A stretch of 64,000 bases of DNA from Schizochytrium sp. TIO01 (lineage: Eukaryota > Protista > Bigyra: Labyrinthulomycetes), in assembly GCA_004764695.1 (NCBI GenBank), contig SMSO01000034.1:124001-188000 (forward strand), in the 5' to 3' direction. The notes beneath the pieces are model-generated. The model saw nothing but the letters and a program-made list of their open reading frames with translations, did no database searches and was not told where the DNA came from. The position numbers were made by a program, and so were the translations under genes. Shown here piece by piece: positions 1 to 64,000 of the stretch. Each line of letters starts with the position of its first letter. Within the stretch, counting starts at the first letter, position 1.

Positions 1-2528
1 ACTCAGGACCCGATCTTGGAAAAAAACAAACAAACAGCCCAGGCTACTACCAAACTCGTTGCAAAAACGGCCAAAACGTTGGCACCCGAGCTTCAACGCC
101 CGGTGTCCACAGCCGGGACTCGCTCGCTGTTGCAAGCGCATGCCCAAGCGAAGAAAGCCGTGGCTTGCCTGGAGCTTGGTAGCGACGACAGCGAAGGAAA
201 GCGCCGAACCGAGAGATAAAAAGATTGACTGCCTTTCAGCTCAGTCTGCCCTTTTGGCCGTGGTTAAATTTGGACCCGACGCACAAGAATTACATCTGCT
301 CCTAGCATCAGCTAGACGATCACTAGCCCATTTATTTTAAAAGCCAAAATAAAAGTATTTTGGGGAGGGAGGTTGACTATTTTTATTTTTATATGATTAT
401 TTTCTGAAAGAACGTGTTTATTCTGAATTCTAAAGCGTAGTAGGAGTAGGTAGGCGGGTACTAGACGCCTACGATCGATTGGCTTTTCATCTTGGAAACG
501 TTAATTTTCTGATGCAGAACTCGGCAGAGATCATTCGAAGTAAGTAAGCGTTTGTCCCTTTCAAAAAGGAGAACCAAGAGGTTGTAGTGCTGTTAATCCA
601 ATAACTTTAGGCGCTCTTGAAGGATCACCAAACCTTGAAGTGCTCTGTACCTACTGCTGAGTAGGCTCTGGGTATCTACTAGAGGTCACCGACGTACTCT
701 ACTTTTGAAGGTCTGCCAATGATGGCCAAAGGCGATACATGTAATGTAAATGCCTTATGGACAAATCGTCGTCTTTTGGATCACGAGGAGGAGGAGGAAG
801 TGCCTTTAGCTTTCAGTTGAGAAAAGGCTCCAGGCCGCGAGGGAACTCGTACCGCGTGAGCGAGGTGAGGTTTTCGAGGGAGTGCAACTCTTCACCTCTC
901 TGAATCCTACATTCGAAGAGTGCACGCTTCAATGGTCTTCAAGCAAAATCGTGAGCGGCTGTAGAAAACTTGAATGTAGTACTCTATATAGAACGAATGG
1001 TGCTACAATCTACCATCTGCCGACCTGGAAGTAGCACTCTTTCTGAGATGGTGTTTCAGACAGAATATACACCCAAGCCGCGAGCCGATCTTCAATTCTT
1101 GTTCATAACGATGAAGGCCATCATTATTTCGACTGCTGGCCGGAGTGGGAAGCCTTATTGGCAGCCAGTGCTTGCGTTTTGCGGTGGTTGATGACAGTGG
1201 TGCGTTGAGATTTGTGAGGCATTTGAATGGTCAACCAAAACGTTCTACAACACACCTACTGCTTGTTTCAATTTTATGCCATCGTCGATTTGCATGAGGA
1301 ATCTGGATCTGCTGCGACACACGTTTGTAGTGCTAGTACATGCAATAGAAGGACCATTCTGGATTGACATATCTCATCTTTGTTTAGGTTCTGGCTGATT
1401 GATGTATAAGTAAAGCACGAGTGCGTTGGTGTTTTATTTTCTCGTTTCACTCGCACGGGATGTCAATTTGTATCTAAGCCTGATCGTAGTAGAGGCTTTA
1501 CGAAGTAAGACCTTATGCAGCCGGAGTTTCGGCCTGCTAACTCCGCCACAAGTTTCGGAATGAGCTTCCAAACTAGCGCGGGCTAGCCCTGAAACACCTA
1601 CAACAATCGATAACTTGAATCAGGCTCGCTGAGCTCGAGAGACTGTCTGCATCATCCGCAAAGCAGCTTTCATTCATTCTGTTTCTATGAATTGTTCGTA
1701 AATATCTATAGGTTGGACCTAGCTATTAATGAGCCAGTGAGTACCTAGTCTCTCTCTCTCTCTCTCTTTTTATTTTTTATTATTTTATTATTATTTAAAT
1801 TAAAATTTTATTGAAATAACAAAAAACTCCTTTAAAAGGCAGTAAGAGTTTTTTTTTTTTCCCTTTCTATTTTGAAGCCAACCTTGAAAGACTGCCTGAG
1901 AACCTTTTGAATTAAGTAAATATCTCTATATTTATAACTGATTCTTTATAAGGATAAAAACTTTGGAAACCGAAAAATCAGCCCATTAGCATACAACTCA
2001 AAGCTAGCATAACTGGGCACTGCTGCACCAGCGCGTAGGTAGCTAGCTTTCAAGCCCATAACCTCTCAGATTTGATACAACAAAGGGCTGCCAGGCAATC
2101 GTTGCATCAATTCTCCAAGATCCGTTCAGGTGTGTACTTTTTGGTCTCGAATGACCTCAGCGCGGAAGACAATTCGCAAAGTTGATGAGGCAGTAGCGAG
2201 CGAGAGAGGAACTTCAAGGGCGATGCAGTCTTCAAGCTGACGCCGGCTGACGCTGGCGTCGAACACCTCTCTCTTAGTGTTGCGGGCATCAGCGCACTGT
2301 CCCCGGCTGGCCTGGCAGGCAGCTTCGTGGGTCGCCAAAAGAAAAGAGCGCGCTTGAAACAAAAAAGAGGTAGAACCTCCAAAGCGCACTCTGGTATCGC
2401 TTCGATTATTTGAAGATACACCAGTCGAAGGTCGTCAGGACAAGGGCGCTGGCAGAGCATCAGGTGGGATTTGTGGTCGCGTGCACCGCGAAGTTCTCAC
2501 TTAAGGCAAAGCAGCATTTGCCCCCGAG

Positions 2529-5372
2529 ATGGAGGCGGTCCCGACAACCTCGGAGCGTAGCAATGTGTCGCGACTTCACATGAAAAGCCTCCGGCAAACC
2601 GATGGCTCCCAAGGTGCTCCAGCTCAAGCTGAGATGCTCAGGGAGCAGGACGAAACTGCTGAATGGGAGGCTGATACGCCCCGCTCTGTGAGAGGATCTG
2701 CGCGACGATCAGCTCGCTCCTCGGCTTCTGGCAGGTCCGCTGGCGCTCGTCAACGTGGCGACGAAGCACAGAACAACCGTGACGACGATGGTGTTTCAGA
2801 ATCCAAGGAGTCGGGCTCGCGTCGGCCACCGCCGCCCTCGGCTCCTCCGCAACGCGAGGCCGGCTCAGCCGCGGGAAGCAGCACTTCTGCCATGGTCCGC
2901 GCCCAGCTGTACAAATTGCGCAAGCTGCGCCGCGAAAAGCGCGAGCAAATGCGCGACCAGGAGCCCTCGGGCTCCCCAGCAGCAGCATCAGCAGCAGCAG
3001 CCGACCCCGTAAGCCTCTTGAACTTCGACACGCTTGCCATTGCCCGCGAGGCTCGCAAGAAGGCCGCGTCCTCAACGCCTCGAGCCGTGGGCCTGAACCT
3101 CGTGCAGAACGACCACCACGTTGACACCGGCGGCCACAACGTGGCGGCGCTTGAGACAGCCCTCGACATCGACATCGACGAGGCCGATTCGATCCCCGAG
3201 GCCAAGCTCCGCCACGACGACCACGACAACGACCACGACCACGACGATGCGGACGCCGATTCCAAGGCGCCTTCCAAGGGCCTCAGCTCCTTTCCAAATC
3301 AAGGAGGCACTCCATCAGGTGTGCCCCACGGCGAGTTGGAGGATCTGGAGGATCCCGAGTTTCCAAGACCGTCTTCTTCACGGTCGAGCCGCCGCGAGCC
3401 TGCCCAGCCCTGCAGCGAGGGCGCCGTGGAGGACGACCTGGAGATGGAGAGCCTCGCCTCCGCGGGCGACACCGGCGCCGACCTGGAGGCCGAGATCCGA
3501 GTGACCTCTGTGGACGCCACGCGCGGTTTCGAGGTCTTCTCGCCCGCGGCGGACCCGGAAGACCTCGCCAGCAGCGCCATCGCCAGCGCCAGCGCCCTCG
3601 CCGCCGACGGTCCAGACGACGCAGACCTCGACCTCGCGCGCCACGAGCTGGAGCAGCGCCGCGCGGCCAACACCAAGAGCGACTTGGCGGCGGCCTCCTC
3701 GTCGCCCTCGCGGCACGCGCCGGATCCAAGTGGCCAGGGCGGGATCCAAGTGGACCTGCCCCGGATCCAAGTGGACGCAGGCGGCCTCCGGTCCGAACTG
3801 GGAGCCGGGGCTGCGCGAAGCAGCGGCAGCAGCGGCAGCAGCAGCAAGAGCGCAAGCCAACAACAAGCTGCGGCCGAGCCCGAGCTCGAGGCCGCGAAGG
3901 GGGAGCGGAAGAAGGACAGGAAGCCCAGGAAAAGCACCTCCGCCTCGGCTCCCTCCGCGAAACGCAGCGGCAGCAGGAGCGGCAGCAGGAGCGGCAGGAG
4001 CAGCGGCAAGAGCGAGGAAGAAGGCGCGCAGGCGGCTGCCTCGGGCTCGTCGGTGCACAGGAACCTGCGCGTGGATACCTCGCATCAGGAGGCGGGGGAG
4101 CTGTACGGCGGAGGGGCGGAGGAGGAAAGTACGGAATGGCACGAGTGGCAGGCACAGTACAGCTACCAGGATGGTGGTGGTGGCGCAAACAATTTTCAGA
4201 CCGACAAGAATGACGACACAGAGGACGACACGTGGAATACCAGTGGCCAGGGCGATTCAGCAGGGGCCGGGCACGGTGCCGCGAGCCAGCAGTGGTATCA
4301 GGGAGAGTACGGAGCTCAAGAAGGGGCAGCGACGACTGGGGCGGCGGCAGGAACTGAGGAGGTAGAGTCGCAGTTTTACCACTGGGATTCTATCTCGGGA
4401 ACTTATGTCACGTGGGCAATCTATCACACTGAAGAAGGCGTGCCATATTACTATTGCGAGGCGACGCAAGAGTCGAGATGGACAGATCCACGGCTTCAAG
4501 AGTCCGAGTACGAGATCCAGGGCGCGGATAGACAGTGGTCAGAGCACTGGCACGAGCAGGCCCAGGCGTACCAGGAACAGAACAGTGGACCCAGCGTGAC
4601 GACAAACTATGCCGCAACCTCAAGACCAACGGCAGATACGAACCGCAGCGAAGCACGCCAGACACAATCTTCGAGGAATCTCATGGGCTACCGGGAACAG
4701 CGCCAAAGCCAACCGAAGATGGAGAAAAGGAACTCCTCCGGACGCTGGAGTGTGCACGATCTTGACCGTATGGAGCGTCAAGGTTTTCTGTCAGCTCGAT
4801 CTACCGCCCGCGTAGCAGTTTTTGGAACAGTCGATCCTGCAGAAGCACCTCAAAGTCCCGTGCCGCCCCTCGATCTGCCCGGGATCTCCAATGGAACGGC
4901 TCGTGGAGGGTCCAACCAATCTTCGTGGAGCCGAAACTCTGCAAATGCACTCCACTCAGCATATCTTCATGGCGGGCCGTCCACTCGAAGTATCTACGGC
5001 ACTGAAATATCAGGAATGCCAGGGAAAACCCCGCGTGAGATGGAGCTTGAGTCGCAACTTCGCTACTTAAGCGCACGGGCACAATGGCTGGAACAAGAGG
5101 CCTTTTATTCGAAAGAAGCAGAGCGCGCAGCCGCTGCTCGGGCAGAGTACACCGCACGTACCCAAGCGGATATGGTTTCTCGTGCTCGGCATGCCGAACG
5201 TCAACGAAGCATGATTGACATGAGCTTGATCACTCAGGCTCTCGGGGAAGACTCTTCTGCTCATCAAGACCACCGATCATCTCCACACCAAGAGGAGTAC
5301 AACGAGTCCAAATCTCAAGACCGCGATTACTACGCAGAATCAAAGATGTTAGAATCCAAAGTCTGGAACTAA
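2529..5372 (+). CDS. WW-domain protein, largely low-complexity/disordered (947 aa)
   Basis: Long GC-rich ORF. WW motif WAIYHTEEGVPYYYCEATQESRWTDP (~4410-4490) followed by a coiled-coil-like C-terminus. Confidence 0.8.
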   Translation: MEAVPTTSERSNVSRLHMKSLRQTDGSQGAPAQAEMLREQDETAEWEADTPRSVRGSARRSARSSASGRSAGARQRGDEAQNNRDDDGVSESKESGSRRPPPPSAPPQREAGSAAGSSTSAMVRAQLYKLRKLRREKREQMRDQEPSGSPAAASAAAADPVSLLNFDTLAIAREARKKAASSTPRAVGLNLVQNDHHVDTGGHNVAALETALDIDIDEADSIPEAKLRHDDHDNDHDHDDADADSKAPSKGLSSFPNQGGTPSGVPHGELEDLEDPEFPRPSSSRSSRREPAQPCSEGAVEDDLEMESLASAGDTGADLEAEIRVTSVDATRGFEVFSPAADPEDLASSAIASASALAADGPDDADLDLARHELEQRRAANTKSDLAAASSSPSRHAPDPSGQGGIQVDLPRIQVDAGGLRSELGAGAARSSGSSGSSSKSASQQQAAAEPELEAAKGERKKDRKPRKSTSASAPSAKRSGSRSGSRSGRSSGKSEEEGAQAAASGSSVHRNLRVDTSHQEAGELYGGGAEEESTEWHEWQAQYSYQDGGGGANNFQTDKNDDTEDDTWNTSGQGDSAGAGHGAASQQWYQGEYGAQEGAATTGAAAGTEEVESQFYHWDSISGTYVTWAIYHTEEGVPYYYCEATQESRWTDPRLQESEYEIQGADRQWSEHWHEQAQAYQEQNSGPSVTTNYAATSRPTADTNRSEARQTQSSRNLMGYREQRQSQPKMEKRNSSGRWSVHDLDRMERQGFLSARSTARVAVFGTVDPAEAPQSPVPPLDLPGISNGTARGGSNQSSWSRNSANALHSAYLHGGPSTRSIYGTEISGMPGKTPREMELESQLRYLSARAQWLEQEAFYSKEAERAAAARAEYTARTQADMVSRARHAERQRSMIDMSLITQALGEDSSAHQDHRSSPHQEEYNESKSQDRDYYAESKMLESKVWN

Positions 5373-5943
5373 TGAACATAGATAAAACAAACACTCATTA
5401 TGTTTGTAGCTGAACAAACCTTGCTGTAACCATAGTCCGTCGGATAGCTGCAATTGCATTTTTTGTTAGTAATTTCTTTTCTCCGAGAAACCCGTGGACG
5501 CGATAGAAGTGCATAGGGTAAACTATTGATTCTCTTCTAAAACTTGGCCTATCTTTTACTATAAATGCATTTTGACAATGAAATGGTTTTATCTTTGGTT
5601 TGTTCAATAGAGAGTTTTGGGGGAGTATCTTCCTGGTTTTGTCAAAAGAAAAGAAAAAAAAAAAGACGAGTGCCAAATGGATTTTTAATTACCATAAGAT
5701 GTATGCGTTTAGTTTTAATTTTGAAAAATTATCGAGCAATAATGAATCAGTCATATGAATACAGTCATTTCGGCTTTTTTGCTGCAAATATTTGTTTGCA
5801 GTGCAATGCAATTTCTTTAACTGATATGGACAGAAATATGTGAGAGTATTTCTCTTTCTTTACAAGACAGCCCCGTCTGAAATCCGTTGAAACATGGTTT
5901 TGCCTCTCAGATGCAGCGTCTCGAAACACAGCGCATGCGCGTG

Positions 5944-7134
5944 CTATGGAAGGGTTATACAAACAGGCGGGGTGTTCCCGTTTGAAAGCTTTCGACGATT
6001 TGACTTTACCAGCTTCAGTGAGATAGTTTTATCATCTGCAGTTGTCGAACAATTAAGCATGACGCGTGAATTAGGGATAGAGCTCCAAGAAAGTCCCAAA
6101 GCAGGCTTCACCTGTCCTTCAACACGAGAATCAAAATCATGAACCGTGGAGTTTATAATTAAGATAGAAGCCCCAAAACGGATCCCGAGCTTACGCAGTG
6201 TGTGCCCAACACGGACCAAAGCTGCGTGGCCCGCTGTGCCGTGCTTGCCGCCAAGAATGGGACTAAAAATAGCCGAAATGTTGTCGAGGATGACCAGCCG
6301 CAACGGACCATGCCTATCCTCTGTGTTATTTTCTTCGTCATTTTCGATTTCAGCCAATGCCAGCGCAAGCTCATGAGCATCAAAGGCTCGAAATATTCTT
6401 ACTCGAGCCATTGCCTCGCTCAAGGCCTCACTGGAGTGGTTGACATCAGGTCCCATACTCTGTAAGCATAAGTCACGAAAGTGTGTTGCATTAAACGCGT
6501 TCGAGGTGTCGATAAATATAGCGCGTCCTGATGATTTCCGTGATGAAACGAGTTTGCTGGCCGCTTGTAGAGCCATCTGAGTCTTCCCTGAGCCCGAAGG
6601 GCCACAGAACTCGGTAATTTCCTGAGTCCACAACCCGCCTCCCAGCAGCCGGTCAAGCTCCTGCTTGCCAGTTGACACCTGTTGTGCAAAGTTTTTGCTG
6701 TGATCAAATGCCTCTGCTAGTGTGATCATTGGAGAGCACGCCCTCAGAGCCAGATGCTCCTTAAGGAACTGCACGTCTTCTTGAGACCACCTCTGCTGTG
6801 AGGCTTCGATGAGTTGCAAGTCGTCCGAAGCCAGAACACGCTCCAGAGTTCGAATACCTGCTCGACCTAAAAATTCCAGCAATGGGACTTTACCTCGACG
6901 GACGTCTCTCATCTCTTGCTCTACTTTGGCGAGAACATCATTTTCGTTGTCCTCGTCTTCGTTGCCAAAGCGGTGGTTACTGATCTCATCATCTCCAACA
7001 GTGGCATGAGCATCTGCTCGAGCTCTCTTTCGGCGCGGCGAGGACGAAGAGGCACGTGCGGGGCTTTCGGATCCTACGCCCGCAAGTTTGCGGCGCTCGG
7101 CCGCTGTGGATACGTACTCACCAAGGAGGTTCAT
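5944..7134 (-). CDS. RAD51D: DNA repair protein RAD51 paralog D
   Basis: STGxxELDxLLGGG, Walker A GPSGSGKT, Walker B LVILD, and RAD51D-type C-terminal KPALGLSWSSIPNSRVML. Confidence 0.85.
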   Translation of the reverse strand: MNLLGEYVSTAAERRKLAGVGSESPARASSSSPRRKRARADAHATVGDDEISNHRFGNEDEDNENDVLAKVEQEMRDVRRGKVPLLEFLGRAGIRTLERVLASDDLQLIEASQQRWSQEDVQFLKEHLALRACSPMITLAEAFDHSKNFAQQVSTGKQELDRLLGGGLWTQEITEFCGPSGSGKTQMALQAASKLVSSRKSSGRAIFIDTSNAFNATHFRDLCLQSMGPDVNHSSEALSEAMARVRIFRAFDAHELALALAEIENDEENNTEDRHGPLRLVILDNISAIFSPILGGKHGTAGHAALVRVGHTLRKLGIRFGASILIINSTVHDFDSRVEGQVKPALGLSWSSIPNSRVMLNCSTTADDKTISLKLVKSNRRKLSNGNTPPVCITLP

Positions 7135-7623
7135 GGCTTCTTTCTGTTTTGCGTTCTGCAGAAGGAGAAAGCACTGTAAGGAGAAGTAGAGAAAGCGCTC
7201 TCATATCATTAGTGTGTAATATATTGTAGCGAAGAGCTTGGGAACTTTGCGACTTTTACATTGGATGGGCAATAGCAGTTATGTCCAGGCTCAAGGCTTT
7301 TTGAAGAGCATACATAGAGCTAAAGTAGTTGATGGAGGAATGGCGTTCGTAAATAAATTACATTCATTTTCAGAGAACTAGAGGTATTGAGACACAACAT
7401 TAGCGGGACCGAAAAGTCTTGCACCTGAAGAAAAAAGATGCAGAGAAGAAAGAGGGGCAGTGAGTGGTAGTTTTAAGTTATTCACTTCGGGTTCCGTCCA
7501 CGATTTAATAGGGGTGAGCATATTAAGATGAAACTAGAGCAGGGTTTTCAAGTCCGTGCTCGCATCTGTTTGAGGACTACGCCACACCATGAGGCTTTGA
7601 TTATTTATTATAAGTCCTGTGCC

Positions 7624-9770
7624 CTATGGCAAAATAAATAGAACCAGGATCGGTGAATCACCTGAGTTTATACAGCTGAAAGTTATCAGTATCAGCACAA
7701 CTATATTTCTTCTGCAGTGCACAAACAAGGTTTGGGGTTCCCTGCTGAGATTACCAATCACATGGTTATGTAGATAAGGCATTGCCAAACCCCTTTGCAG
7801 CCGGTGATTGGACCCGAAAATCCTGCACCGAGTGTTCCCAATCCTTTTCCCGTTCTGTCGATAACGCATAATAGTATCATAGATTAGATTGTTTACTACG
7901 GTTGTGTCGGCACAAACGTTATCAACACTTTGACGCTCTTGACTAACTCCAAAAAATACATCAGTACTTTGTATTTGTCCTTACCACAAAGTCCAGCAAC
8001 AAGTTGAGCCATATGAGACATTAGTTCGTCAACAACCAACACATCGTATGCAACCGCTTTATTTCCTTCAATAAGTTTTATTGTACTTTCTACCTGAAGG
8101 ACAAGCTGGCTATAATCATTAGAGTCTTTGTAGGGTTGGAATTTGAGTACGTTAGATGTTTTCAGTAGCTTAAAGAGGTTACTAGCAAGCGCGCACCTTG
8201 AAGTATGGCACAGCATTTTTGCGGTTGGGCATCGCTTAACAACATGTTCAAGAAGCCCAACCAAGGCTGTAGATTTTCCACTCCCACAGGTACTGCCTAA
8301 GAGGATTGTGGTGTATCTTACATCAGAATCACGCTCAAAAACTTCGTCGATATGATCCAGTAGATCTTGAATCAGTGCTTCACTGTGGTATTTTCTTGCT
8401 AAGAGCACTTTCCTCTTCTGCAGCTGCTACCCCTGAAAACTTTTCTATTGATTGTGCAGTGTTGTCTACCAAATATAACCCTTCAGGACATGCATCTGGT
8501 TGGCATTGGTGTGAAACGTGATTTCCAAAACACACATTGGAACATGTATTCAAAAAAGAAAAGTCACAACGTTTTTTATAAACCCACCCCTTTCCTTCGT
8601 TATCCTTTGCACATCCGAAACACCAACTGCTAGTGACGCTTCCAGTCGAACGGTCGATATTTTACAGTATACAGTTACTCTTGTATGTTTTCCCGGCACA
8701 GCACATTACCTCGTCACCACCGGGCGCTATGCGTAAGGATGCCGTGTTTTCTGCCTCCATATTCACACTCTGTCCTTTTGATTCGTTCCATATGAGATGC
8801 TCATGGGCATTGAAAAAATCTCGCAAGTATATCAAGAGATCTTTTTCTTCCCCAGGGCGTACAGGTAGGAGTGACGCTTCTTTCCTTGTATCCCTAGCCC
8901 TTGTTGTACTTTTCGTTTTCCGCTTTCCAGTAGGTTGTCCGTACTTGTTGTTTGGGCTATATCCAGGAAGATCTGTCACCATAGTCACGTTGGGATAGTG
9001 ATATGACACAAGCAACCGTTTGAAAGCATTCAATGTGAGTTCATCAAATGAAGGTTTTTCAACAATAGGGACTTTTGCGCTTTCCGATTTACCAATTTTG
9101 AAGCAGTATGCCCCCCTAAATTGGCGCTGTCCCTTTCCGTATATGGCCGGGTCTGGATATAGTTTCGCCCCAGTTCGTTTCAAAACTTCCCATACCTTGT
9201 TAGCAAAGTATGCATGAAGATTACGATTTGCGAAAAAATAACTAGGGAAGTGAACATGGTAGCTAAATTTATCTCTGCGACAACTTTTAAAAATTACTGG
9301 TTTAGGTGCATTTGCTGGAAGCTCTTGAAACCCATTTCCTTCCAAGCAATATCAACACTGGGGATTATTTCATTTTCAAGTGAATATAAGCATTCTTCAT
9401 CATTCAGTTCACCATCTTCACCATACTTGTAGTCCACATCAAACATGAAGCAAAGTGGGGTCTTAGGTTGCGTATTCTCATAGGGTACTCTTTGGTATGG
9501 ACTGGCACGCATAAAATTCATCACGATTTGAGGAGTTTCTAGGGCAAACTGCTTGCATATTTTCTTTTCGCCATCTTTGTCATAGGCCTTGTCCGCTGCC
9601 CAGTGAATTTTACCTAGACTTGCAAAAGTAGAACCATTTTTTATAGATTCAACCAAGTTACCGAACTTGGAAAAGAATTTGATTTTGTTCTGCTTCGGCA
9701 TCACCCTCGTGTTATGGTCTTCACCAAAACCTTTCTTATATACTAGAGGAAACGTCTCCCCAACTTCCAC
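7624..9770 (-). pseudogene. Decayed AEP (PrimPol-like) primase - Zn finger - SF2 (UL9/origin-binding-protein-like) helicase fusion; viral/MGE relic
   Basis: Stitched ORFs give AEP motif I FMFDVD (9432-9440), motif II KFSYHVHF (~9250-9270), motif III DPAIY..RQFR, a PrimPol-like ZnF (CCAGKTYKSN..*..WCFGC), Walker A GSTCGSGKST (~8270-8295) and Walker B VLVVDE (~8025-8040). Lesions: -1 shift ~9330, in-frame TAA 8662-8664, +1 shift ~8390, further shift ~7915. Confidence 0.7.
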
Positions 9771-12040
9771 ACAGTACTACGTGGACGGGGTAAACTACCA
9801 TCCCATTCTCTTGTGAACATCAGTTTCCGATGTCCGACATGGTTTCTGCCACAACAACATGGTGCAGGATTTTGACTTGACAACTAAATTTCACCATCCC
9901 CATGGTTGCTCATTTCAAACATCCGGGATGCATTATTACATTTCATGTCGATAAGTTTTTTTTCATGTCCCAAAATTGGTTCCATCTGACTCGAGTTTGG
10001 GGTTTGTTTTCCTTCCTTCCACTCTCTCTTATGAAAACCGGATTTGTATTCAAATGATTTTTGAGATGATAGCTTGAAAACTGTTGCCAGGGACCAACAC
10101 AATTTCACTACCCCATCTTTTTTAATGTGCTCACTGAGTCGTCCCGTACCTGCTATTGCCTTTGTGGATTGACGAAGCCGATCGTCGAAAAGAAGACCAA
10201 ATTGTCGTGTCGATTTGCCGAAGGATTGGTGATCGTTTCCGCTCACCATTAACGAACGAGAACCAATTCTAGAAGGGAATCAATTTGAAGAAAAAGTAAG
10301 TAGGGACGTACTGCCTACATATGAGAGACATTCTTGCAAAGTCCGGTAGGCAGTAAGCAGGATTCGTCTCATCCAGATGAGATCGAGACTCATTCATCGG
10401 AATGTTGTATATTGCGAGAAATTTGTTTAAAAAGAAAAGAAAAGACAAAGTTTCCTGTAATATTTTGCGATTTGCACCCAGTACCTTCATAGTGTCAAAT
10501 GATGAGATCGTCCCTGGAATTCTATTGTCTATTGTGTAGCATCTTCCTGCTCCAAGTTGTGTAGAAAGACGTCACCTTGATACAAAGAAAACGTCTCTTG
10601 AAAACAAGAAAATGGGTATCTTGACATCACATTGTTGTGGTACACCCGCTGATCGGTCAGTGTCGCCTAGTTCATTGAACAGGTTTTGGCTGCAATTCTA
10701 TTGAGCTTCAGGTTGTAGGGAATGGTAGGTAAGACAGATGTAGTGCTTTTCAAAAGTACTACGTCTCAAATTGCAATATTGCTTGACACTATTTTTTCTG
10801 GACAAAGTCGTTTACACATCTATCATACTGATTAGGGCATTCGTATGGTTAGCATAGCCATTTAGAATCTGACAGACGAAGATTTGTGTACGAATTTGAC
10901 AAGGTGGCATTCAATTATAATACCAGGAGGGTTCCGAGCCAATGCTGCCAATCAATGGCAAACAACTATTCAACTATTCAAGTAACAATGCTTTAAGTTT
11001 GAGTGATACTCTAATTGAGAGTAGTAGTTCTGTGTAATGTGTTTTAGCCTTCGTGAAACATGCTTGTAGTGTCAACTAGTCCCTAACTCCTATTTTAAAG
11101 CTAGGAACCATTTTTATTAATAGTGTCATATCAATCGTCGCAAACCGAACGACCTCAAATATAAGAAAAATAATAAAACTCTCGAAGTATAACCTCCGTC
11201 AATTAACCATAAACTTCTGAGATTCTTCCTTTAAAAAAAAAAAAGTAGAAAAGAAAAGAAAAGAAATGGAGAGGACAAGAAATATAAATTATAAAACTAA
11301 CTTGAAGAGGCATTATTCGCTTTATTATTAGGACCTGTTTACTTTCTGCAGGTTCAGATTTTGTAAGTTTCATGAGGTAAAAAAGTGTTGGTAAAGCCCT
11401 AAAGTCTAATTTGCTCATTCAGAATGAAACACTTGCATATTTCAACTACGTATTAGTTTTGCAGGAGATCAATGAAAGGAAAAGCCCGAAAACTAGTAGC
11501 GCGTTACTACCTTAATTACAACTAGAGAGATGTTACAACCCCAAGAGTCGATAAAAGTCCAAAAAGTCGATACTTCATTCTTTTTGTTCAAAGCATGAAC
11601 AAAACAGAGCTAGAACGAGGGTAACATTAATTGTGTTGCAATAAATGCTCCTGACAAATTCTAGATAGTGAAGGTGCAAATAAGAACACAACACGGAAAC
11701 GAAGTAAAAGCATTTCTGTTTTCTACAAATGCGTCATACATTTTGCTTATAGTATTGACTACGACACTTTCCGTGCATCGGCAATGTTGCAGGTGCAAAG
11801 AATCAAACTTGTCTGACCTGTAACTTTCAATCAACTTCTTCTTGAAAAACATTTTATATATATATATTTTTTTTTAATTTTTTTTTTAAAAAGATAGTGA
11901 TTATAATATTGAAAAGCGACTTCCACGTTTTTCAGGGCCACCTGCTTTGTATGAATAGATAATAAATCCCTATGCTTCCCCTAAACGTATGAAACTATTT
12001 CCAGTAATAGATCCACCTGCGGCCATATTTCAGTAACTAC

Positions 12041-12076
<36 letters not shown>

Positions 12077-12648
12077 GATTGAATGGTAGGTAGGCAGCTA
12101 GTAATTTCCTCCCTGATGTTCGTTAGCATGCCTTGGCATTAAAATAAGGTGGCGTTTCTTGCACTCCTTCTCTTATGACCTCCAGCCTGTATCAATCAAT
12201 TGATTGGTTTTTTGTTCGACCTGAGATTGGTTTTTATCGGTGCCAATACTGAGCTTCTCAAGACGAGGGCATTCATTAGCTCTAACTAGTAGTACCTACC
12301 TGTGCCTAGCGCCTACTAGGGTGGAATATCCAGTCATTCTATGCTCTCCCTTAATGATAGTGCTTGGTTTCGCCCCGTTTGCATTGCAAAGCTAGCTTGT
12401 AGAAGAGCAAGCACATGAGCAGTCAATCTGCGGTGTAATTAATCATGACCTTGGACGAAGTTGCCTCTCAGCCTGAATGGATCGATGGGCCACTAAGCTA
12501 AGATCGCTGCAGCGAAAAGCACCAGCTTCCAAACCTTATAAAGGGCGTACACAGAGAACGAAAACACACTTTCGATTTACAAAAATGGTAAAAAACACCC
12601 ACTTTTAATCTTAGCGCTAGGTAGCTAGCCATACCCTGCTGTTATGTC

Positions 12649-12696
12649 TGTACCGCAATCCGGGGGATGGGGTGTACCGCAATCCGGGGGATGGGG
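12649..12696 (+). repeat. Perfect 24-bp tandem duplication (TGTACCGCAATCCGGGGGATGGGG x2)
   Basis: Directly visible; copies at 12649-12672 and 12673-12696. Confidence 0.95.
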
Positions 12697-13489
12697 AGGT
12701 GTAGAAGAATAAAAAACGTGTCCCTAATAACTATGAAAGCTTGGAAGCAAGGATCTCAAGACACTCCGAGGTATATGCAGGTACATATTACTGAATTGTT
12801 TTTTTTAATTCACTTTTTTTTATTATAAGCCTCATATGTCCTTCTTATATACCAAGTACTGGCAATTATATTTTATTTTTATTTTTAAGAAAGAAAAAAG
12901 AAGGTATACACTGAGAACCCAGTGACAAAATTTCAAACTAACGGTTTTTTAGGTTTACTTTATTTTGAAAAAAGGTGTCGTAGTATTCTGGTTGGGTTTT
13001 TATACTCGATTTGAAATAAAGATAATACCAGAAAGAAGGTATCTCTGATTACGTCCACGCTAACACCAGATGCGACAGCAAAGGCAACCGTGCATTGGTC
13101 CTCAACTAATCTTTCGAAGGCTTTCTTTCGATGAAGCTTCAACGTAAGCCCATAGCTAGGTAGAGCACCCTGCCTAACTGATTTTGTCTGCTGAGTCTGA
13201 ACTAGACCTTAAACCTTGAGGTTAGCTAGCTAGAAAATCTAAAATGCATCGTTTAAAGAAAGGAGGTAAGTTTACAGGTAGCTCTCGGGTTTAATAAAGA
13301 GAAGACAATCCTTGGAGAACAGGGAATTTATTGTGTTGAAATTGGCTGTTATGTTACACTTTTCATTGAATGATTTTAAAATTAATTGGAAAAAGTAGGA
13401 AGAACTTTAAGGCACATGTGCATCATAATAGAAAGACTTTGCATTTCCATCATCAGCAAAGTAAAAATAAACAAACCGCAAGGTGACCA

Positions 13490-15076
13490 ATGCCGAGCAT
13501 AAATAGAGCGCCAAACCTTGCACGCAAGTTATCTTCACCCAACATGCAGCAAGGTAGGTGGCTCTGTCTGCCCGCGTTTGTCAGCCAGCGGTCGTGGGTT
13601 CTGGTCGCCCTGCTGGTTGCAGGGTACCTTTTCCTCAACGCAAGGACCCCAGAAGTTGCTATCCCTCCCACACAATATGTACGCGTTGGAGTGCGCCGGG
13701 ATGGCTTGCCTCCTCTTCGCCGGGATAACGAAGTTGTACTTGCACAGCCTAAGGCACGACCGCCAGACTTAGCTGAAGAAGCCGCACGTCGTGCCAATAT
13801 TCACCCTCGCGAAGGAGCACCTGGAATTGGCCAGTTCCCTGATTCACGTCTCTCTGCAGAGGTCTTCGAGGACGGTGACGATGGACACCAGGATTTTGAT
13901 ACTGAGAATTTATGGTATCCTCAGAACTTTGCTCAATCCGATGACTCTACTCAGCCTAACCTCCGCGGCGTAGGTGACGACAAGGAAAAGCTTCTGTTTC
14001 TCATCACTGGTCAACTTTCTCGGCTGGAACTCGAGAGTAAGATTATCAATGTGTTCGAGCCTCAGATGGAGCGTTACGATATTGAAGTTCTTCTCTTCGT
14101 CAAGGTTTTTGTAATGATGGAATCTATGAAGCTGCCACGTTGGCCAAGCCCGTACGAGCTGAGTAATTGGGAGAACGACCATCTCAGAGTATGGGCGATT
14201 AATTCAATACCAGAGGTTGTTACCGATTCCGTCCGTGTTGAGGAGGTTTCGGAACTTCGCGACGGTAACCCCTTTGTATTCCGCAAAATTGTTCACATGC
14301 ATGTAAAGTCGCGAACCACAGGTAAGACTTACCCTTGGCATATCGTCCTAATTAACAATGAGAACGACGGAATTGTTGTTCTTCAGCCGAGTTTCCCGAA
14401 TGATAATTACAATCAATGGATTATGGCGCAGCAAGATACCTTCCGCAACTTTCGCAAGGCAATGATTTATATTGAAGAGCTTGAGCTTGCGCGAAACCGT
14501 GTCTTCGATGTAGTTTTTCGCCTTCGTGACGACACCTTCGCCTTCTCGCCTTTCAAAGTTCCTTTCAACTTCGACAGGGACTCCTTTGGAACGCCCCAGT
14601 GCGTTCTTTCCTCGTACCCACTAGGATACTCTGATCATAACTTCATTCTTGGTCGTAACATCGCGTCAAAGGTTCTTCGCGGAATGGGAGAAGATTACTA
14701 TTTTCGTATCAAACAAATGTACCCTTTTGTTGAGGCACACTTGCACGAAGTGATCGATTACATCAAGCCTGCGAAGATAATGCGAATCCCTGATTGCTAC
14801 TGGCCATTTTTCCCTATAATCTATGTTGATCTAGGCAATGGTCAGTTTCGCACCGAGTTCCGTGAGTTCGAGATTGAGCACGTCTGGAGACACAAGTGCC
14901 CTAAGAAGTGGTGGCATGCTCCAAATGATCCGAACAACTGCGCATGGCTTCAAAATGATGTTATGTTGCACCCTCGTTCTCCAGCTGTTCAGGCATACCT
15001 TCCTCTTCATATTATTGACAAGAGAACAATTCCTTATGATGTGCTTGAGCAACTTAAGTGGTACGGCCGCGTTTAG
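13490..15076 (+). CDS. Type II membrane protein, putative glycosyltransferase-like (528 aa)
   Basis: N-terminal TM WVLVALLVAGYLFL, then a stem, then a globular domain with LFLITGQLSR and FDVVFRLRDD motifs resembling uncharacterised GT-A-like families. Function is inferred. Confidence 0.6.
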   Translation: MPSINRAPNLARKLSSPNMQQGRWLCLPAFVSQRSWVLVALLVAGYLFLNARTPEVAIPPTQYVRVGVRRDGLPPLRRDNEVVLAQPKARPPDLAEEAARRANIHPREGAPGIGQFPDSRLSAEVFEDGDDGHQDFDTENLWYPQNFAQSDDSTQPNLRGVGDDKEKLLFLITGQLSRLELESKIINVFEPQMERYDIEVLLFVKVFVMMESMKLPRWPSPYELSNWENDHLRVWAINSIPEVVTDSVRVEEVSELRDGNPFVFRKIVHMHVKSRTTGKTYPWHIVLINNENDGIVVLQPSFPNDNYNQWIMAQQDTFRNFRKAMIYIEELELARNRVFDVVFRLRDDTFAFSPFKVPFNFDRDSFGTPQCVLSSYPLGYSDHNFILGRNIASKVLRGMGEDYYFRIKQMYPFVEAHLHEVIDYIKPAKIMRIPDCYWPFFPIIYVDLGNGQFRTEFREFEIEHVWRHKCPKKWWHAPNDPNNCAWLQNDVMLHPRSPAVQAYLPLHIIDKRTIPYDVLEQLKWYGRV

Positions 15077-16618
15077 TTATCGGCAGAACTTTTCTTCATA
15101 TCTGAAATACCTAATAAATTTCTTTTGTGACTATGTTTATATTTCTGAAGCACTTAATCAAATATCTGGTGTTTTTCTTATTTTTAATGCCTATACTGCA
15201 TATACACGTGAACATAGTAAATGCTACAATTAGTTAGTAATGATACCATGCACTAGCCGAACATGAAAGCCTTAATAAATATAGTGAACTTTCAAGTATT
15301 TAATTTCTGGAGCTCGACTACCGCTATCAAATAGTGAGTTACATGCCTACTAGACAATTTAAAGCGCCCCTGGAGGTAAAGTAAAGTAAAGCAAGAACCA
15401 GCAAATTAGCTTCTCTATGTGATATGCCCCGTCAATCATGCTGCATATTGCCAAGCTCCCAATGTTTGTTCATACATGGCTTCTACTCTTCTTTATGAGT
15501 CGAGAGACAACACCAAATTCCCTTTCGATTCAACTTTGCAGCCACCTCAACGAAGAAATGTCGCCTCAGGCTGATGTGCATGACTTTGATGTAATCCGGA
15601 ATCTCCTCCATCTTTTATTATTGCCAAGAACACATTTGGCGAACTGTAGCGGAGGTAAGCACGACTTCCTAGGCGCCGCTTATTCACATCCCCTCACTCC
15701 TAAGCCGATAGCAATTGGACGTAGGTTCTTGTACCTTCTTTTCTAGTTATTCACCACAATGCAGGAACTCGGTGCACCAAAGGTAGGAAGTCAATCGCGC
15801 ACCATCTCTACCGATGATGCGGCGCTCTGACACAATATATCTCTAGGTCCCATCGAGATGTCATTAGGCCACGACGCGGCTCGCGTAGCTCTAGCTAAAA
15901 TCGTTCTTTGTAGGGGCCAATTCCCGAATATCATGACACTCGAACCAGCCTTCTAAAGGAAAGAAGGAGAGAAAGAAAGGCTGCGGAGTCAAGTTCGATT
16001 TCTTCCACTTCGTTTCGGTTCTCGAGGTAGTCGAGTGACTCCATACTCAACCACCATGCATTAATCAAAGCCCGTATCAGGTGTGAAGCTCGAACGCCAC
16101 TGCATAGTTCGCGTGCGATCGGCATCAGAGAAAGATTGGCACTGCTCGAATGCCAAAATGTCAAACATCTCTCTCGCCATAAAGGCACACGGAGGAGGGC
16201 GGCAGTTTGTTAAACACAGACCCGGTTTATATGGTGGTTTTTAAGTTACAAATTGCGCAGGTTCCGCTAATAATGGAAAATCATCAAGCCCTCTGATCTG
16301 CTTGCAATTATGCAGTCAAGGCTACGTCTGACACGCGCGTGTCGGAGGTGATCTTGCCAAGGTAGATCTTCGCTGACAGCAAAACCTGATTGGAGCAGAG
16401 TCTTGGAAGGGCTTGATAATACTTTGAAAACCTCAACTCTCTTCTGCAGTGCGGGCCCCGTGGAATCTTGCTGGAAAGCGCTGGTTTGCGAACTGGAACC
16501 AGGAACTGCGAGCTCGCTTCATTGCTGTTGGTGCTTCTGAGGACCTAGGTATCGCTGATTCTGCGTTTGTTTGGTGTTCGCTTGTAGACCTAAGGTTAAT
16601 ATTTCAGAACAAGGAAAG

Positions 16619-17776
16619 ATGCCGGATGTTGTCGTCATTGAGTATGCAGATCTTGCTGACACGAAGAAGGATGTGAGCGAGCTGATTGAAAAGGCATACG
16701 GGCCGGATGGACTTGGTGTTCTGGCGATACGTAACGTGCCAGGCTTCGTTGCGGCGAGAAACGCTGCGCTTCCCTTGAGCCACGACCTGGCACATCTAGA
16801 TGAAGATACACTCGCATCTCTTGAAGACGAAAAAACTGTCTACCAGGTGGGGTGGTCACGCGGAAAGGAAAAGATTGGTGACGAGCTTGATCTTTCGAAG
16901 GGATCCTTTTATTTTAATCCCCTTTCCGACATGCCAGGAACACCCGAAGATCGGGCCAAGTGGCCGCTGTCCTACCCATTGAACATATGGCCTTCAAAAG
17001 AAGTGATGCCCACTCTAGAATCAGCTCTCAAGACCATTGGAAAAATTATGCATGGTGTAGTTGTTCATGTTGGAAGGTGTGTCGACGAACTTGCGTCCAA
17101 GCAGATGCCGAGATATAATTTAAAGCTCGGCGAAACCCTGGCAGTGTCAGAAAAGGCCAAAGGTCGGCTTCTTTACTATTATCCTCTAAGCGAGAAAGAG
17201 ATGAACGCTGCACGGCGCGACTCATGGATTAGTGTACACAATGACTCAGGGTTCTTGACAGCACTGGCAGGGGAGCTCTACCTTGATGAAAACGGAAACC
17301 AAGTTCACTGTCCTGATCCCGCAGCAGGGCTTTACGTGATTGACCGTTCTGGAAAGGAGCACCATGTCATCATTCCTGATGATTGCATGGCCGTTCAAGT
17401 AGGGGAATGCCTCCAGATTGTCACCGGAGGGGTGGTTCAGGCTACTCCACACTACGTTCGTGGCGCAAGCGTACGTGACAAAGCCATTGCGAGGGTTGCT
17501 TTGCCATTATTCGTGGACACAAAGCCAAGTTTCCCATTGGTGTCACCCCCAGGCGTTACTCGAGAAGAAATTGTAAAAGGTGCCTCTAAAGAAGTACCCC
17601 CCATGGGTCCAAGATGGACTCATGATGGTCAAACGTTTGGTGATTTCCTGCAGCAGTGTGTCAACGTGTACTACTCTCTCACCCCAGAGCAAGCTGCTGA
17701 AGTAGGCGAGATAAATCGTTCCCCAAGATCCTTTGTAACACGTCAGTCTACTAAAAACACTTCTTCCAATCTATGA
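16619..17776 (+). CDS. 2-oxoglutarate/Fe(II)-dependent dioxygenase (isopenicillin N synthase-like)
   Basis: DIOX_N-like start (VIEYADL..IEKAYGPDGLG), HxD motif HNDSGFLT, distal His ATPHYVR, co-substrate Arg (ARVA). ATG 16619 preferred over TTG 16571. Confidence 0.85.
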   Translation: MPDVVVIEYADLADTKKDVSELIEKAYGPDGLGVLAIRNVPGFVAARNAALPLSHDLAHLDEDTLASLEDEKTVYQVGWSRGKEKIGDELDLSKGSFYFNPLSDMPGTPEDRAKWPLSYPLNIWPSKEVMPTLESALKTIGKIMHGVVVHVGRCVDELASKQMPRYNLKLGETLAVSEKAKGRLLYYYPLSEKEMNAARRDSWISVHNDSGFLTALAGELYLDENGNQVHCPDPAAGLYVIDRSGKEHHVIIPDDCMAVQVGECLQIVTGGVVQATPHYVRGASVRDKAIARVALPLFVDTKPSFPLVSPPGVTREEIVKGASKEVPPMGPRWTHDGQTFGDFLQQCVNVYYSLTPEQAAEVGEINRSPRSFVTRQSTKNTSSNL

Positions 17777-18561
17777 TGCGAACACGAAGCTTCGTGAGGC
17801 TTGAAAAAAGTAAAAGACTATCAAAAGGTTGTTTGCCAAATAAAAGAGAGAATGGGTCCTTGCAATTATGTCTAAATTCCTGTGCATCACCGTTAGGTTG
17901 GGATGCCCATTGTTATATCTTGCCCGTGGAATCAACCCTATACGAGTTCTAGTTCTAGCTCTAGCTCTAGTTAGCAAACCTTCTATGGTACTTTAAAAAA
18001 GTTGCAGCAATCGCTCAAGAAAATCATGTTATCTCTTTCTAACTACATTTACAATTTTAACTATAGATTAATGTGAAAACCTTGCATAGGCATATAAAAC
18101 GACGCCTTTCTTTCCATAGAGATGGCAGGGACAAGCACAAAAGAAATGAACCCTTGCAAGGAACAGCAAAACTGGAAGGAGGGACCAAGGTCCGAAAATC
18201 CGTCCATGATGAAGGATAGAATCAATTTATGCTTTTAAATTAATGCAATACATATTTGCTTCTCTAAAGATATGGCTGAATACTAGCAGCTCGAATCAAT
18301 CACTCAATTCCCTTCAGATCGGAACGATGTGCACGGATATAGCTCGAGCAAAGCCTTCGCAGGATTTCATATTCCAGAATCCAGGGTTCCCAAATTCACA
18401 CAAACTCGATGCTGAGGAATAAGTATGTTGAGAAAAATAGATCTTTTTTTGGTTTCGAAAAAGAGATAAGAAGGTGCTTCAGAAAAAAGAAGGGAAAAAG
18501 AGATTCTTGCCCATCTCGAAAGAAGAGACAGCCAGAGAGTCTCTTGTGCATTGGAATAAAC

Positions 18562-21261
18562 TCAGAAATACTTCATAAAGTCAGAAGAGTCATCTTCATC
18601 TTGGTCTTTGGAACCCATAGTACTCTCGCAAAGAGTTCCAGACATCTTAACGGTATTGGCGTCAAGGCGCACTGTATCAGTATTCCCTGCACCCAATCCA
18701 GCAAGCTTGAGAGCATCAGGGCTAAGGCGAATTGTATCAGCGCAGCCAGCTGGTGCATCGCCCAGCCTGACAGTACGATCCATCATGTCTTTATCGTAGC
18801 GTAGGGTATCGCCTCCTGTAAATTTAGCTGTATCGAAAGTTGAGTCTTTGGTTGTGCTCTTGAAGTAATTCATAAAAGCCTGTTCATCAAGGGCCACGGT
18901 ACTGTCTCCACCATCAGTTTCCGCCAGAGTACCACTCTGGACCTGAAAGGTGTCAGACATCCGCACGGTTGAATCGATCCCTCCACGTGTCAGTGCTACA
19001 GTACCGGCCACACTTCCTTTGGCCAATGTTGAAGAGTCCATCTTAATCGTTCCTGCCACAGAACTTGTTGCTGTGTCACATGTACCATCCCCTCGCTCCC
19101 CTCGCTCAGCACGCTCCTTGCGGCGACGCTCTATAATGGGTAGGCACTCGTTCACAAGAGCGGATAGAGTCTTCGCCACTGAGGTTTCATGCAAAGTATT
19201 GGTATCGCATGCGGCTTGCAACTCTTTGGCTGCATCCCTGACAAACGGATGCTCCAAAAGCTCGGCACATGATTTACGCGCGTCAGGGTCCTTCATGAGA
19301 CACTGCGCGAGAAAGTCATTCATCTCTGGAGACCATTGCTCAGGCTCCTTGAATGTCGATGGCGGCTTCTTGGGAATCACAAAGAGCGCGCGCATAGGAT
19401 GCAAATGTGTAAAAGGAGGTTCGCCTTCGGCCATCTCAATCAATGTGATGCCCAAACTCCAGACATCAGCATTGGTTTTGTAACGTCCGTCCTGAATTAC
19501 TTCAGGTGCCATCCAAAATGGGGTTCCAATGGTTGTATCTGCCTTGGACTGTACTGTGCTTAGCTGTTTAGAAACACCGAAATCCGCAAGTTTAGCAAGA
19601 CCATCATTTGTGAGGAGAATATTTCCAGCCTTAATGTCACGGTGGATCATGCGCTGGTCATGCAAGTGACGTAAACCCATTAGCATGCAAACCGTAATCG
19701 CTCGAATTTCTTCTTCAGTCAGAGTTGTCCGTGTAGCCCGCATCAAATCACAAATACTTCCAGCCTCGCAAAGATCCATTATGATCCAGATGTGCCCCTC
19801 TTGCTGGTAGCTTCCATGATATCCCACCACAAAGTGATGTTTGCCCTTTTTCAGGTAGTCGATTTCTTTTCGCAGCTCCTCTGTGTCCTCAGCTTCAGTT
19901 GGCACGATTTTCACTGCACACAGCCGACCCGATGGCTTGTGCTGCGCCTTGTACACTGATCCATAAGAACCTTCGCCAAGCTCTGACAGCAACTCATATA
20001 ACTCTTCAGGATTTTGCATATTGGTAGATTCGCGCCACTTGCGGTGCGAGCCAGAGTCCCCCTCCTCTTCATCATCGTCATTGCTTTGACCTCTTGAAGG
20101 AGAGCCTTGTTTGGCTCCAGATTGCTGCTGGGCTGCCTGTTCATCGTACTTGGCCTGTAGAGCGCCATTTAGTGCAATCGGCAGGGTTTCAAACACATCA
20201 TCTTCTGATCCTGCTGACTCCTTTTTTGAAAATGGAGCTACGGGAGGTGGAGCTGCGGCATCGAACTTCACGTCAAGAGTTCCAAAAGAGATCGTGGCGT
20301 CTGGATAAGAAATCGACATTCCCTCTTTAGCGTCATTGTTATCTATTTCATCACCACTTTGTTTCTCATTTACATTTCCTGTGTCTTCATATTCCTTTCC
20401 TGAAGTATTTGCCTCTGCCTCTGCCTGTACGTCATTGGCAATTGACGAGATATTTTTGCGCACAGCCGACGCATATGACGAAGAGCGCTTGCGGCCCAGT
20501 TCAATCGGAAGTGCTTTCATGGCGGCCTCATCCACATCATCCACATCATCGCCATCATTCTTCACTATACTATCACCAGAACCAGTAGCGGGTCCTTCAA
20601 CCTCATCGCCCGAGCTCACCTCTTTATGCTCATCTTCATCTTCTGTCTTGGCAGTGACTGGAGATTTGTCGCCTTCTGATTCATTCCTGTCAGAGTCCTC
20701 TTTCGAAGAACTAAGCTCCGAAGCTTTAGCCGATGAAGGCGCAGGCTCTGGGCCCCTGGGAAGAGGTGGAGGCACAGGGAATCCCTGCTGAGCAATTGCA
20801 GTTGATGTCCCGGTTTCGGTACCTTTGCTCTCCGAGCCAGATCCGGACTGCTCTTGTTCTTTCTTCACCGGTTTCGGCAAGGTTCCAGGCAACTCTTTCT
20901 CCACCGCTTCTACGCTGTCCTCTGCAGCAACTACTTTTGCCACAGCCGCAGGCTCCACAGAAGATACACTGTCACTTTTCTCAGCTCCCGGTGAGGTATC
21001 CTCAGGCTTCTTCTCGTTAGTGTTGGTGTCATTATCCACCATAACCATTACGTCCTCATCAGCGCGGGTCTGCTGGGTCAACTGTTGCTTGCGCTCCTGT
21101 TCATGAATCATATGCTGCTGCTGTTGCATTTGTTGTTGCATTTGTTGTTGTTGCTGCTGCTGCTGCTGCTGCTGTTCCTGAAGAGACGACTTCTGTTGCT
21201 TAGGCACCGAGTTACCCGAGCTGGCCGACTTTTTTCTGCGAAATCCAAGTCTCTGCAACAT
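18562..21261 (-). CDS. STE20-family Ser/Thr kinase, MST/Hippo-like, with polyQ N-terminus
   Basis: GEGSYG, AVK, HRDIKAGN, DFG, STE20 signature GTPFWMAPEV, HPMRALF; CAG/CAA polyQ ~21110-21180. Confidence 0.9.
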   Translation of the reverse strand: MLQRLGFRRKKSASSGNSVPKQQKSSLQEQQQQQQQQQQQMQQQMQQQQHMIHEQERKQQLTQQTRADEDVMVMVDNDTNTNEKKPEDTSPGAEKSDSVSSVEPAAVAKVVAAEDSVEAVEKELPGTLPKPVKKEQEQSGSGSESKGTETGTSTAIAQQGFPVPPPLPRGPEPAPSSAKASELSSSKEDSDRNESEGDKSPVTAKTEDEDEHKEVSSGDEVEGPATGSGDSIVKNDGDDVDDVDEAAMKALPIELGRKRSSSYASAVRKNISSIANDVQAEAEANTSGKEYEDTGNVNEKQSGDEIDNNDAKEGMSISYPDATISFGTLDVKFDAAAPPPVAPFSKKESAGSEDDVFETLPIALNGALQAKYDEQAAQQQSGAKQGSPSRGQSNDDDEEEGDSGSHRKWRESTNMQNPEELYELLSELGEGSYGSVYKAQHKPSGRLCAVKIVPTEAEDTEELRKEIDYLKKGKHHFVVGYHGSYQQEGHIWIIMDLCEAGSICDLMRATRTTLTEEEIRAITVCMLMGLRHLHDQRMIHRDIKAGNILLTNDGLAKLADFGVSKQLSTVQSKADTTIGTPFWMAPEVIQDGRYKTNADVWSLGITLIEMAEGEPPFTHLHPMRALFVIPKKPPSTFKEPEQWSPEMNDFLAQCLMKDPDARKSCAELLEHPFVRDAAKELQAACDTNTLHETSVAKTLSALVNECLPIIERRRKERAERGERGDGTCDTATSSVAGTIKMDSSTLAKGSVAGTVALTRGGIDSTVRMSDTFQVQSGTLAETDGGDSTVALDEQAFMNYFKSTTKDSTFDTAKFTGGDTLRYDKDMMDRTVRLGDAPAGCADTIRLSPDALKLAGLGAGNTDTVRLDANTVKMSGTLCESTMGSKDQDEDDSSDFMKYF

Positions 21262-23171
21262 CTTGCTACCTTTTCAAGACGCCCTTGGCGCGAGACTCTC
21301 CACTTCCTTTCCCGCGCGCCGCCAAATCTCAATGCGCACCGTGCACGCGCTGAGACGTTTTTATCGTCTCGCCGCGGTGGCTTCCGAGCAGTTCCTGGCC
21401 GGAATCCGCCGATCTCGCCGCCACGGTGGCCGCTCTGCGCGAGTTAAAAAGCAGTCGAAGTCCAGGAGGCCTCTTAGCAACGTTTTCGCTTCACCGGACG
21501 CTCCTTCCGCGTCCGCCAGCCCCGTCCAAGCCGCAGCCGCGCGACCAGTTGCCGGCCTCTTGGCTTGCCTGCGCCTGCTGTTATAATTATACTCTCTCTT
21601 TCCCTCTCTTTCTGACAGATAACTAAACTACATCTTTCTCTTCTCTTCTGACTGCTCTCCCCTGCCACCTTAAATCGCACGAGTTTCCCCGACATCCCCA
21701 TATTATCCCCCTCTGCTCGCCCTCCACATCCACCTTAAACGTGCCGACCCCCCCCTTCGCGCCTCTTTTCAGCGGTGGGTCAAATCGCTCCTCGGGAAGA
21801 TAGAAAGGTGTGCACATGTTTCTCCGGTTTTGCCGCGCCGGTAAGAGGTCCCCGCGTTCCCCTGTTTGGGGAAAATGGGTTGCGCCAAAGACCTGTGTGG
21901 ACTTCAGAGTGTGCAGGAGGAAGTACCCTACTTATTCGAAGAAGCTACGATACCTGCATATATCGAGCGATGCCATGTTCATGGCCGCTGCAAGAGATGC
22001 AAAGACGCCGAAAAGAGACAAAGCCGCGTCAACTGGCTGGTGCTAACTGGTGGTGCCGCTATGTTCGATTTGTTGGTACGGGAATGGGTTGATTCAAAGA
22101 GTGAACATCGTTTTTGTAGCGTCTTGGCTTTTGTCTATGCTTGGTGACTCGACGCTCGAGGCGAGAGCTGTCGTCAACGCCAACACTAGCTTGCAAGCTT
22201 CAGCAGGTGGCGTGGAACAACCTAACCGATTCTCCGATCTCTTGTCGACGTACATCTTTTCCCTGATCGCAGGCGGCAAGAGCTAAGCTCGGCGGTCACG
22301 TCGAAACTATTCACTCAGGGCACAGCAGCCACGCCGCGAGCAGCCACCCATCTCTCCAAGGCAAACACGTTCATTCCTGCTTCTTCGTAGGCAGGTCCCT
22401 AAAATCAGCTCAAAATCCCTTTGCATCGCCAACTTAGGATTCAGCCAGAGCATGACCGCCGCTCTCACTTGTCAGAGGTTCCACTTGGACAAAGAAAGAC
22501 CCAAGGCCAAGTATCACCTTTGAAGTTGACGGAAGAGATGCTCTCCAAGAGAGCGAGCGATTGCGTTGAGATTCTGCCCAAGCCAGAAGGGTTCACACGA
22601 GTCTTCTCCTTCCACCTGCACAGGATAGCTGGCTAGCTAGCGAGGTACCTGCATCTGCTTCCGTCGCGACGAAACGGAGATGCCATCTCGCCAGTCTTGA
22701 CACTTAAGTGCCTCGGGAACTCCGAACCTTAGGAGCGCTACGTAGAGGACCTGTGCTCAGCCCCGGTGACCCAAGCAAAGTGGAGGACCCATCGATCGTC
22801 TCGGGGCCGCGGAGACCCTGGAGTGCTCGAGGAGCAGTCAACTAGCTTTACCTGCCGCTACACAGCTCTAGAGAGTGCTAGAGGGCTTCGTTTCTCTTAG
22901 CGTCTACTAACCTACTCTAAAGTTTGTCGCAGATTGCTTCGTTTCTGTAGGCGGCGCTCTCAAGAGCGAGGTGATTGAGTTCATGACAATTGAGGGTGTT
23001 TGTGCTAAATGCTCGATCTGAGGACCCCTCCGGACTCCATTTGAGCTGCCATGTTATGGAAAGGGCGAGTCTCGAGCTCGGGGGCTTCGGGTCTGAAAAC
23101 TTGGGTGTGAAGTACGTACAGCCAGCTTTAGGCGAACAAGTCGGGGGGGCGTCTCTTAGGTGAGGCCAGTC

Positions 23172-23230
23172 GTTCATTCGATCATTCATTCGATCATTCA
23201 TTCATTGATTCATTCGTTCATTCATTGATT
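23172..23230 (+). repeat. Degenerate (CATT)n microsatellite
   Basis: ttcattcgatcattcattcgatcattcattcattgattcattcg... Confidence 0.8.
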
Positions 23231-24702
23231 CGCTGCAATCGACTCGTGAAAGGCACGGGCCTCTCCAGCGCAAGGCATGCGTAGTTCTGCGCGAGGCCTC
23301 TGTGACTTCTCCGCTGCCTGCTCCAGAGCTGGCGCAATACGTTCGACGAGGAAGAACCCAATGTCCTCGCGAGCTAGAAACCGAGTATTATGTGGTGCCC
23401 ACCTCCTTCTCCGCAGAAGTTGAGAGAGCGAAACTTCCTTAGGGCTGCTCGAGGCTGTCTGTCGCCTGAATGAATGCCCGGTCTAGCTAGGTCTCCCGCA
23501 GGTGTGAAATAACAAAAAGGCGGAAACGCCAGCTGTAGATTTTGCAGAACCACTGACTAGTACCTGCGGAGCTGCTACCCTTGAATAGACCAGCTCAAGG
23601 ACCCCTCCTGAAAAAGGAGCCCTGCTTCAGAGCGATACTGCCGCCGCTACGAATCTCTTGCGGCCTAACTTGTGGCTTTGTTGAGATTCAGATCGTGTCT
23701 TGGAAGGTCTTAGGTTTCTCTGGCTGATTTTATGCCCTCTTCCGCGGCGCAGGGCCAGGCTTGCTGGCCGTCGGCAGAGGCCAGAAACGACCGCCTCAGC
23801 GTTCTCCGGAAACTTGGTGGCATGCTCAAGTGAAGAACTTGACGGTCTCTAGCTTCAGGTGGCCAAAGGTGGTAGGGAGGAAGAGCCCAAGAGCCCAGCA
23901 CGTAGTCATAGTTTTTATTTGTGGTTCTTTAGATCTTCTCAAGGAATATATATATATCTTGATGGTCCTGCTCTCGGTGGATATGCGCTGTCCCTCTGAA
24001 TAAATCTATATTACAATTGGAGGAAGTAAACTAAAAAGTTGGATGCTGTGAGCACCATAAACTGCCCTCAGTTCTTCCAAGCTGCAGCGGTCAGTTTCCT
24101 TGGCGGCTAGAATCTGTCAAAGCTTTGGGATTTGCTCTCGTTTGTGATGCGCGCAACACTTTCTTCCGGAAATCGCTCCCTTGAGGCGATCCTAGCATGG
24201 ACTAAACCATCTGTTTTTTTATTTAAAGACTTCTTTAATTCGCTCTTTCAAAGAGCAGAAGTACTATGATTCTTGATGTTGATGCTATTATTTATCCCGG
24301 GGTTCTCCCTGAGAAAAACTAGGGAATGGTCACAACCTTCAGCCATGAAGATGCAAGTCATTTGCCGGGAATGTTTACAGACGGTATGTCTACAACAGAC
24401 TACTTAATGTGAGTAAAACTGGTGCGACTTGTCAATTTACTGAGAAGCTTGAGTTTTTCTCGAATGAATACTACAATCAAGAAGTGTGATTTTACATAAT
24501 ATTCTTTTCATTCTTTTCGTACAAAACCTTGTATTGGATATATGTATCATTGTCTCTGGTAATATCAAGTATCTGCCATTTTCGTGGCATGAAAGACCAA
24601 GATTTATTTCACAACAAAACCTTAACGAGCTGATTTGTCAAATTCGAATCGCTAGTAGTCTAAAGAGCACGCATTAAACTAGAAGTACGAACGATAGGCC
24701 CC

Positions 24703-26241
24703 ATGACTAAGCACCCAAAAGAATGCAAGTGTTTCTCCGTGGGAGTTCCAGGTAGTATCGTCGTACATCAGAAATCAATGACGGGTCTCGTTCTGGCGCA
24801 GAAGAATAACGCTGCATCCAGAAGTGGCTCGCTCGAAAAAGGGTTTTACGTATGTGCTACCCCAAACACAACGTCAGCACTGAAGCCTGGAGATCAGATT
24901 CAAGCAATTGAGACGATAAATTCTAGCCCATTCACAAAGGGTAGGAGCAACACCACAAACAACTTCATCAGTCATCTCAGCATTTCCAACGTCCTTCAAG
25001 TTCTTCGCAATGCCCCGAAACACGGTTTGTGGTTCATGGTCATGCGACCTTCCGTAAGGTCAAATCTGGATGGTCTGAAGAACTTGAAAAAGCATACTGT
25101 GCATGAAGCCAATGGTATTAAAGCTGCTCAGACACCACCAGAGGCTGTGACGCCGATAGTAAATTTAGAGACGGTCTCTTTGCCAAAACCTGAGTCACAA
25201 GTTACTCAACAAACCAACACCACGGGACCTCCGTCAAATCTTGCTGCTAAGGACTCTGCTGTAGAATACACGATATCCTCCAAGCCTCCAGGTAGAGATA
25301 GCGACAAAATTAATCGACAAGATTGCTATGGGAGAACCGCTCTAATGCAGGCATGTATGGGTCTCAATCGAGATATTATGAACTGTGAAGTAGTCAAAGA
25401 ACTGGTCAAGAAGTCTAACGTATTCCTAGTGGATAAGAAAGGCCGGACGGCATTGATCCATGCATGCAAAGCGACGTCAAACGAAGAGTTCGCGATATCC
25501 ATATTGCAAGTACTGTCTCTAGAAAACTGCTTACTTTCTGCAGAAGCACGCAAGAAGTTAGTTGATGTAGCTGACGTGGATGGCAAAACGGCGTTGATGT
25601 ATGCATGTAGAAATGGCTATGCCGAGGTAGCCAAAATTCTTATTCATGAGTTTCAAGCGGATGTTGTTTTGCGAGACAAGAAAGGTTCAGACGCATATAT
25701 CTATTCGTGTGAACCCTTACACGATGCGATGGTTGAAATACAGGAGGTCCTCTCAGAGTCGTCGATGTTTACACAACGCGCATTGACGTATGAATATGAT
25801 TGTTTCATGGCGCATTCGTGGGGTCATAGGAACCAAACTCACAAACGAATTGAACGTATTAGCGCCAAGCTTCGAGGTCATGGCCTGAAGCCCTGGGTCG
25901 ACACTGCGCAGATAAGGCGAACGTTCGTTCAGACCATTGCGGAAGGTATTGACAAGTCGCGGAAATTTGTTGTTTTCCTTACTCAAGATTACATGGAAAA
26001 GCTTAAAAATCCAGGCGGGGTGAGCGAGTACTGCAGTATGGAGTTTGGGTATGTGCATATGCAAAACCGAAAAAATGATGTCATCGTGGTCATTCTTCAG
26101 CACTGCATGCTAAATACTCAATCTTGGAGTGGCCCTTTCCTCATGCGACAACATGACTGTGTTTTCATTGACTTTTCCTCTGAAGAACTTGAGAAGAAAA
26201 ACTTTCACAAACTCTTACACATGATCAACTTAAATTTCTGA
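24703..26241 (+). CDS. PDZ-like - ankyrin repeat - TIR domain protein (TIR-A, 512 aa)
   Basis: PDZ-like GFYV..LKPGDQIQAI..VLQVLRNAP. Ankyrins GRTALMQAC, GRTALIHAC, GKTALMYAC. TIR YDCFMAHSWG..WVD..IAEGIDKSRKFVVFLTQDY..YCSMEF (E447, codon 26041-26043). Confidence 0.85.
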   Translation: MTKHPKECKCFSVGVPGSIVVHQKSMTGLVLAQKNNAASRSGSLEKGFYVCATPNTTSALKPGDQIQAIETINSSPFTKGRSNTTNNFISHLSISNVLQVLRNAPKHGLWFMVMRPSVRSNLDGLKNLKKHTVHEANGIKAAQTPPEAVTPIVNLETVSLPKPESQVTQQTNTTGPPSNLAAKDSAVEYTISSKPPGRDSDKINRQDCYGRTALMQACMGLNRDIMNCEVVKELVKKSNVFLVDKKGRTALIHACKATSNEEFAISILQVLSLENCLLSAEARKKLVDVADVDGKTALMYACRNGYAEVAKILIHEFQADVVLRDKKGSDAYIYSCEPLHDAMVEIQEVLSESSMFTQRALTYEYDCFMAHSWGHRNQTHKRIERISAKLRGHGLKPWVDTAQIRRTFVQTIAEGIDKSRKFVVFLTQDYMEKLKNPGGVSEYCSMEFGYVHMQNRKNDVIVVILQHCMLNTQSWSGPFLMRQHDCVFIDFSSEELEKKNFHKLLHMINLNF

Positions 26242-28567
26242 AATGCTTTGCACTCCCCCCCCCCCCTGGAAGGCAATTTCTCTTAAATGGGAAGGGGCGT
26301 CTTACGTTTTTCAGTTGGGTGATACAAATTGTAGGTTTCCCAAATTCAATTCATCATCACACAGGCCTGCTGTGGTCTCTTTTTATATCTAGCTACATAT
26401 GGAAGAACTGTGCGACTATAGGCCTATAATATATAAATTGATATCTAAATAACTCTAATTGATGGTCTGCTTATGTTTTATGCTGTTGACACTGGGCACT
26501 CGAAGTGGTAATGATGGTTGAAGGCAATTTGAAAGTTGGTGTTCAGGAATGCAGATAAAAGAGGTTCATTCAATCCAGCATTGATCACCTCGCACCAGCT
26601 CCTGAGTACGAAAAATGACAATTCAAATGAGTGTATACACCAAGCAATCCCTTACGTCCTCCTTTGATCTTAAGGTTGGACGGACAGACTCAATGACTAA
26701 GAGGGCGTGAGTGTTCATGAATGCACCTCGCAGCCTAAGCTCTTGCTCTGCTCTATTTGACTTTAAATGGCTTAGAGTTGTGCAAGGCAATTACACCTGC
26801 TCATCATTAGTCAATTCAAGAATAGAAGCACTTGAATCGTTAATGGAAGATAGAGGGTTCATGTTATACATATAGAGACCTTGTTTGGGTTCATTGATTT
26901 AAGATCGATTTGCTGCAAATTAACCAGTTGAAAGGAAGAATGATGCATATATTTAGTTACTTTCGCCTGAAAGTGTAAACAGGAACAGGGTTGAAAGGTC
27001 ACAAATACCCGCGCGCTTACTACCCGATGAAGAGATACTAGGTTCTTATTCCAACTTGTTGTGTACTCCCGAACAAAGAAGCGAAGAAGCCGTACTCAAC
27101 TAATCCGTGAATCCTATCAAGTGCTGCTCGACGCAATCGCGTTTTTACTATTGCACAAAGCAGTATTTCAAGTGGCCTGGAAACCTCAGGTCGTGGTAAA
27201 CATCTAAAATGGCAAGCCGCAATGGATTTTTCGCAGTAAATTTTCCAAGCAAAGATAGGAAGAGCTACCTACCTATACGTCTCATCATAATATTGAAGAT
27301 TGCCGAACACGCATGCTTTTCCTCTTTACTCACGTTTTGGCCCAAGAATTCACGGATGATAATTGTTGTTTAACTCGTGGGTAGAAAAAGATACCTTGCT
27401 ATTATTTCTGGCTTTTGCCTTTGGAAGGGTTAGGTGTCAAGTTCAAACTTGAATCATCAAATGATCATTGTCAAACGAGCGCCCCCCCTGTACCCACTTC
27501 GCGATGATTCTAGGCAGAGCCTAATTAGTTATGGAATAAGTTCAGACCACTTAAGCCGGGAAAAAAAGTTAGGCTTAATTGGATTTGTCTCTGAGTTTAG
27601 TCTGTAAAGTTTGCTGTAAAAGACGGACTGCTTGCACCTCATCCTTGTCTTATACGAGTGCAGCCAGGTAGGTTAGTCACTTTTCCCAAGACCAATAGTA
27701 CCTTCTGAAATTTTCAGAAGTCCGTGACTAGCTTTATTAATTTCATGTTTTTATTTTCTTAACATCATAGAGAAAAAGTTGAGTAGTTGGCTTGGACACC
27801 ACGTCGACAGTATTACACAACTTCATAGCGAGTGGGTGATGGCTTGTAAGATTTAGGTTTAATGGGTGTTTAAAATTGAAGTGTCCTTTGTCTGGGTCGA
27901 GTTTATAAAATAATCGCCGAGTAAATGTAAGTGAAATAAAAATAAAAAACAGCTTTTGGGTCGCAGGAGTTTGAGTAAAATGAGCCTATTGCTTTTGAAG
28001 AAGAAGTTGAAATCGTCGAATCGGACGACTTGAAGCTATGAACTTTTGTGCCAAGTATATTGTATTTCGTTGCTTGTATCAGAGCCTCCTTCTGACGACG
28101 TTTTACGAATCTTTTTTTCAATGGCAAGCAGAGGTAAGTTTGAAGGTACGACCGCTCCCGCAATTCATTTTTTTTTCAACTTTTCAAATTCTAATATATC
28201 CTACTGCGGCCATACATATGTATGATTGATTAAATTTTTTAATTTTTGAAAGGAGTGAAATTTAATTAAAACTTTAAAACTTATTGGATTGATTTTGTTT
28301 TTCAAGATTCGTTCATCATACTCTCACCAATCAGCAACTCTTCGTAAAACCTTACTGAGTAAAACTTCAAGTATAAATTTCAGATCTCAGAATCGACAGA
28401 TTTCTTTATCTCTAAGTTTTAAATGGGTGGCAGGCACTAAACACAATTTTCTTCTAGGAACTCAGATGACGGAGGGTTAGACTGCAGCAGAACCTCAACT
28501 CGCTGATCTTCACAAACTCAAAACATCGCTAAAGAGAGTCAAACAAATAACTTCAACAATAGCCAAC

Positions 28568-29602
28568 ATGCATGCACGCACTAAGACACTCCAGTGTGAT
28601 TGCTTTGAAAGGAGACGTGAAGGTAGTATTGTCGTGCACCAGACATCCATAGCAGGTCTCTCTCTGACCTACATACCAAAGGCAACCAGCTCATTTAATA
28701 GAGGGTTTCATGTATGTGCTGTTCCAAAGAGTAAGTCAGAGTTAAAGGTCGGCGATCAGATTATAGGAATCGAGACGATCAACTCGAGCCGTTTCACGAG
28801 GGATAAAAAAGGCACCTCAAACAACTTAATCAGTCAACTTGGTATTGGCGATGTACTCAATGTTCTGAACAGTGCCCCGCGTCGCGGGCTGTGGTTCTTG
28901 ATCTTGCGCCCTGCTGGGAAAACAAATCTTACATTTTTGAAGAAGCAACAACAAAAGACAGTTGTTGCCGCTTCGTCCGAGAAAGTGTCATCTTCCGAGA
29001 AAGTGTCATCGTCCAAGAAAGTGTCATCGTCCAAGAAAGTGTCATCCGAGGAGTCGGAGTCGTCAGAGGAGTTGTCTTCCGAGGAAGAGTTGTCTTCCGA
29101 GGAAGAGTCGTCTTCCGAGGAGGAGTCGTCTTCCGAGGAGGAGTCGTCAGAGGAGTTCGAATGGGATTGTTTCTTGTCGTATTGTTGGGGTCACGATATG
29201 CAAACACGTGAACGTGTGAAATCCATTTGTGATAAACTAAAAGAACATGGCGTGAATCCCTGGCTTGACTCAGAGCAGCTGCAGCACTCAATGCTTATTG
29301 GCATGTCAGAAGGTATTGAGTTTTCGCGAAAGTTCGTCGTTTTCCTTACTGCGGAATACCTGGATTGCTTAGATGAACTAGATGGGCGCAAAGACTATTG
29401 CAGTATGGAATTTGGCTATATAACTCTAAGTGGTCGTAAGAACGATGTGATTGTGGTTGTTCTGGATGAAGATATGAAGAACACTGAATGTTGGCAAGGC
29501 CCTTTTATGCTTTCTCAGAGCGGCTGTATTTTCCATGACTTCTCTACAACGGAAAAAGAGGAGTGTAACTTTGAATATCTCTTGGAAGCGATAAGGAGAT
29601 AA
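28568..29602 (+). CDS. PDZ-like - Ser/Lys/Glu repeat - TIR domain protein (TIR-B, 344 aa), paralog of TIR-A
   Basis: N-terminus aligns with TIR-A (GSIVVHQ, GFHVCA, LKVGDQI, IETINSS, GLWF). TIR WDCFLSYCWG..WLD..EGIEFSRKFVVFLT..YCSMEF (E281, codon 29408-29410). Confidence 0.85.
   Translation: MHARTKTLQCDCFERRREGSIVVHQTSIAGLSLTYIPKATSSFNRGFHVCAVPKSKSELKVGDQIIGIETINSSRFTRDKKGTSNNLISQLGIGDVLNVLNSAPRRGLWFLILRPAGKTNLTFLKKQQQKTVVAASSEKVSSSEKVSSSKKVSSSKKVSSEESESSEELSSEEELSSEEESSSEEESSSEEESSEEFEWDCFLSYCWGHDMQTRERVKSICDKLKEHGVNPWLDSEQLQHSMLIGMSEGIEFSRKFVVFLTAEYLDCLDELDGRKDYCSMEFGYITLSGRKNDVIVVVLDEDMKNTECWQGPFMLSQSGCIFHDFSTTEKEECNFEYLLEAIRR
28973..29155 (+). repeat. Coding 18-bp minisatellite (SSEKVS/SSKKVS then SSEEES units)
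   Basis: TCGTCCGAGAAAGTGTCA-type x4 followed by TCTTCCGAGGAGGAGTCG-type units. Confidence 0.9.
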
Positions 29603-29887
29603 ATTGTTGAGAGATTTCTATAAAGCAGAAGATTGTCCTCAGCGTAAGGAGAAAGATCCTCTTGTCTGGGCAATTGGGCAATTTCTTCAGCAAGAGATTA
29701 TCCTGTAGACTTGCTAAACCAGCATACCTATGCAGGTTAACGTATACTGGAGTTACTGACAGGGCTGCGCAAGCCCAGGGGGAATTTGGTATACCTAATA
29801 GCGTCTAAATACCTTGAGTGATGGGCTGCCAATGCCCAAATCAGTTTAACAGTGCTCCCGTACTGGTATCCGGTAGATTTTATGTTT

Positions 29888-30007
29888 CGAGATGTTAATT
29901 GATGGTTGAAAGCAACCAAAGAGCTAGGTTTCATCTAGATTTTGCGAGGAACCTTAAGCTTACCGAAGTCCATACATTGTAGTGTAGATTAACCCACTCT
30001 GAATTGG
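29888..30007 (+). repeat. Dispersed ~120-bp non-coding repeat, copy A (3' flank of TIR-B)
   Basis: Aligns with 35011-35122 (ttaattgatgg..agcaacc..taggtttcatc.aga..taccgaa..gtagat..cactctgaattgg). Short third copy TGATGGTTGAAGGCAA at 26512-26527, 3' of TIR-A. Confidence 0.8.
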
Positions 30008-30508
30008 ATCAGGTCACTAGCTTATAACCCTAAGAGCATAACGATTTAGTAGAGTTTACCCTACAATACTTTCTTGTGCTTGTAGTTACGAGCCATATGA
30101 GTTGCCTTTGGTTTTATCCAAGTGAAAGGTCTATTAGGAGTAGCTTCTGACCGGTGTGTGTGTGTGTGTGAGGGAGAGAGTGTACCGCTGTGAGTGGCAT
30201 GCTTTGATATGAGCAAAGGGATTGGTAGGAGTATTATCTTCCGACTAATGAAATAGGCTTGCTTGACTTGAATTTTCGTCCAGGAAAAGGAATTGATAGT
30301 AGCAGCACTACCTGGGTAGTGAGTTGGCCTCAGTCAAAACACCTCTTTTGAGCATATTGCACTTTTTCTATCCATCATCACAGTAGAACGCATGTATTCT
30401 TGAGATTACTCTTTACAATATTGCAAGCTGGAAACTCTGAAAAAGTCTTTATACCAAAAACATTAGTACATAGGCTTCATCGCTTCGGAGCTATCGGAGG
30501 GCAAAATA

Positions 30509-30532
30509 AGAATATTCCCGAAGTTCTCGAAG
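30509..30532. promoter_or_regulatory. Candidate heat-shock element upstream of the CPSF30-like gene
   Basis: aGAAtaTTCccGAAg is a perfect 3-unit nGAAn inverted array, followed by TTCtcGAAg; ~600 nt upstream of ATG 31125. Confidence 0.4.
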
Positions 30533-31124
30533 TTCTCAAAGTTCCATGTCAGTGTTTTCGAGTCGCCAGTCGCACAGACTTGTATCCGCTAAAAACCGTT
30601 CGACACTGCGCGGCACGGCGCGGGCGCGGTTGTGATCACACTATAGTATTGTCATTGCTGCTTCCGCGGCCTATTAATCCGCATCTGACTCGTTGCGGCA
30701 CCGCCTGCTCCAGCCTTGGCGTGAAAATTTACTATTGCATCGGTGTGGCATCGAGGGCCTCTGTAGCTTTTCGCTCTACTTTCTCCTCCCTGTATCAAAT
30801 ACTCGCCAAAACACTCTGACTTGACGAGAATCGTTTATCGGCTTAGCAGATAAGGTGTTATATACCTCGTCTGTACGCATTGACCTTGGACCGTGGGCGA
30901 TCTGATATTGACGAGAGAGGTTTCGCGACTTCTCCACTGAGATTTTAACTGCATCATCTTGTATATATTATTTGGCTGCTTTTATTTTGTTTTAAAAAAG
31001 AAGACAACTCCAGAATCATTTTGGAAAGAAACCTTCACACCAAAACCTCGGGCCTTTCCTTCTTGTGCGATAAGCTTGTGATCAGTACAGACTTGAGCAC
31101 TTCGTTACTTCAATTTTTTGCAGA

Positions 31125-33818
31125 ATGGTGGTGCTCAAACCGGATTTTCAGCGCGATGGCGCAGATCACCGTATGCTCTTTGATTTTGAGCTAGATACAG
31201 CAAAAGCCGTGCAGAGCAAGGCTGGGAAGAGCGAGCAGGTTGTGAAATCTCGCGAGCAAAGATACAAAACTGTTGTGTGCAGACACTGGGTGAAAGATCT
31301 ATGCATGAAAATGGATGACTGCGAATACCTACACGAGTTAAACCCGTCACGCATGCCTGAGTGCCGCTGGGGTGAGAAGTGTCAGGTGCCGGATTGCATT
31401 TTTAAGCACACTAAGGAAGAAGACCGCGTGGAGTGTCTTTTCTACAAAATTGGCTTCTGCAGAAAGGGTCAAACTTGTCATTTCCGACATGTACGCAGAG
31501 CCCCTGAGGAGCTTCCTGAAGTTGTGCCATGGGACGAGATTGGCGACAACAAAATGACTGTCACCGAAATTACTTCGACCGAGGATGGTATTGAAAAGAA
31601 AACAATTGTTCAACACAACGAAAACTACAAGGTCTCGATTTGTAAGCATTGGAAGCAAACTGGAGACTGTCCATTTGGTCAACGTTGCCATTTTGCTCAC
31701 GGTGTACAAGAGTTGCGTCAGCGTGGAGGTGAAAATGAGACGAACGAGAAGGCTACACCTCCAAAGACTCTTCTAGACGATATCATTGAGAATTTCCAAA
31801 CTGAAGCTCGTCACTCGGGTGCCATGATACATCCTCTTGATGATTTGGGTAATGACCTCGATACCCCTGATCGAGAAATCTTTCAGGCAAACGGTAGTCG
31901 CGGAAAACCAGCCTATGTGATTGTGCGCACCACTTCAATGGATCATGTTGCCGCATCACTTAAGTACCGTGCCTGGTCTGTGCTCCCTTGCTTTGTGAAC
32001 AAGCTCAACCATCTTTACGATACTCGACGTGAAGTATACATCATTTTTGCAGCCAATGATTGCTCTCAGTTCACTGGTTGTGCGATAATGACTAGTCATG
32101 TGCAGGCGGATCTTGACTTGCCATTTGTGGATTTACCCCCTGAGGCTGAAGGACATGCTTTCATGTTTAGCGTTCAGTGGGTTTACATGTGCTCTCTTGA
32201 GTTCACTGCAACTGCGTTTCTTCGTATACCTGAACCAGATGTGAAGGCAGATCTGCCAGTTGCCATGGCATATGAGTGTACAGAACTTCCTGTTGAAGAA
32301 GGCCATGCTCTTTTAGTGATGATGTATAGGCAGCCTAGAGTTGATGTGGATGTTTCGCAATTTGGAGATGTCAAGTTGTCCGTACACATGGAGGGCCCTG
32401 ATCCATCATTATATGATGCAATTGACGAGCACATTGAACAATGGTCCAAATTTGAGCTCGAGAACCCGAACTTTCATCACACAACAACCCAGCGTGGCGG
32501 AAGAGAATCTACCGGACCTGGTACATCAGCCAGTGCTGGAGGTGAAGCCCAAGTTCTGGGCCCAGGTGGTGTTCCTGTGGCCCCAGGATCTATTCACGTC
32601 AAACGACCCGGCTTTGTAATTGGCTGTGATCGAGAGTCATTTTGTGCTGACATGGTTCGCTCAAAGGTAATGGCTGGAAGCTATGCTCACAAGTCAGATA
32701 TGGCAGTCATCCAGCCTGGTACTCCTCTTGTTCTTTTTGACATCACGGCTGGTAAGCTTATTGGTGTTTTTGAAGCTCTTGGACCGGCCGAGGAAATGAT
32801 CGAACCCACTCTTTTTATTAGCCACGATGATGATAGCGAGTCCGCACTTCCTGTACAAGTTCGCATGCGCCGTGTCATGGATGGCCCTCCGCTCAATGTA
32901 CGCCAAGTTCCTGCCACGGTCTTGAAGACCGAGGGTGGGATGGCTTCAGCATTTGTTCCCATTGAGCCGAGAAAGATGCAGCAGCTTGCCAATTTGTTTA
33001 CCCGTGCTGCAGGTGCACCGGCTGCTGCTGCTCCGGAGAATGTCGAGGTTGCGGCAAGCTATCCTCCTGGAATTACCATCAACGAACTCCCAACCTCCCG
33101 GAACAATGAAGTCGGTAAGTCCGTAGCGGTCAATATTCCTTTTCCGCAACACTTCAAAGCAGCACATCGTATTATTGGCAAGGGTGGTAGTAACATTCAA
33201 CGTATTCAGGACTGTGGTGTTCGTTGTATTGTTAAAGCTCTTGGAGCACCAAGTAACCAGAATCAAGGTAACATTGTTGGTCCCTTTGAAGTGCTCGTGT
33301 ACTCTGACAATATGGAAAATGTGGACAGGGCTATTCGTCTTGTCACTGATATGGCCGAACAAATTATTGAGCGCTTCGAGGATCATGAGCGTGGCCCAGG
33401 GCGTGGTGGGCCCCGTGACAGAGATGGCGCTAGTGTTGCCGGTAGCGATCGTGGCGGAAATGATCGAGGATTCCGAGGTGGTGGAAACGGACGTGGTGGT
33501 GGAATGGGCGGCAATGACCGTGATAGAAGAGGACCCCCTATGCAAAGGGGGGGACGAGGCCGCGATAGGGAACGCGGCCCACCACGTGACTTTGATGATC
33601 GAAGGGGAAACACACCGTCGCCAGCACCTTCGTCCCGTTTTGATGACCGGCGGCGCGGGGTTAATGGTGGTCCTGGCCCTGACCGTAACTCGGATTTTGG
33701 CTCTGTGGGTGGCCGTGGTCCACCTCCTTCCAGATATCGTGATCGTGATGACATGAGTGACCGGCGTGGTCCTCCGCGTCGAAGGAATAGATCCCCCGGT
33801 CGCACTCATGAGTATTAG
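31125..33818 (+). CDS. CPSF30: CPSF30-like RNA-binding protein: 4 CCCH zinc fingers + YTH + DCD + KH + RGG tail (897 aa)
   Basis: N-terminal LFDFE and RYKTVVCRHW..LC..DCEYLH fingers. Fourth finger YKVSICKHW..CPFGQRCHFAHG. YTH (AWSV..IIFAAN..FTGCAIMTS..FSVQW), DCD (GFVIGC..IQPGTPLVLFD..LIGVFEA..PVQVR), KH (RIIGKGGSNI). Confidence 0.8.
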   Translation: MVVLKPDFQRDGADHRMLFDFELDTAKAVQSKAGKSEQVVKSREQRYKTVVCRHWVKDLCMKMDDCEYLHELNPSRMPECRWGEKCQVPDCIFKHTKEEDRVECLFYKIGFCRKGQTCHFRHVRRAPEELPEVVPWDEIGDNKMTVTEITSTEDGIEKKTIVQHNENYKVSICKHWKQTGDCPFGQRCHFAHGVQELRQRGGENETNEKATPPKTLLDDIIENFQTEARHSGAMIHPLDDLGNDLDTPDREIFQANGSRGKPAYVIVRTTSMDHVAASLKYRAWSVLPCFVNKLNHLYDTRREVYIIFAANDCSQFTGCAIMTSHVQADLDLPFVDLPPEAEGHAFMFSVQWVYMCSLEFTATAFLRIPEPDVKADLPVAMAYECTELPVEEGHALLVMMYRQPRVDVDVSQFGDVKLSVHMEGPDPSLYDAIDEHIEQWSKFELENPNFHHTTTQRGGRESTGPGTSASAGGEAQVLGPGGVPVAPGSIHVKRPGFVIGCDRESFCADMVRSKVMAGSYAHKSDMAVIQPGTPLVLFDITAGKLIGVFEALGPAEEMIEPTLFISHDDDSESALPVQVRMRRVMDGPPLNVRQVPATVLKTEGGMASAFVPIEPRKMQQLANLFTRAAGAPAAAAPENVEVAASYPPGITINELPTSRNNEVGKSVAVNIPFPQHFKAAHRIIGKGGSNIQRIQDCGVRCIVKALGAPSNQNQGNIVGPFEVLVYSDNMENVDRAIRLVTDMAEQIIERFEDHERGPGRGGPRDRDGASVAGSDRGGNDRGFRGGGNGRGGGMGGNDRDRRGPPMQRGGRGRDRERGPPRDFDDRRGNTPSPAPSSRFDDRRRGVNGGPGPDRNSDFGSVGGRGPPPSRYRDRDDMSDRRGPPRRRNRSPGRTHEY

Positions 33819-34499
33819 ATCAATGTCTCCAATTCTATATAATTTCAATATTAATTTGATGCGTTCACTATTTTTACTTGCGCCATGAAACTTTCACAGC
33901 GATGATTCTGCTTATGCCTACGCACCTTTTTGTTTAAGAGTGAAGAATAGTCCAGTACCACGAAATGTGAGATTGGTTTTCTGAATTTGTTCGAGTAAAG
34001 CTCCTCGCCCCTTTCCATAACGTTGCGAGAAAGATCCTATCCTTCTCTCCTCAAGAAAAAGAAGAAAGAAACAAGACGAGACAAGAGAAAAGCAACAACA
34101 CAATCATATTAATTGAATTTCAGCCGTGACAATAAATCATCGCGAATCACCGACTTTTTTTTCATACATAAGAACTTATAAACATAAAAATTTAGACTCT
34201 CACTTCTCCAGATCTTTAGATACGCTCTTGCAAACACAGCGTATTGCCTTGGTTACCTCCGATTCAAGATTCTTTGATGTCGATCTTAGATCTGTTTTAC
34301 CCTTCCGCTATATCATTAACTGTTGATCGTCTCTAGACTTACTGCCACTCTCGGTATTACATTAATAGACAACAACATCCTTGTCTTGCAACTAGTGGAG
34401 CCCTGCATCTATTAGATAAATAATATGTTTCGATACGAATGATCTTTGCTCTCTAAGTCAATGCCATTGAATCAGCAAGCAGTAAGCAAATTGTAAATG

Positions 34500-34770
34500 A
34501 GGGCTTTCTGCGTTCATTTTTTTTCTCATTGGCTTCATCATCGGCTCTAAGGTTTGATCATCAGTATGTACTGACTCGCAATTTATACCTTCGAGAATCA
34601 TGTCACTGGGTCCTTCTTTAAAAGATTGCGAAGTTTATTGTTATACCGTAACGCATTACCTTTGTACTTTGGTGAATATCAAAAGACTCAATCTTGAAGC
34701 GTCCCTTTCTCATGAATCAACATGATTGTCTTTGCTTAGCGCAGGTTTTTCGTCAGAAGAGAGTTCTCGA
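34500..34770 (+). pseudogene. Decayed fourth TIR-gene copy (C-terminal TIR remnant)
   Basis: 34686-34760 (actcaatcttgaagcgtccctttc-tcatgaatcaacatgattgt...ttttcgtcagaaga) aligns with TIR-A 26116-26186 (TQSWSGPFLMRQHDC..FSSEE), with TGG>TGA and a 1-nt deletion. Followed by repeat copy B. Left boundary approximate. Confidence 0.65.
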
Positions 34771-35010
34771 CTTGATTGCATATTTCTTTGGTTTCTAGGA
34801 ATATGAACTAGCTTTAGCAATATATGATTTGTAGTTTTGCCGAGGTTACTATTCGAATAGCTATGGAGATTTACCATGGATTAGAGTCTCTGGCAGAAGT
34901 ATGTAGGCCTAGCAGTCATATAATAGATATAAGCATATACCCTGATTGATAGATTTCCAAGACTCATCTCAATGAAGCAGGATAACATACGGTACGCTAG
35001 TACCGGGTTC

Positions 35011-35122
35011 CGAGAATTTAATTGATGGACGAGAGCAACCTGACAGTAGGTTTCATCAAGACTTGATAAGAAAGTAAAGTCTACCGAACATTTTAGAGTA
35101 GATCTACCTCACTCTGAATTGG
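35011..35122 (+). repeat. Dispersed ~110-bp non-coding repeat, copy B (3' flank of TIR remnant)
   Basis: Homologous to 29888-30007 in the same orientation. Confidence 0.8.
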
Positions 35123-35997
35123 GGTATCGGAAAAAGGGTGCGAAGTTTTCATAGTGTACCTTGTGGTCAATTCCTTATGGCTTTTTTTTACTTCTAGTTA
35201 TTATATACCCGACTATTGTTAGTGCTAGAATACTTTATATTTTTGCAAAGTGCTTTAACTGCTTTATATCACAGCTAAAGAGCTGGGAGTTACGCCAATA
35301 AAGTTTTGTAAGATCAAATAGTCAAAATGAGGCTAACGGTACTTGAAGGGTTTCTGTAGAACAACAAAAAGTTCATATTTTACATCTAAAGCGTCGGAGG
35401 ATGATTTACATTCTCTGATCTGGCACTGAATACAATAAAAAGGTGCCAGTAGGCTTCTTAAAGAGGTGCACTGTACAGCAACCATTGAAGGGACCTATGA
35501 TTTTAGTTCCTTCTCGAAAGTGTAAAGAAGGACAAAATTGAAAGATGTCGCTTCATAAGATCACACATTCGCTAGGTAGTTCTGTCGAATCGGATAAATC
35601 AGACTTTTTTTTTTTCGTTGTGTGGTTGACTTGACTCAGAAGGCTCGAGGGATAATAGAGGGCATGATTGCAATTGCAATCTTGCTGTGAACCCCGCTTT
35701 TCATCAGTTATTGTCGCAACAAAATTGTAGGGAAACTGATGAGCCATCTGATGTCATGCAAATGATAAGGTACGCAAATCTATATTGTTCTAGCACCTCA
35801 TCCTTGTCGTAGTCAAGCGAATTTAAGTCTCCCGAACGATTACTAACCAATCAGAAAAGTTAACACTAGTTGGACCGTCGTGATATGAACTTCATATTAC
35901 CACTACATGTTACGTGAGATCTTTTCACTGCTTGATAAATACTTTTTGAGCAAGCCACGTCGGGAATCAATTTCCGTCCTAAGAGCTATGAAAATGG

Positions 35998-36001
<4 letters not shown>

Positions 36002-36034
<33 letters not shown>
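36002..36034 (+). repeat. (CT)n microsatellite
   Basis: Directly visible, ~440 nt upstream of TIR-C. Confidence 0.95.
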
Positions 36035-36037
<3 letters not shown>

Positions 36038-36471
36038 CGCTCTGTCTTGTGTGAAACATTCTATCCAGTCCATCAATTTTGGCAGATTGTCTTTCGTAAC
36101 ATCTCGACCTCTCTATCGGTCATGGCTGATTGACACGCCTAGTATTTGGTATCCAAGGGCTAAGAGGTACACACTGCGTAGTATCATCTTCCACGACCTA
36201 CCTAGACCTTTTTTCGGATAGCCATAGCTGAGCCTTAAACAGCACAGATTTTTCTTTTTAAAATCTGCTAGGGGGGGCGAGGCTTTCATCAGCAATAGCA
36301 GCATTCATTGCTTTAGATAAGAGTCTTGATCATAAGCATGAAGATTGTATTATAACTAATTAATAAGAACCTTAGTCTTGGTAAAACACAAAGACAGAAT
36401 CTGCAAGCAAACCAGTTACTCACGCGGTACGAAAAGTATATCGCTGTAAAGGCAATAGTTGGCCTAGAAAA

Positions 36472-39309
36472 ATGAATCAGGATGTAGTGTATGACCCACT
36501 CGACCAAAGGGCAATGAAGCCTTCTGAGGCGTATGCAACATGGGATGGCCTGTACTTTGCATCCTTGGAAACACAACAAATGTATCATCAACTTATCGAG
36601 AAGGGCTTTGAGGTGGTTCTCCATGATGGAAAGCCATCTCTTCGCCCAGCGCAAGCAACACGGATTTGGGCTAATAATCTTGTTCTTAAAGGTGTGAAAA
36701 AGGATAGCCACTATAATCTTGACAAGCTCAAGCCTGGACTTTATACCTTCGTGGCGTCTATTAGCGAGGCACGAAGTCGCATTAGTGGCATTCAAAAGTG
36801 TCACGTGCAACTTGAGGCTTTCAACAATCAAGGGAAAACGCTTGTTCTCTCAGAATCACAGAAAATTCGTATGGGAAATGCACCCCTTGAGATCAAGTTC
36901 GCAATGGAAACAGAAGGAGACGTAAGAATTCGTTTTTACAACCACAGTCTCTTCAATACTGTAAGGGTAAGCAGTTCCCTTGATTTCCGCAAGTTTCCAC
37001 GAATGAGACAGGACTTGTCGGACGCTAAGAAAAAGTCGTCATCAATTGCAGAGTACGGTGAGTTTTCAGTTGAGCTAACCAAAGACTGTTATGGGCTAGG
37101 GTTACATTTGTACTGGCACCCAGAGCTCAACGCAGTTTTTATATACGATATGGACTGTAACAGCACTGCACAGAGGTCTTGTAAAATCGAACATGGCGAC
37201 CGTCTTAAAGCAGTTCAAGGGCAGCGAGTTGAAAATATGACCCTAAGACAAGTTATCAAAGCACTTAGAAATGCACCGACTACTGCAGTTCTTCTTCTTG
37301 AACATGGGGAAGAGGGACTACAACTTAACCCTGATCTACCTGGCTCGCGCGTGTGTCACGTTGACATGCCATTAGAACAGTCCTTAACTACATCTCGTAG
37401 TTCAGTGTGTAGTCCAACCTCTCCGCAGTTGGACGACAACTTGAGCTTGTTTGACTGCATCAAGCTGGGAAGCTTCGAATCTGTTCAGCGCCTTCTCGTA
37501 AGGGATCTAGCTTTGCTCAATACAAGGGACAACCTAAAGAGTCTTACTCCTCTCATGTGGGCAATTCATTCTGAGAGCGGGGGTCATCCCGACATTGCTC
37601 TGTATTTGATTGAAAGCGGGGCAGACATCAACGCTAGAGATAAGATGGGAATGACTATCCTTATGTATGCCTGTCAGTATCGTCAACGACTTGTTGCACA
37701 AGCACTTTTAAAACTTGAGGTTGATCTCAATGCACAAGATATCGAGGGTAGAACTGCTCTAATGTATGCTTGCTTACAAGACCAGGTGGACGTTGTGCGA
37801 GAAATACTCAATATTGGAGCTGATCCTAATCTTCAAGACTCGGAAGGGTTTACTGCTCTTATGTATCCTTGCTGTAAGGAGATCGCTTCTTATGAAGGGG
37901 GGCGCGAAGACGTCGTTGATCCCTTGTCCATGGACTGTGTGCAAACCTGTTGGATTGCGGGCACAGACTTACACATTCAGACAAAGGAAAGGCATCGAGC
38001 GATTGATTTAGCAAGTTGTTTTCATCGTCGAGACATAGAGTCCTTTTTTAATTTCATCATGGATCCTGATGGACTGGCTAAAACTCTTGAGAATGACCTT
38101 CAATTAAATCGCAAATGCATTGTGGCATTTTATAATGCAGAATACCGCACCAAAAAAGACTGTACTCAATATCTCGTTGATGCAGATCTTGTGAAGATGG
38201 GGTTGGACAATCTTCAGCAAAGAAATGCTTTACTTGCATACTTTAATGCAGCGAATGATATACCTATGCTTCCAGTTCCCTCACCCCGTAGTGCCGCCAG
38301 TTCGCTGGAACACCAGTTTTTATCAAGTTTTGAAGCAGAAGAAGTTCCACCTCCGCCACCGCATTCTATATTGCAGCAAACAAATGAAAGCTCTTCGCAT
38401 GCACTGCCTCAGGCAAATATCACATCGCCACATGATAAAGATGTAGTTACTTCAGATACAGCTTATCCTCTTATCAAATCGCTCCAGAGTGGATCGGCAT
38501 CAACTTTACCTTTGCAAAATTTGCAAAGTAAGAGCAACGGTTCTGAACATCTATCGTCCGTTCGTCAACGAAGCACAAGTGATGCAACAATAAAAGAATC
38601 ACCGTCCTCACCTACAGATAGGATGAGTAGGACATCGTTTGATGCGGCAAAGGCTTCTGGGGATGAGACTTCTGCGAACTCTTCTTCCACGGCCTCTGGA
38701 TTATCAACTTCAAGGGTGGAAGCAGGAATCCATCGTTTATCTGGATCTTATCAAACTTGTGGAGTACCCACACATTGCGATGAGAGGAAGACTGAAGTTA
38801 CTGAAAAATTGCAGCCCCGTCACTACGCTACGGCGCCGGGCTCATGTCAAATATTTTCTGAACCTATTTCTTCGCAAATGCAAAGATATGATGCGTTCTT
38901 ATCTCACGACTGGGGTGCACGAGGGCAAGACCACGCCACTGTTCTTGAGATAAGCGAAAAGCTTCGAGGTGCAGGCAAACGAGTCTGGATAGATGAAGAT
39001 TTCCTTGAAGGAAATATTGGAGCAGAGGCAACTGAAGGCTTACAAGCCTCAACAAGAATTCTCTTGTTCATCACGCGCCGGTACATGAATAAACTTGCAC
39101 GCACAATAGATGATGTCTGTAAGAACGAGTTCCTTCAAGCTCGTGAATTCCACAAGCCAGAGGATCTCATTGCTATTGTAATTGACCCAGCTGTGACAGA
39201 TTCGAGCAGATGGACCGGTCTCTTGGCAGAGAGTAAACAAAACGTGATTGATTTCAGTACCCCGGAAAAGCGCAACGCAAACTTCTCGCAACTTCTCACT
39301 CTTCTCTAG
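36472..39309 (+). CDS. Unknown N-domain - PDZ - ankyrin repeats - SAM - TIR protein (TIR-C, 945 aa)
   Basis: PDZ FSVELTKDCYGLGL..IEHGDRLKAVQG..VIKALRNAP (~37060-37305). Ankyrins LTPLMWA, GMTILMYAC, GRTALMYAC, GFTALMY. SAM-like LAKTLENDLQL..AFYNAEY..YLVDADLVKMGL..QQRNALL (~38070-38245). TIR YDAFLSHDWG..VWIDE..EGLQAS..LFITRRY..VCKNEF (E886). Confidence 0.85.
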   Translation: MNQDVVYDPLDQRAMKPSEAYATWDGLYFASLETQQMYHQLIEKGFEVVLHDGKPSLRPAQATRIWANNLVLKGVKKDSHYNLDKLKPGLYTFVASISEARSRISGIQKCHVQLEAFNNQGKTLVLSESQKIRMGNAPLEIKFAMETEGDVRIRFYNHSLFNTVRVSSSLDFRKFPRMRQDLSDAKKKSSSIAEYGEFSVELTKDCYGLGLHLYWHPELNAVFIYDMDCNSTAQRSCKIEHGDRLKAVQGQRVENMTLRQVIKALRNAPTTAVLLLEHGEEGLQLNPDLPGSRVCHVDMPLEQSLTTSRSSVCSPTSPQLDDNLSLFDCIKLGSFESVQRLLVRDLALLNTRDNLKSLTPLMWAIHSESGGHPDIALYLIESGADINARDKMGMTILMYACQYRQRLVAQALLKLEVDLNAQDIEGRTALMYACLQDQVDVVREILNIGADPNLQDSEGFTALMYPCCKEIASYEGGREDVVDPLSMDCVQTCWIAGTDLHIQTKERHRAIDLASCFHRRDIESFFNFIMDPDGLAKTLENDLQLNRKCIVAFYNAEYRTKKDCTQYLVDADLVKMGLDNLQQRNALLAYFNAANDIPMLPVPSPRSAASSLEHQFLSSFEAEEVPPPPPHSILQQTNESSSHALPQANITSPHDKDVVTSDTAYPLIKSLQSGSASTLPLQNLQSKSNGSEHLSSVRQRSTSDATIKESPSSPTDRMSRTSFDAAKASGDETSANSSSTASGLSTSRVEAGIHRLSGSYQTCGVPTHCDERKTEVTEKLQPRHYATAPGSCQIFSEPISSQMQRYDAFLSHDWGARGQDHATVLEISEKLRGAGKRVWIDEDFLEGNIGAEATEGLQASTRILLFITRRYMNKLARTIDDVCKNEFLQAREFHKPEDLIAIVIDPAVTDSSRWTGLLAESKQNVIDFSTPEKRNANFSQLLTLL

Positions 39310-39828
39310 CTAATTTACTGAATCTACGTGCAAGAGATACTGTTAAGAAGATTCAGGCAATCGCTTGCTGCTGTATACCAGGTAGTAGTATTTCCAAGGA
39401 TGGGAAATCTATCACAAGCCCAAGTTGTAAGTGCTGGACAATCATTGGGTTAAAAAAATAGAGAACTTAACATCTAACTCTTTAAAATTGCAATAGATAT
39501 GAGTTTCGATAGGCTGTCACACGAAATACGTAAGGAATCTCGAGTTTTTTAAATTCTTCGTCGAATCTCTGATTCTATTGAAGACATCCCCCCTTCCCCC
39601 CCCCCCTCCGTGTTTCTCTTTTGCCGTCGGCGAAGGTGTTTGTTGCTGTTGCTTCCTCGAAATAATCTTGCTTGGGAGACGGAAAAAATATTGACAATGC
39701 ATTTTATCAACTCGACCTTCTTTCAATTCTCTCCTCTAATAATGCCAAAGCTTAGCATATTACGGTCAAAAGAGAAAAGCCAAATGCACGTGTAAAAGAC
39801 TGGGGTTTATTAAAAGCCCTAGGCTGAT

Positions 39829-40521
39829 TTATGCTGCAGTCGCATTAGCCTCAGTTTCAGGAACTTGGCGAACGTAGAGTACATTATTGGTACGGATCAA
39901 CACTTCACCGATGCTGCCTTCAAATTGGCCGTTCAGAAATTCCTGAGTTCCGCTAAGCTGCAAGTTGAAGTAGCTATCAAAGCTGACGAGGTGGCCTTTG
40001 TACTCGTGCTGTCCACCCGAACAAACAAACATATATTAGGGATGGTTAGTTTTCGCTCTTCCCCATTGTAGTCCTTCTCCTCAGAGAACAAAGGTGGCTT
40101 TTCACTACAAAACTTTTGAGATGGTAGCTGTACGCGTTGCACCAATTTTTTAAAAGCAAAAGATAAAACTTACACCCCACTTCAATTTGACGATGACCTC
40201 TTTGCCCACCATATCGGTGAGAAAAGGTTTCGGATTTTGAATTGCTGCCTGTAAACCGCAAGAATCAGTTTTGTGAACGTTATTTCGCATGAAAAACAAC
40301 AACAGAAGAAGACATACAGCATTGAAGATAGTCTCGAAGACCATTTGTTTTTGTCAGTCATAGTTTCCACCATATATTTCGGCGCCAAGAAAGAAAACGA
40401 TAGCCTTAGATTGAGCTTGTACACTGGAGATGTTTAGGTAGGTTCATCATCACCAGTCTACGCGATCGCGTAGCTGAGAGACGAGGCGCCCTCGAGGCTT
40501 CGCGAGTGAGCCACGTACCAT
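39829..40521 (-). CDS. SNRPF: Small nuclear ribonucleoprotein F (3 exons: 40521-40519, 40248-40174, 40008-39829)
   Basis: Spliced product MAAIQNPKPFLTDMVGKEVIVKLKWG|HEYKGHLVSFDSYFNLQL..GEVLIRTNNVLY. Introns ATG|GTACGT..TACAG and GGT|GTAAGT..GACAG keep frame. Confidence 0.9.
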
Positions 40522-41202
40522 CTTAGTTGACCTTGGTTATTTGATTGTGTGTTTGTCCGTCTGTTAAGTTTAATACAGGTTGCGAGGCTGCACGATAGGT
40601 CCAGGACAGTCAATGCCAACCCTCCAGTACCGTGCTCTTTGCAATGTATCCTGCGGTGTCGCGATCGCCCGCTCGCTGGTTGTTTAATTGACGACCGAAG
40701 TTCAATTTTAATCATCGATCAATCATTCGCCAAAAAGAATGAAAGTGACTCAAATAATTTTAGACCACTTTCCTTATCTGAGAGCATCTCTTGTTTTGTT
40801 AGCATTTGCTCATTCGTCATTCACAAAGAAAGACTCTGGAGCGAGTTTCTCCTCTGCCCCAAAACAGAGACCAAGAGGAATTTAAAGATGAAGGTACACG
40901 CTATTGAACTCTGCACGACTTGTTTCAAGGTGACATTAGGTTAAAATTAAGGCATAGAAAAGGTGTTTGAGGATTGGTCGGTGAGGGTTATGTATGATCA
41001 AAGTATGAACGAGGCGAAGGTAAAGAAGGAGAGAGAAAAAGTCAAGACAAGTTTTAATATGTTGGAATGGAAGGGCCAAGGAAAGCAAAGCAAAGAAAGG
41101 AAAGGGAGACTGTTACACAGAAGAACAGAGGAACTAGCTTCATTGTATACGTTTGGGTACCCACGTTAAGAAAAAGAAACGTGAGGTCATAACAGACCAA
41201 GT

Positions 41203-42933
41203 TTAAAGGGACTCATTATCATCATCGTCTTCAAGGGCATCAGTTGAGTTTTTGTTCTCGCGGGCGAGACTCATCTCATCAAGAAGATGCTCCACACCGA
41301 TAAGCGGGGCATCCTCCTCAATGCCATCCTCCTCGTCGTCATCATCGCCGGTAGCGGCCTGGTTGGTCGTGCGTTTGGGAGTGTGTTTGTAAAGGTTCAT
41401 CTTGGAGCGGAACTCAGCATCTTCCTCGATATCACGCATGAACATCTCACGGTCACGCTCGAGGTTAGCGTCCTTCTCGTCAGTGGAAATCATGCCAAAG
41501 CCAGCATCGACGCCCTCGGCGTTCACCACCATGGACTTGAGCTTCCAGTTCCGGTGCTTGGCAGCTGACTTGCGGTACTTCGGGTAGTGTTTGCGAACGA
41601 GCACAACGTCGGGGATGAGGTCCTTGTCTGCAAGCTTATCTGTGGTTTCGTCGTTGAGGTTGACAGAGCGCATATCGTAGCCGAGAGCCATGTCACCTGG
41701 TTTGAGAACGTAGCCCAAGTGAGTTTGCACGAAGAAGCGATTGTCATTGACGCCAAAGTCATCCTCGCGAGCAATTTCAACGATGGCCATACGGTGCGAG
41801 GAGCTCAAGTTGTCGCCCTTTACAGTCAGAACCGAGTTAGGAAGGCGACCTGCACCACGGGCACGAGTCTTGCCACGACCCTTCTGTCGCCTGCGTTTGC
41901 TGCCGATCTTGACTTGGGGGACTTCTTCGGCTTCGTCCTCCTCATCATCAGGTTGGTTCTGCACAAGCTCTGGCATTTCTTGGAGCTGAACATCGAGCAC
42001 AATGAAAGGCACGAGGCGCAACGAGGAGAGCACTGCGCGAAAGGGCTCTGCGAAGTAGCGTTCTCCGGTGAGCTCAGCAACCTGGCATGTTTTGGGATCG
42101 ATGAAGCGCATGACATTGGTCACAGACTGGCACAATACGAACTGAGAGATAGACCCAATTTTTTGGGCCACAGCCTTGGGCAGACAAATGGCGTCATCGC
42201 GACAAATGGGCACGATCTCGGTGGAGTATGTGAAATTGTGGATAGAGGTGTTGCTCTTGAGATCCTGAGAAATGATCTTCTTGGATGTCTTGTAGCGAAG
42301 CGGGACCACAGTTTCCAGAAAATCAAGGAATCGCACAGCATCATTTCGAGCTGAGAAGAAAAAGTCCACACCATCTGGCATGGGCTCTACTCGCACAGTT
42401 CGTGAGTCCTGCTGGTGCTTAAGAATAAGCTGCTCCAAGTACAGGAATGTACGCTTGTGCTCCACCTTCTGACGCAGCTGCACAACGGAGTTCCAAGTAA
42501 AACTTGCCTCCTGCATGTGACAGTCCTCGCACATTTTATTCTGAACCACAAACTCCACTACGCATGCCTGTTGAAGCTTTACCTGCGGAGCGACCTCGTC
42601 CTGAACCACGAGCTTTACTTTAATACGCTTAGAGTGTTCCTCAGTCCACACAAACGAAGCGTCTACTAAATGAACTTTCGTGAGGCCCTTAATCTTTTTC
42701 AAACACAGCGCCAGGAGACCTTTACTCTCAGGCTCGCAGTAAATCCATCCTGCCTGAGGTTTCTGGTATCGCTCACAGCCTTTACACCGCATGAGCACTC
42801 CGTTTTTCGCTAGCTCTGCAGTCACATCGTGCTTAGTTTGCAGGCACTGAGCGCAAGTGTTTATGCGATTTGCCTGCATGGTGACTCCACACATGCAGCA
42901 CACGCCCATGGTGGGCGCAGCGACACTCGCCAT
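41203..42933 (-). CDS. NMD3: 60S ribosomal export protein NMD3
   Basis: CCMCG..CAQC, CKGCERY, WTEEHSKRIKVKL, VQLRQKVEHKRTFLYLEQLILKH, THLG..LKPGD..GYD; C-terminal NES-like LLDEMSL. Confidence 0.95.
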   Translation of the reverse strand: MASVAAPTMGVCCMCGVTMQANRINTCAQCLQTKHDVTAELAKNGVLMRCKGCERYQKPQAGWIYCEPESKGLLALCLKKIKGLTKVHLVDASFVWTEEHSKRIKVKLVVQDEVAPQVKLQQACVVEFVVQNKMCEDCHMQEASFTWNSVVQLRQKVEHKRTFLYLEQLILKHQQDSRTVRVEPMPDGVDFFFSARNDAVRFLDFLETVVPLRYKTSKKIISQDLKSNTSIHNFTYSTEIVPICRDDAICLPKAVAQKIGSISQFVLCQSVTNVMRFIDPKTCQVAELTGERYFAEPFRAVLSSLRLVPFIVLDVQLQEMPELVQNQPDDEEDEAEEVPQVKIGSKRRRQKGRGKTRARGAGRLPNSVLTVKGDNLSSSHRMAIVEIAREDDFGVNDNRFFVQTHLGYVLKPGDMALGYDMRSVNLNDETTDKLADKDLIPDVVLVRKHYPKYRKSAAKHRNWKLKSMVVNAEGVDAGFGMISTDEKDANLERDREMFMRDIEEDAEFRSKMNLYKHTPKRTTNQAATGDDDDEEDGIEEDAPLIGVEHLLDEMSLARENKNSTDALEDDDDNESL

Positions 42934-43778
42934 TTTATTGACTTCCTTGCTGAGTGAAGATTGGCAAGCAAGAACCTTGATTCCAGGCCGAGTTTACCAC
43001 GAAACTCGAGACTCTTGACGGACCCAAGTTCGAATCGATCTTAGGACCCGTGAAAACTTCTTTGCAACGACCTCGCGCGCCGCGAAGCCCGCAAAGAGAT
43101 CGGAAACCGACTCCGCTTTGGCGGTTCTGGCGATTACTTCGAATCGAAGAGCTCCGGCACCAACCAGCCACCCGAGTAGTATTCTCGGAATTCCTAGATG
43201 TTCCGGTTCTTTCTTCCGGAATTCCGTCATTTGATTATCACTTATACCTACTATCACCTATGAAGAACAAGGTACGAAACACTATAGCGTAACTACTAAG
43301 TAGTAGTACCTACCATGTAAGTAAGTCTATTCGAGTAGTTCTCTAGCTAGAGTACATGAAACTTGGAATTAGAATTGGAATTGGTGTTTCTGAACATTTG
43401 GGGCACTTGGAGTTTAATTATCTGGATCCTGGTTGGGCTTAATATGGAATTTATGTCTTGCGTTTAGTCTCCAATGGCTTGAGGGCCTCATGCTGCTAGA
43501 ACGAGTGTGGGAGAGTTGTTTGAAAGGTGGTTTGTTTTAAAGAGGCCTATGCAACACGACCAAGATGTAGAGATGGGACTAAGACCATAAATGCAGCGCA
43601 AAAGTAAGCAACTACTTTCAGGGCGTACACAAGAAGTCAGCTCCAGCTCCAAAAGTTGGCATCATAAGTGATGTTTAGCTAGCTCGTAAAATGGGATTTT
43701 TTTTTTTTTTGGCTGTTCACCCGTTGACTGGAAGGGTGCATGCTTGAGATATTCTGAGCGTCGAGTGCGATAGATATC

Positions 43779-44346
43779 ATGCTTCGTGGGGAGACGGTTG
43801 AGGTCCTGGATGGTGCTGGCAATGTTGTGCATTCTCTGGGCCACGGCCTGGCGAAGGCCCGGGGCCGCAAGCGTAAGACCATTACTAACGCTGAGGTTTG
43901 GCATGCCTTTTGCCATTTGGATCAAGACTCACAAGACTTTGAGTGACAAGACGAAGGAGAAGGTTTACATGAATGTGGGACGGTGTGCTGATACGAATGA
44001 CCACACGTCAATGGACAAGGACGAGTGGAATGACTACCACCATGGGCTAGGTCCCAAGAAGATCAAGAGTCTAAGTAACCGTGACTCATTTGATGGTAGT
44101 GTGAACTTTGTGTACGCTCAGCGTGTCGCCGAGCGCTCGGAGGACAAGCGCAACGATACTCACTCGTTTATGATTGAGTTTAGCAAGCAAGGGGATGCCA
44201 ATATGGCTATCAATATTAGTGTTGACGTTGTTTACGTTCAAACTAGCCCCCAAACGAGTGGGGGCAAGACCAAGCGCATTTGCACTACTTTGACGCTTAC
44301 AACCCATAGTACCCCTTGGGTGTTACGAACCACCTTCAACTTGTAA
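43779..44346 (+). pseudogene. Probable frameshifted gene fragment of unknown family
   Basis: MLRGETVEVLDGAGNVVHSLGHGLAKARGRKRKTITNAEVWHAF joins AIWIKTHKTLSDKTKEKVYMNVGRCADTND... if one T of TTTT (43908-43911) is removed. Codon usage looks coding-like. Confidence 0.35.
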
Positions 44347-46458
44347 GTGAGACTTAAAAAAAAAAAAGGAAAGAAATGCAACTGCTTTCTTTATCCTGTT
44401 TTAGACTCCCTGCAGGATCATTTTCGCAATTGCTACATGTCCCTAGTTTGGCGATTCCTTGTCCCCGCATAGAGCTGTTATGGTGAGCCATGCGACTATT
44501 TTTTTGTTGTTGTTGTTGGCAATAGTGTTCACTGCATAAATGTGAAGCGGGCTAGGTCATCGCCAAGCACACTCATGATGATGCTGAAATAGAAAACCCC
44601 TAGAATCTAAAAGTTGCAATATTTGCAAGGTTACATAATCCTTAGTATGGTTGCTACGTTGACTGTGAGAAACACAGCCACCGTTTAGACTTGTTTCGTA
44701 TTCTCTCCACTGCGATTGCTATACTGAATTTAGATTTAAAGGAAGACATACTGCTTAGCAACCTTGTGCGATTGTAAGCCTTTGCCCACCAGGACATTTT
44801 GAGGGGGGACTTGTTTCCTTTCCAAGATTCCATGCTTTCATGATCAGTGTCTTTCTCCATTTCTGTCTCTCGCCCATCTTCTTGGCCATATACACGTCTG
44901 CAAGTGCCCACATGTGTCTCTCAGCTCTCAAGCGCGAAAGCAGCACTACGTGAGACTGCAACGGAACTAGGTACCTGGTAGTACACATGCGACTGTGTTT
45001 TGCATTACATTATCACCCCACCTCAAGAGAAGGCCGGTAGGAGGTAGGTACTGCTAACCAAATGTCTATCAAATCGAGAACCGCGGCGTCGAAAATGGGT
45101 CCGCAAAACACAGCTGGCAGTTGCGTCTTTGTGGGCTTGTGAATCACGATTTCCACCGCTCGATATAGAACTTCGCGTTGAATGAATGCTCTAAGTAGGA
45201 TGCAGCGAGAGCCAAAGGCGGCGAGGGAACGCACTGGTGCAGCTTCAATCGTCACGCCCGAGCATGCCGTGATGACTCTCAGAAGCAGATCGCACAGGAC
45301 TAGGCATTGAAGATGTAATGGAGTGGAATGCGAACCGTAGTAGATATCTCACGTGTTTTCAAGAAAACAAAACGTCAAGATGCAAACAAACTGCAAGCGA
45401 GATCCAGACTTTGATAAATCGCTGACTCCGTTGAAGTGCACCATCTTGGACTCAGAGAGTTCTTCTTTAAGGCAAGCTATATGAGCGTCCTCGCGTGACT
45501 GGGCATCCTCCGCCCCGGAGCACTTCTGCGGATGGGCTTCACGAACGCCTCCATCGATGCAATAATCTTAATACCATCCGTCTAAACTTATGAACCTGCT
45601 TTAGAATAGTTTTTTAAGTTAAACAAACATCTGTTGTACCCAGTAATTTATTTGTTGCCAATATTCCTCTTCCTCATGGAGAGAGCATAGGCCTTCAAAG
45701 GCAATAAAATCCTGCATCATGGCAGGCGCGATGAGGCGTGCATGCAAGGTTCGCTATGCAATTCCATTCAATTCAATTCAATTCAAGTCAATCAATTCAA
45801 GTCAAGGCAATCGATTTGATGATGGTATATGTCTTTAAGCATTCTTGTTTTTTTTTTGTTTTTTTTTTTTTCAATTAAAGAATTCTGCACGTGTTGTACT
45901 TTCTTCCTTTCTAACTTTAATTTATCTTTCCTTTTTAAAGCAAAGAAAGGAGGAGCGAAAGTTGGAGACACGCAACTCAGGCCGCTGCAATTCTTGACAG
46001 GAACTAAAGCTGTTCCCGGAGCTTGGCGTCAGTAATTTTGTTTGACGTGCGAGAGAAATACCAACAATATGCGAGTATGGAAGGGGGGAGCCTAAAACCA
46101 AATTAACGACGTGGAGGCAATTTTCATTTATTTGTTTCTTCTAACGTGAAACTAATATAACAAACAAAGCAAAACAAAAAAACTTGAGGAATAAACAATA
46201 ATCATAAAGTAAGAAACATTTAAAAATAAAATTTTTAATAAAATAAAAATTAAAACAAATAAAATTGAACAAGTAAATGGTGATATACCATTCATTACAA
46301 AAGGCAATATCGTTTAAACGTGGTCAATCAGGTGCATCAAAATAAGCGATCGAATGGGTGGCTTGTGGACAGCCAGTGCGAGCTTTGGTAAGCTGCTATG
46401 CTTCCTCTGAGGTACCAGAACTGGTGAAGATATCGTTCTACCTCAAGAGATAAAGAAA

Positions 46459-46505
46459 GCAAACAAGCAAGCAAGCAAGCAAACAAGCAAGCAAGCAAGC
46501 AAGCA
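46459..46505 (+). repeat. (CAAG/CAAA)n microsatellite
   Basis: gcaaacaagcaagcaagcaagcaaacaagcaagcaagcaagcaagc. Confidence 0.9.
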
Positions 46506-47831
46506 GTAGGCACCTGCACTGCAGGAAACCACGGCTTTGGCCCATTAATTTCGCTGCATTCAAAGAATTCATTCTCTCTCTCCTTCAGTATTTTTGATGA
46601 TTCCAAAAACAAATTAGATTGATAAACATAAAAACTTTAAAATTATTTTAACCAAAAAAAAAAAAAAAAAAAAAAAAAAAAACGTTTGTTTTTTCATTCG
46701 CCATTCTTTCCCTTTTCATGAATCAAGTTCAAGATTGCCGCCTCCATCGTGATGGCTCGCGATCTCGCCAGGCCCGCCGCTGGTACCCATCCCTCTCTCG
46801 CGACCCCACGCTCATATCAGGCCCTGCACCATATCGGCTCTGCGGCCCGTGAAGAAATACGCCGTCGATAGCAGCAGCAGCCTCTGGCTTTCCGCTCATT
46901 CGTTCACTCATTCATTCATTTTCTTTCGTTCAATCTGTCTTTCGCGGCGCCTTCAGAAGTTCCAAGCCGCTCTGAGGTGGTTCGGAAACGAGAGCCACGA
47001 TACGAGCCGGCAGTGCACCACGGTGGCTTTGTCGCCGCGCAACAACGTGCCTCGAGGATCTCGGGCGCCCGTCCATGTCAAGGTTCGCTCAGAGTTTGCG
47101 CTGCAACCCAGCGATCGCTTTCCTTGCCGTGGCGATGAGCTGAGAAGACCACCCATCTATCCATCTATCTATTTATCTCTCAAGAACCGCTCCAGACAGA
47201 CAGACTCCTGAGCACTGCCGACCATGGACCTCAGCTCCGTGCTAGGCGCCACCGGACGCGGCACTCGAGGCCGCCAAGCAGACGGTGGCCAGCCACAGCT
47301 CATGCTCATCTCGGCGCAAGATCGGGCGGGTTCTTGAGTTGCCTGTGGTTCGAAGAGGCCAGGGCTAACGTGGACGAGGCCGGCCTCGAGAGCAGCAGCG
47401 ACGACGAGGAGTTGGAGCTCCTCAGCGGCAGCAGCATCTTGAGCGGGTCTGTTCCTGAGTGCCGTCGCGGTGGCGAGTGAGTGAGTGAGCGAATCAAGGC
47501 TAGCAAAGTACCGGCACCGCCAAGGTATACCAAAAGGTTAGTCAATCAATCAACGAACCAAGGACCAGCCAGAAACCAGCCAAGAGTGAGTACCAAGAAA
47601 GCACCCAACACAAAAGCCGTCGAGGCTCACAGAACGCAAGGATGCCGTGCAGATACATATATTCATCCATACGTTCGTACGTACCCACGTGCTACCTAGC
47701 TAGACAGATGCCCAGGTACTGACTGTCAAGTAAGAAAGCCTCGACCTAGGAGCGCTGTGCATGGCAGAAAGCGACTCCTGTGCCTGTGTACGTCGTCACG
47801 CCGGCCGTGGGTCGATGAGGTAACCCAGGTA

Positions 47832-47857
47832 CAGCTTGCCAGCTTGCCAGCTTGCCA

Positions 47858-47928
<71 letters not shown>
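47832..47928 (+). repeat. (CAGCTTGC)3 + (GCTT)n microsatellite
   Basis: Directly visible. Confidence 0.95.
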
Positions 47929-48275
47929 AGCTAGGCATCTATGATTCGGGTGTCCAGCAAGCCTCCGCAACGAGGCTCAAGTGTCTCTAGCTAGAGGCGG
48001 AGCTTTCGCTGGAGTCAGACAGAACTCGAACAGCTTCGAAACCCTCGTCCACGATGGGTGGTCCAGGTTCCACTGGGGTTTTAGAATTATCACTCCATTA
48101 CCCCCAATCAAGCACCTGCCTAGCTGTAGCTAGCGAGGTACCTGCAGTACTGGCTTGCGCTTTCGTTTGTCCTTCTGTTGACAGCATCGCATCATCATGA
48201 ACTCAGGCTCTTCGTCTCCCTCGTAGCAGGACGGACATCTGACACCTCGTATAATATAAAGTGAAGTAGAGCCAT

Positions 48276-48340
48276 GCAATGCAATGCAATGCAATGCAAT
48301 GCAATGCAATGCAATGCAATGCAATGCAATGCAATGCAAT
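48276..48340 (+). repeat. (GCAAT)13 microsatellite
   Basis: Directly visible; source of the spurious MQCNA/HCIAL ORFs. Confidence 0.95.
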
Positions 48341-48755
48341 GTGGTGCCTAGAGCCTTGCGTTTCGATGGAGGACTTTGTGGCGCAGCGATTGAGTCCCAT
48401 AGCCAGACAGTCGGGTCTCTGCCAGCTACTGCTGCTGAGAGCCACACGCTTCTCACGCACCGGTCGTCAACGGTCTTTGGGCCCTCCATCATTGCTTCAC
48501 ATCGCATTCGGTCGTTTCTTTGCTTCTGTTTGGGTCAGTGAATGTAATTCATCCATTTTGTTATTCGAGGGTCTATTGTAGGTACGGACCATAGCTATAA
48601 TTAGTAGCACAGGCTATCATTTTATTTTGATGACCTGTTTCGTTCAAGTTTTCTTTTCTCTTCTTTCCTTTTCTTTTGCTTCTTTATTTATTTATTTATT
48701 TATTTATTTTATTTTAAAGTTTAGTTTTTTTAAATAATTGTTTTAGTTCTGTTTT

Positions 48756-48814
48756 GTTTGGTTTGGTTTGGTATTGTTTGGTTTGGTTTGGTTTGGTTTG
48801 GTTTGGTTTGGTTT
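48756..48814 (+). repeat. (GGTTT)n microsatellite
   Basis: Directly visible. Confidence 0.9.
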
Positions 48815-51800
48815 GATAATAGCTTTGCTTGGGCTCAGCTATCATGATTGCCGCCATCCATTGCAAGGAATCGTGACAACCGCGCTCCATGAGCACCGTC
48901 ACGCTGGGTGCCAGGTCACCTTGCAATAAGCTAGCTCGCTAGCTCGTCGAGACAGTGCTGGCGGAACTGCAGTGGCACAGGGTCGGCACCTCAGGCTTTA
49001 GTAAATGTAATACATACCAACGCGACCAAAAGCGAGGTGGAGGGAGGCCATCATTCAATAGATGATGATGGTCTGTTTGATGGCGATGCCTCATTCGTGC
49101 ATCATCGATGGCCCTTCTTCAGCCCGCTCCACGACAGCTCGTAAGGGCCGCACACTCGTACGGGGTGCCGCCTTCGCTGCCGTTGGAGGAGGGTTTCTGA
49201 GGCTGGGGTTGTTTCCGAGCATGCGCCACAGCTCATCTGCGAGGCTGACCAGCACAGCGCTGCCAGGAATCTCAACTCTTGCTCCATTAACGCTGACATC
49301 CATTCCTCCATGGCATTCCACGGCACTCCACGGCACTCCATGGCGTTTCATGGCATTGACGCACTCCTGAGCCAGCGAGCTTGCCTTGGAAAGCCATAGG
49401 TGCGTATGTACGTACGTACGTGCATTCCTGAGCGATGATGGAATGAATGTTACGCCGCGGCAGTGCAATCAATCAATCAATGACTGCATGCATGAAATGG
49501 AGAATGTCCTCAGGGCCCCTGATTCCTGGCGCCTCGAGCGTTAAGCTGAGTTGGACTTGGAGGCAGGGCTTTCTTCTCTTCTCGTTCGAGTTCGAGGAGA
49601 AGTAACTAACTCACCCCTTCTGTTGGATGATGCCTTGAGCTGTCTTTGAGAAGCAGTTTGTGGTCGCTGCAAATGACGTGAACTCGAAGAGTGAATGTAA
49701 TGCAATGGTGGAGCCGAATGGAGGGCGGCCAGCGAATGAGATACATACATACATAGGTAGGTGCCCAGCTAGGTACTGATGCTTGGTCGAAGCGGCTCGG
49801 CAGGAAATGGAGATGAAAGTTGACGATGAATCGGTCGATCTCTTCGTTTTCTCAGAGCCGCTTCCAGCAAGCTCATTCATGCAATTCATGCAATTCATGC
49901 AATTCTTTGACTGACTCACTCATCCATTCATTTATTCATTCATGCATGCAATTCATTTGTTCATTTATTCACTGATTCTCAAAGAACCTGGAGCAGAGGG
50001 CCGAATGTAGGTAAGGAAGAAGAGAGGTCTTCGCGGACGCAGCGGGAACTCGGGTTCTCGCTCTGGACGGACGATTGGTGGCTCGAGCAGTCAACTTGAA
50101 ACCACCAGCACATGGAAAGGACATACATGGAATTAGGAATCATTGCGAACGATTCCCACATCGGTAATACAAATCGTAACTTCTTTTATGGTTTCGAAGG
50201 TTCGTGAACTTCTTCTTCTTCTCCTTCTTTTTGTGAAAAGAAAGTAAAAGTTATTTTCTACTTTTTATTTTATTTTTTTCAATGAAAAGTTTAGTTTAGT
50301 TCTTGAAAAGAAAAAGAAAAAGAAAAATCAGCAAAAAAGAAAAAGGAAAAGAAAAGAAAAGAAAAGAGCGGATGAACGATCGATCAGATTGATTGAGTGA
50401 TAGGAAATGAACAACGATGTGGCTCAAGCGGATTCCCGACTTGCGGCGGCCTGTACAGTAGAGCATTTTGCCACTGCAAGTAGGTTATTCTGGTCCTCAC
50501 AGTAGAGAATAAGAGCGTACAGAAGAGAATGCGGGTCCACAGAAGGGAATCCGCTCGGCAGCTTGGAGCAAGAGGCGAGGAACTCCTTGTATTGCTGCCA
50601 AAACATGGTGCACACAGCCGCTCCCCTTGAACGAAGCCAGTCCTGGCGGCGGTAACTGAGCTAGTTTCCTCTGAGTTGGCAGCTTACTCACGCATATTTG
50701 TGGGTCTTCTGACAGCCAGTCGCGAGGCTGAGGCTTTCTGCTCTGTTTTTCTTGCTCAGTTTTGTTTCCTTTCTTTCTTCTTTCGCTGGAGAAGGCCTTT
50801 TTCAACTGAAGACAAAAAAACAAACTATTAAAAGATAGAAAACATTATTGATTCCTGCGTTTGTTTCTGCGAAAAGCAAAGAGCCAGGGGAAACGTAGAC
50901 GGCCTGCCTGGGGATCTTGACTGAAAGTGCTTTGGTGTCGAGAAGCGTGTCGTTTGTTGGTTTTGATGCCTTTTCGTTCATGTATTCTGGTGCAGATCTT
51001 TGTGGATCTCAAAGCGAGCTCATAAGCTATAGATCGTAAATCATAGATCATAAATCACAGATTAAAAATTCTCATAATTATAATTTAATTTGAAAATGTT
51101 TTTATAGAAAACGTTTTTCCAGGCCAGGTGCCAGTTTGTTTTAATTTCAGGAATGATGATACCATAGAAAAAGGAAGAAGGGAAAGCGGCATCCAAGATT
51201 TAACAAGTTCAAGATTCATGATGGAGAGGATATTCTACCGTTCTTCCAACGTGGCTCAGGCAGAGCGGAAGTGCGGTCTCTATCTCTTCCGATGACGATC
51301 TCTCGAAAGACGCAGAAGACAGCGACAGCCTCACTTCTATTATGCACAGCCATCAACACAACGAATCGCTATTTTCAATCGCTGTTCAAGACTTTCTTTC
51401 TTTCTTTCTTTTCTTTCTTTTCGTTCATTTTTTTAAAACAGAACCTACCTTTGCTTCTAGATATAATAAATAAAGACGAGGTTGGCCCTGCTGCTATACA
51501 GAAATGAAGCTCGAAGTCACCGTCTCAAGTTGAACCTGAAATCCTTCGTCTGCCGCTGCGGCTTTCACTGAGGAATATGAAGGTGTCCTTCTTCTTACCA
51601 TCGTTTGTCGCTGGAAGAAGAAACCAACCACCCTTTTCCACAACCAAGCACAAATAGTCTTCTGAGCATCACGATAGCTATTACCTATTGCATACCCAAG
51701 TACTTTTAAAATAAAATAATTCATTAATTTAGGGAAGGAAAAACTTAAAAAAAAAAAAAAAAAAAACTACTCTTGTTTAATTTAATGTTCTATAGAGGAG

Positions 51801-52050
51801 TGCTTAGAGAAAGAAAAAAAGCATTAAACTTTTTTAAATTAAAAAAATGATTAGAATATTAATGTGGTTAGTTGAAGGAGTGATACATGATGCGTATCTA
51901 TATATATATATGTATATGTATGTATAGTATAATATATCCTCGTCAACAATTGGACAACCGGTTGCAATTCGCGTTTGCGTTCGCCTTGGCTTGGACTTGG
52001 CCTTATACTTGGACTTTGGGTTTAGGTTAAGCTTGGTCTGGAGGCAGAAA

Positions 52051-53598
52051 ATGGCCAACCGTGGTCGCAGCGGCAGCGCCGAGGAGATCGGCGGCAGTGG
52101 TGGCGGCGGCGATGATTCCCTGCGGCAGGGCCTCGTGGTGAACGGGCATGACTTTGATTATCACCAACTCCGTGAGCAGCAACTGCAGCAGCAGCGCAGG
52201 GACCAGGAGAGAGCTCGTGGCGACATCGGTGACGATGAAGAGGACTCTAGCGATGACTATGACGGCGATGTCACCGCGACGCCTTTCTCGAGATCCCCAA
52301 TTCTCTTCTTCAAGAAGCGCTTCAAGGCCGGTTCCATTAAGGGATCCGTGTTCACTCTCGTCGTCGCCGTATGCGGAGCAGGCACCCTCTCTGTGCCATA
52401 CGCCATTGAGCAGAGTGGACTCCTTCTTGGCCTTGCTCTATTTATGGGTGGAGCTTTCATGGCGTTCTTCTCGCTCAAGATTCTCGTTATTTCCTCAGAA
52501 CTTACTGGCCGCAAGTCGTACAAAACCATCGCGGAAACTCTCTATGGACCACGCTTAAGCCTCTTCGCACAGATCATGCTTATCTTGAACTTGTACGGTA
52601 CTTCCATCAGCTACATTGTGGCCTCTGGAAGTATGGTGTCCCGGACTCTGCAGACTATCTTTGATGATTTTGAAAGCAAGATCTTGCAACAGCAGACTGT
52701 CATGTTGGTTACAACGATCCTTATTGTCATGCCACTCTGCCTGTTGCGGACCATGGGCGCGTTACGTTACTCTTCGCTCATTGGTGTCACATGCTCATGC
52801 TACCTTGCGGTAGTGGTCATGGTAACCTACTTTGAGTTCTGCGCACAACATGCCGTTGTCGAGTCTCCCTTGTACGATGGCGGCGAGCAGGTTGTTGAGT
52901 GCTTCTGGGAGAAGCCTGTCAAGTCGGACCCCATCATCCTTGCTGAATTCACTGTGGATCGCATGCTTATCACCCTCCCGATCGTTGTCTACTCATACAC
53001 TTGCCACCCGAACGTGCTTCCTATCTTTCTCGAGCTCAACAAACCCACCCGAAAGAGAATGACCAAGGTTGTCAGCCGTGCACTCGGCCTTGCATTTGTT
53101 CTCTACTCTGTCATTGGTTCCTTCGCATACCTCACCTTCAAAACCCAGCTCGAGGACAGTGAAGGCAACTTTTTGTCCAACGATTTTCACAAAAATGAGT
53201 CCGCTCTCATTGGTGCTGTCGGTATGTCACTCTCTGTCATTCTTGCAATTCCCCTCTTTGTTCACGCCTTCCGTGGTAACTTTTTCACCCTCATTGGCGA
53301 CGATGAGGTCGATCCTAAGACTGCCCCTCTGCACTGGCATGTTGGAATTTCAATTGGCATGATTGTTGCCGCGCTCATCCCGGCCATCATGATCAAGGAT
53401 ATTAGTATGGTCTTCAGTGTTCTTGGATCTACTTCGAACCCGATTATCTGCTTTGTTCTTCCTGCCATGTTTCTTTACCGTGCCGCCCCAGAAGGCATGT
53501 ACAAGTGCGAGAAAATCACGGCCGTTGTGCTAGCTGTTGCAATCACGCTCATTAGTCTGGCTTCACTTGTCAAGAATATCATCAGCTGGGTCAACTAA
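52051..53598 (+). CDS. Amino-acid transporter, SLC38/AAAP (Aa_trans) family
   Basis: GSIKGSVFTLVVAVCGAGTLSVPYA, multiple TM segments, YSYTCHPNVLPI, LGSTS..ICFVLPA. ATG 52051 is in frame. Confidence 0.9.
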   Translation: MANRGRSGSAEEIGGSGGGGDDSLRQGLVVNGHDFDYHQLREQQLQQQRRDQERARGDIGDDEEDSSDDYDGDVTATPFSRSPILFFKKRFKAGSIKGSVFTLVVAVCGAGTLSVPYAIEQSGLLLGLALFMGGAFMAFFSLKILVISSELTGRKSYKTIAETLYGPRLSLFAQIMLILNLYGTSISYIVASGSMVSRTLQTIFDDFESKILQQQTVMLVTTILIVMPLCLLRTMGALRYSSLIGVTCSCYLAVVVMVTYFEFCAQHAVVESPLYDGGEQVVECFWEKPVKSDPIILAEFTVDRMLITLPIVVYSYTCHPNVLPIFLELNKPTRKRMTKVVSRALGLAFVLYSVIGSFAYLTFKTQLEDSEGNFLSNDFHKNESALIGAVGMSLSVILAIPLFVHAFRGNFFTLIGDDEVDPKTAPLHWHVGISIGMIVAALIPAIMIKDISMVFSVLGSTSNPIICFVLPAMFLYRAAPEGMYKCEKITAVVLAVAITLISLASLVKNIISWVN

Positions 53599-54204
53599 AT
53601 GACAATGCTTGTCACCTTGCTTATCTCTACTACTCCTAAAACGTCAGGAACGACTCTACGTTCAATACATTTACAACACATCTCGGTAGCTAATCTAGAC
53701 AATATCTTCACTTCATCAATGATCCTGACCTTACTGACATCTGGCACGCAGTCAGGCTTTACTAACTCTTACTCTTACTCGCACTTTTCTCTTTTCGTTT
53801 TCGTTTGGTTTTTTGGGAGGGGGTTCGAAGTCTTACTAGTTATGAGACGAGATTTTCAAAACTATGCACGATGATGCCACATCCTCACAGGCCAAAATAA
53901 ACAAAGACGGGAACATTCTGAGCGATTCCTTCACTTTGCAACCTCACGCATACAACTAATCTCCTGGTTCTTAGAACAAAAACAATATTCTGTACGACTA
54001 GCAAGGGATTTGCCTTTTCATTCAAGAATCTGAATGAATTTTGGATACCTTTTAATTTTATTTAATTCCTTTAAATGCTGCTGTGTAATTTACTCCTTAG
54101 GTAGGGCAACTTGAACCAAATCTATGCACAAACTGGGTTTAGACCAAAGAACGTAACTTCTTCCCGGGTTCCCAATCATCGTCAACATGAGACTTCAGGA
54201 AGAG

Positions 54205-56466
54205 CTAGCGGCGGAGTCGTTTGGGTAAAGTATCTCCCTCCATTCCGGACTCCTTGCCAATCGAAGGCACAGATGAAGCCTGTTCCTGACGTTCTCGTTT
54301 GGTGGACTCCTGCTTCACTGCGGCAGGACCAGTGGCTTGCTGACGATGCTTCTTGAACTTTTTGTACAGCTGAAGAAGTTTTCCGCGCAACTCTTTGTCC
54401 TTTAGCACCCTGACGAAACTCTTAAAGTCTCGTCCATGACGATCTACAGCACAGGGATCTCCACCATTGTTGAGAATAATCGATGCCATTTCCTCAGGAC
54501 AAGGGTGGCCCTCTTGGGCGGTCATTAGAAACGCTGTAAGACCCTCGTTAGACTCTTGCACTTCGATATTCGCCTTGTACTTGACGAGGAGACCTACGAT
54601 TTCTTCAATCTTTGAATGTTCTCTTCGACATGTCATCATGAGCGCAGTTCTTCCACGGTAATTCTGCAGATCAGGATTAGCACCAGACTTCAACAACGTC
54701 TCCACCACTGAGACATGTGCTTGATGACACGCATACATAAGCGCAGAGGCTCCTCTTTTATCTTGTGCATTAATGTCCTGACCGTCATACTCAAGGAGCA
54801 GTTTAACCATGTTCGCATCCCCATGGAACGACGCTTTCATCAAAAGTGTTCCTTCCTCACCTGTAAAGGAATGATTAACCTTGGAAAAAATCATCTTTGC
54901 GATTTCAACCTTCCTTCCATTGCAAGCAAGATCGAGAGCAGTATGGCCCTCCTGATCCTTGAGGTCTACTCGGGCATTGTTTTCGAGCAAGCATGCCACA
55001 ACCTCATCATTTCCTTCCATGGTCGCTGCCATTAATGCAGTGGAGCCCTTCCTGTTCTGAAAATTAATCTGGGCATTATTCAAAAGTAAGAGCTTTAGCC
55101 CAGAAAGGTTGTTGTAGAAAGCGGCAAGGTTTAATGCAGTTTCTCCTTCTTTGCCTTCCAAATCAGGTTTCGCTTTGAACTTCAAGAGATCCTCTGTGAT
55201 TTCAGAATACCCCTTTTTAACTCCTTGCATGAGAGCAGTCCACTTATTGTTGTCCTGCAGGTCAACTTGGGCCCCATTCTGTAACAAATCAAACACGACG
55301 GTCGCGTGTCGGTTGCCCACAGCATGCATCAGAGCGGTTGAACCTTCGTAATCTTTCACATCAATGCCTGCTCCGTTCTCACAAAGAATCCTTACAATGT
55401 CCGTGTGCGATTTCAAGGATGCCAAGATAAGGGCAGTTTGACCTTTCTTGTTTTGTAAGTCAACATCAACTCCATGATCGAGGAGGGTCTCAACGATATC
55501 CGCGTGGTTCTCATCAGTCGCTTTCATCAGGGCTGTCTCTCCCTTTACATCACGCAAGTCCGTAGTCGCGTTGGCTTCGAGTAAGTACTCCGTGCTTCTA
55601 AGTGAGCCGTGAGATGACGCTAGAAGAAGGGCACACTGACCATCTTTATTTTGATGGTTGATGTTTGCCCTTTTCTGGTGGAAGGTCTTGACAAGATCGC
55701 GGTGATCAAGCATGGATGCGTGCAAAAGGGCAGTGTTTTGGTCCACGTCTGTCAGGTCAACGTCAGCGCCCCCGTCAAGCAGTTGCTGAACAACATCGAC
55801 ATGATTACCTTTTGTAGCAAAAGTCAGAGCACTCCAACCCCTGCAGTCCTGCACATCAATTGCAGCCTTTCCTCTGAAAAGAAGAATGCTCACGGTCTTG
55901 GAATGACCTTCAGACGACGCCAACATCAGTGCAGTCTTGCCCTTCTCGTCCTTTATGTTGACGTGTGCGCCTCGTTTAAGGAGGAGCTGTACCAACTCCT
56001 CATGACCCATCTCAGAGGCTTTCATCAATGCTGTTTCGTTCTCGTTATCTCTCAGATTGACCTTAGCGTCGGACTCTATCAAAAGGCTTGCAATATTCGT
56101 GTCCCCTCTCCTCGCTGCAATCATCAACGGAGTTTGTCCACAATCATCACGCGAGTTAACAACCGCACGCCTTCCGAGCAAGCATCTCGCAAGGGGCTCA
56201 TGGCTACCCTCACACGCAAGCATGAGTAGGGTCTTTCCGTAATCATCACGTAATTGAATATTGGCCCCTTCGTCCAATATCTCCTTTACACGCGAGGTAT
56301 TGCCGTGGCAGACTGCATTGATTAGGACCGAAGCATTGCGAACGCCAAAGACATCCAGCTTCTGATCGCCTGTCGGTGTCTTGACTTTCGCAGCTCTCCT
56401 CATCTCGTCAGTGGGGTAGCCTTCGGCTCCACCGCCACGACTGAAGAGCTGGAAAACGTTTTGCAT
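54205..56466 (-). CDS. Ankyrin-repeat protein (~19 repeats)
   Basis: Regular 33-aa GxTALxxA..G..V..LL..GA.VD repeats and a basic C-terminus (PKRLRR). Start uncertain. Confidence 0.9.
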   Translation of the reverse strand: MQNVFQLFSRGGGAEGYPTDEMRRAAKVKTPTGDQKLDVFGVRNASVLINAVCHGNTSRVKEILDEGANIQLRDDYGKTLLMLACEGSHEPLARCLLGRRAVVNSRDDCGQTPLMIAARRGDTNIASLLIESDAKVNLRDNENETALMKASEMGHEELVQLLLKRGAHVNIKDEKGKTALMLASSEGHSKTVSILLFRGKAAIDVQDCRGWSALTFATKGNHVDVVQQLLDGGADVDLTDVDQNTALLHASMLDHRDLVKTFHQKRANINHQNKDGQCALLLASSHGSLRSTEYLLEANATTDLRDVKGETALMKATDENHADIVETLLDHGVDVDLQNKKGQTALILASLKSHTDIVRILCENGAGIDVKDYEGSTALMHAVGNRHATVVFDLLQNGAQVDLQDNNKWTALMQGVKKGYSEITEDLLKFKAKPDLEGKEGETALNLAAFYNNLSGLKLLLLNNAQINFQNRKGSTALMAATMEGNDEVVACLLENNARVDLKDQEGHTALDLACNGRKVEIAKMIFSKVNHSFTGEEGTLLMKASFHGDANMVKLLLEYDGQDINAQDKRGASALMYACHQAHVSVVETLLKSGANPDLQNYRGRTALMMTCRREHSKIEEIVGLLVKYKANIEVQESNEGLTAFLMTAQEGHPCPEEMASIILNNGGDPCAVDRHGRDFKSFVRVLKDKELRGKLLQLYKKFKKHRQQATGPAAVKQESTKRERQEQASSVPSIGKESGMEGDTLPKRLRR

Positions 56467-57418
56467 AAGTTTCCCCGCCTTCGTCAATCCCAAAGGTCAG
56501 CAAACGTAGCTCTTCTCCTCGACCTAGCGATGATTCTTGAAGTGATTGTTCTGGTTTTGCTTCAGCTCTGCAGGCTTAAAAAAAAATTAATAATCACAAA
56601 TTTGTCTGTTTGAGAGCGCTAAGACCCTTATACGCTACTTAAGCAATGCAGGATGAGAGCACCACTGCAAATGGAAAGAAAGGAAAAGAAGACTATGAGC
56701 GTAAAAAAAAACAAGAAAACCAGCAATGGGTCAGACGCTATAGAAAGTTCTTCGATAAAGCTAAACTCCAAAGGAGATACTAAATTAGGATTTGCTACAG
56801 GTCAAGTAGTTTCCCTCTCTTAGAAAAGAAAAGGTTTTTACAATTAAAAATGTATGCGAGCACAAGTAGGAAGAGGAAGAGCCATCAGGTTTTTGAGAGC
56901 GAAAGTGATGAGAACGCTTGGAAATAGTTGATTGCACAAAAGGAGAGTGAGGAACAAGGTGTTTTTCTTTTTATAACCGAAGTAAAGGTTTTGGAGTGTA
57001 ATGTTCAGAGGTGATACAACTGATCAAGTAACTGGTTTCACGCTAATTTGAAGGAGACCGCCAGCCGATTCTAATGGAATAGTACAGTTTTGTTTTACTG
57101 AAGCTAGACTGTATTGTTAACATGAACGCTCACGCCATCCTACAGCTACGTACGCAACTTTATACTATGCATACATAGATCCTTGAATAGTAAAAGCCAA
57201 ACATAGTCTCAGTAGACCTTGAGGGGGGAGGGAGGAGGACGCCAGCTGAGTTAACCATAAGCAACGAACGGTCTAAAATACAACTACAACAAGACGCGCA
57301 GCTTTTCCGATGTTAATTAATGTTTTAAGTTTTTGTGAAATCTGTTGGGGTTCGAATTTAGAATAGAAAGAAAGACGTAAGAGACTACTACCTGCTGAAT
57401 ATATTTCTATAAAAGTTG

Positions 57419-59233
57419 TCACGTTGTAGTAGCCTGCGGAGGCTTGCGATTGAGTTTCATATGTGCGCTAATGAGGTGATTCGACGAGAGGGCTGCATTT
57501 AAAGAAATTTCTCCTGCAAGAACCGTAGCTGCGACTAGCTGGGAGAGTTGAGCAGCATTTGCGCCTGGCTTCTCAGCGTTAGCACCAGCCACCCCGAGCA
57601 TCTCCAGGCACGCCCTTTGCGACGCAAGAGATGTACCCCCGCCCACAGTGCCCACTTCAATGCTGGGCATCGTCACCGAGATGTGAATTGATTCTCCGCC
57701 GTCTACAGCCTCCATAAGTGTCATGCAGTTGCTTGATTCAACATTCTGAGCAGGGTCTTGACCTGTTGCAAGGAAGATGGCAGTGACCATGTTTGAGGCA
57801 TGCGCATTGTTCCCGCCGATGGATCCCGCCATAGCGGATCCTACTAGGTTTTTTGCGACATTTAAGGATACAAGTGCTTCAATACTTGTCTTGAGAACTC
57901 TTTCCACGACACTATGGGGGATTGTGGTTTCGCAGATAACTGACTTACCTCGACCTTGGGTCCAATTCACAGCACTAGGTTTTTTGTCTGTACACACATT
58001 TCCTGAGAGAGCTACCAGTTCTGCCTTAGTCTGGGTTACTAGCTCCTGTACAATAAGGTTCACGCCTTTACCCACCATGTTCATTCCCATAGCGTCTCCA
58101 GTGGTTGCTTCAAAGCGAAGAAATACAAAGCGACCTGCAATGCTTGGCGTGACTTTTTGGAGAGCACCATGGTTTGTAGTTGTACCAAAGACATCCTTCA
58201 TCATCTTTAGTTGTGCATCTTCTTGAATCCAGGTAACAAAGTCTGCTGCATCCACAGCAGTAGGAAATGCCAAACACGGCGATCGAGTCATGCCATCTCG
58301 CACCACACGAGCTCTGGCACCGTACACCGATTCTCGAATCGCCCGAGCGCCGCGGTTTGTAGAGGCTATGAGAGCACCTTCAGTGGTAGCCATTGGGATA
58401 TGATACATTTTTTCATTCACAAGTAAAGGTCCTATTACGCCAACTGGAATAGGCACAAAGCCAATGACGTTCTCGCAATTGGTACCATGCACCTGGTCAT
58501 AAAACTTCGCGAGGTCAAAGTCTCCGTGCTTTGCAGGCACCTTTTTAAGGCCAGCAGCTTGCTCTGGCTCGAGCATTTCTGCAATCATATCCCGTCTAAC
58601 CTCCACAGCCTTTGATGTGTTCCCCAAGACCCTCTCCAACTGGTGGTGTTGTGTATTACGACTATCCTGCGTGAATTTCGCGAGATTCCCAGACCTTTGC
58701 CGTACCCACGCAGGAAGTGTGTATGCAGCAACTCTGTTGCTGTTTCTTTGCAAGGCCATCATTCTGGGTCGTTCAGAACCTTTCACTCTGCGTGACGACT
58801 CGGGGACCTGCTTAGGATCTCCAGCTTCTGCGATCTCGCAGAAGTCTACCTAGGACCTGCTGTTTATATCTTCGCTTGGCAAGTCCTTTCGGGTTATCCG
58901 AGAAATCAGTTGGTGCCTCCGCCAAGCTTGCGGGGAGGAGACTCGCAAACACCGTCAGGAGTATCTGAAACCTTCGCTCGCAAGGTAGGTGGCAAGCACC
59001 AGACTTGGGCACTGGGCTCGAGCACGCAAGAGGTATATTCGTGGAAAAGGTTGGAGAAACGCGGAGTTCGATGTTTATGGGACACTCCGGATAGTTCTTT
59101 ACAACAAAGAGAAAGAGATCTTTAAAGATGGGACTTACTTGGTCCCTAAAGCTGGGACCTCTCTTACCTCAGTGTGCACACTCGGTTGCGATCGCCCTTG
59201 CGGTTGTTGCAGTTCAAGGTTTGCTGCGTTCAT
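57419..59233 (-). CDS. HMGR: Class I HMG-CoA reductase without membrane domain (predicted intron 59167-58850)
   Basis: CENVIG, PMATTEGAL, TGDAMGMNM, TDKKPSA, GQDPAQNVESS, EVGTVGGGT, catalytic His in AHMKLNR. Upstream exon ATG 59233..GAG|GTAAGA joins cctAG|GTA at 58849 in phase 0 (exon 1 inferred). Confidence 0.9.
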
Positions 59234-60495
59234 ACTTGCTATACACTTTTCTTTAGCTTGAGTTGTCTCAAAACGAAATTAGACTCTTCATATACGTTGA
59301 TCTTGACGGATTAACGAAAAGATAGAATAACCTCGTAAAGTTGGGTTTCTTTGATATTCACATGTGTACGGTTTTGGAATTCTTTGTTTATTCCCCAACG
59401 CTAGCCCCACTTCTGAAAAGGGCCCAAAGCACCACGTCTTAAGTGAGTTGTATTTTGAGTTAAAAGTCACAGTATTATTTGGACACCTTTGCGTATAGAG
59501 ATGTAGCATAACCTCCATCATCATTCATTGCTCGACGGAGTACCTAATCAAAAAACCTGAACCGCTGCATGGGTCTTACATAACCGAGCTTTTGGCATAA
59601 ATGGAGTTCAACATATCAATTAATTCTCGTGACATCCAAATACCATGGCCTTCTGGTTGATCATGACTCGAGGATAGTAGATGCTAAATTCTCCACTCCA
59701 GTTCGGTCCCTAGTTACTTAAAGCGCCTCTTCCTGTTAGTAGTACTGATATTGCCTATAAGGCGACTAATAATTGCGAGACCGCGCAATGCCGTTGAGCG
59801 AGCGTTACGGTCCTTGAGCGCACCTTAATTTTTCTAAGAGTTTGCCGAGTGGCTTGCCCTATACTCTATAGTAGGCTATTTATAAGTTATATTTAGATAA
59901 AGTACAGTAATTCGTATAACGCATAGTAGCTCTGCTTTTATAGAGAACTAAAAGTGCACAATGGGATTATAAATGAAAAAGAGGAAAAGAGAGAATCGCC
60001 AATGGCTGGAGCAGACTGGGAAAACCCGCGCCGTCGCCGCTGTCACCACTCCGTGTGTCCAGCGCCGTTGCCACCGCCGCTCACGCAGGCCCTTGGCAGG
60101 CCTCCCGCCGAGCCCGCATTGAGGCACTTTCACCTACGACACAGCCCGCTCCGTCGCGGTGCCGTCGGTTGATTGGCCAAGCCCTAGCTGATTGCCCACT
60201 GCTTTTTCCCTTTGATTCTTCTTCGTTTCTTCGCTGTGTATTTCTTTTCGTTCCATTCGCTTCTGCACGCTTTCGCATTCTGAGATCCGGGCGTAACGTT
60301 GACCTTGGAGGCAAAATAAACTCGTGTCGCGACTACTAGTTGTTTTGGCCTTTGATCTTATCAAGTCCGTACTGCTTTGACGTGGAATCCAGTTTTCCGA
60401 ACAGAGCACGTCATTGAACCGGTCCAGGTGCAGTGAATTCTGGGATCATCTGTAGTTAGGTTACTCAAGTGTATTTTTCGACGACTTTAGACAAA

Positions 60496-61151
60496 ATGGC
60501 AGACGATAACAACGGCCAGGAAGTCCGCGAGCAGGATCGCTACCTGCCTGTGGCAAATCTTTCGCGTATTATGAAGCGTGCGCTGCCTGCATCCAGCAAA
60601 GTCAGTAAGGACAGCAAGGACCTCATGCGTAAGTTTTATGACTATCATATAGAGAAACCAGGGTGCGCCTTTGGTTCGGGGAGCTAAGTTTAGACTTAGT
60701 TCTTGCGTCACCCATATAGAAAAGGTTATGCAAATTGTAAACAATCGTGTACTGACGTACTCTTTGAAATGTATGTATTTATGTATGGTATTATTGATTA
60801 TATACAGAGGAGTGTGTGTCAGAGTTTATTTCCTTCATCACAAGTGAGGCAAGTGACAAGGTGCAGCAAGAGAAGCGCAAGACTATCACTGGCGACGATG
60901 TTTTGTGGGCAATGTCCACGCTTGGATTTGACAACTATGTCGAGCCTCTTAAGGTTTACCTTGCCAAATACCGCGAGTCTGTCAAGGGGGATAAGGGTGG
61001 CCCTGACGGAAAGGAAGGCCCTGGTCCTTCTCCTGGTGTAGGGGCTATGGGCGCAAGTGCTGGCATGTCTATGCCTGCCCAAGGAGCCTCCGCTGGGCAG
61101 GCCCCTGTTGGTGCACCAGGCATGCCTGGAGCACCGGGCATGCCCAAGTAA
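60496..61151 (+). CDS. NFYB: Nuclear transcription factor Y subunit B (HAP3); intron 60629-60807
   Basis: [62 protein letters not shown]|GTAAGT..TACAG|AG splice restores the frame. Confidence 0.95.
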
Positions 61152-62093
61152 AACACAATGTGACCTGCGTTGTCAAATCAGCGTTCTAGATGTGGTGCTG
61201 CCTAGCATCCTTCTCTATCCTCTCCGAACGGCCTTCAGCTCTAAATTGCAATTTATAAGCTTTGTCTTATAGACGGTGTTCAAGTGTGGTTGGAATCTAG
61301 CTGGTCACGTGTAAGCTTGCAAACAGTCTACACCGAATTTTCGTATGCTTACTACGTCAGTTAGGTATTTCTGTACATGAGACTTCACGTCTAGCCTGAT
61401 CAAGCTCTTGTTGAGAGGAACTTGTTACAAAGTCATCGGCCTCATCATTTTACCTTTGAAGTGTTTAAAAATCAACCAAGCTTTTTCCTAATTTTTGTTT
61501 TTTTGTTGTATTGTCCAGATACCTATTTTTATTACTAGTTCTTTTCTTGCGAGACAAAAATGTAATTTGTTGAAACCGGGAGAGGATCAAGGCATATATG
61601 CAAACCAAAATAGTTTCAAAGAAGGGAAAAATTCGTCAAATGTAGGTCACTTCAATGTGTAGTTGTATTGTTTTTGTACTCCGTCTCGTATTCTCCACTC
61701 GCACGTGGAGAATGCGACGTAGGCACAATAGGTATACTTGCTGTAGCACCACTCATATATCTAGTAGTTGTACGCATATAGGTTATTTTCTGATAGGTTG
61801 TCGATTGCTTTTGATAGGTTGTTGCTCAGGTACATCCATTATATAAGGAAATGAGGAAAAAAGGAAGGTCGTCCCAATCATCCTGCGATGATTAGAACAA
61901 TAAAAGTATGTTAAAAGAGTCAGTTGAAATTGATTGAGGGTACATGCACGAGCAAAGGCAGGCATTCATCATTCCACAGAGGATTTTAATAAAGTCCAAT
62001 TAAGGATAGAATGTATATGCAATCTACCGTGAAAAGATATACCGCCATGCTTCAGTAATGCAATTCGGCAATGGGTAGTATGGTGAACGTTCA

Positions 62094-64000
62094 TTAGTTC
62101 ATCGTGCCACGACAGTTTGGCGCACCACAGAAGCAGGGAACCTTGAGTGCAGGATCCTTCTCAATAGGAAATTTGTAGTCATACGAGAGCTCCTCCCCGG
62201 GCTCAATGGATCGCTTTGTATAAATAACGATCTTACGCACTCCCTTGTGATTGATAATATTCGTAAAACAATTCGGATCGCAGCTGTGATTAATAAAGCG
62301 TGCAAGAGACCCACGCATTGTTGCATCAACCACTACATCTGCGTCAATACGAAACATGTAGTCTGGCACACCCCGTGCCTCATACCGTTTCTCACGAAGG
62401 TCAGTCAAGATAGGCCGAATCAGCTCACCTTTGTATTCAATGACAAATTCATTCGCACTAAGTGGTTCCTCTGCGAAAACACCCCATGCATGGATTGGGC
62501 TCTTGCCGAAACGGAGGCGCTTCTCACGCCCGAGTGTCAAGTGCTTTGTGCTCAAGTCTGCACTCAGAGCATCTGCAACACCACGAAGCTGCAGTCGGCG
62601 TTTACTCTGGTCCTCATAACTCGTTTTCCCACTGGCACCAGCGCCAGCATGGGAAGCCGCAAAAGATGGAGGGTGGGATTCTGCAGCAGATTTACGGGCT
62701 GCTGCAGATCCACTCTGGCGTGCTCGCGCAGAAGTTTTCTCTGTACGATATAAACTCCGCAAAGGAAGCCGGTTGTCCAATGCAGGTCCGACAACCGGAC
62801 ACGGGCGTGCACTACTACGCCGGTGATCTGCTTCAGAACGCGGTCTCACACGTGCACAAGTAAACTCTGGGGTACCCTGAGTTCCAACTTGCTTGCGCAC
62901 GTAACGTGTGCCGTCCGGAGCAACACCTCCTTCATGATCGCCGAGAGGTGGCAAAGCCGAAAAAGCGCCTGCACTAAACTCTACTTCATAATGTTGCTTG
63001 CGTTTACCTAAATATCCACCACGTGGGCTATGCATTACAAGTTGACCACTTGGGGGAACTGAATAGCGCGCAGCAGGCATGGCTCCGTCAAGAGCAAACA
63101 GAGTTTCAAGGGCCATTCGACGGAGCCTGTTCTCCATTTTAGACCGTCCTGCCTTTTTCCACTTACTCGATCTTCGTTTCAGAACTGGGGAAGGTTGCGC
63201 CTGTTCAGAGAGAAGTCGAGCCATACCATTCGTTGTACAAGGAAAAAGTCTTCCAGACTCCCCAGTGAGCACCTTGCGCCGCGCAGCCTCGCGATCTATG
63301 CTAGACTTGCCATATGGAGTAACTTCCAAACCCTGTCGTGGACATCGCCACTGCGGTGTTGAGGCGTGCGAAATGGCTTCTATCTCAAGCCGCACAAATT
63401 CATCATGCTCGGCACCACACAGATGGCGTAGGTGACGAAGACAGTACACCCACTCGCCCTTGGGCACTGGGATATCATCTGCAAGTTTTCCTCCAAGACT
63501 CAGGGGAACATTCCAATATCTCCACTCACATACAGAATTAAGTCGGGCAGGGGGGGACTTACGAAGATGCTGGTTGGCTATCTTGTAAATTTCTCGGTAG
63601 CGATCAAGCCGCCGAGTTGAATTATTTACCTTTGCTGAAGCGGACTTTGATACTGGTTCTGCATCCTTTGCCGGTCCAGACGTGGCCTGAGAATCAGTAC
63701 CTGTTGTCTTATTGTCTGGTTTGCCCCATTCCTTAGCTTCTTCCATGATCTGATCTGGATCTGCCGTGAGCTGCTTCAGGTCACGATCTGACACCCCTGC
63801 CAGATGATGTGCCTCGCAAAACGCACAAATATACGGTTGGTGCGGTTGTTGTTGCTTACCTAAGTCTTTAGGTTCTTTGCCAGCTGCTGAAGAGATTGAT
63901 ACCGGTTCAACATTCATCTTTGCATCTCCCGTGGCGGTTGTTGCGGCAGCAGTGGTATTATTTGCCGGAGAAGAAGTCGAAGGTGATAATGAATGTGTAC
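62094..64000 (-). CDS. SET1: SET1/COMPASS-type histone H3K4 methyltransferase, 5'-truncated by window edge
   Basis: RLRFGKSPIHAWG, VIEYKGELIR, RFINHSCDPNC, GEELSYDYKF, post-SET CFCGAPNCRG, Win-like FTCARVRP. Frame stays open to 64000. Confidence 0.85.
   Translation of the reverse strand, partial: THSLSPSTSSPANNTTAAATTATGDAKMNVEPVSISSAAGKEPKDLGKQQQPHQPYICAFCEAHHLAGVSDRDLKQLTADPDQIMEEAKEWGKPDNKTTGTDSQATSGPAKDAEPVSKSASAKVNNSTRRLDRYREIYKIANQHLRKSPPARLNSVCEWRYWNVPLSLGGKLADDIPVPKGEWVYCLRHLRHLCGAEHDEFVRLEIEAISHASTPQWRCPRQGLEVTPYGKSSIDREAARRKVLTGESGRLFPCTTNGMARLLSEQAQPSPVLKRRSSKWKKAGRSKMENRLRRMALETLFALDGAMPAARYSVPPSGQLVMHSPRGGYLGKRKQHYEVEFSAGAFSALPPLGDHEGGVAPDGTRYVRKQVGTQGTPEFTCARVRPRSEADHRRSSARPCPVVGPALDNRLPLRSLYRTEKTSARARQSGSAAARKSAAESHPPSFAASHAGAGASGKTSYEDQSKRRLQLRGVADALSADLSTKHLTLGREKRLRFGKSPIHAWGVFAEEPLSANEFVIEYKGELIRPILTDLREKRYEARGVPDYMFRIDADVVVDATMRGSLARFINHSCDPNCFTNIINHKGVRKIVIYTKRSIEPGEELSYDYKFPIEKDPALKVPCFCGAPNCRGTMN

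Follow-up and report, generated by a model that had tools for sequence, protein, structure and literature searches.

TIR domains are now viewed as ancient NAD+-processing immune enzymes, and to our knowledge almost nothing is known of how they are controlled in unicellular eukaryotes. A locus in Schizochytrium sp. TIO01 raises the question of whether neighboring TIR genes with different accessory modules make up a single NAD+-cleaving system. We analyzed a window of 64,000 nucleotides (assembly GCA_004764695.1, contig SMSO01000034.1, positions 124,001 to 188,000), for which a first-pass annotation had proposed one tandem array of three intronless, modular PDZ-TIR genes and an undescribed innate-immune system. 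All three open frames were recovered at positions 24703..26241 (P1, 512 amino acids), 28568..29602 (P2, 344 amino acids), and 36472..39309 (P3, 945 amino acids) of the window. The genes are co-oriented on the plus strand, as are all of their features described below. Open reading frame and Pfam analysis resolved P1 into a putatively PDZ-like N-domain, a disordered linker, ankyrin (ANK) repeats, and a TIR_2 domain, and P2 into a similar N-domain, S/K/E repeats, and a TIR_2 domain. The proteins are indeed modular: the N-terminal and middle modules vary, while the TIR is constant at the C-terminus. A protein in a Logan assembly (P0001) is 99% identical to P1.

Sequence comparison identified P1 and P2 as tandem duplicates, with approximately 50% identity in the N-domain and likewise in the TIR. 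A decayed remnant of a further P1/P2-type copy lies at 34682..35122 on the plus strand, where positions 34682-34733 match P1 at 26112-26164 (81% identity, E 1e-7) and positions 35007-35122 match the 3' flank of P2 at 29884-30007 (74% identity, E 1e-13); no open frame is left across 34682-35122. An unrelated YTH-DCD-KH-CCCH gene (31125-33818) separates P1 and P2 from P3, and the neighboring genes are of housekeeping type. The TIR tree places P1 and P2 as sisters (99/94) that join P3, L003, and L004 at 88/83, with the P3 TIR grouping with ANK-SAM-TIR genes on contig C13. The proposal of one tandem array was therefore not borne out, since tandem paralogy is confined to P1 and P2, the YTH gene intervenes, and P3 groups with the C13 genes. 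The locus consists of two recent duplicates with a differently built gene nearby, and does not form a coherent array.

In public sequencing runs designated RNA-like, contigs extend over P1 from 24500/24639 to 26266/26458 without a joint, and over P2 from 28393/28518 to at least 30145. Their collinearity with the DNA confirms the absence of introns proposed for these two genes. The depth of the RNA-like runs over P1 and P2 ranges from 38 to 470, again with no joints, and falls to about zero in the spacer 27650-28240, while a DNA-like run shows flat depth across the region. Two of the three genes, P1 and P2, are thus transcribed, with the RNA label of the runs being the tool's guess. Among strains, P1 carries 9 synonymous versus 6 non-synonymous variants, and the indels observed in P2 preserve the frame, with run X2 containing a 36-nt in-frame length variant in the P2 repeat arrays.

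The middle modules differ among the three proteins, as the first-pass annotation had described. In P1, ankyrin repeats occupy approximately residues 200-350 (25300..25752; Pfam Ank_2, E 1.5e-27, 96.4 bits, above the cut-off). In P2, the place of this ANK block is taken by two 18-nt (6-amino-acid) tandem arrays, SSKKVS x4 and ESSSEE x4.4, which Tandem Repeats Finder located within 28973..29148 (28973-29046 and 29069-29148). Because an acidic repeat replaces the ANK block, the P1/P2 pair represents a small, tractable example in which domains are swapped while the TIR stays fixed. The ANK and SAM domains of P3 are described below.

Analysis of the C-termini confirmed that all three proteins end in TIR_2-type domains, each above the Pfam gathering cut-off of 28 bits (PF13676). 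The domains are located at 25789..26226 in P1 (50.1 bits, E 4.8e-13), 29156..29593 in P2 (44.2 bits, E 3.3e-11), and 38887..39306 in P3 (47.4 bits, E 3.3e-12). The best match among solved structures is the bacterial type III CRISPR effector Cat1 (PDB 9mud), which family profile A3 retrieved first among solved NADase TIRs (E 3e-10), followed by AbTIR, Roq1, TIR-1, and SARM1. Cat1 differs in its CARF sensor, its cA4-driven activation as a filament, and its lack of PDZ, ANK, and SAM domains. The Cat1 active site is lined by S7, H8, D33, and E74, and the E74A and D33A mutations abolish toxicity (PMC12162218). In the alignment, the FLSH Ser/His correspond to S7/H8, the WxD Asp to D33, and the CxxE Glu to the mutationally validated E74. 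The CxxE Glu is kept in all three proteins, as proposed, within the motifs YCSME (P1, E447), YCSME (P2, E281), and VCKNE (P3, E886). At the S7/H8/D33 positions, P3 has S, H, and D (FLSH809-812, D841), P1 has A, H, and D (FMAH368-371, D400), and P2 has S, Y, and D (FLSY202-205, D234). By alignment, the helix-C Glu and the WxD Asp are thus conserved in all three proteins and the full strand A Ser/His pair in P3, with P1 and P2 deviating at one position each.

Among 29 TIRs of the same genome, conservation of the CxxE Glu exceeds 90%, and 18 of 19 metagenomic relatives keep it; near-invariance of the Glu and the WxD Asp across such a large, divergent family is the pattern expected for catalysis. 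Active NADases have been shown among protist TIRs with the catalytic Glu (bioRxiv 10.64898/2026.04.20.719644), and NADase activity of the P1-P3 TIRs is a reasonable inference from their sequences. Alternatively, these TIRs may be non-enzymatic adaptors, whose TIR-TIR contacts would build complexes on PDZ/ANK/SAM scaffolds as animal TLR/IL-1R adaptors do. PDZ, ANK, and SAM are classic scaffold domains, one Cat1 active-site position deviates in each of P1 and P2, and the Glu is no guarantee of activity: TLR2 and IL-1R9/10 carry it at the catalytic position yet are inactive. However, the near-invariant Glu and Asp, and the fact that the closest solved matches are enzymes, argue against adaptors, and we consider this explanation improbable.

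The first-pass annotation had placed a PDZ or PDZ-like domain in all three proteins. For P3 this holds, with a PDZ domain at 37066..37326 that contains the canonical G-L-G-L loop and scores 24.0 bits against the Pfam gathering cut-off of 23.2 bits (PF00595); its counterparts in two P3 paralogues score 32.7 and 29.8 bits. For P1 and P2, it depends on more distant comparisons. The N-domain of P1 (residues 1-125, 24703..25077), which has a 15-residue insertion before helix B, and that of P2 gave no Pfam match even at E≤10, were not recovered in a PF00595 scan of their own genome, and found no PDZ match among PDB sequences. Profile-profile comparison with hhalign aligned them to the P3-type PDZs (83.5%, E 8e-6) and to an independent profile of own-genome PDZs (66.7%, E 5e-5; shuffles ≤0.7%), the latter alignment being concentrated in the C-terminal half. 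The Atlas language-model features of the P1 N-domain point to PDZ clusters, and the best 50 Foldseek matches are all PDZ domains, although none is better than E 0.13 and the AlphaFold model behind them is poor (pLDDT 39.9). Taken together, the profile comparison, the language-model features, and the Foldseek list suggest that the P1/P2 N-domain is probably PDZ-like. It could instead be a new, lineage-restricted fold with convergent local PDZ motifs, possibly binding metal through the conserved residues C8, C10, H22, and C51. The empty Pfam and PDB sequence searches, the low pLDDT, the half-domain hhalign coverage, and the lack of any relative of the 125-residue domain among 1.84 billion protein representatives would fit such a fold. 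Nevertheless, three methods indicate PDZ and nothing else, the shuffled controls stay low, and the order of predicted strands and helices is compatible with PDZ, which makes a new fold unlikely.

P3 begins with a different N-domain (residues 1-195, 36472..37056), for which Pfam gave no match and Atlas a best score of 0.75. This domain occurs together with a PDZ in two paralogues, one carrying a WH2/CCDC53-like region (L001) and the other a weak RING match (L002). The ankyrin repeats follow the PDZ at 37450..38049 (Pfam Ank_2, E 1.4e-24, 86.9 bits; last repeat by jackhmmer), so that ANK repeats above the cut-off are present in both P1 and P3, as annotated. The SAM domain proposed for P3 was undetected by Pfam, although several other methods agree on it at approximately residues 527-606 (38050..38289). 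A profile of 12 paralogues (A4) matched SAM domains in the PDB, namely that of ARAP2 (E 2.3e-5) and those of about 25 further chains. The AlphaFold model (pLDDT 84.9) resembles Eph SAM domains in Foldseek (TMt 0.7-0.8), and VIA-align superposed it on SAM domains with Z 8.9-7.0 (best Z 8.9, rmsd 2.0 over 64 residues). Profile and predicted fold together identify it as a SAM domain with a five-helix fold. The order of P3 is therefore N-domain, PDZ, ANK, SAM, long disordered linker, and TIR_2, a SARM1-like layout. At least four genes of the genome, P3 and its paralogues L003 and L005 among them, make up an ANK-SAM-TIR set, and at least 12 ANK-SAM modules are present in the genome overall.

SARM1, the animal axon-death enzyme, and TIR-1 of C. 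elegans are ARM-SAM-SAM-TIR NAD+ hydrolases. Like them, P3 has a block of repeats of the alpha-solenoid type, followed by a SAM and, at the C-terminus, a TIR with a Glu at the catalytic position. The P3 SAM model superposes on their SAMs (VIA-align Z 7.7, 7.5, and 7.0), and the TIR profile matches both proteins (E 2.6e-6 to 4e-3). In contrast to SARM1, P3 has ankyrin instead of armadillo repeats and a single SAM instead of a tandem pair, adds the N-domain and PDZ, contains a disordered linker of about 200 residues between SAM and TIR, and has a TIR sequence nearer to bacterial and plant TIR_2 types. Membership of P3 in the SARM1 family was rejected on account of the ANK repeats and the single SAM, and the layout is regarded as analogous. 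An ANK block directly before a SAM is also found in ANKS1A/Odin, ANKS3, ANKS6, and Caskin, whose SAMs are among the profile and fold matches of the P3 SAM; none of these animal scaffolds has a TIR, and the domain pairing may be convergent.

The genome contains at least 42 TIR_2 matches. ROCO-TIR and TIR-like-TPR proteins of the same genome belong to this expansion, in which the TIR_2 domains share the YDVFLSHAWG and CxxEF motifs. Their sensors are of a different kind (LRR-Roc-COR or TPR), and the tree sets them apart in a TIR subclade of their own. The subtype of P1-P3 (YDxFLSHxWG ... WxD ... CxxEF) is also found on marine metagenome contigs and is widespread in marine protists. Catalytic-Glu TIRs have been reported as widespread in protists, including thraustochytrids, which are named as members of the Chlamydomonas reinhardtii clade producing 3'cADPR (bioRxiv 10.64898/2026.04.20.719644). 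That clade likewise comprises TIRs from microbial eukaryotes in which the helix-C Glu is conserved, but isolated TIR domains were tested and PDZ/ANK/SAM architectures are not described in that work. The term undescribed is thus unsuited to the category, because catalytic-Glu TIRs are already known across protists, but suits the architectures of P1-P3, as our literature search turned up no account of a PDZ-ANK-(SAM)-TIR protein. SLOG-type receptors (STALD and LSDAT_euk), the partner of the TIR in Thoeris-like signaling, had no match in the genome, which is weak evidence of absence because control genomes were equally silent.

P1-P3 are intact genes for cytosolic multidomain proteins, and we lean, by a small measure, toward their C-terminal TIR_2 domains cleaving NAD+. 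Once brought together, the TIRs would deplete NAD+, generate cyclic ADPR-type products, or both. By analogy with the ARM and SAM domains of SARM1, the SAM of P3 would provide self-association, and the ANK block and PDZ would provide regulation and targeting. In P1 and P2, the lineage-specific PDZ-like domain may recruit or sense a peptide ligand. Infection, stress, and metabolic state are candidate triggers.

The enzymes might also have a non-immune role, as a PDZ-localized, SARM1-like metabolic or stress switch in NAD+ homeostasis, dormancy, or programmed cell death. The ANK-SAM-TIR layout of P3 and the adjoining housekeeping genes fit such a switch, and the N-domain and PDZ module that P3 shares with actin-related (WH2) and RING-type paralogues suggests targeting rather than pathogen sensing. 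On the other hand, the duplication, domain swapping, and decayed copy at P1/P2, together with the large TIR repertoire, recall the birth-and-death pattern by which immune families typically evolve, and we give a non-immune role little credence. An equally tentative extension of the NAD+-cleaving reading is that a SARM1-type machine of repeats, SAM, TIR NADase, and PDZ targeting was built independently or anciently retained in a stramenopile. Together with the fast-turnover P1/P2 proteins, whose sensor would be a PDZ-derived domain found in no other sequenced organism, it might form an infection- or damage-triggered arm of protist cell-autonomous immunity that depletes NAD+ or signals through it.

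If the TIRs prove inactive, P1-P3 would simply add three more genes to a large expansion of TIRs in protists. The combination of SAM, repeats, and TIR outside animals would mean that the SARM1 solution, in which the SAM oligomerizes and the solenoid gates, arose repeatedly or predates animals.

An open-frame scan of the region revealed four long open frames, all on the plus strand. P1 (24703–26241, 512 aa), P2 (28568–29602, 344 aa) and P3 (36472–39309, 945 aa) each end in a C-terminal TIR_2 domain exceeding the Pfam gathering score of 28 bits, and their common orientation agrees with the first-pass annotation. An unrelated gene (31125–33818, plus strand, 897 aa) lies between P2 and P3; in its product, Pfam recognises CCCH zinc fingers together with YTH (E 5e-22), DCD (E 1e-11) and KH domains, and the C-terminal tail is rich in RG. 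We take its CCCH and YTH combination to be reminiscent of CPSF30-YTH from plants and apicomplexans, the extra DCD (Development and Cell Death, a domain known mainly from plants) and extra KH being unusual. The flanking genes are ordinary eukaryotic ones (protein kinase, NMD3, amino-acid transporter, ankyrin protein, HMG-CoA reductase and SET protein), in a genome assembly of 37 contigs and 64 Mb. The ankyrin protein at 54205–56493 (minus strand, 762 aa), located 15 kb downstream of P3, consists almost entirely of repeats, which share 30–38% identity with those of P1 and P3.

The three genes had been described as one tandem array. Analysis of the sequences indicated that P1 and P2 are tandem duplicates, with approximately 50% identity in the N-terminal domain and likewise in the TIR domain. 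Their middles are unlike, consisting of ankyrin repeats in P1 and of two 18-nt tandem arrays in P2, which code for SSKKVS and ESSSEE and account for the S/K/E repeat noticed earlier. A decayed third copy of the P1/P2 type is located at approximately 34682–35122, where 53 nt that once coded for TIR (81% identity) survive along with 116 nt from the 3' flank (74%). The genome-wide TIR count and phylogeny, which had been proposed as a check, yielded at least 42 Pfam TIR_2 matches in the same genome and a maximum-likelihood tree of 32 of its TIRs, from which one truncated sequence (L010) was left out. In this tree, P1 and P2 are sisters (support 99/94) and form a moderately supported group (88/83) with P3 and the loci L003, L004 and L033. 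The array thus holds for the P1/P2 duplicates but not for P3, whose TIR is nearer in the tree to ANK-SAM-TIR genes on contig C13.

The active-site motifs were confirmed exactly, with CSMEF at residues 444–448 of P1 and 278–282 of P2 and CKNEF at 883–887 of P3, which makes E447, E281 and E886 the glutamates concerned. Alignment of 29 of the at least 42 own-genome TIR_2 matches revealed that the Cys is invariant, while the Glu and the Phe next to it are each kept in at least 90%. The family profile built from these 29 sequences matches solved TIR enzymes, including Cat1, the bacterial CARF-TIR NADase of type III CRISPR (3e-10), bacterial PdTIR and AbTIR, a plant TIR-only protein, Roq1, C. elegans TIR-1 and SARM1. 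The NADase site of Cat1 is lined by S7, H8, D33 and E74, and its toxicity is abolished by D33A and by E74A (PMC12162218). In the profile alignments, the FLSH, WxD and CxxE motifs of the family line up with S7/H8, D33 and E74, respectively. P3 retains all four equivalent residues, P1 has Ala in place of the Ser, and P2 has Tyr in place of the His. According to a recent preprint, most non-TLR eukaryotic TIRs retain the helix-C Glu, active NADase TIRs occur in amoebozoans, choanoflagellates, cryptophytes and oomycetes, thraustochytrid TIRs fall in one clade with a Chlamydomonas TIR that produces 3'cADPR, and certain Glu-bearing TIRs are inactive (bioRxiv 10.64898/2026.04.20.719644). Because of the Cat1-aligned residues, the Glu conservation and the active protist TIRs, NADase activity can reasonably be predicted for the TIR domains of P1–P3. 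A PADLOC search gave no match to Thoeris ThsB, and weak matches to the candidate models PDC-S66 (TIR part) and PDC-M72A (ANK part).

Upstream of the TIR domain, the ankyrin repeats of P1 and P3 are unambiguous by Pfam. The first-pass annotation was also correct in placing a SAM domain in P3, although Pfam missed it: the profile, AlphaFold, Foldseek and VIA-align results all agree. The 80 residues following the last ankyrin repeat of P3 have counterparts in at least 12 genes of the same genome, and a profile of this family matches the ARAP2 SAM at 2.3e-5 and then almost wholly SAM chains. The AlphaFold model of the P3 SAM is confident (pLDDT 84.9) and resembles SAM domains in Foldseek (TMt 0.7–0.8) and VIA-align (Z from 8.9 to approximately 6), including those of SARM1 and TIR-1. 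The homodimer prediction for this domain scored 0.00, which neither supports nor opposes binding. Across the genome, at least 12 loci (including L003–L009 and L066–L068) encode ankyrin proteins ending in this common divergent SAM, which is barely detectable by Pfam. A TIR is also present in four of these family members, and besides P3 the ANK-SAM-TIR arrangement occurs in at least three genes (L003, L005 and probably L004).

A PDZ or PDZ-like domain had been assigned upstream in each of the three genes. A PDZ was confirmed for P3, where it is just over the Pfam threshold and carries the canonical G-L-G-L loop; for P1 and P2, neither Pfam nor PDB sequences gave a PDZ match. P3 is the sole frame in the genome matching both PF00595 and PF13676. 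Two paralogues of its N-domain (residues 1–195) and PDZ were found, one with 44% identity that continues into a WH2/CCDC53-like part (L001:1782–4319; G000 C33:3555500–3561000) and one with 30% identity that continues into a weak RING-like part (L002:1429–3615; G000 C6:1916500–1921500). Both score more strongly as PDZ than P3 does, share the 195-residue N-domain with it, and carry C-terminal parts that replace its ANK-SAM-TIR. Given these different continuations, the P3-type N-domain and PDZ module seems to be a targeting cassette open to reuse. An Atlas search with the P3 N-domain was uninformative (best score 0.75).

The 125-residue N-terminal domain of P1 and P2 (50% identity between the two) is the weak point of the original observation. 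It has no Pfam match even at E<=10, its profile finds no copy in the same genome besides P1 and P2, and no relative turned up when metagenomes were scanned with the P1/P2 alignment. In an exhaustive profile search of 1.84 billion representatives, the sole accepted relative was a 99% identical copy of P1; another match (P0121, 5,975 aa) was rejected as spurious, its weak scores summing over approximately 48 near-identical 104-aa repeats. Profile-profile comparison by hhalign matched the domain to the P3-type PDZ alignment (83.5%, E 8e-6) and to an independent profile of 20 other PDZs from the same genome (66.7%, E 5e-5), compared with at most 0.7% for 30 column shuffles and 0.3% for a TIR profile. 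The alignment follows the PDZ order: a G-L-x-L loop and a GDQI strand come first, then an insertion of 15 residues, a helix with LRNAP at its end and the last strand. Several PDZ clusters are among the Atlas feature neighbours (0.90–0.91). The AlphaFold model, predicted from two sequences, reached a pLDDT of 39.9 and was used for a cautious Foldseek look only, in which the best approximately 50 matches were all PDZ, each individually weak (E 0.13–0.8). Taken from sequence and model comparisons, the P1/P2 N-domain is probably PDZ-derived. Four residues (C8, C10, H22 and C51 in P1 numbering) are identical in the two N-domains (24703–25077 and 28568–28945) and are possible metal ligands; they may serve for CxC acylation or bind zinc in a small site, or, with two sequences, coincide by chance.

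Decay into pseudogenes was considered and rejected for P1 and P2, whose frames are intact across several strains, with in-frame indels and RNA-like coverage. Eighteen public runs with contig totals of 21–49 Mb, well under genome size, contain 30–53% of the sequence words of the P1–P2 stretch, and genome-sized runs contain approximately 70%. Three small runs, whose 'RNA' label is the tool's guess, and one genome-sized run were mapped onto 24300–30200. The small runs span P1 from 24500/24639 to 26266/26458 and P2 from 28393/28518 to at least 30145, with depth over the genes ranging between 23 and 470; over 27650–28240 they fall to approximately zero, while the genome-sized run is flat at approximately 110. 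No intron-like joint was seen over 24300–30200 in these four runs, supporting the earlier description of P1 and P2 as intronless, and the sole joint reflects a length difference of 36 nt (two units) within the P2 repeat. In a divergent strain the P2 frame is maintained via three compensating 1-nt deletions, and 9 of the 15 listed P1 variants are synonymous. A poly-C run just past the P1 stop (26254–26266) occurs in or at the end of RNA-like contigs from two runs and is missing from the genome; it probably arose at a transcript end as an artefact of sequencing or assembly.

When metagenomes were scanned with the TIR subclade alignment, the same TIR subtype was detected on 26 eukaryote-like marine contigs, with the Glu present in 18 of 19 aligned relatives. 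None of the 10 loci scanned with Pfam carries PDZ or ANK; one has a Pfam-detectable SAM after the TIR (L073:60–1484) and one a weak cyclic-nucleotide-binding match before it (L083:2546–3958). Word-based searches returned only ankyrin proteins and the 99% identical copy for whole P1, nothing beyond that copy for its TIR region, and nothing for P2, probably because low-complexity repeats swamped the words.

For P3 we favour a SARM1-like logic, inferred from its domain content, in which SAM self-association, as in SARM1, would bring the TIRs together, and gating or localisation of the protein would fall to the ANK block and to the PDZ together with its N-domain. For P1 and P2, clustering might instead be driven by a ligand via the PDZ-like domain, a scheme more speculative than that for P3. 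The TIR output could be NAD+ depletion or a signalling nucleotide. Searches of the genome for SLOG receptors (STALD, LSDAT_euk) were blank, as were the controls, and are thus uninformative. Protist TIR expansions and catalytic TIRs are already known; we found no paper describing PDZ, ANK or SAM fused to TIR in protists, in line with the view that PDZ-ANK-TIR is uncharacterised. An immune-type family would fit with the duplication, swapped domains and decay, and the PDZ module that P3 shares with cytoskeletal-type paralogues points equally to a role in localisation.
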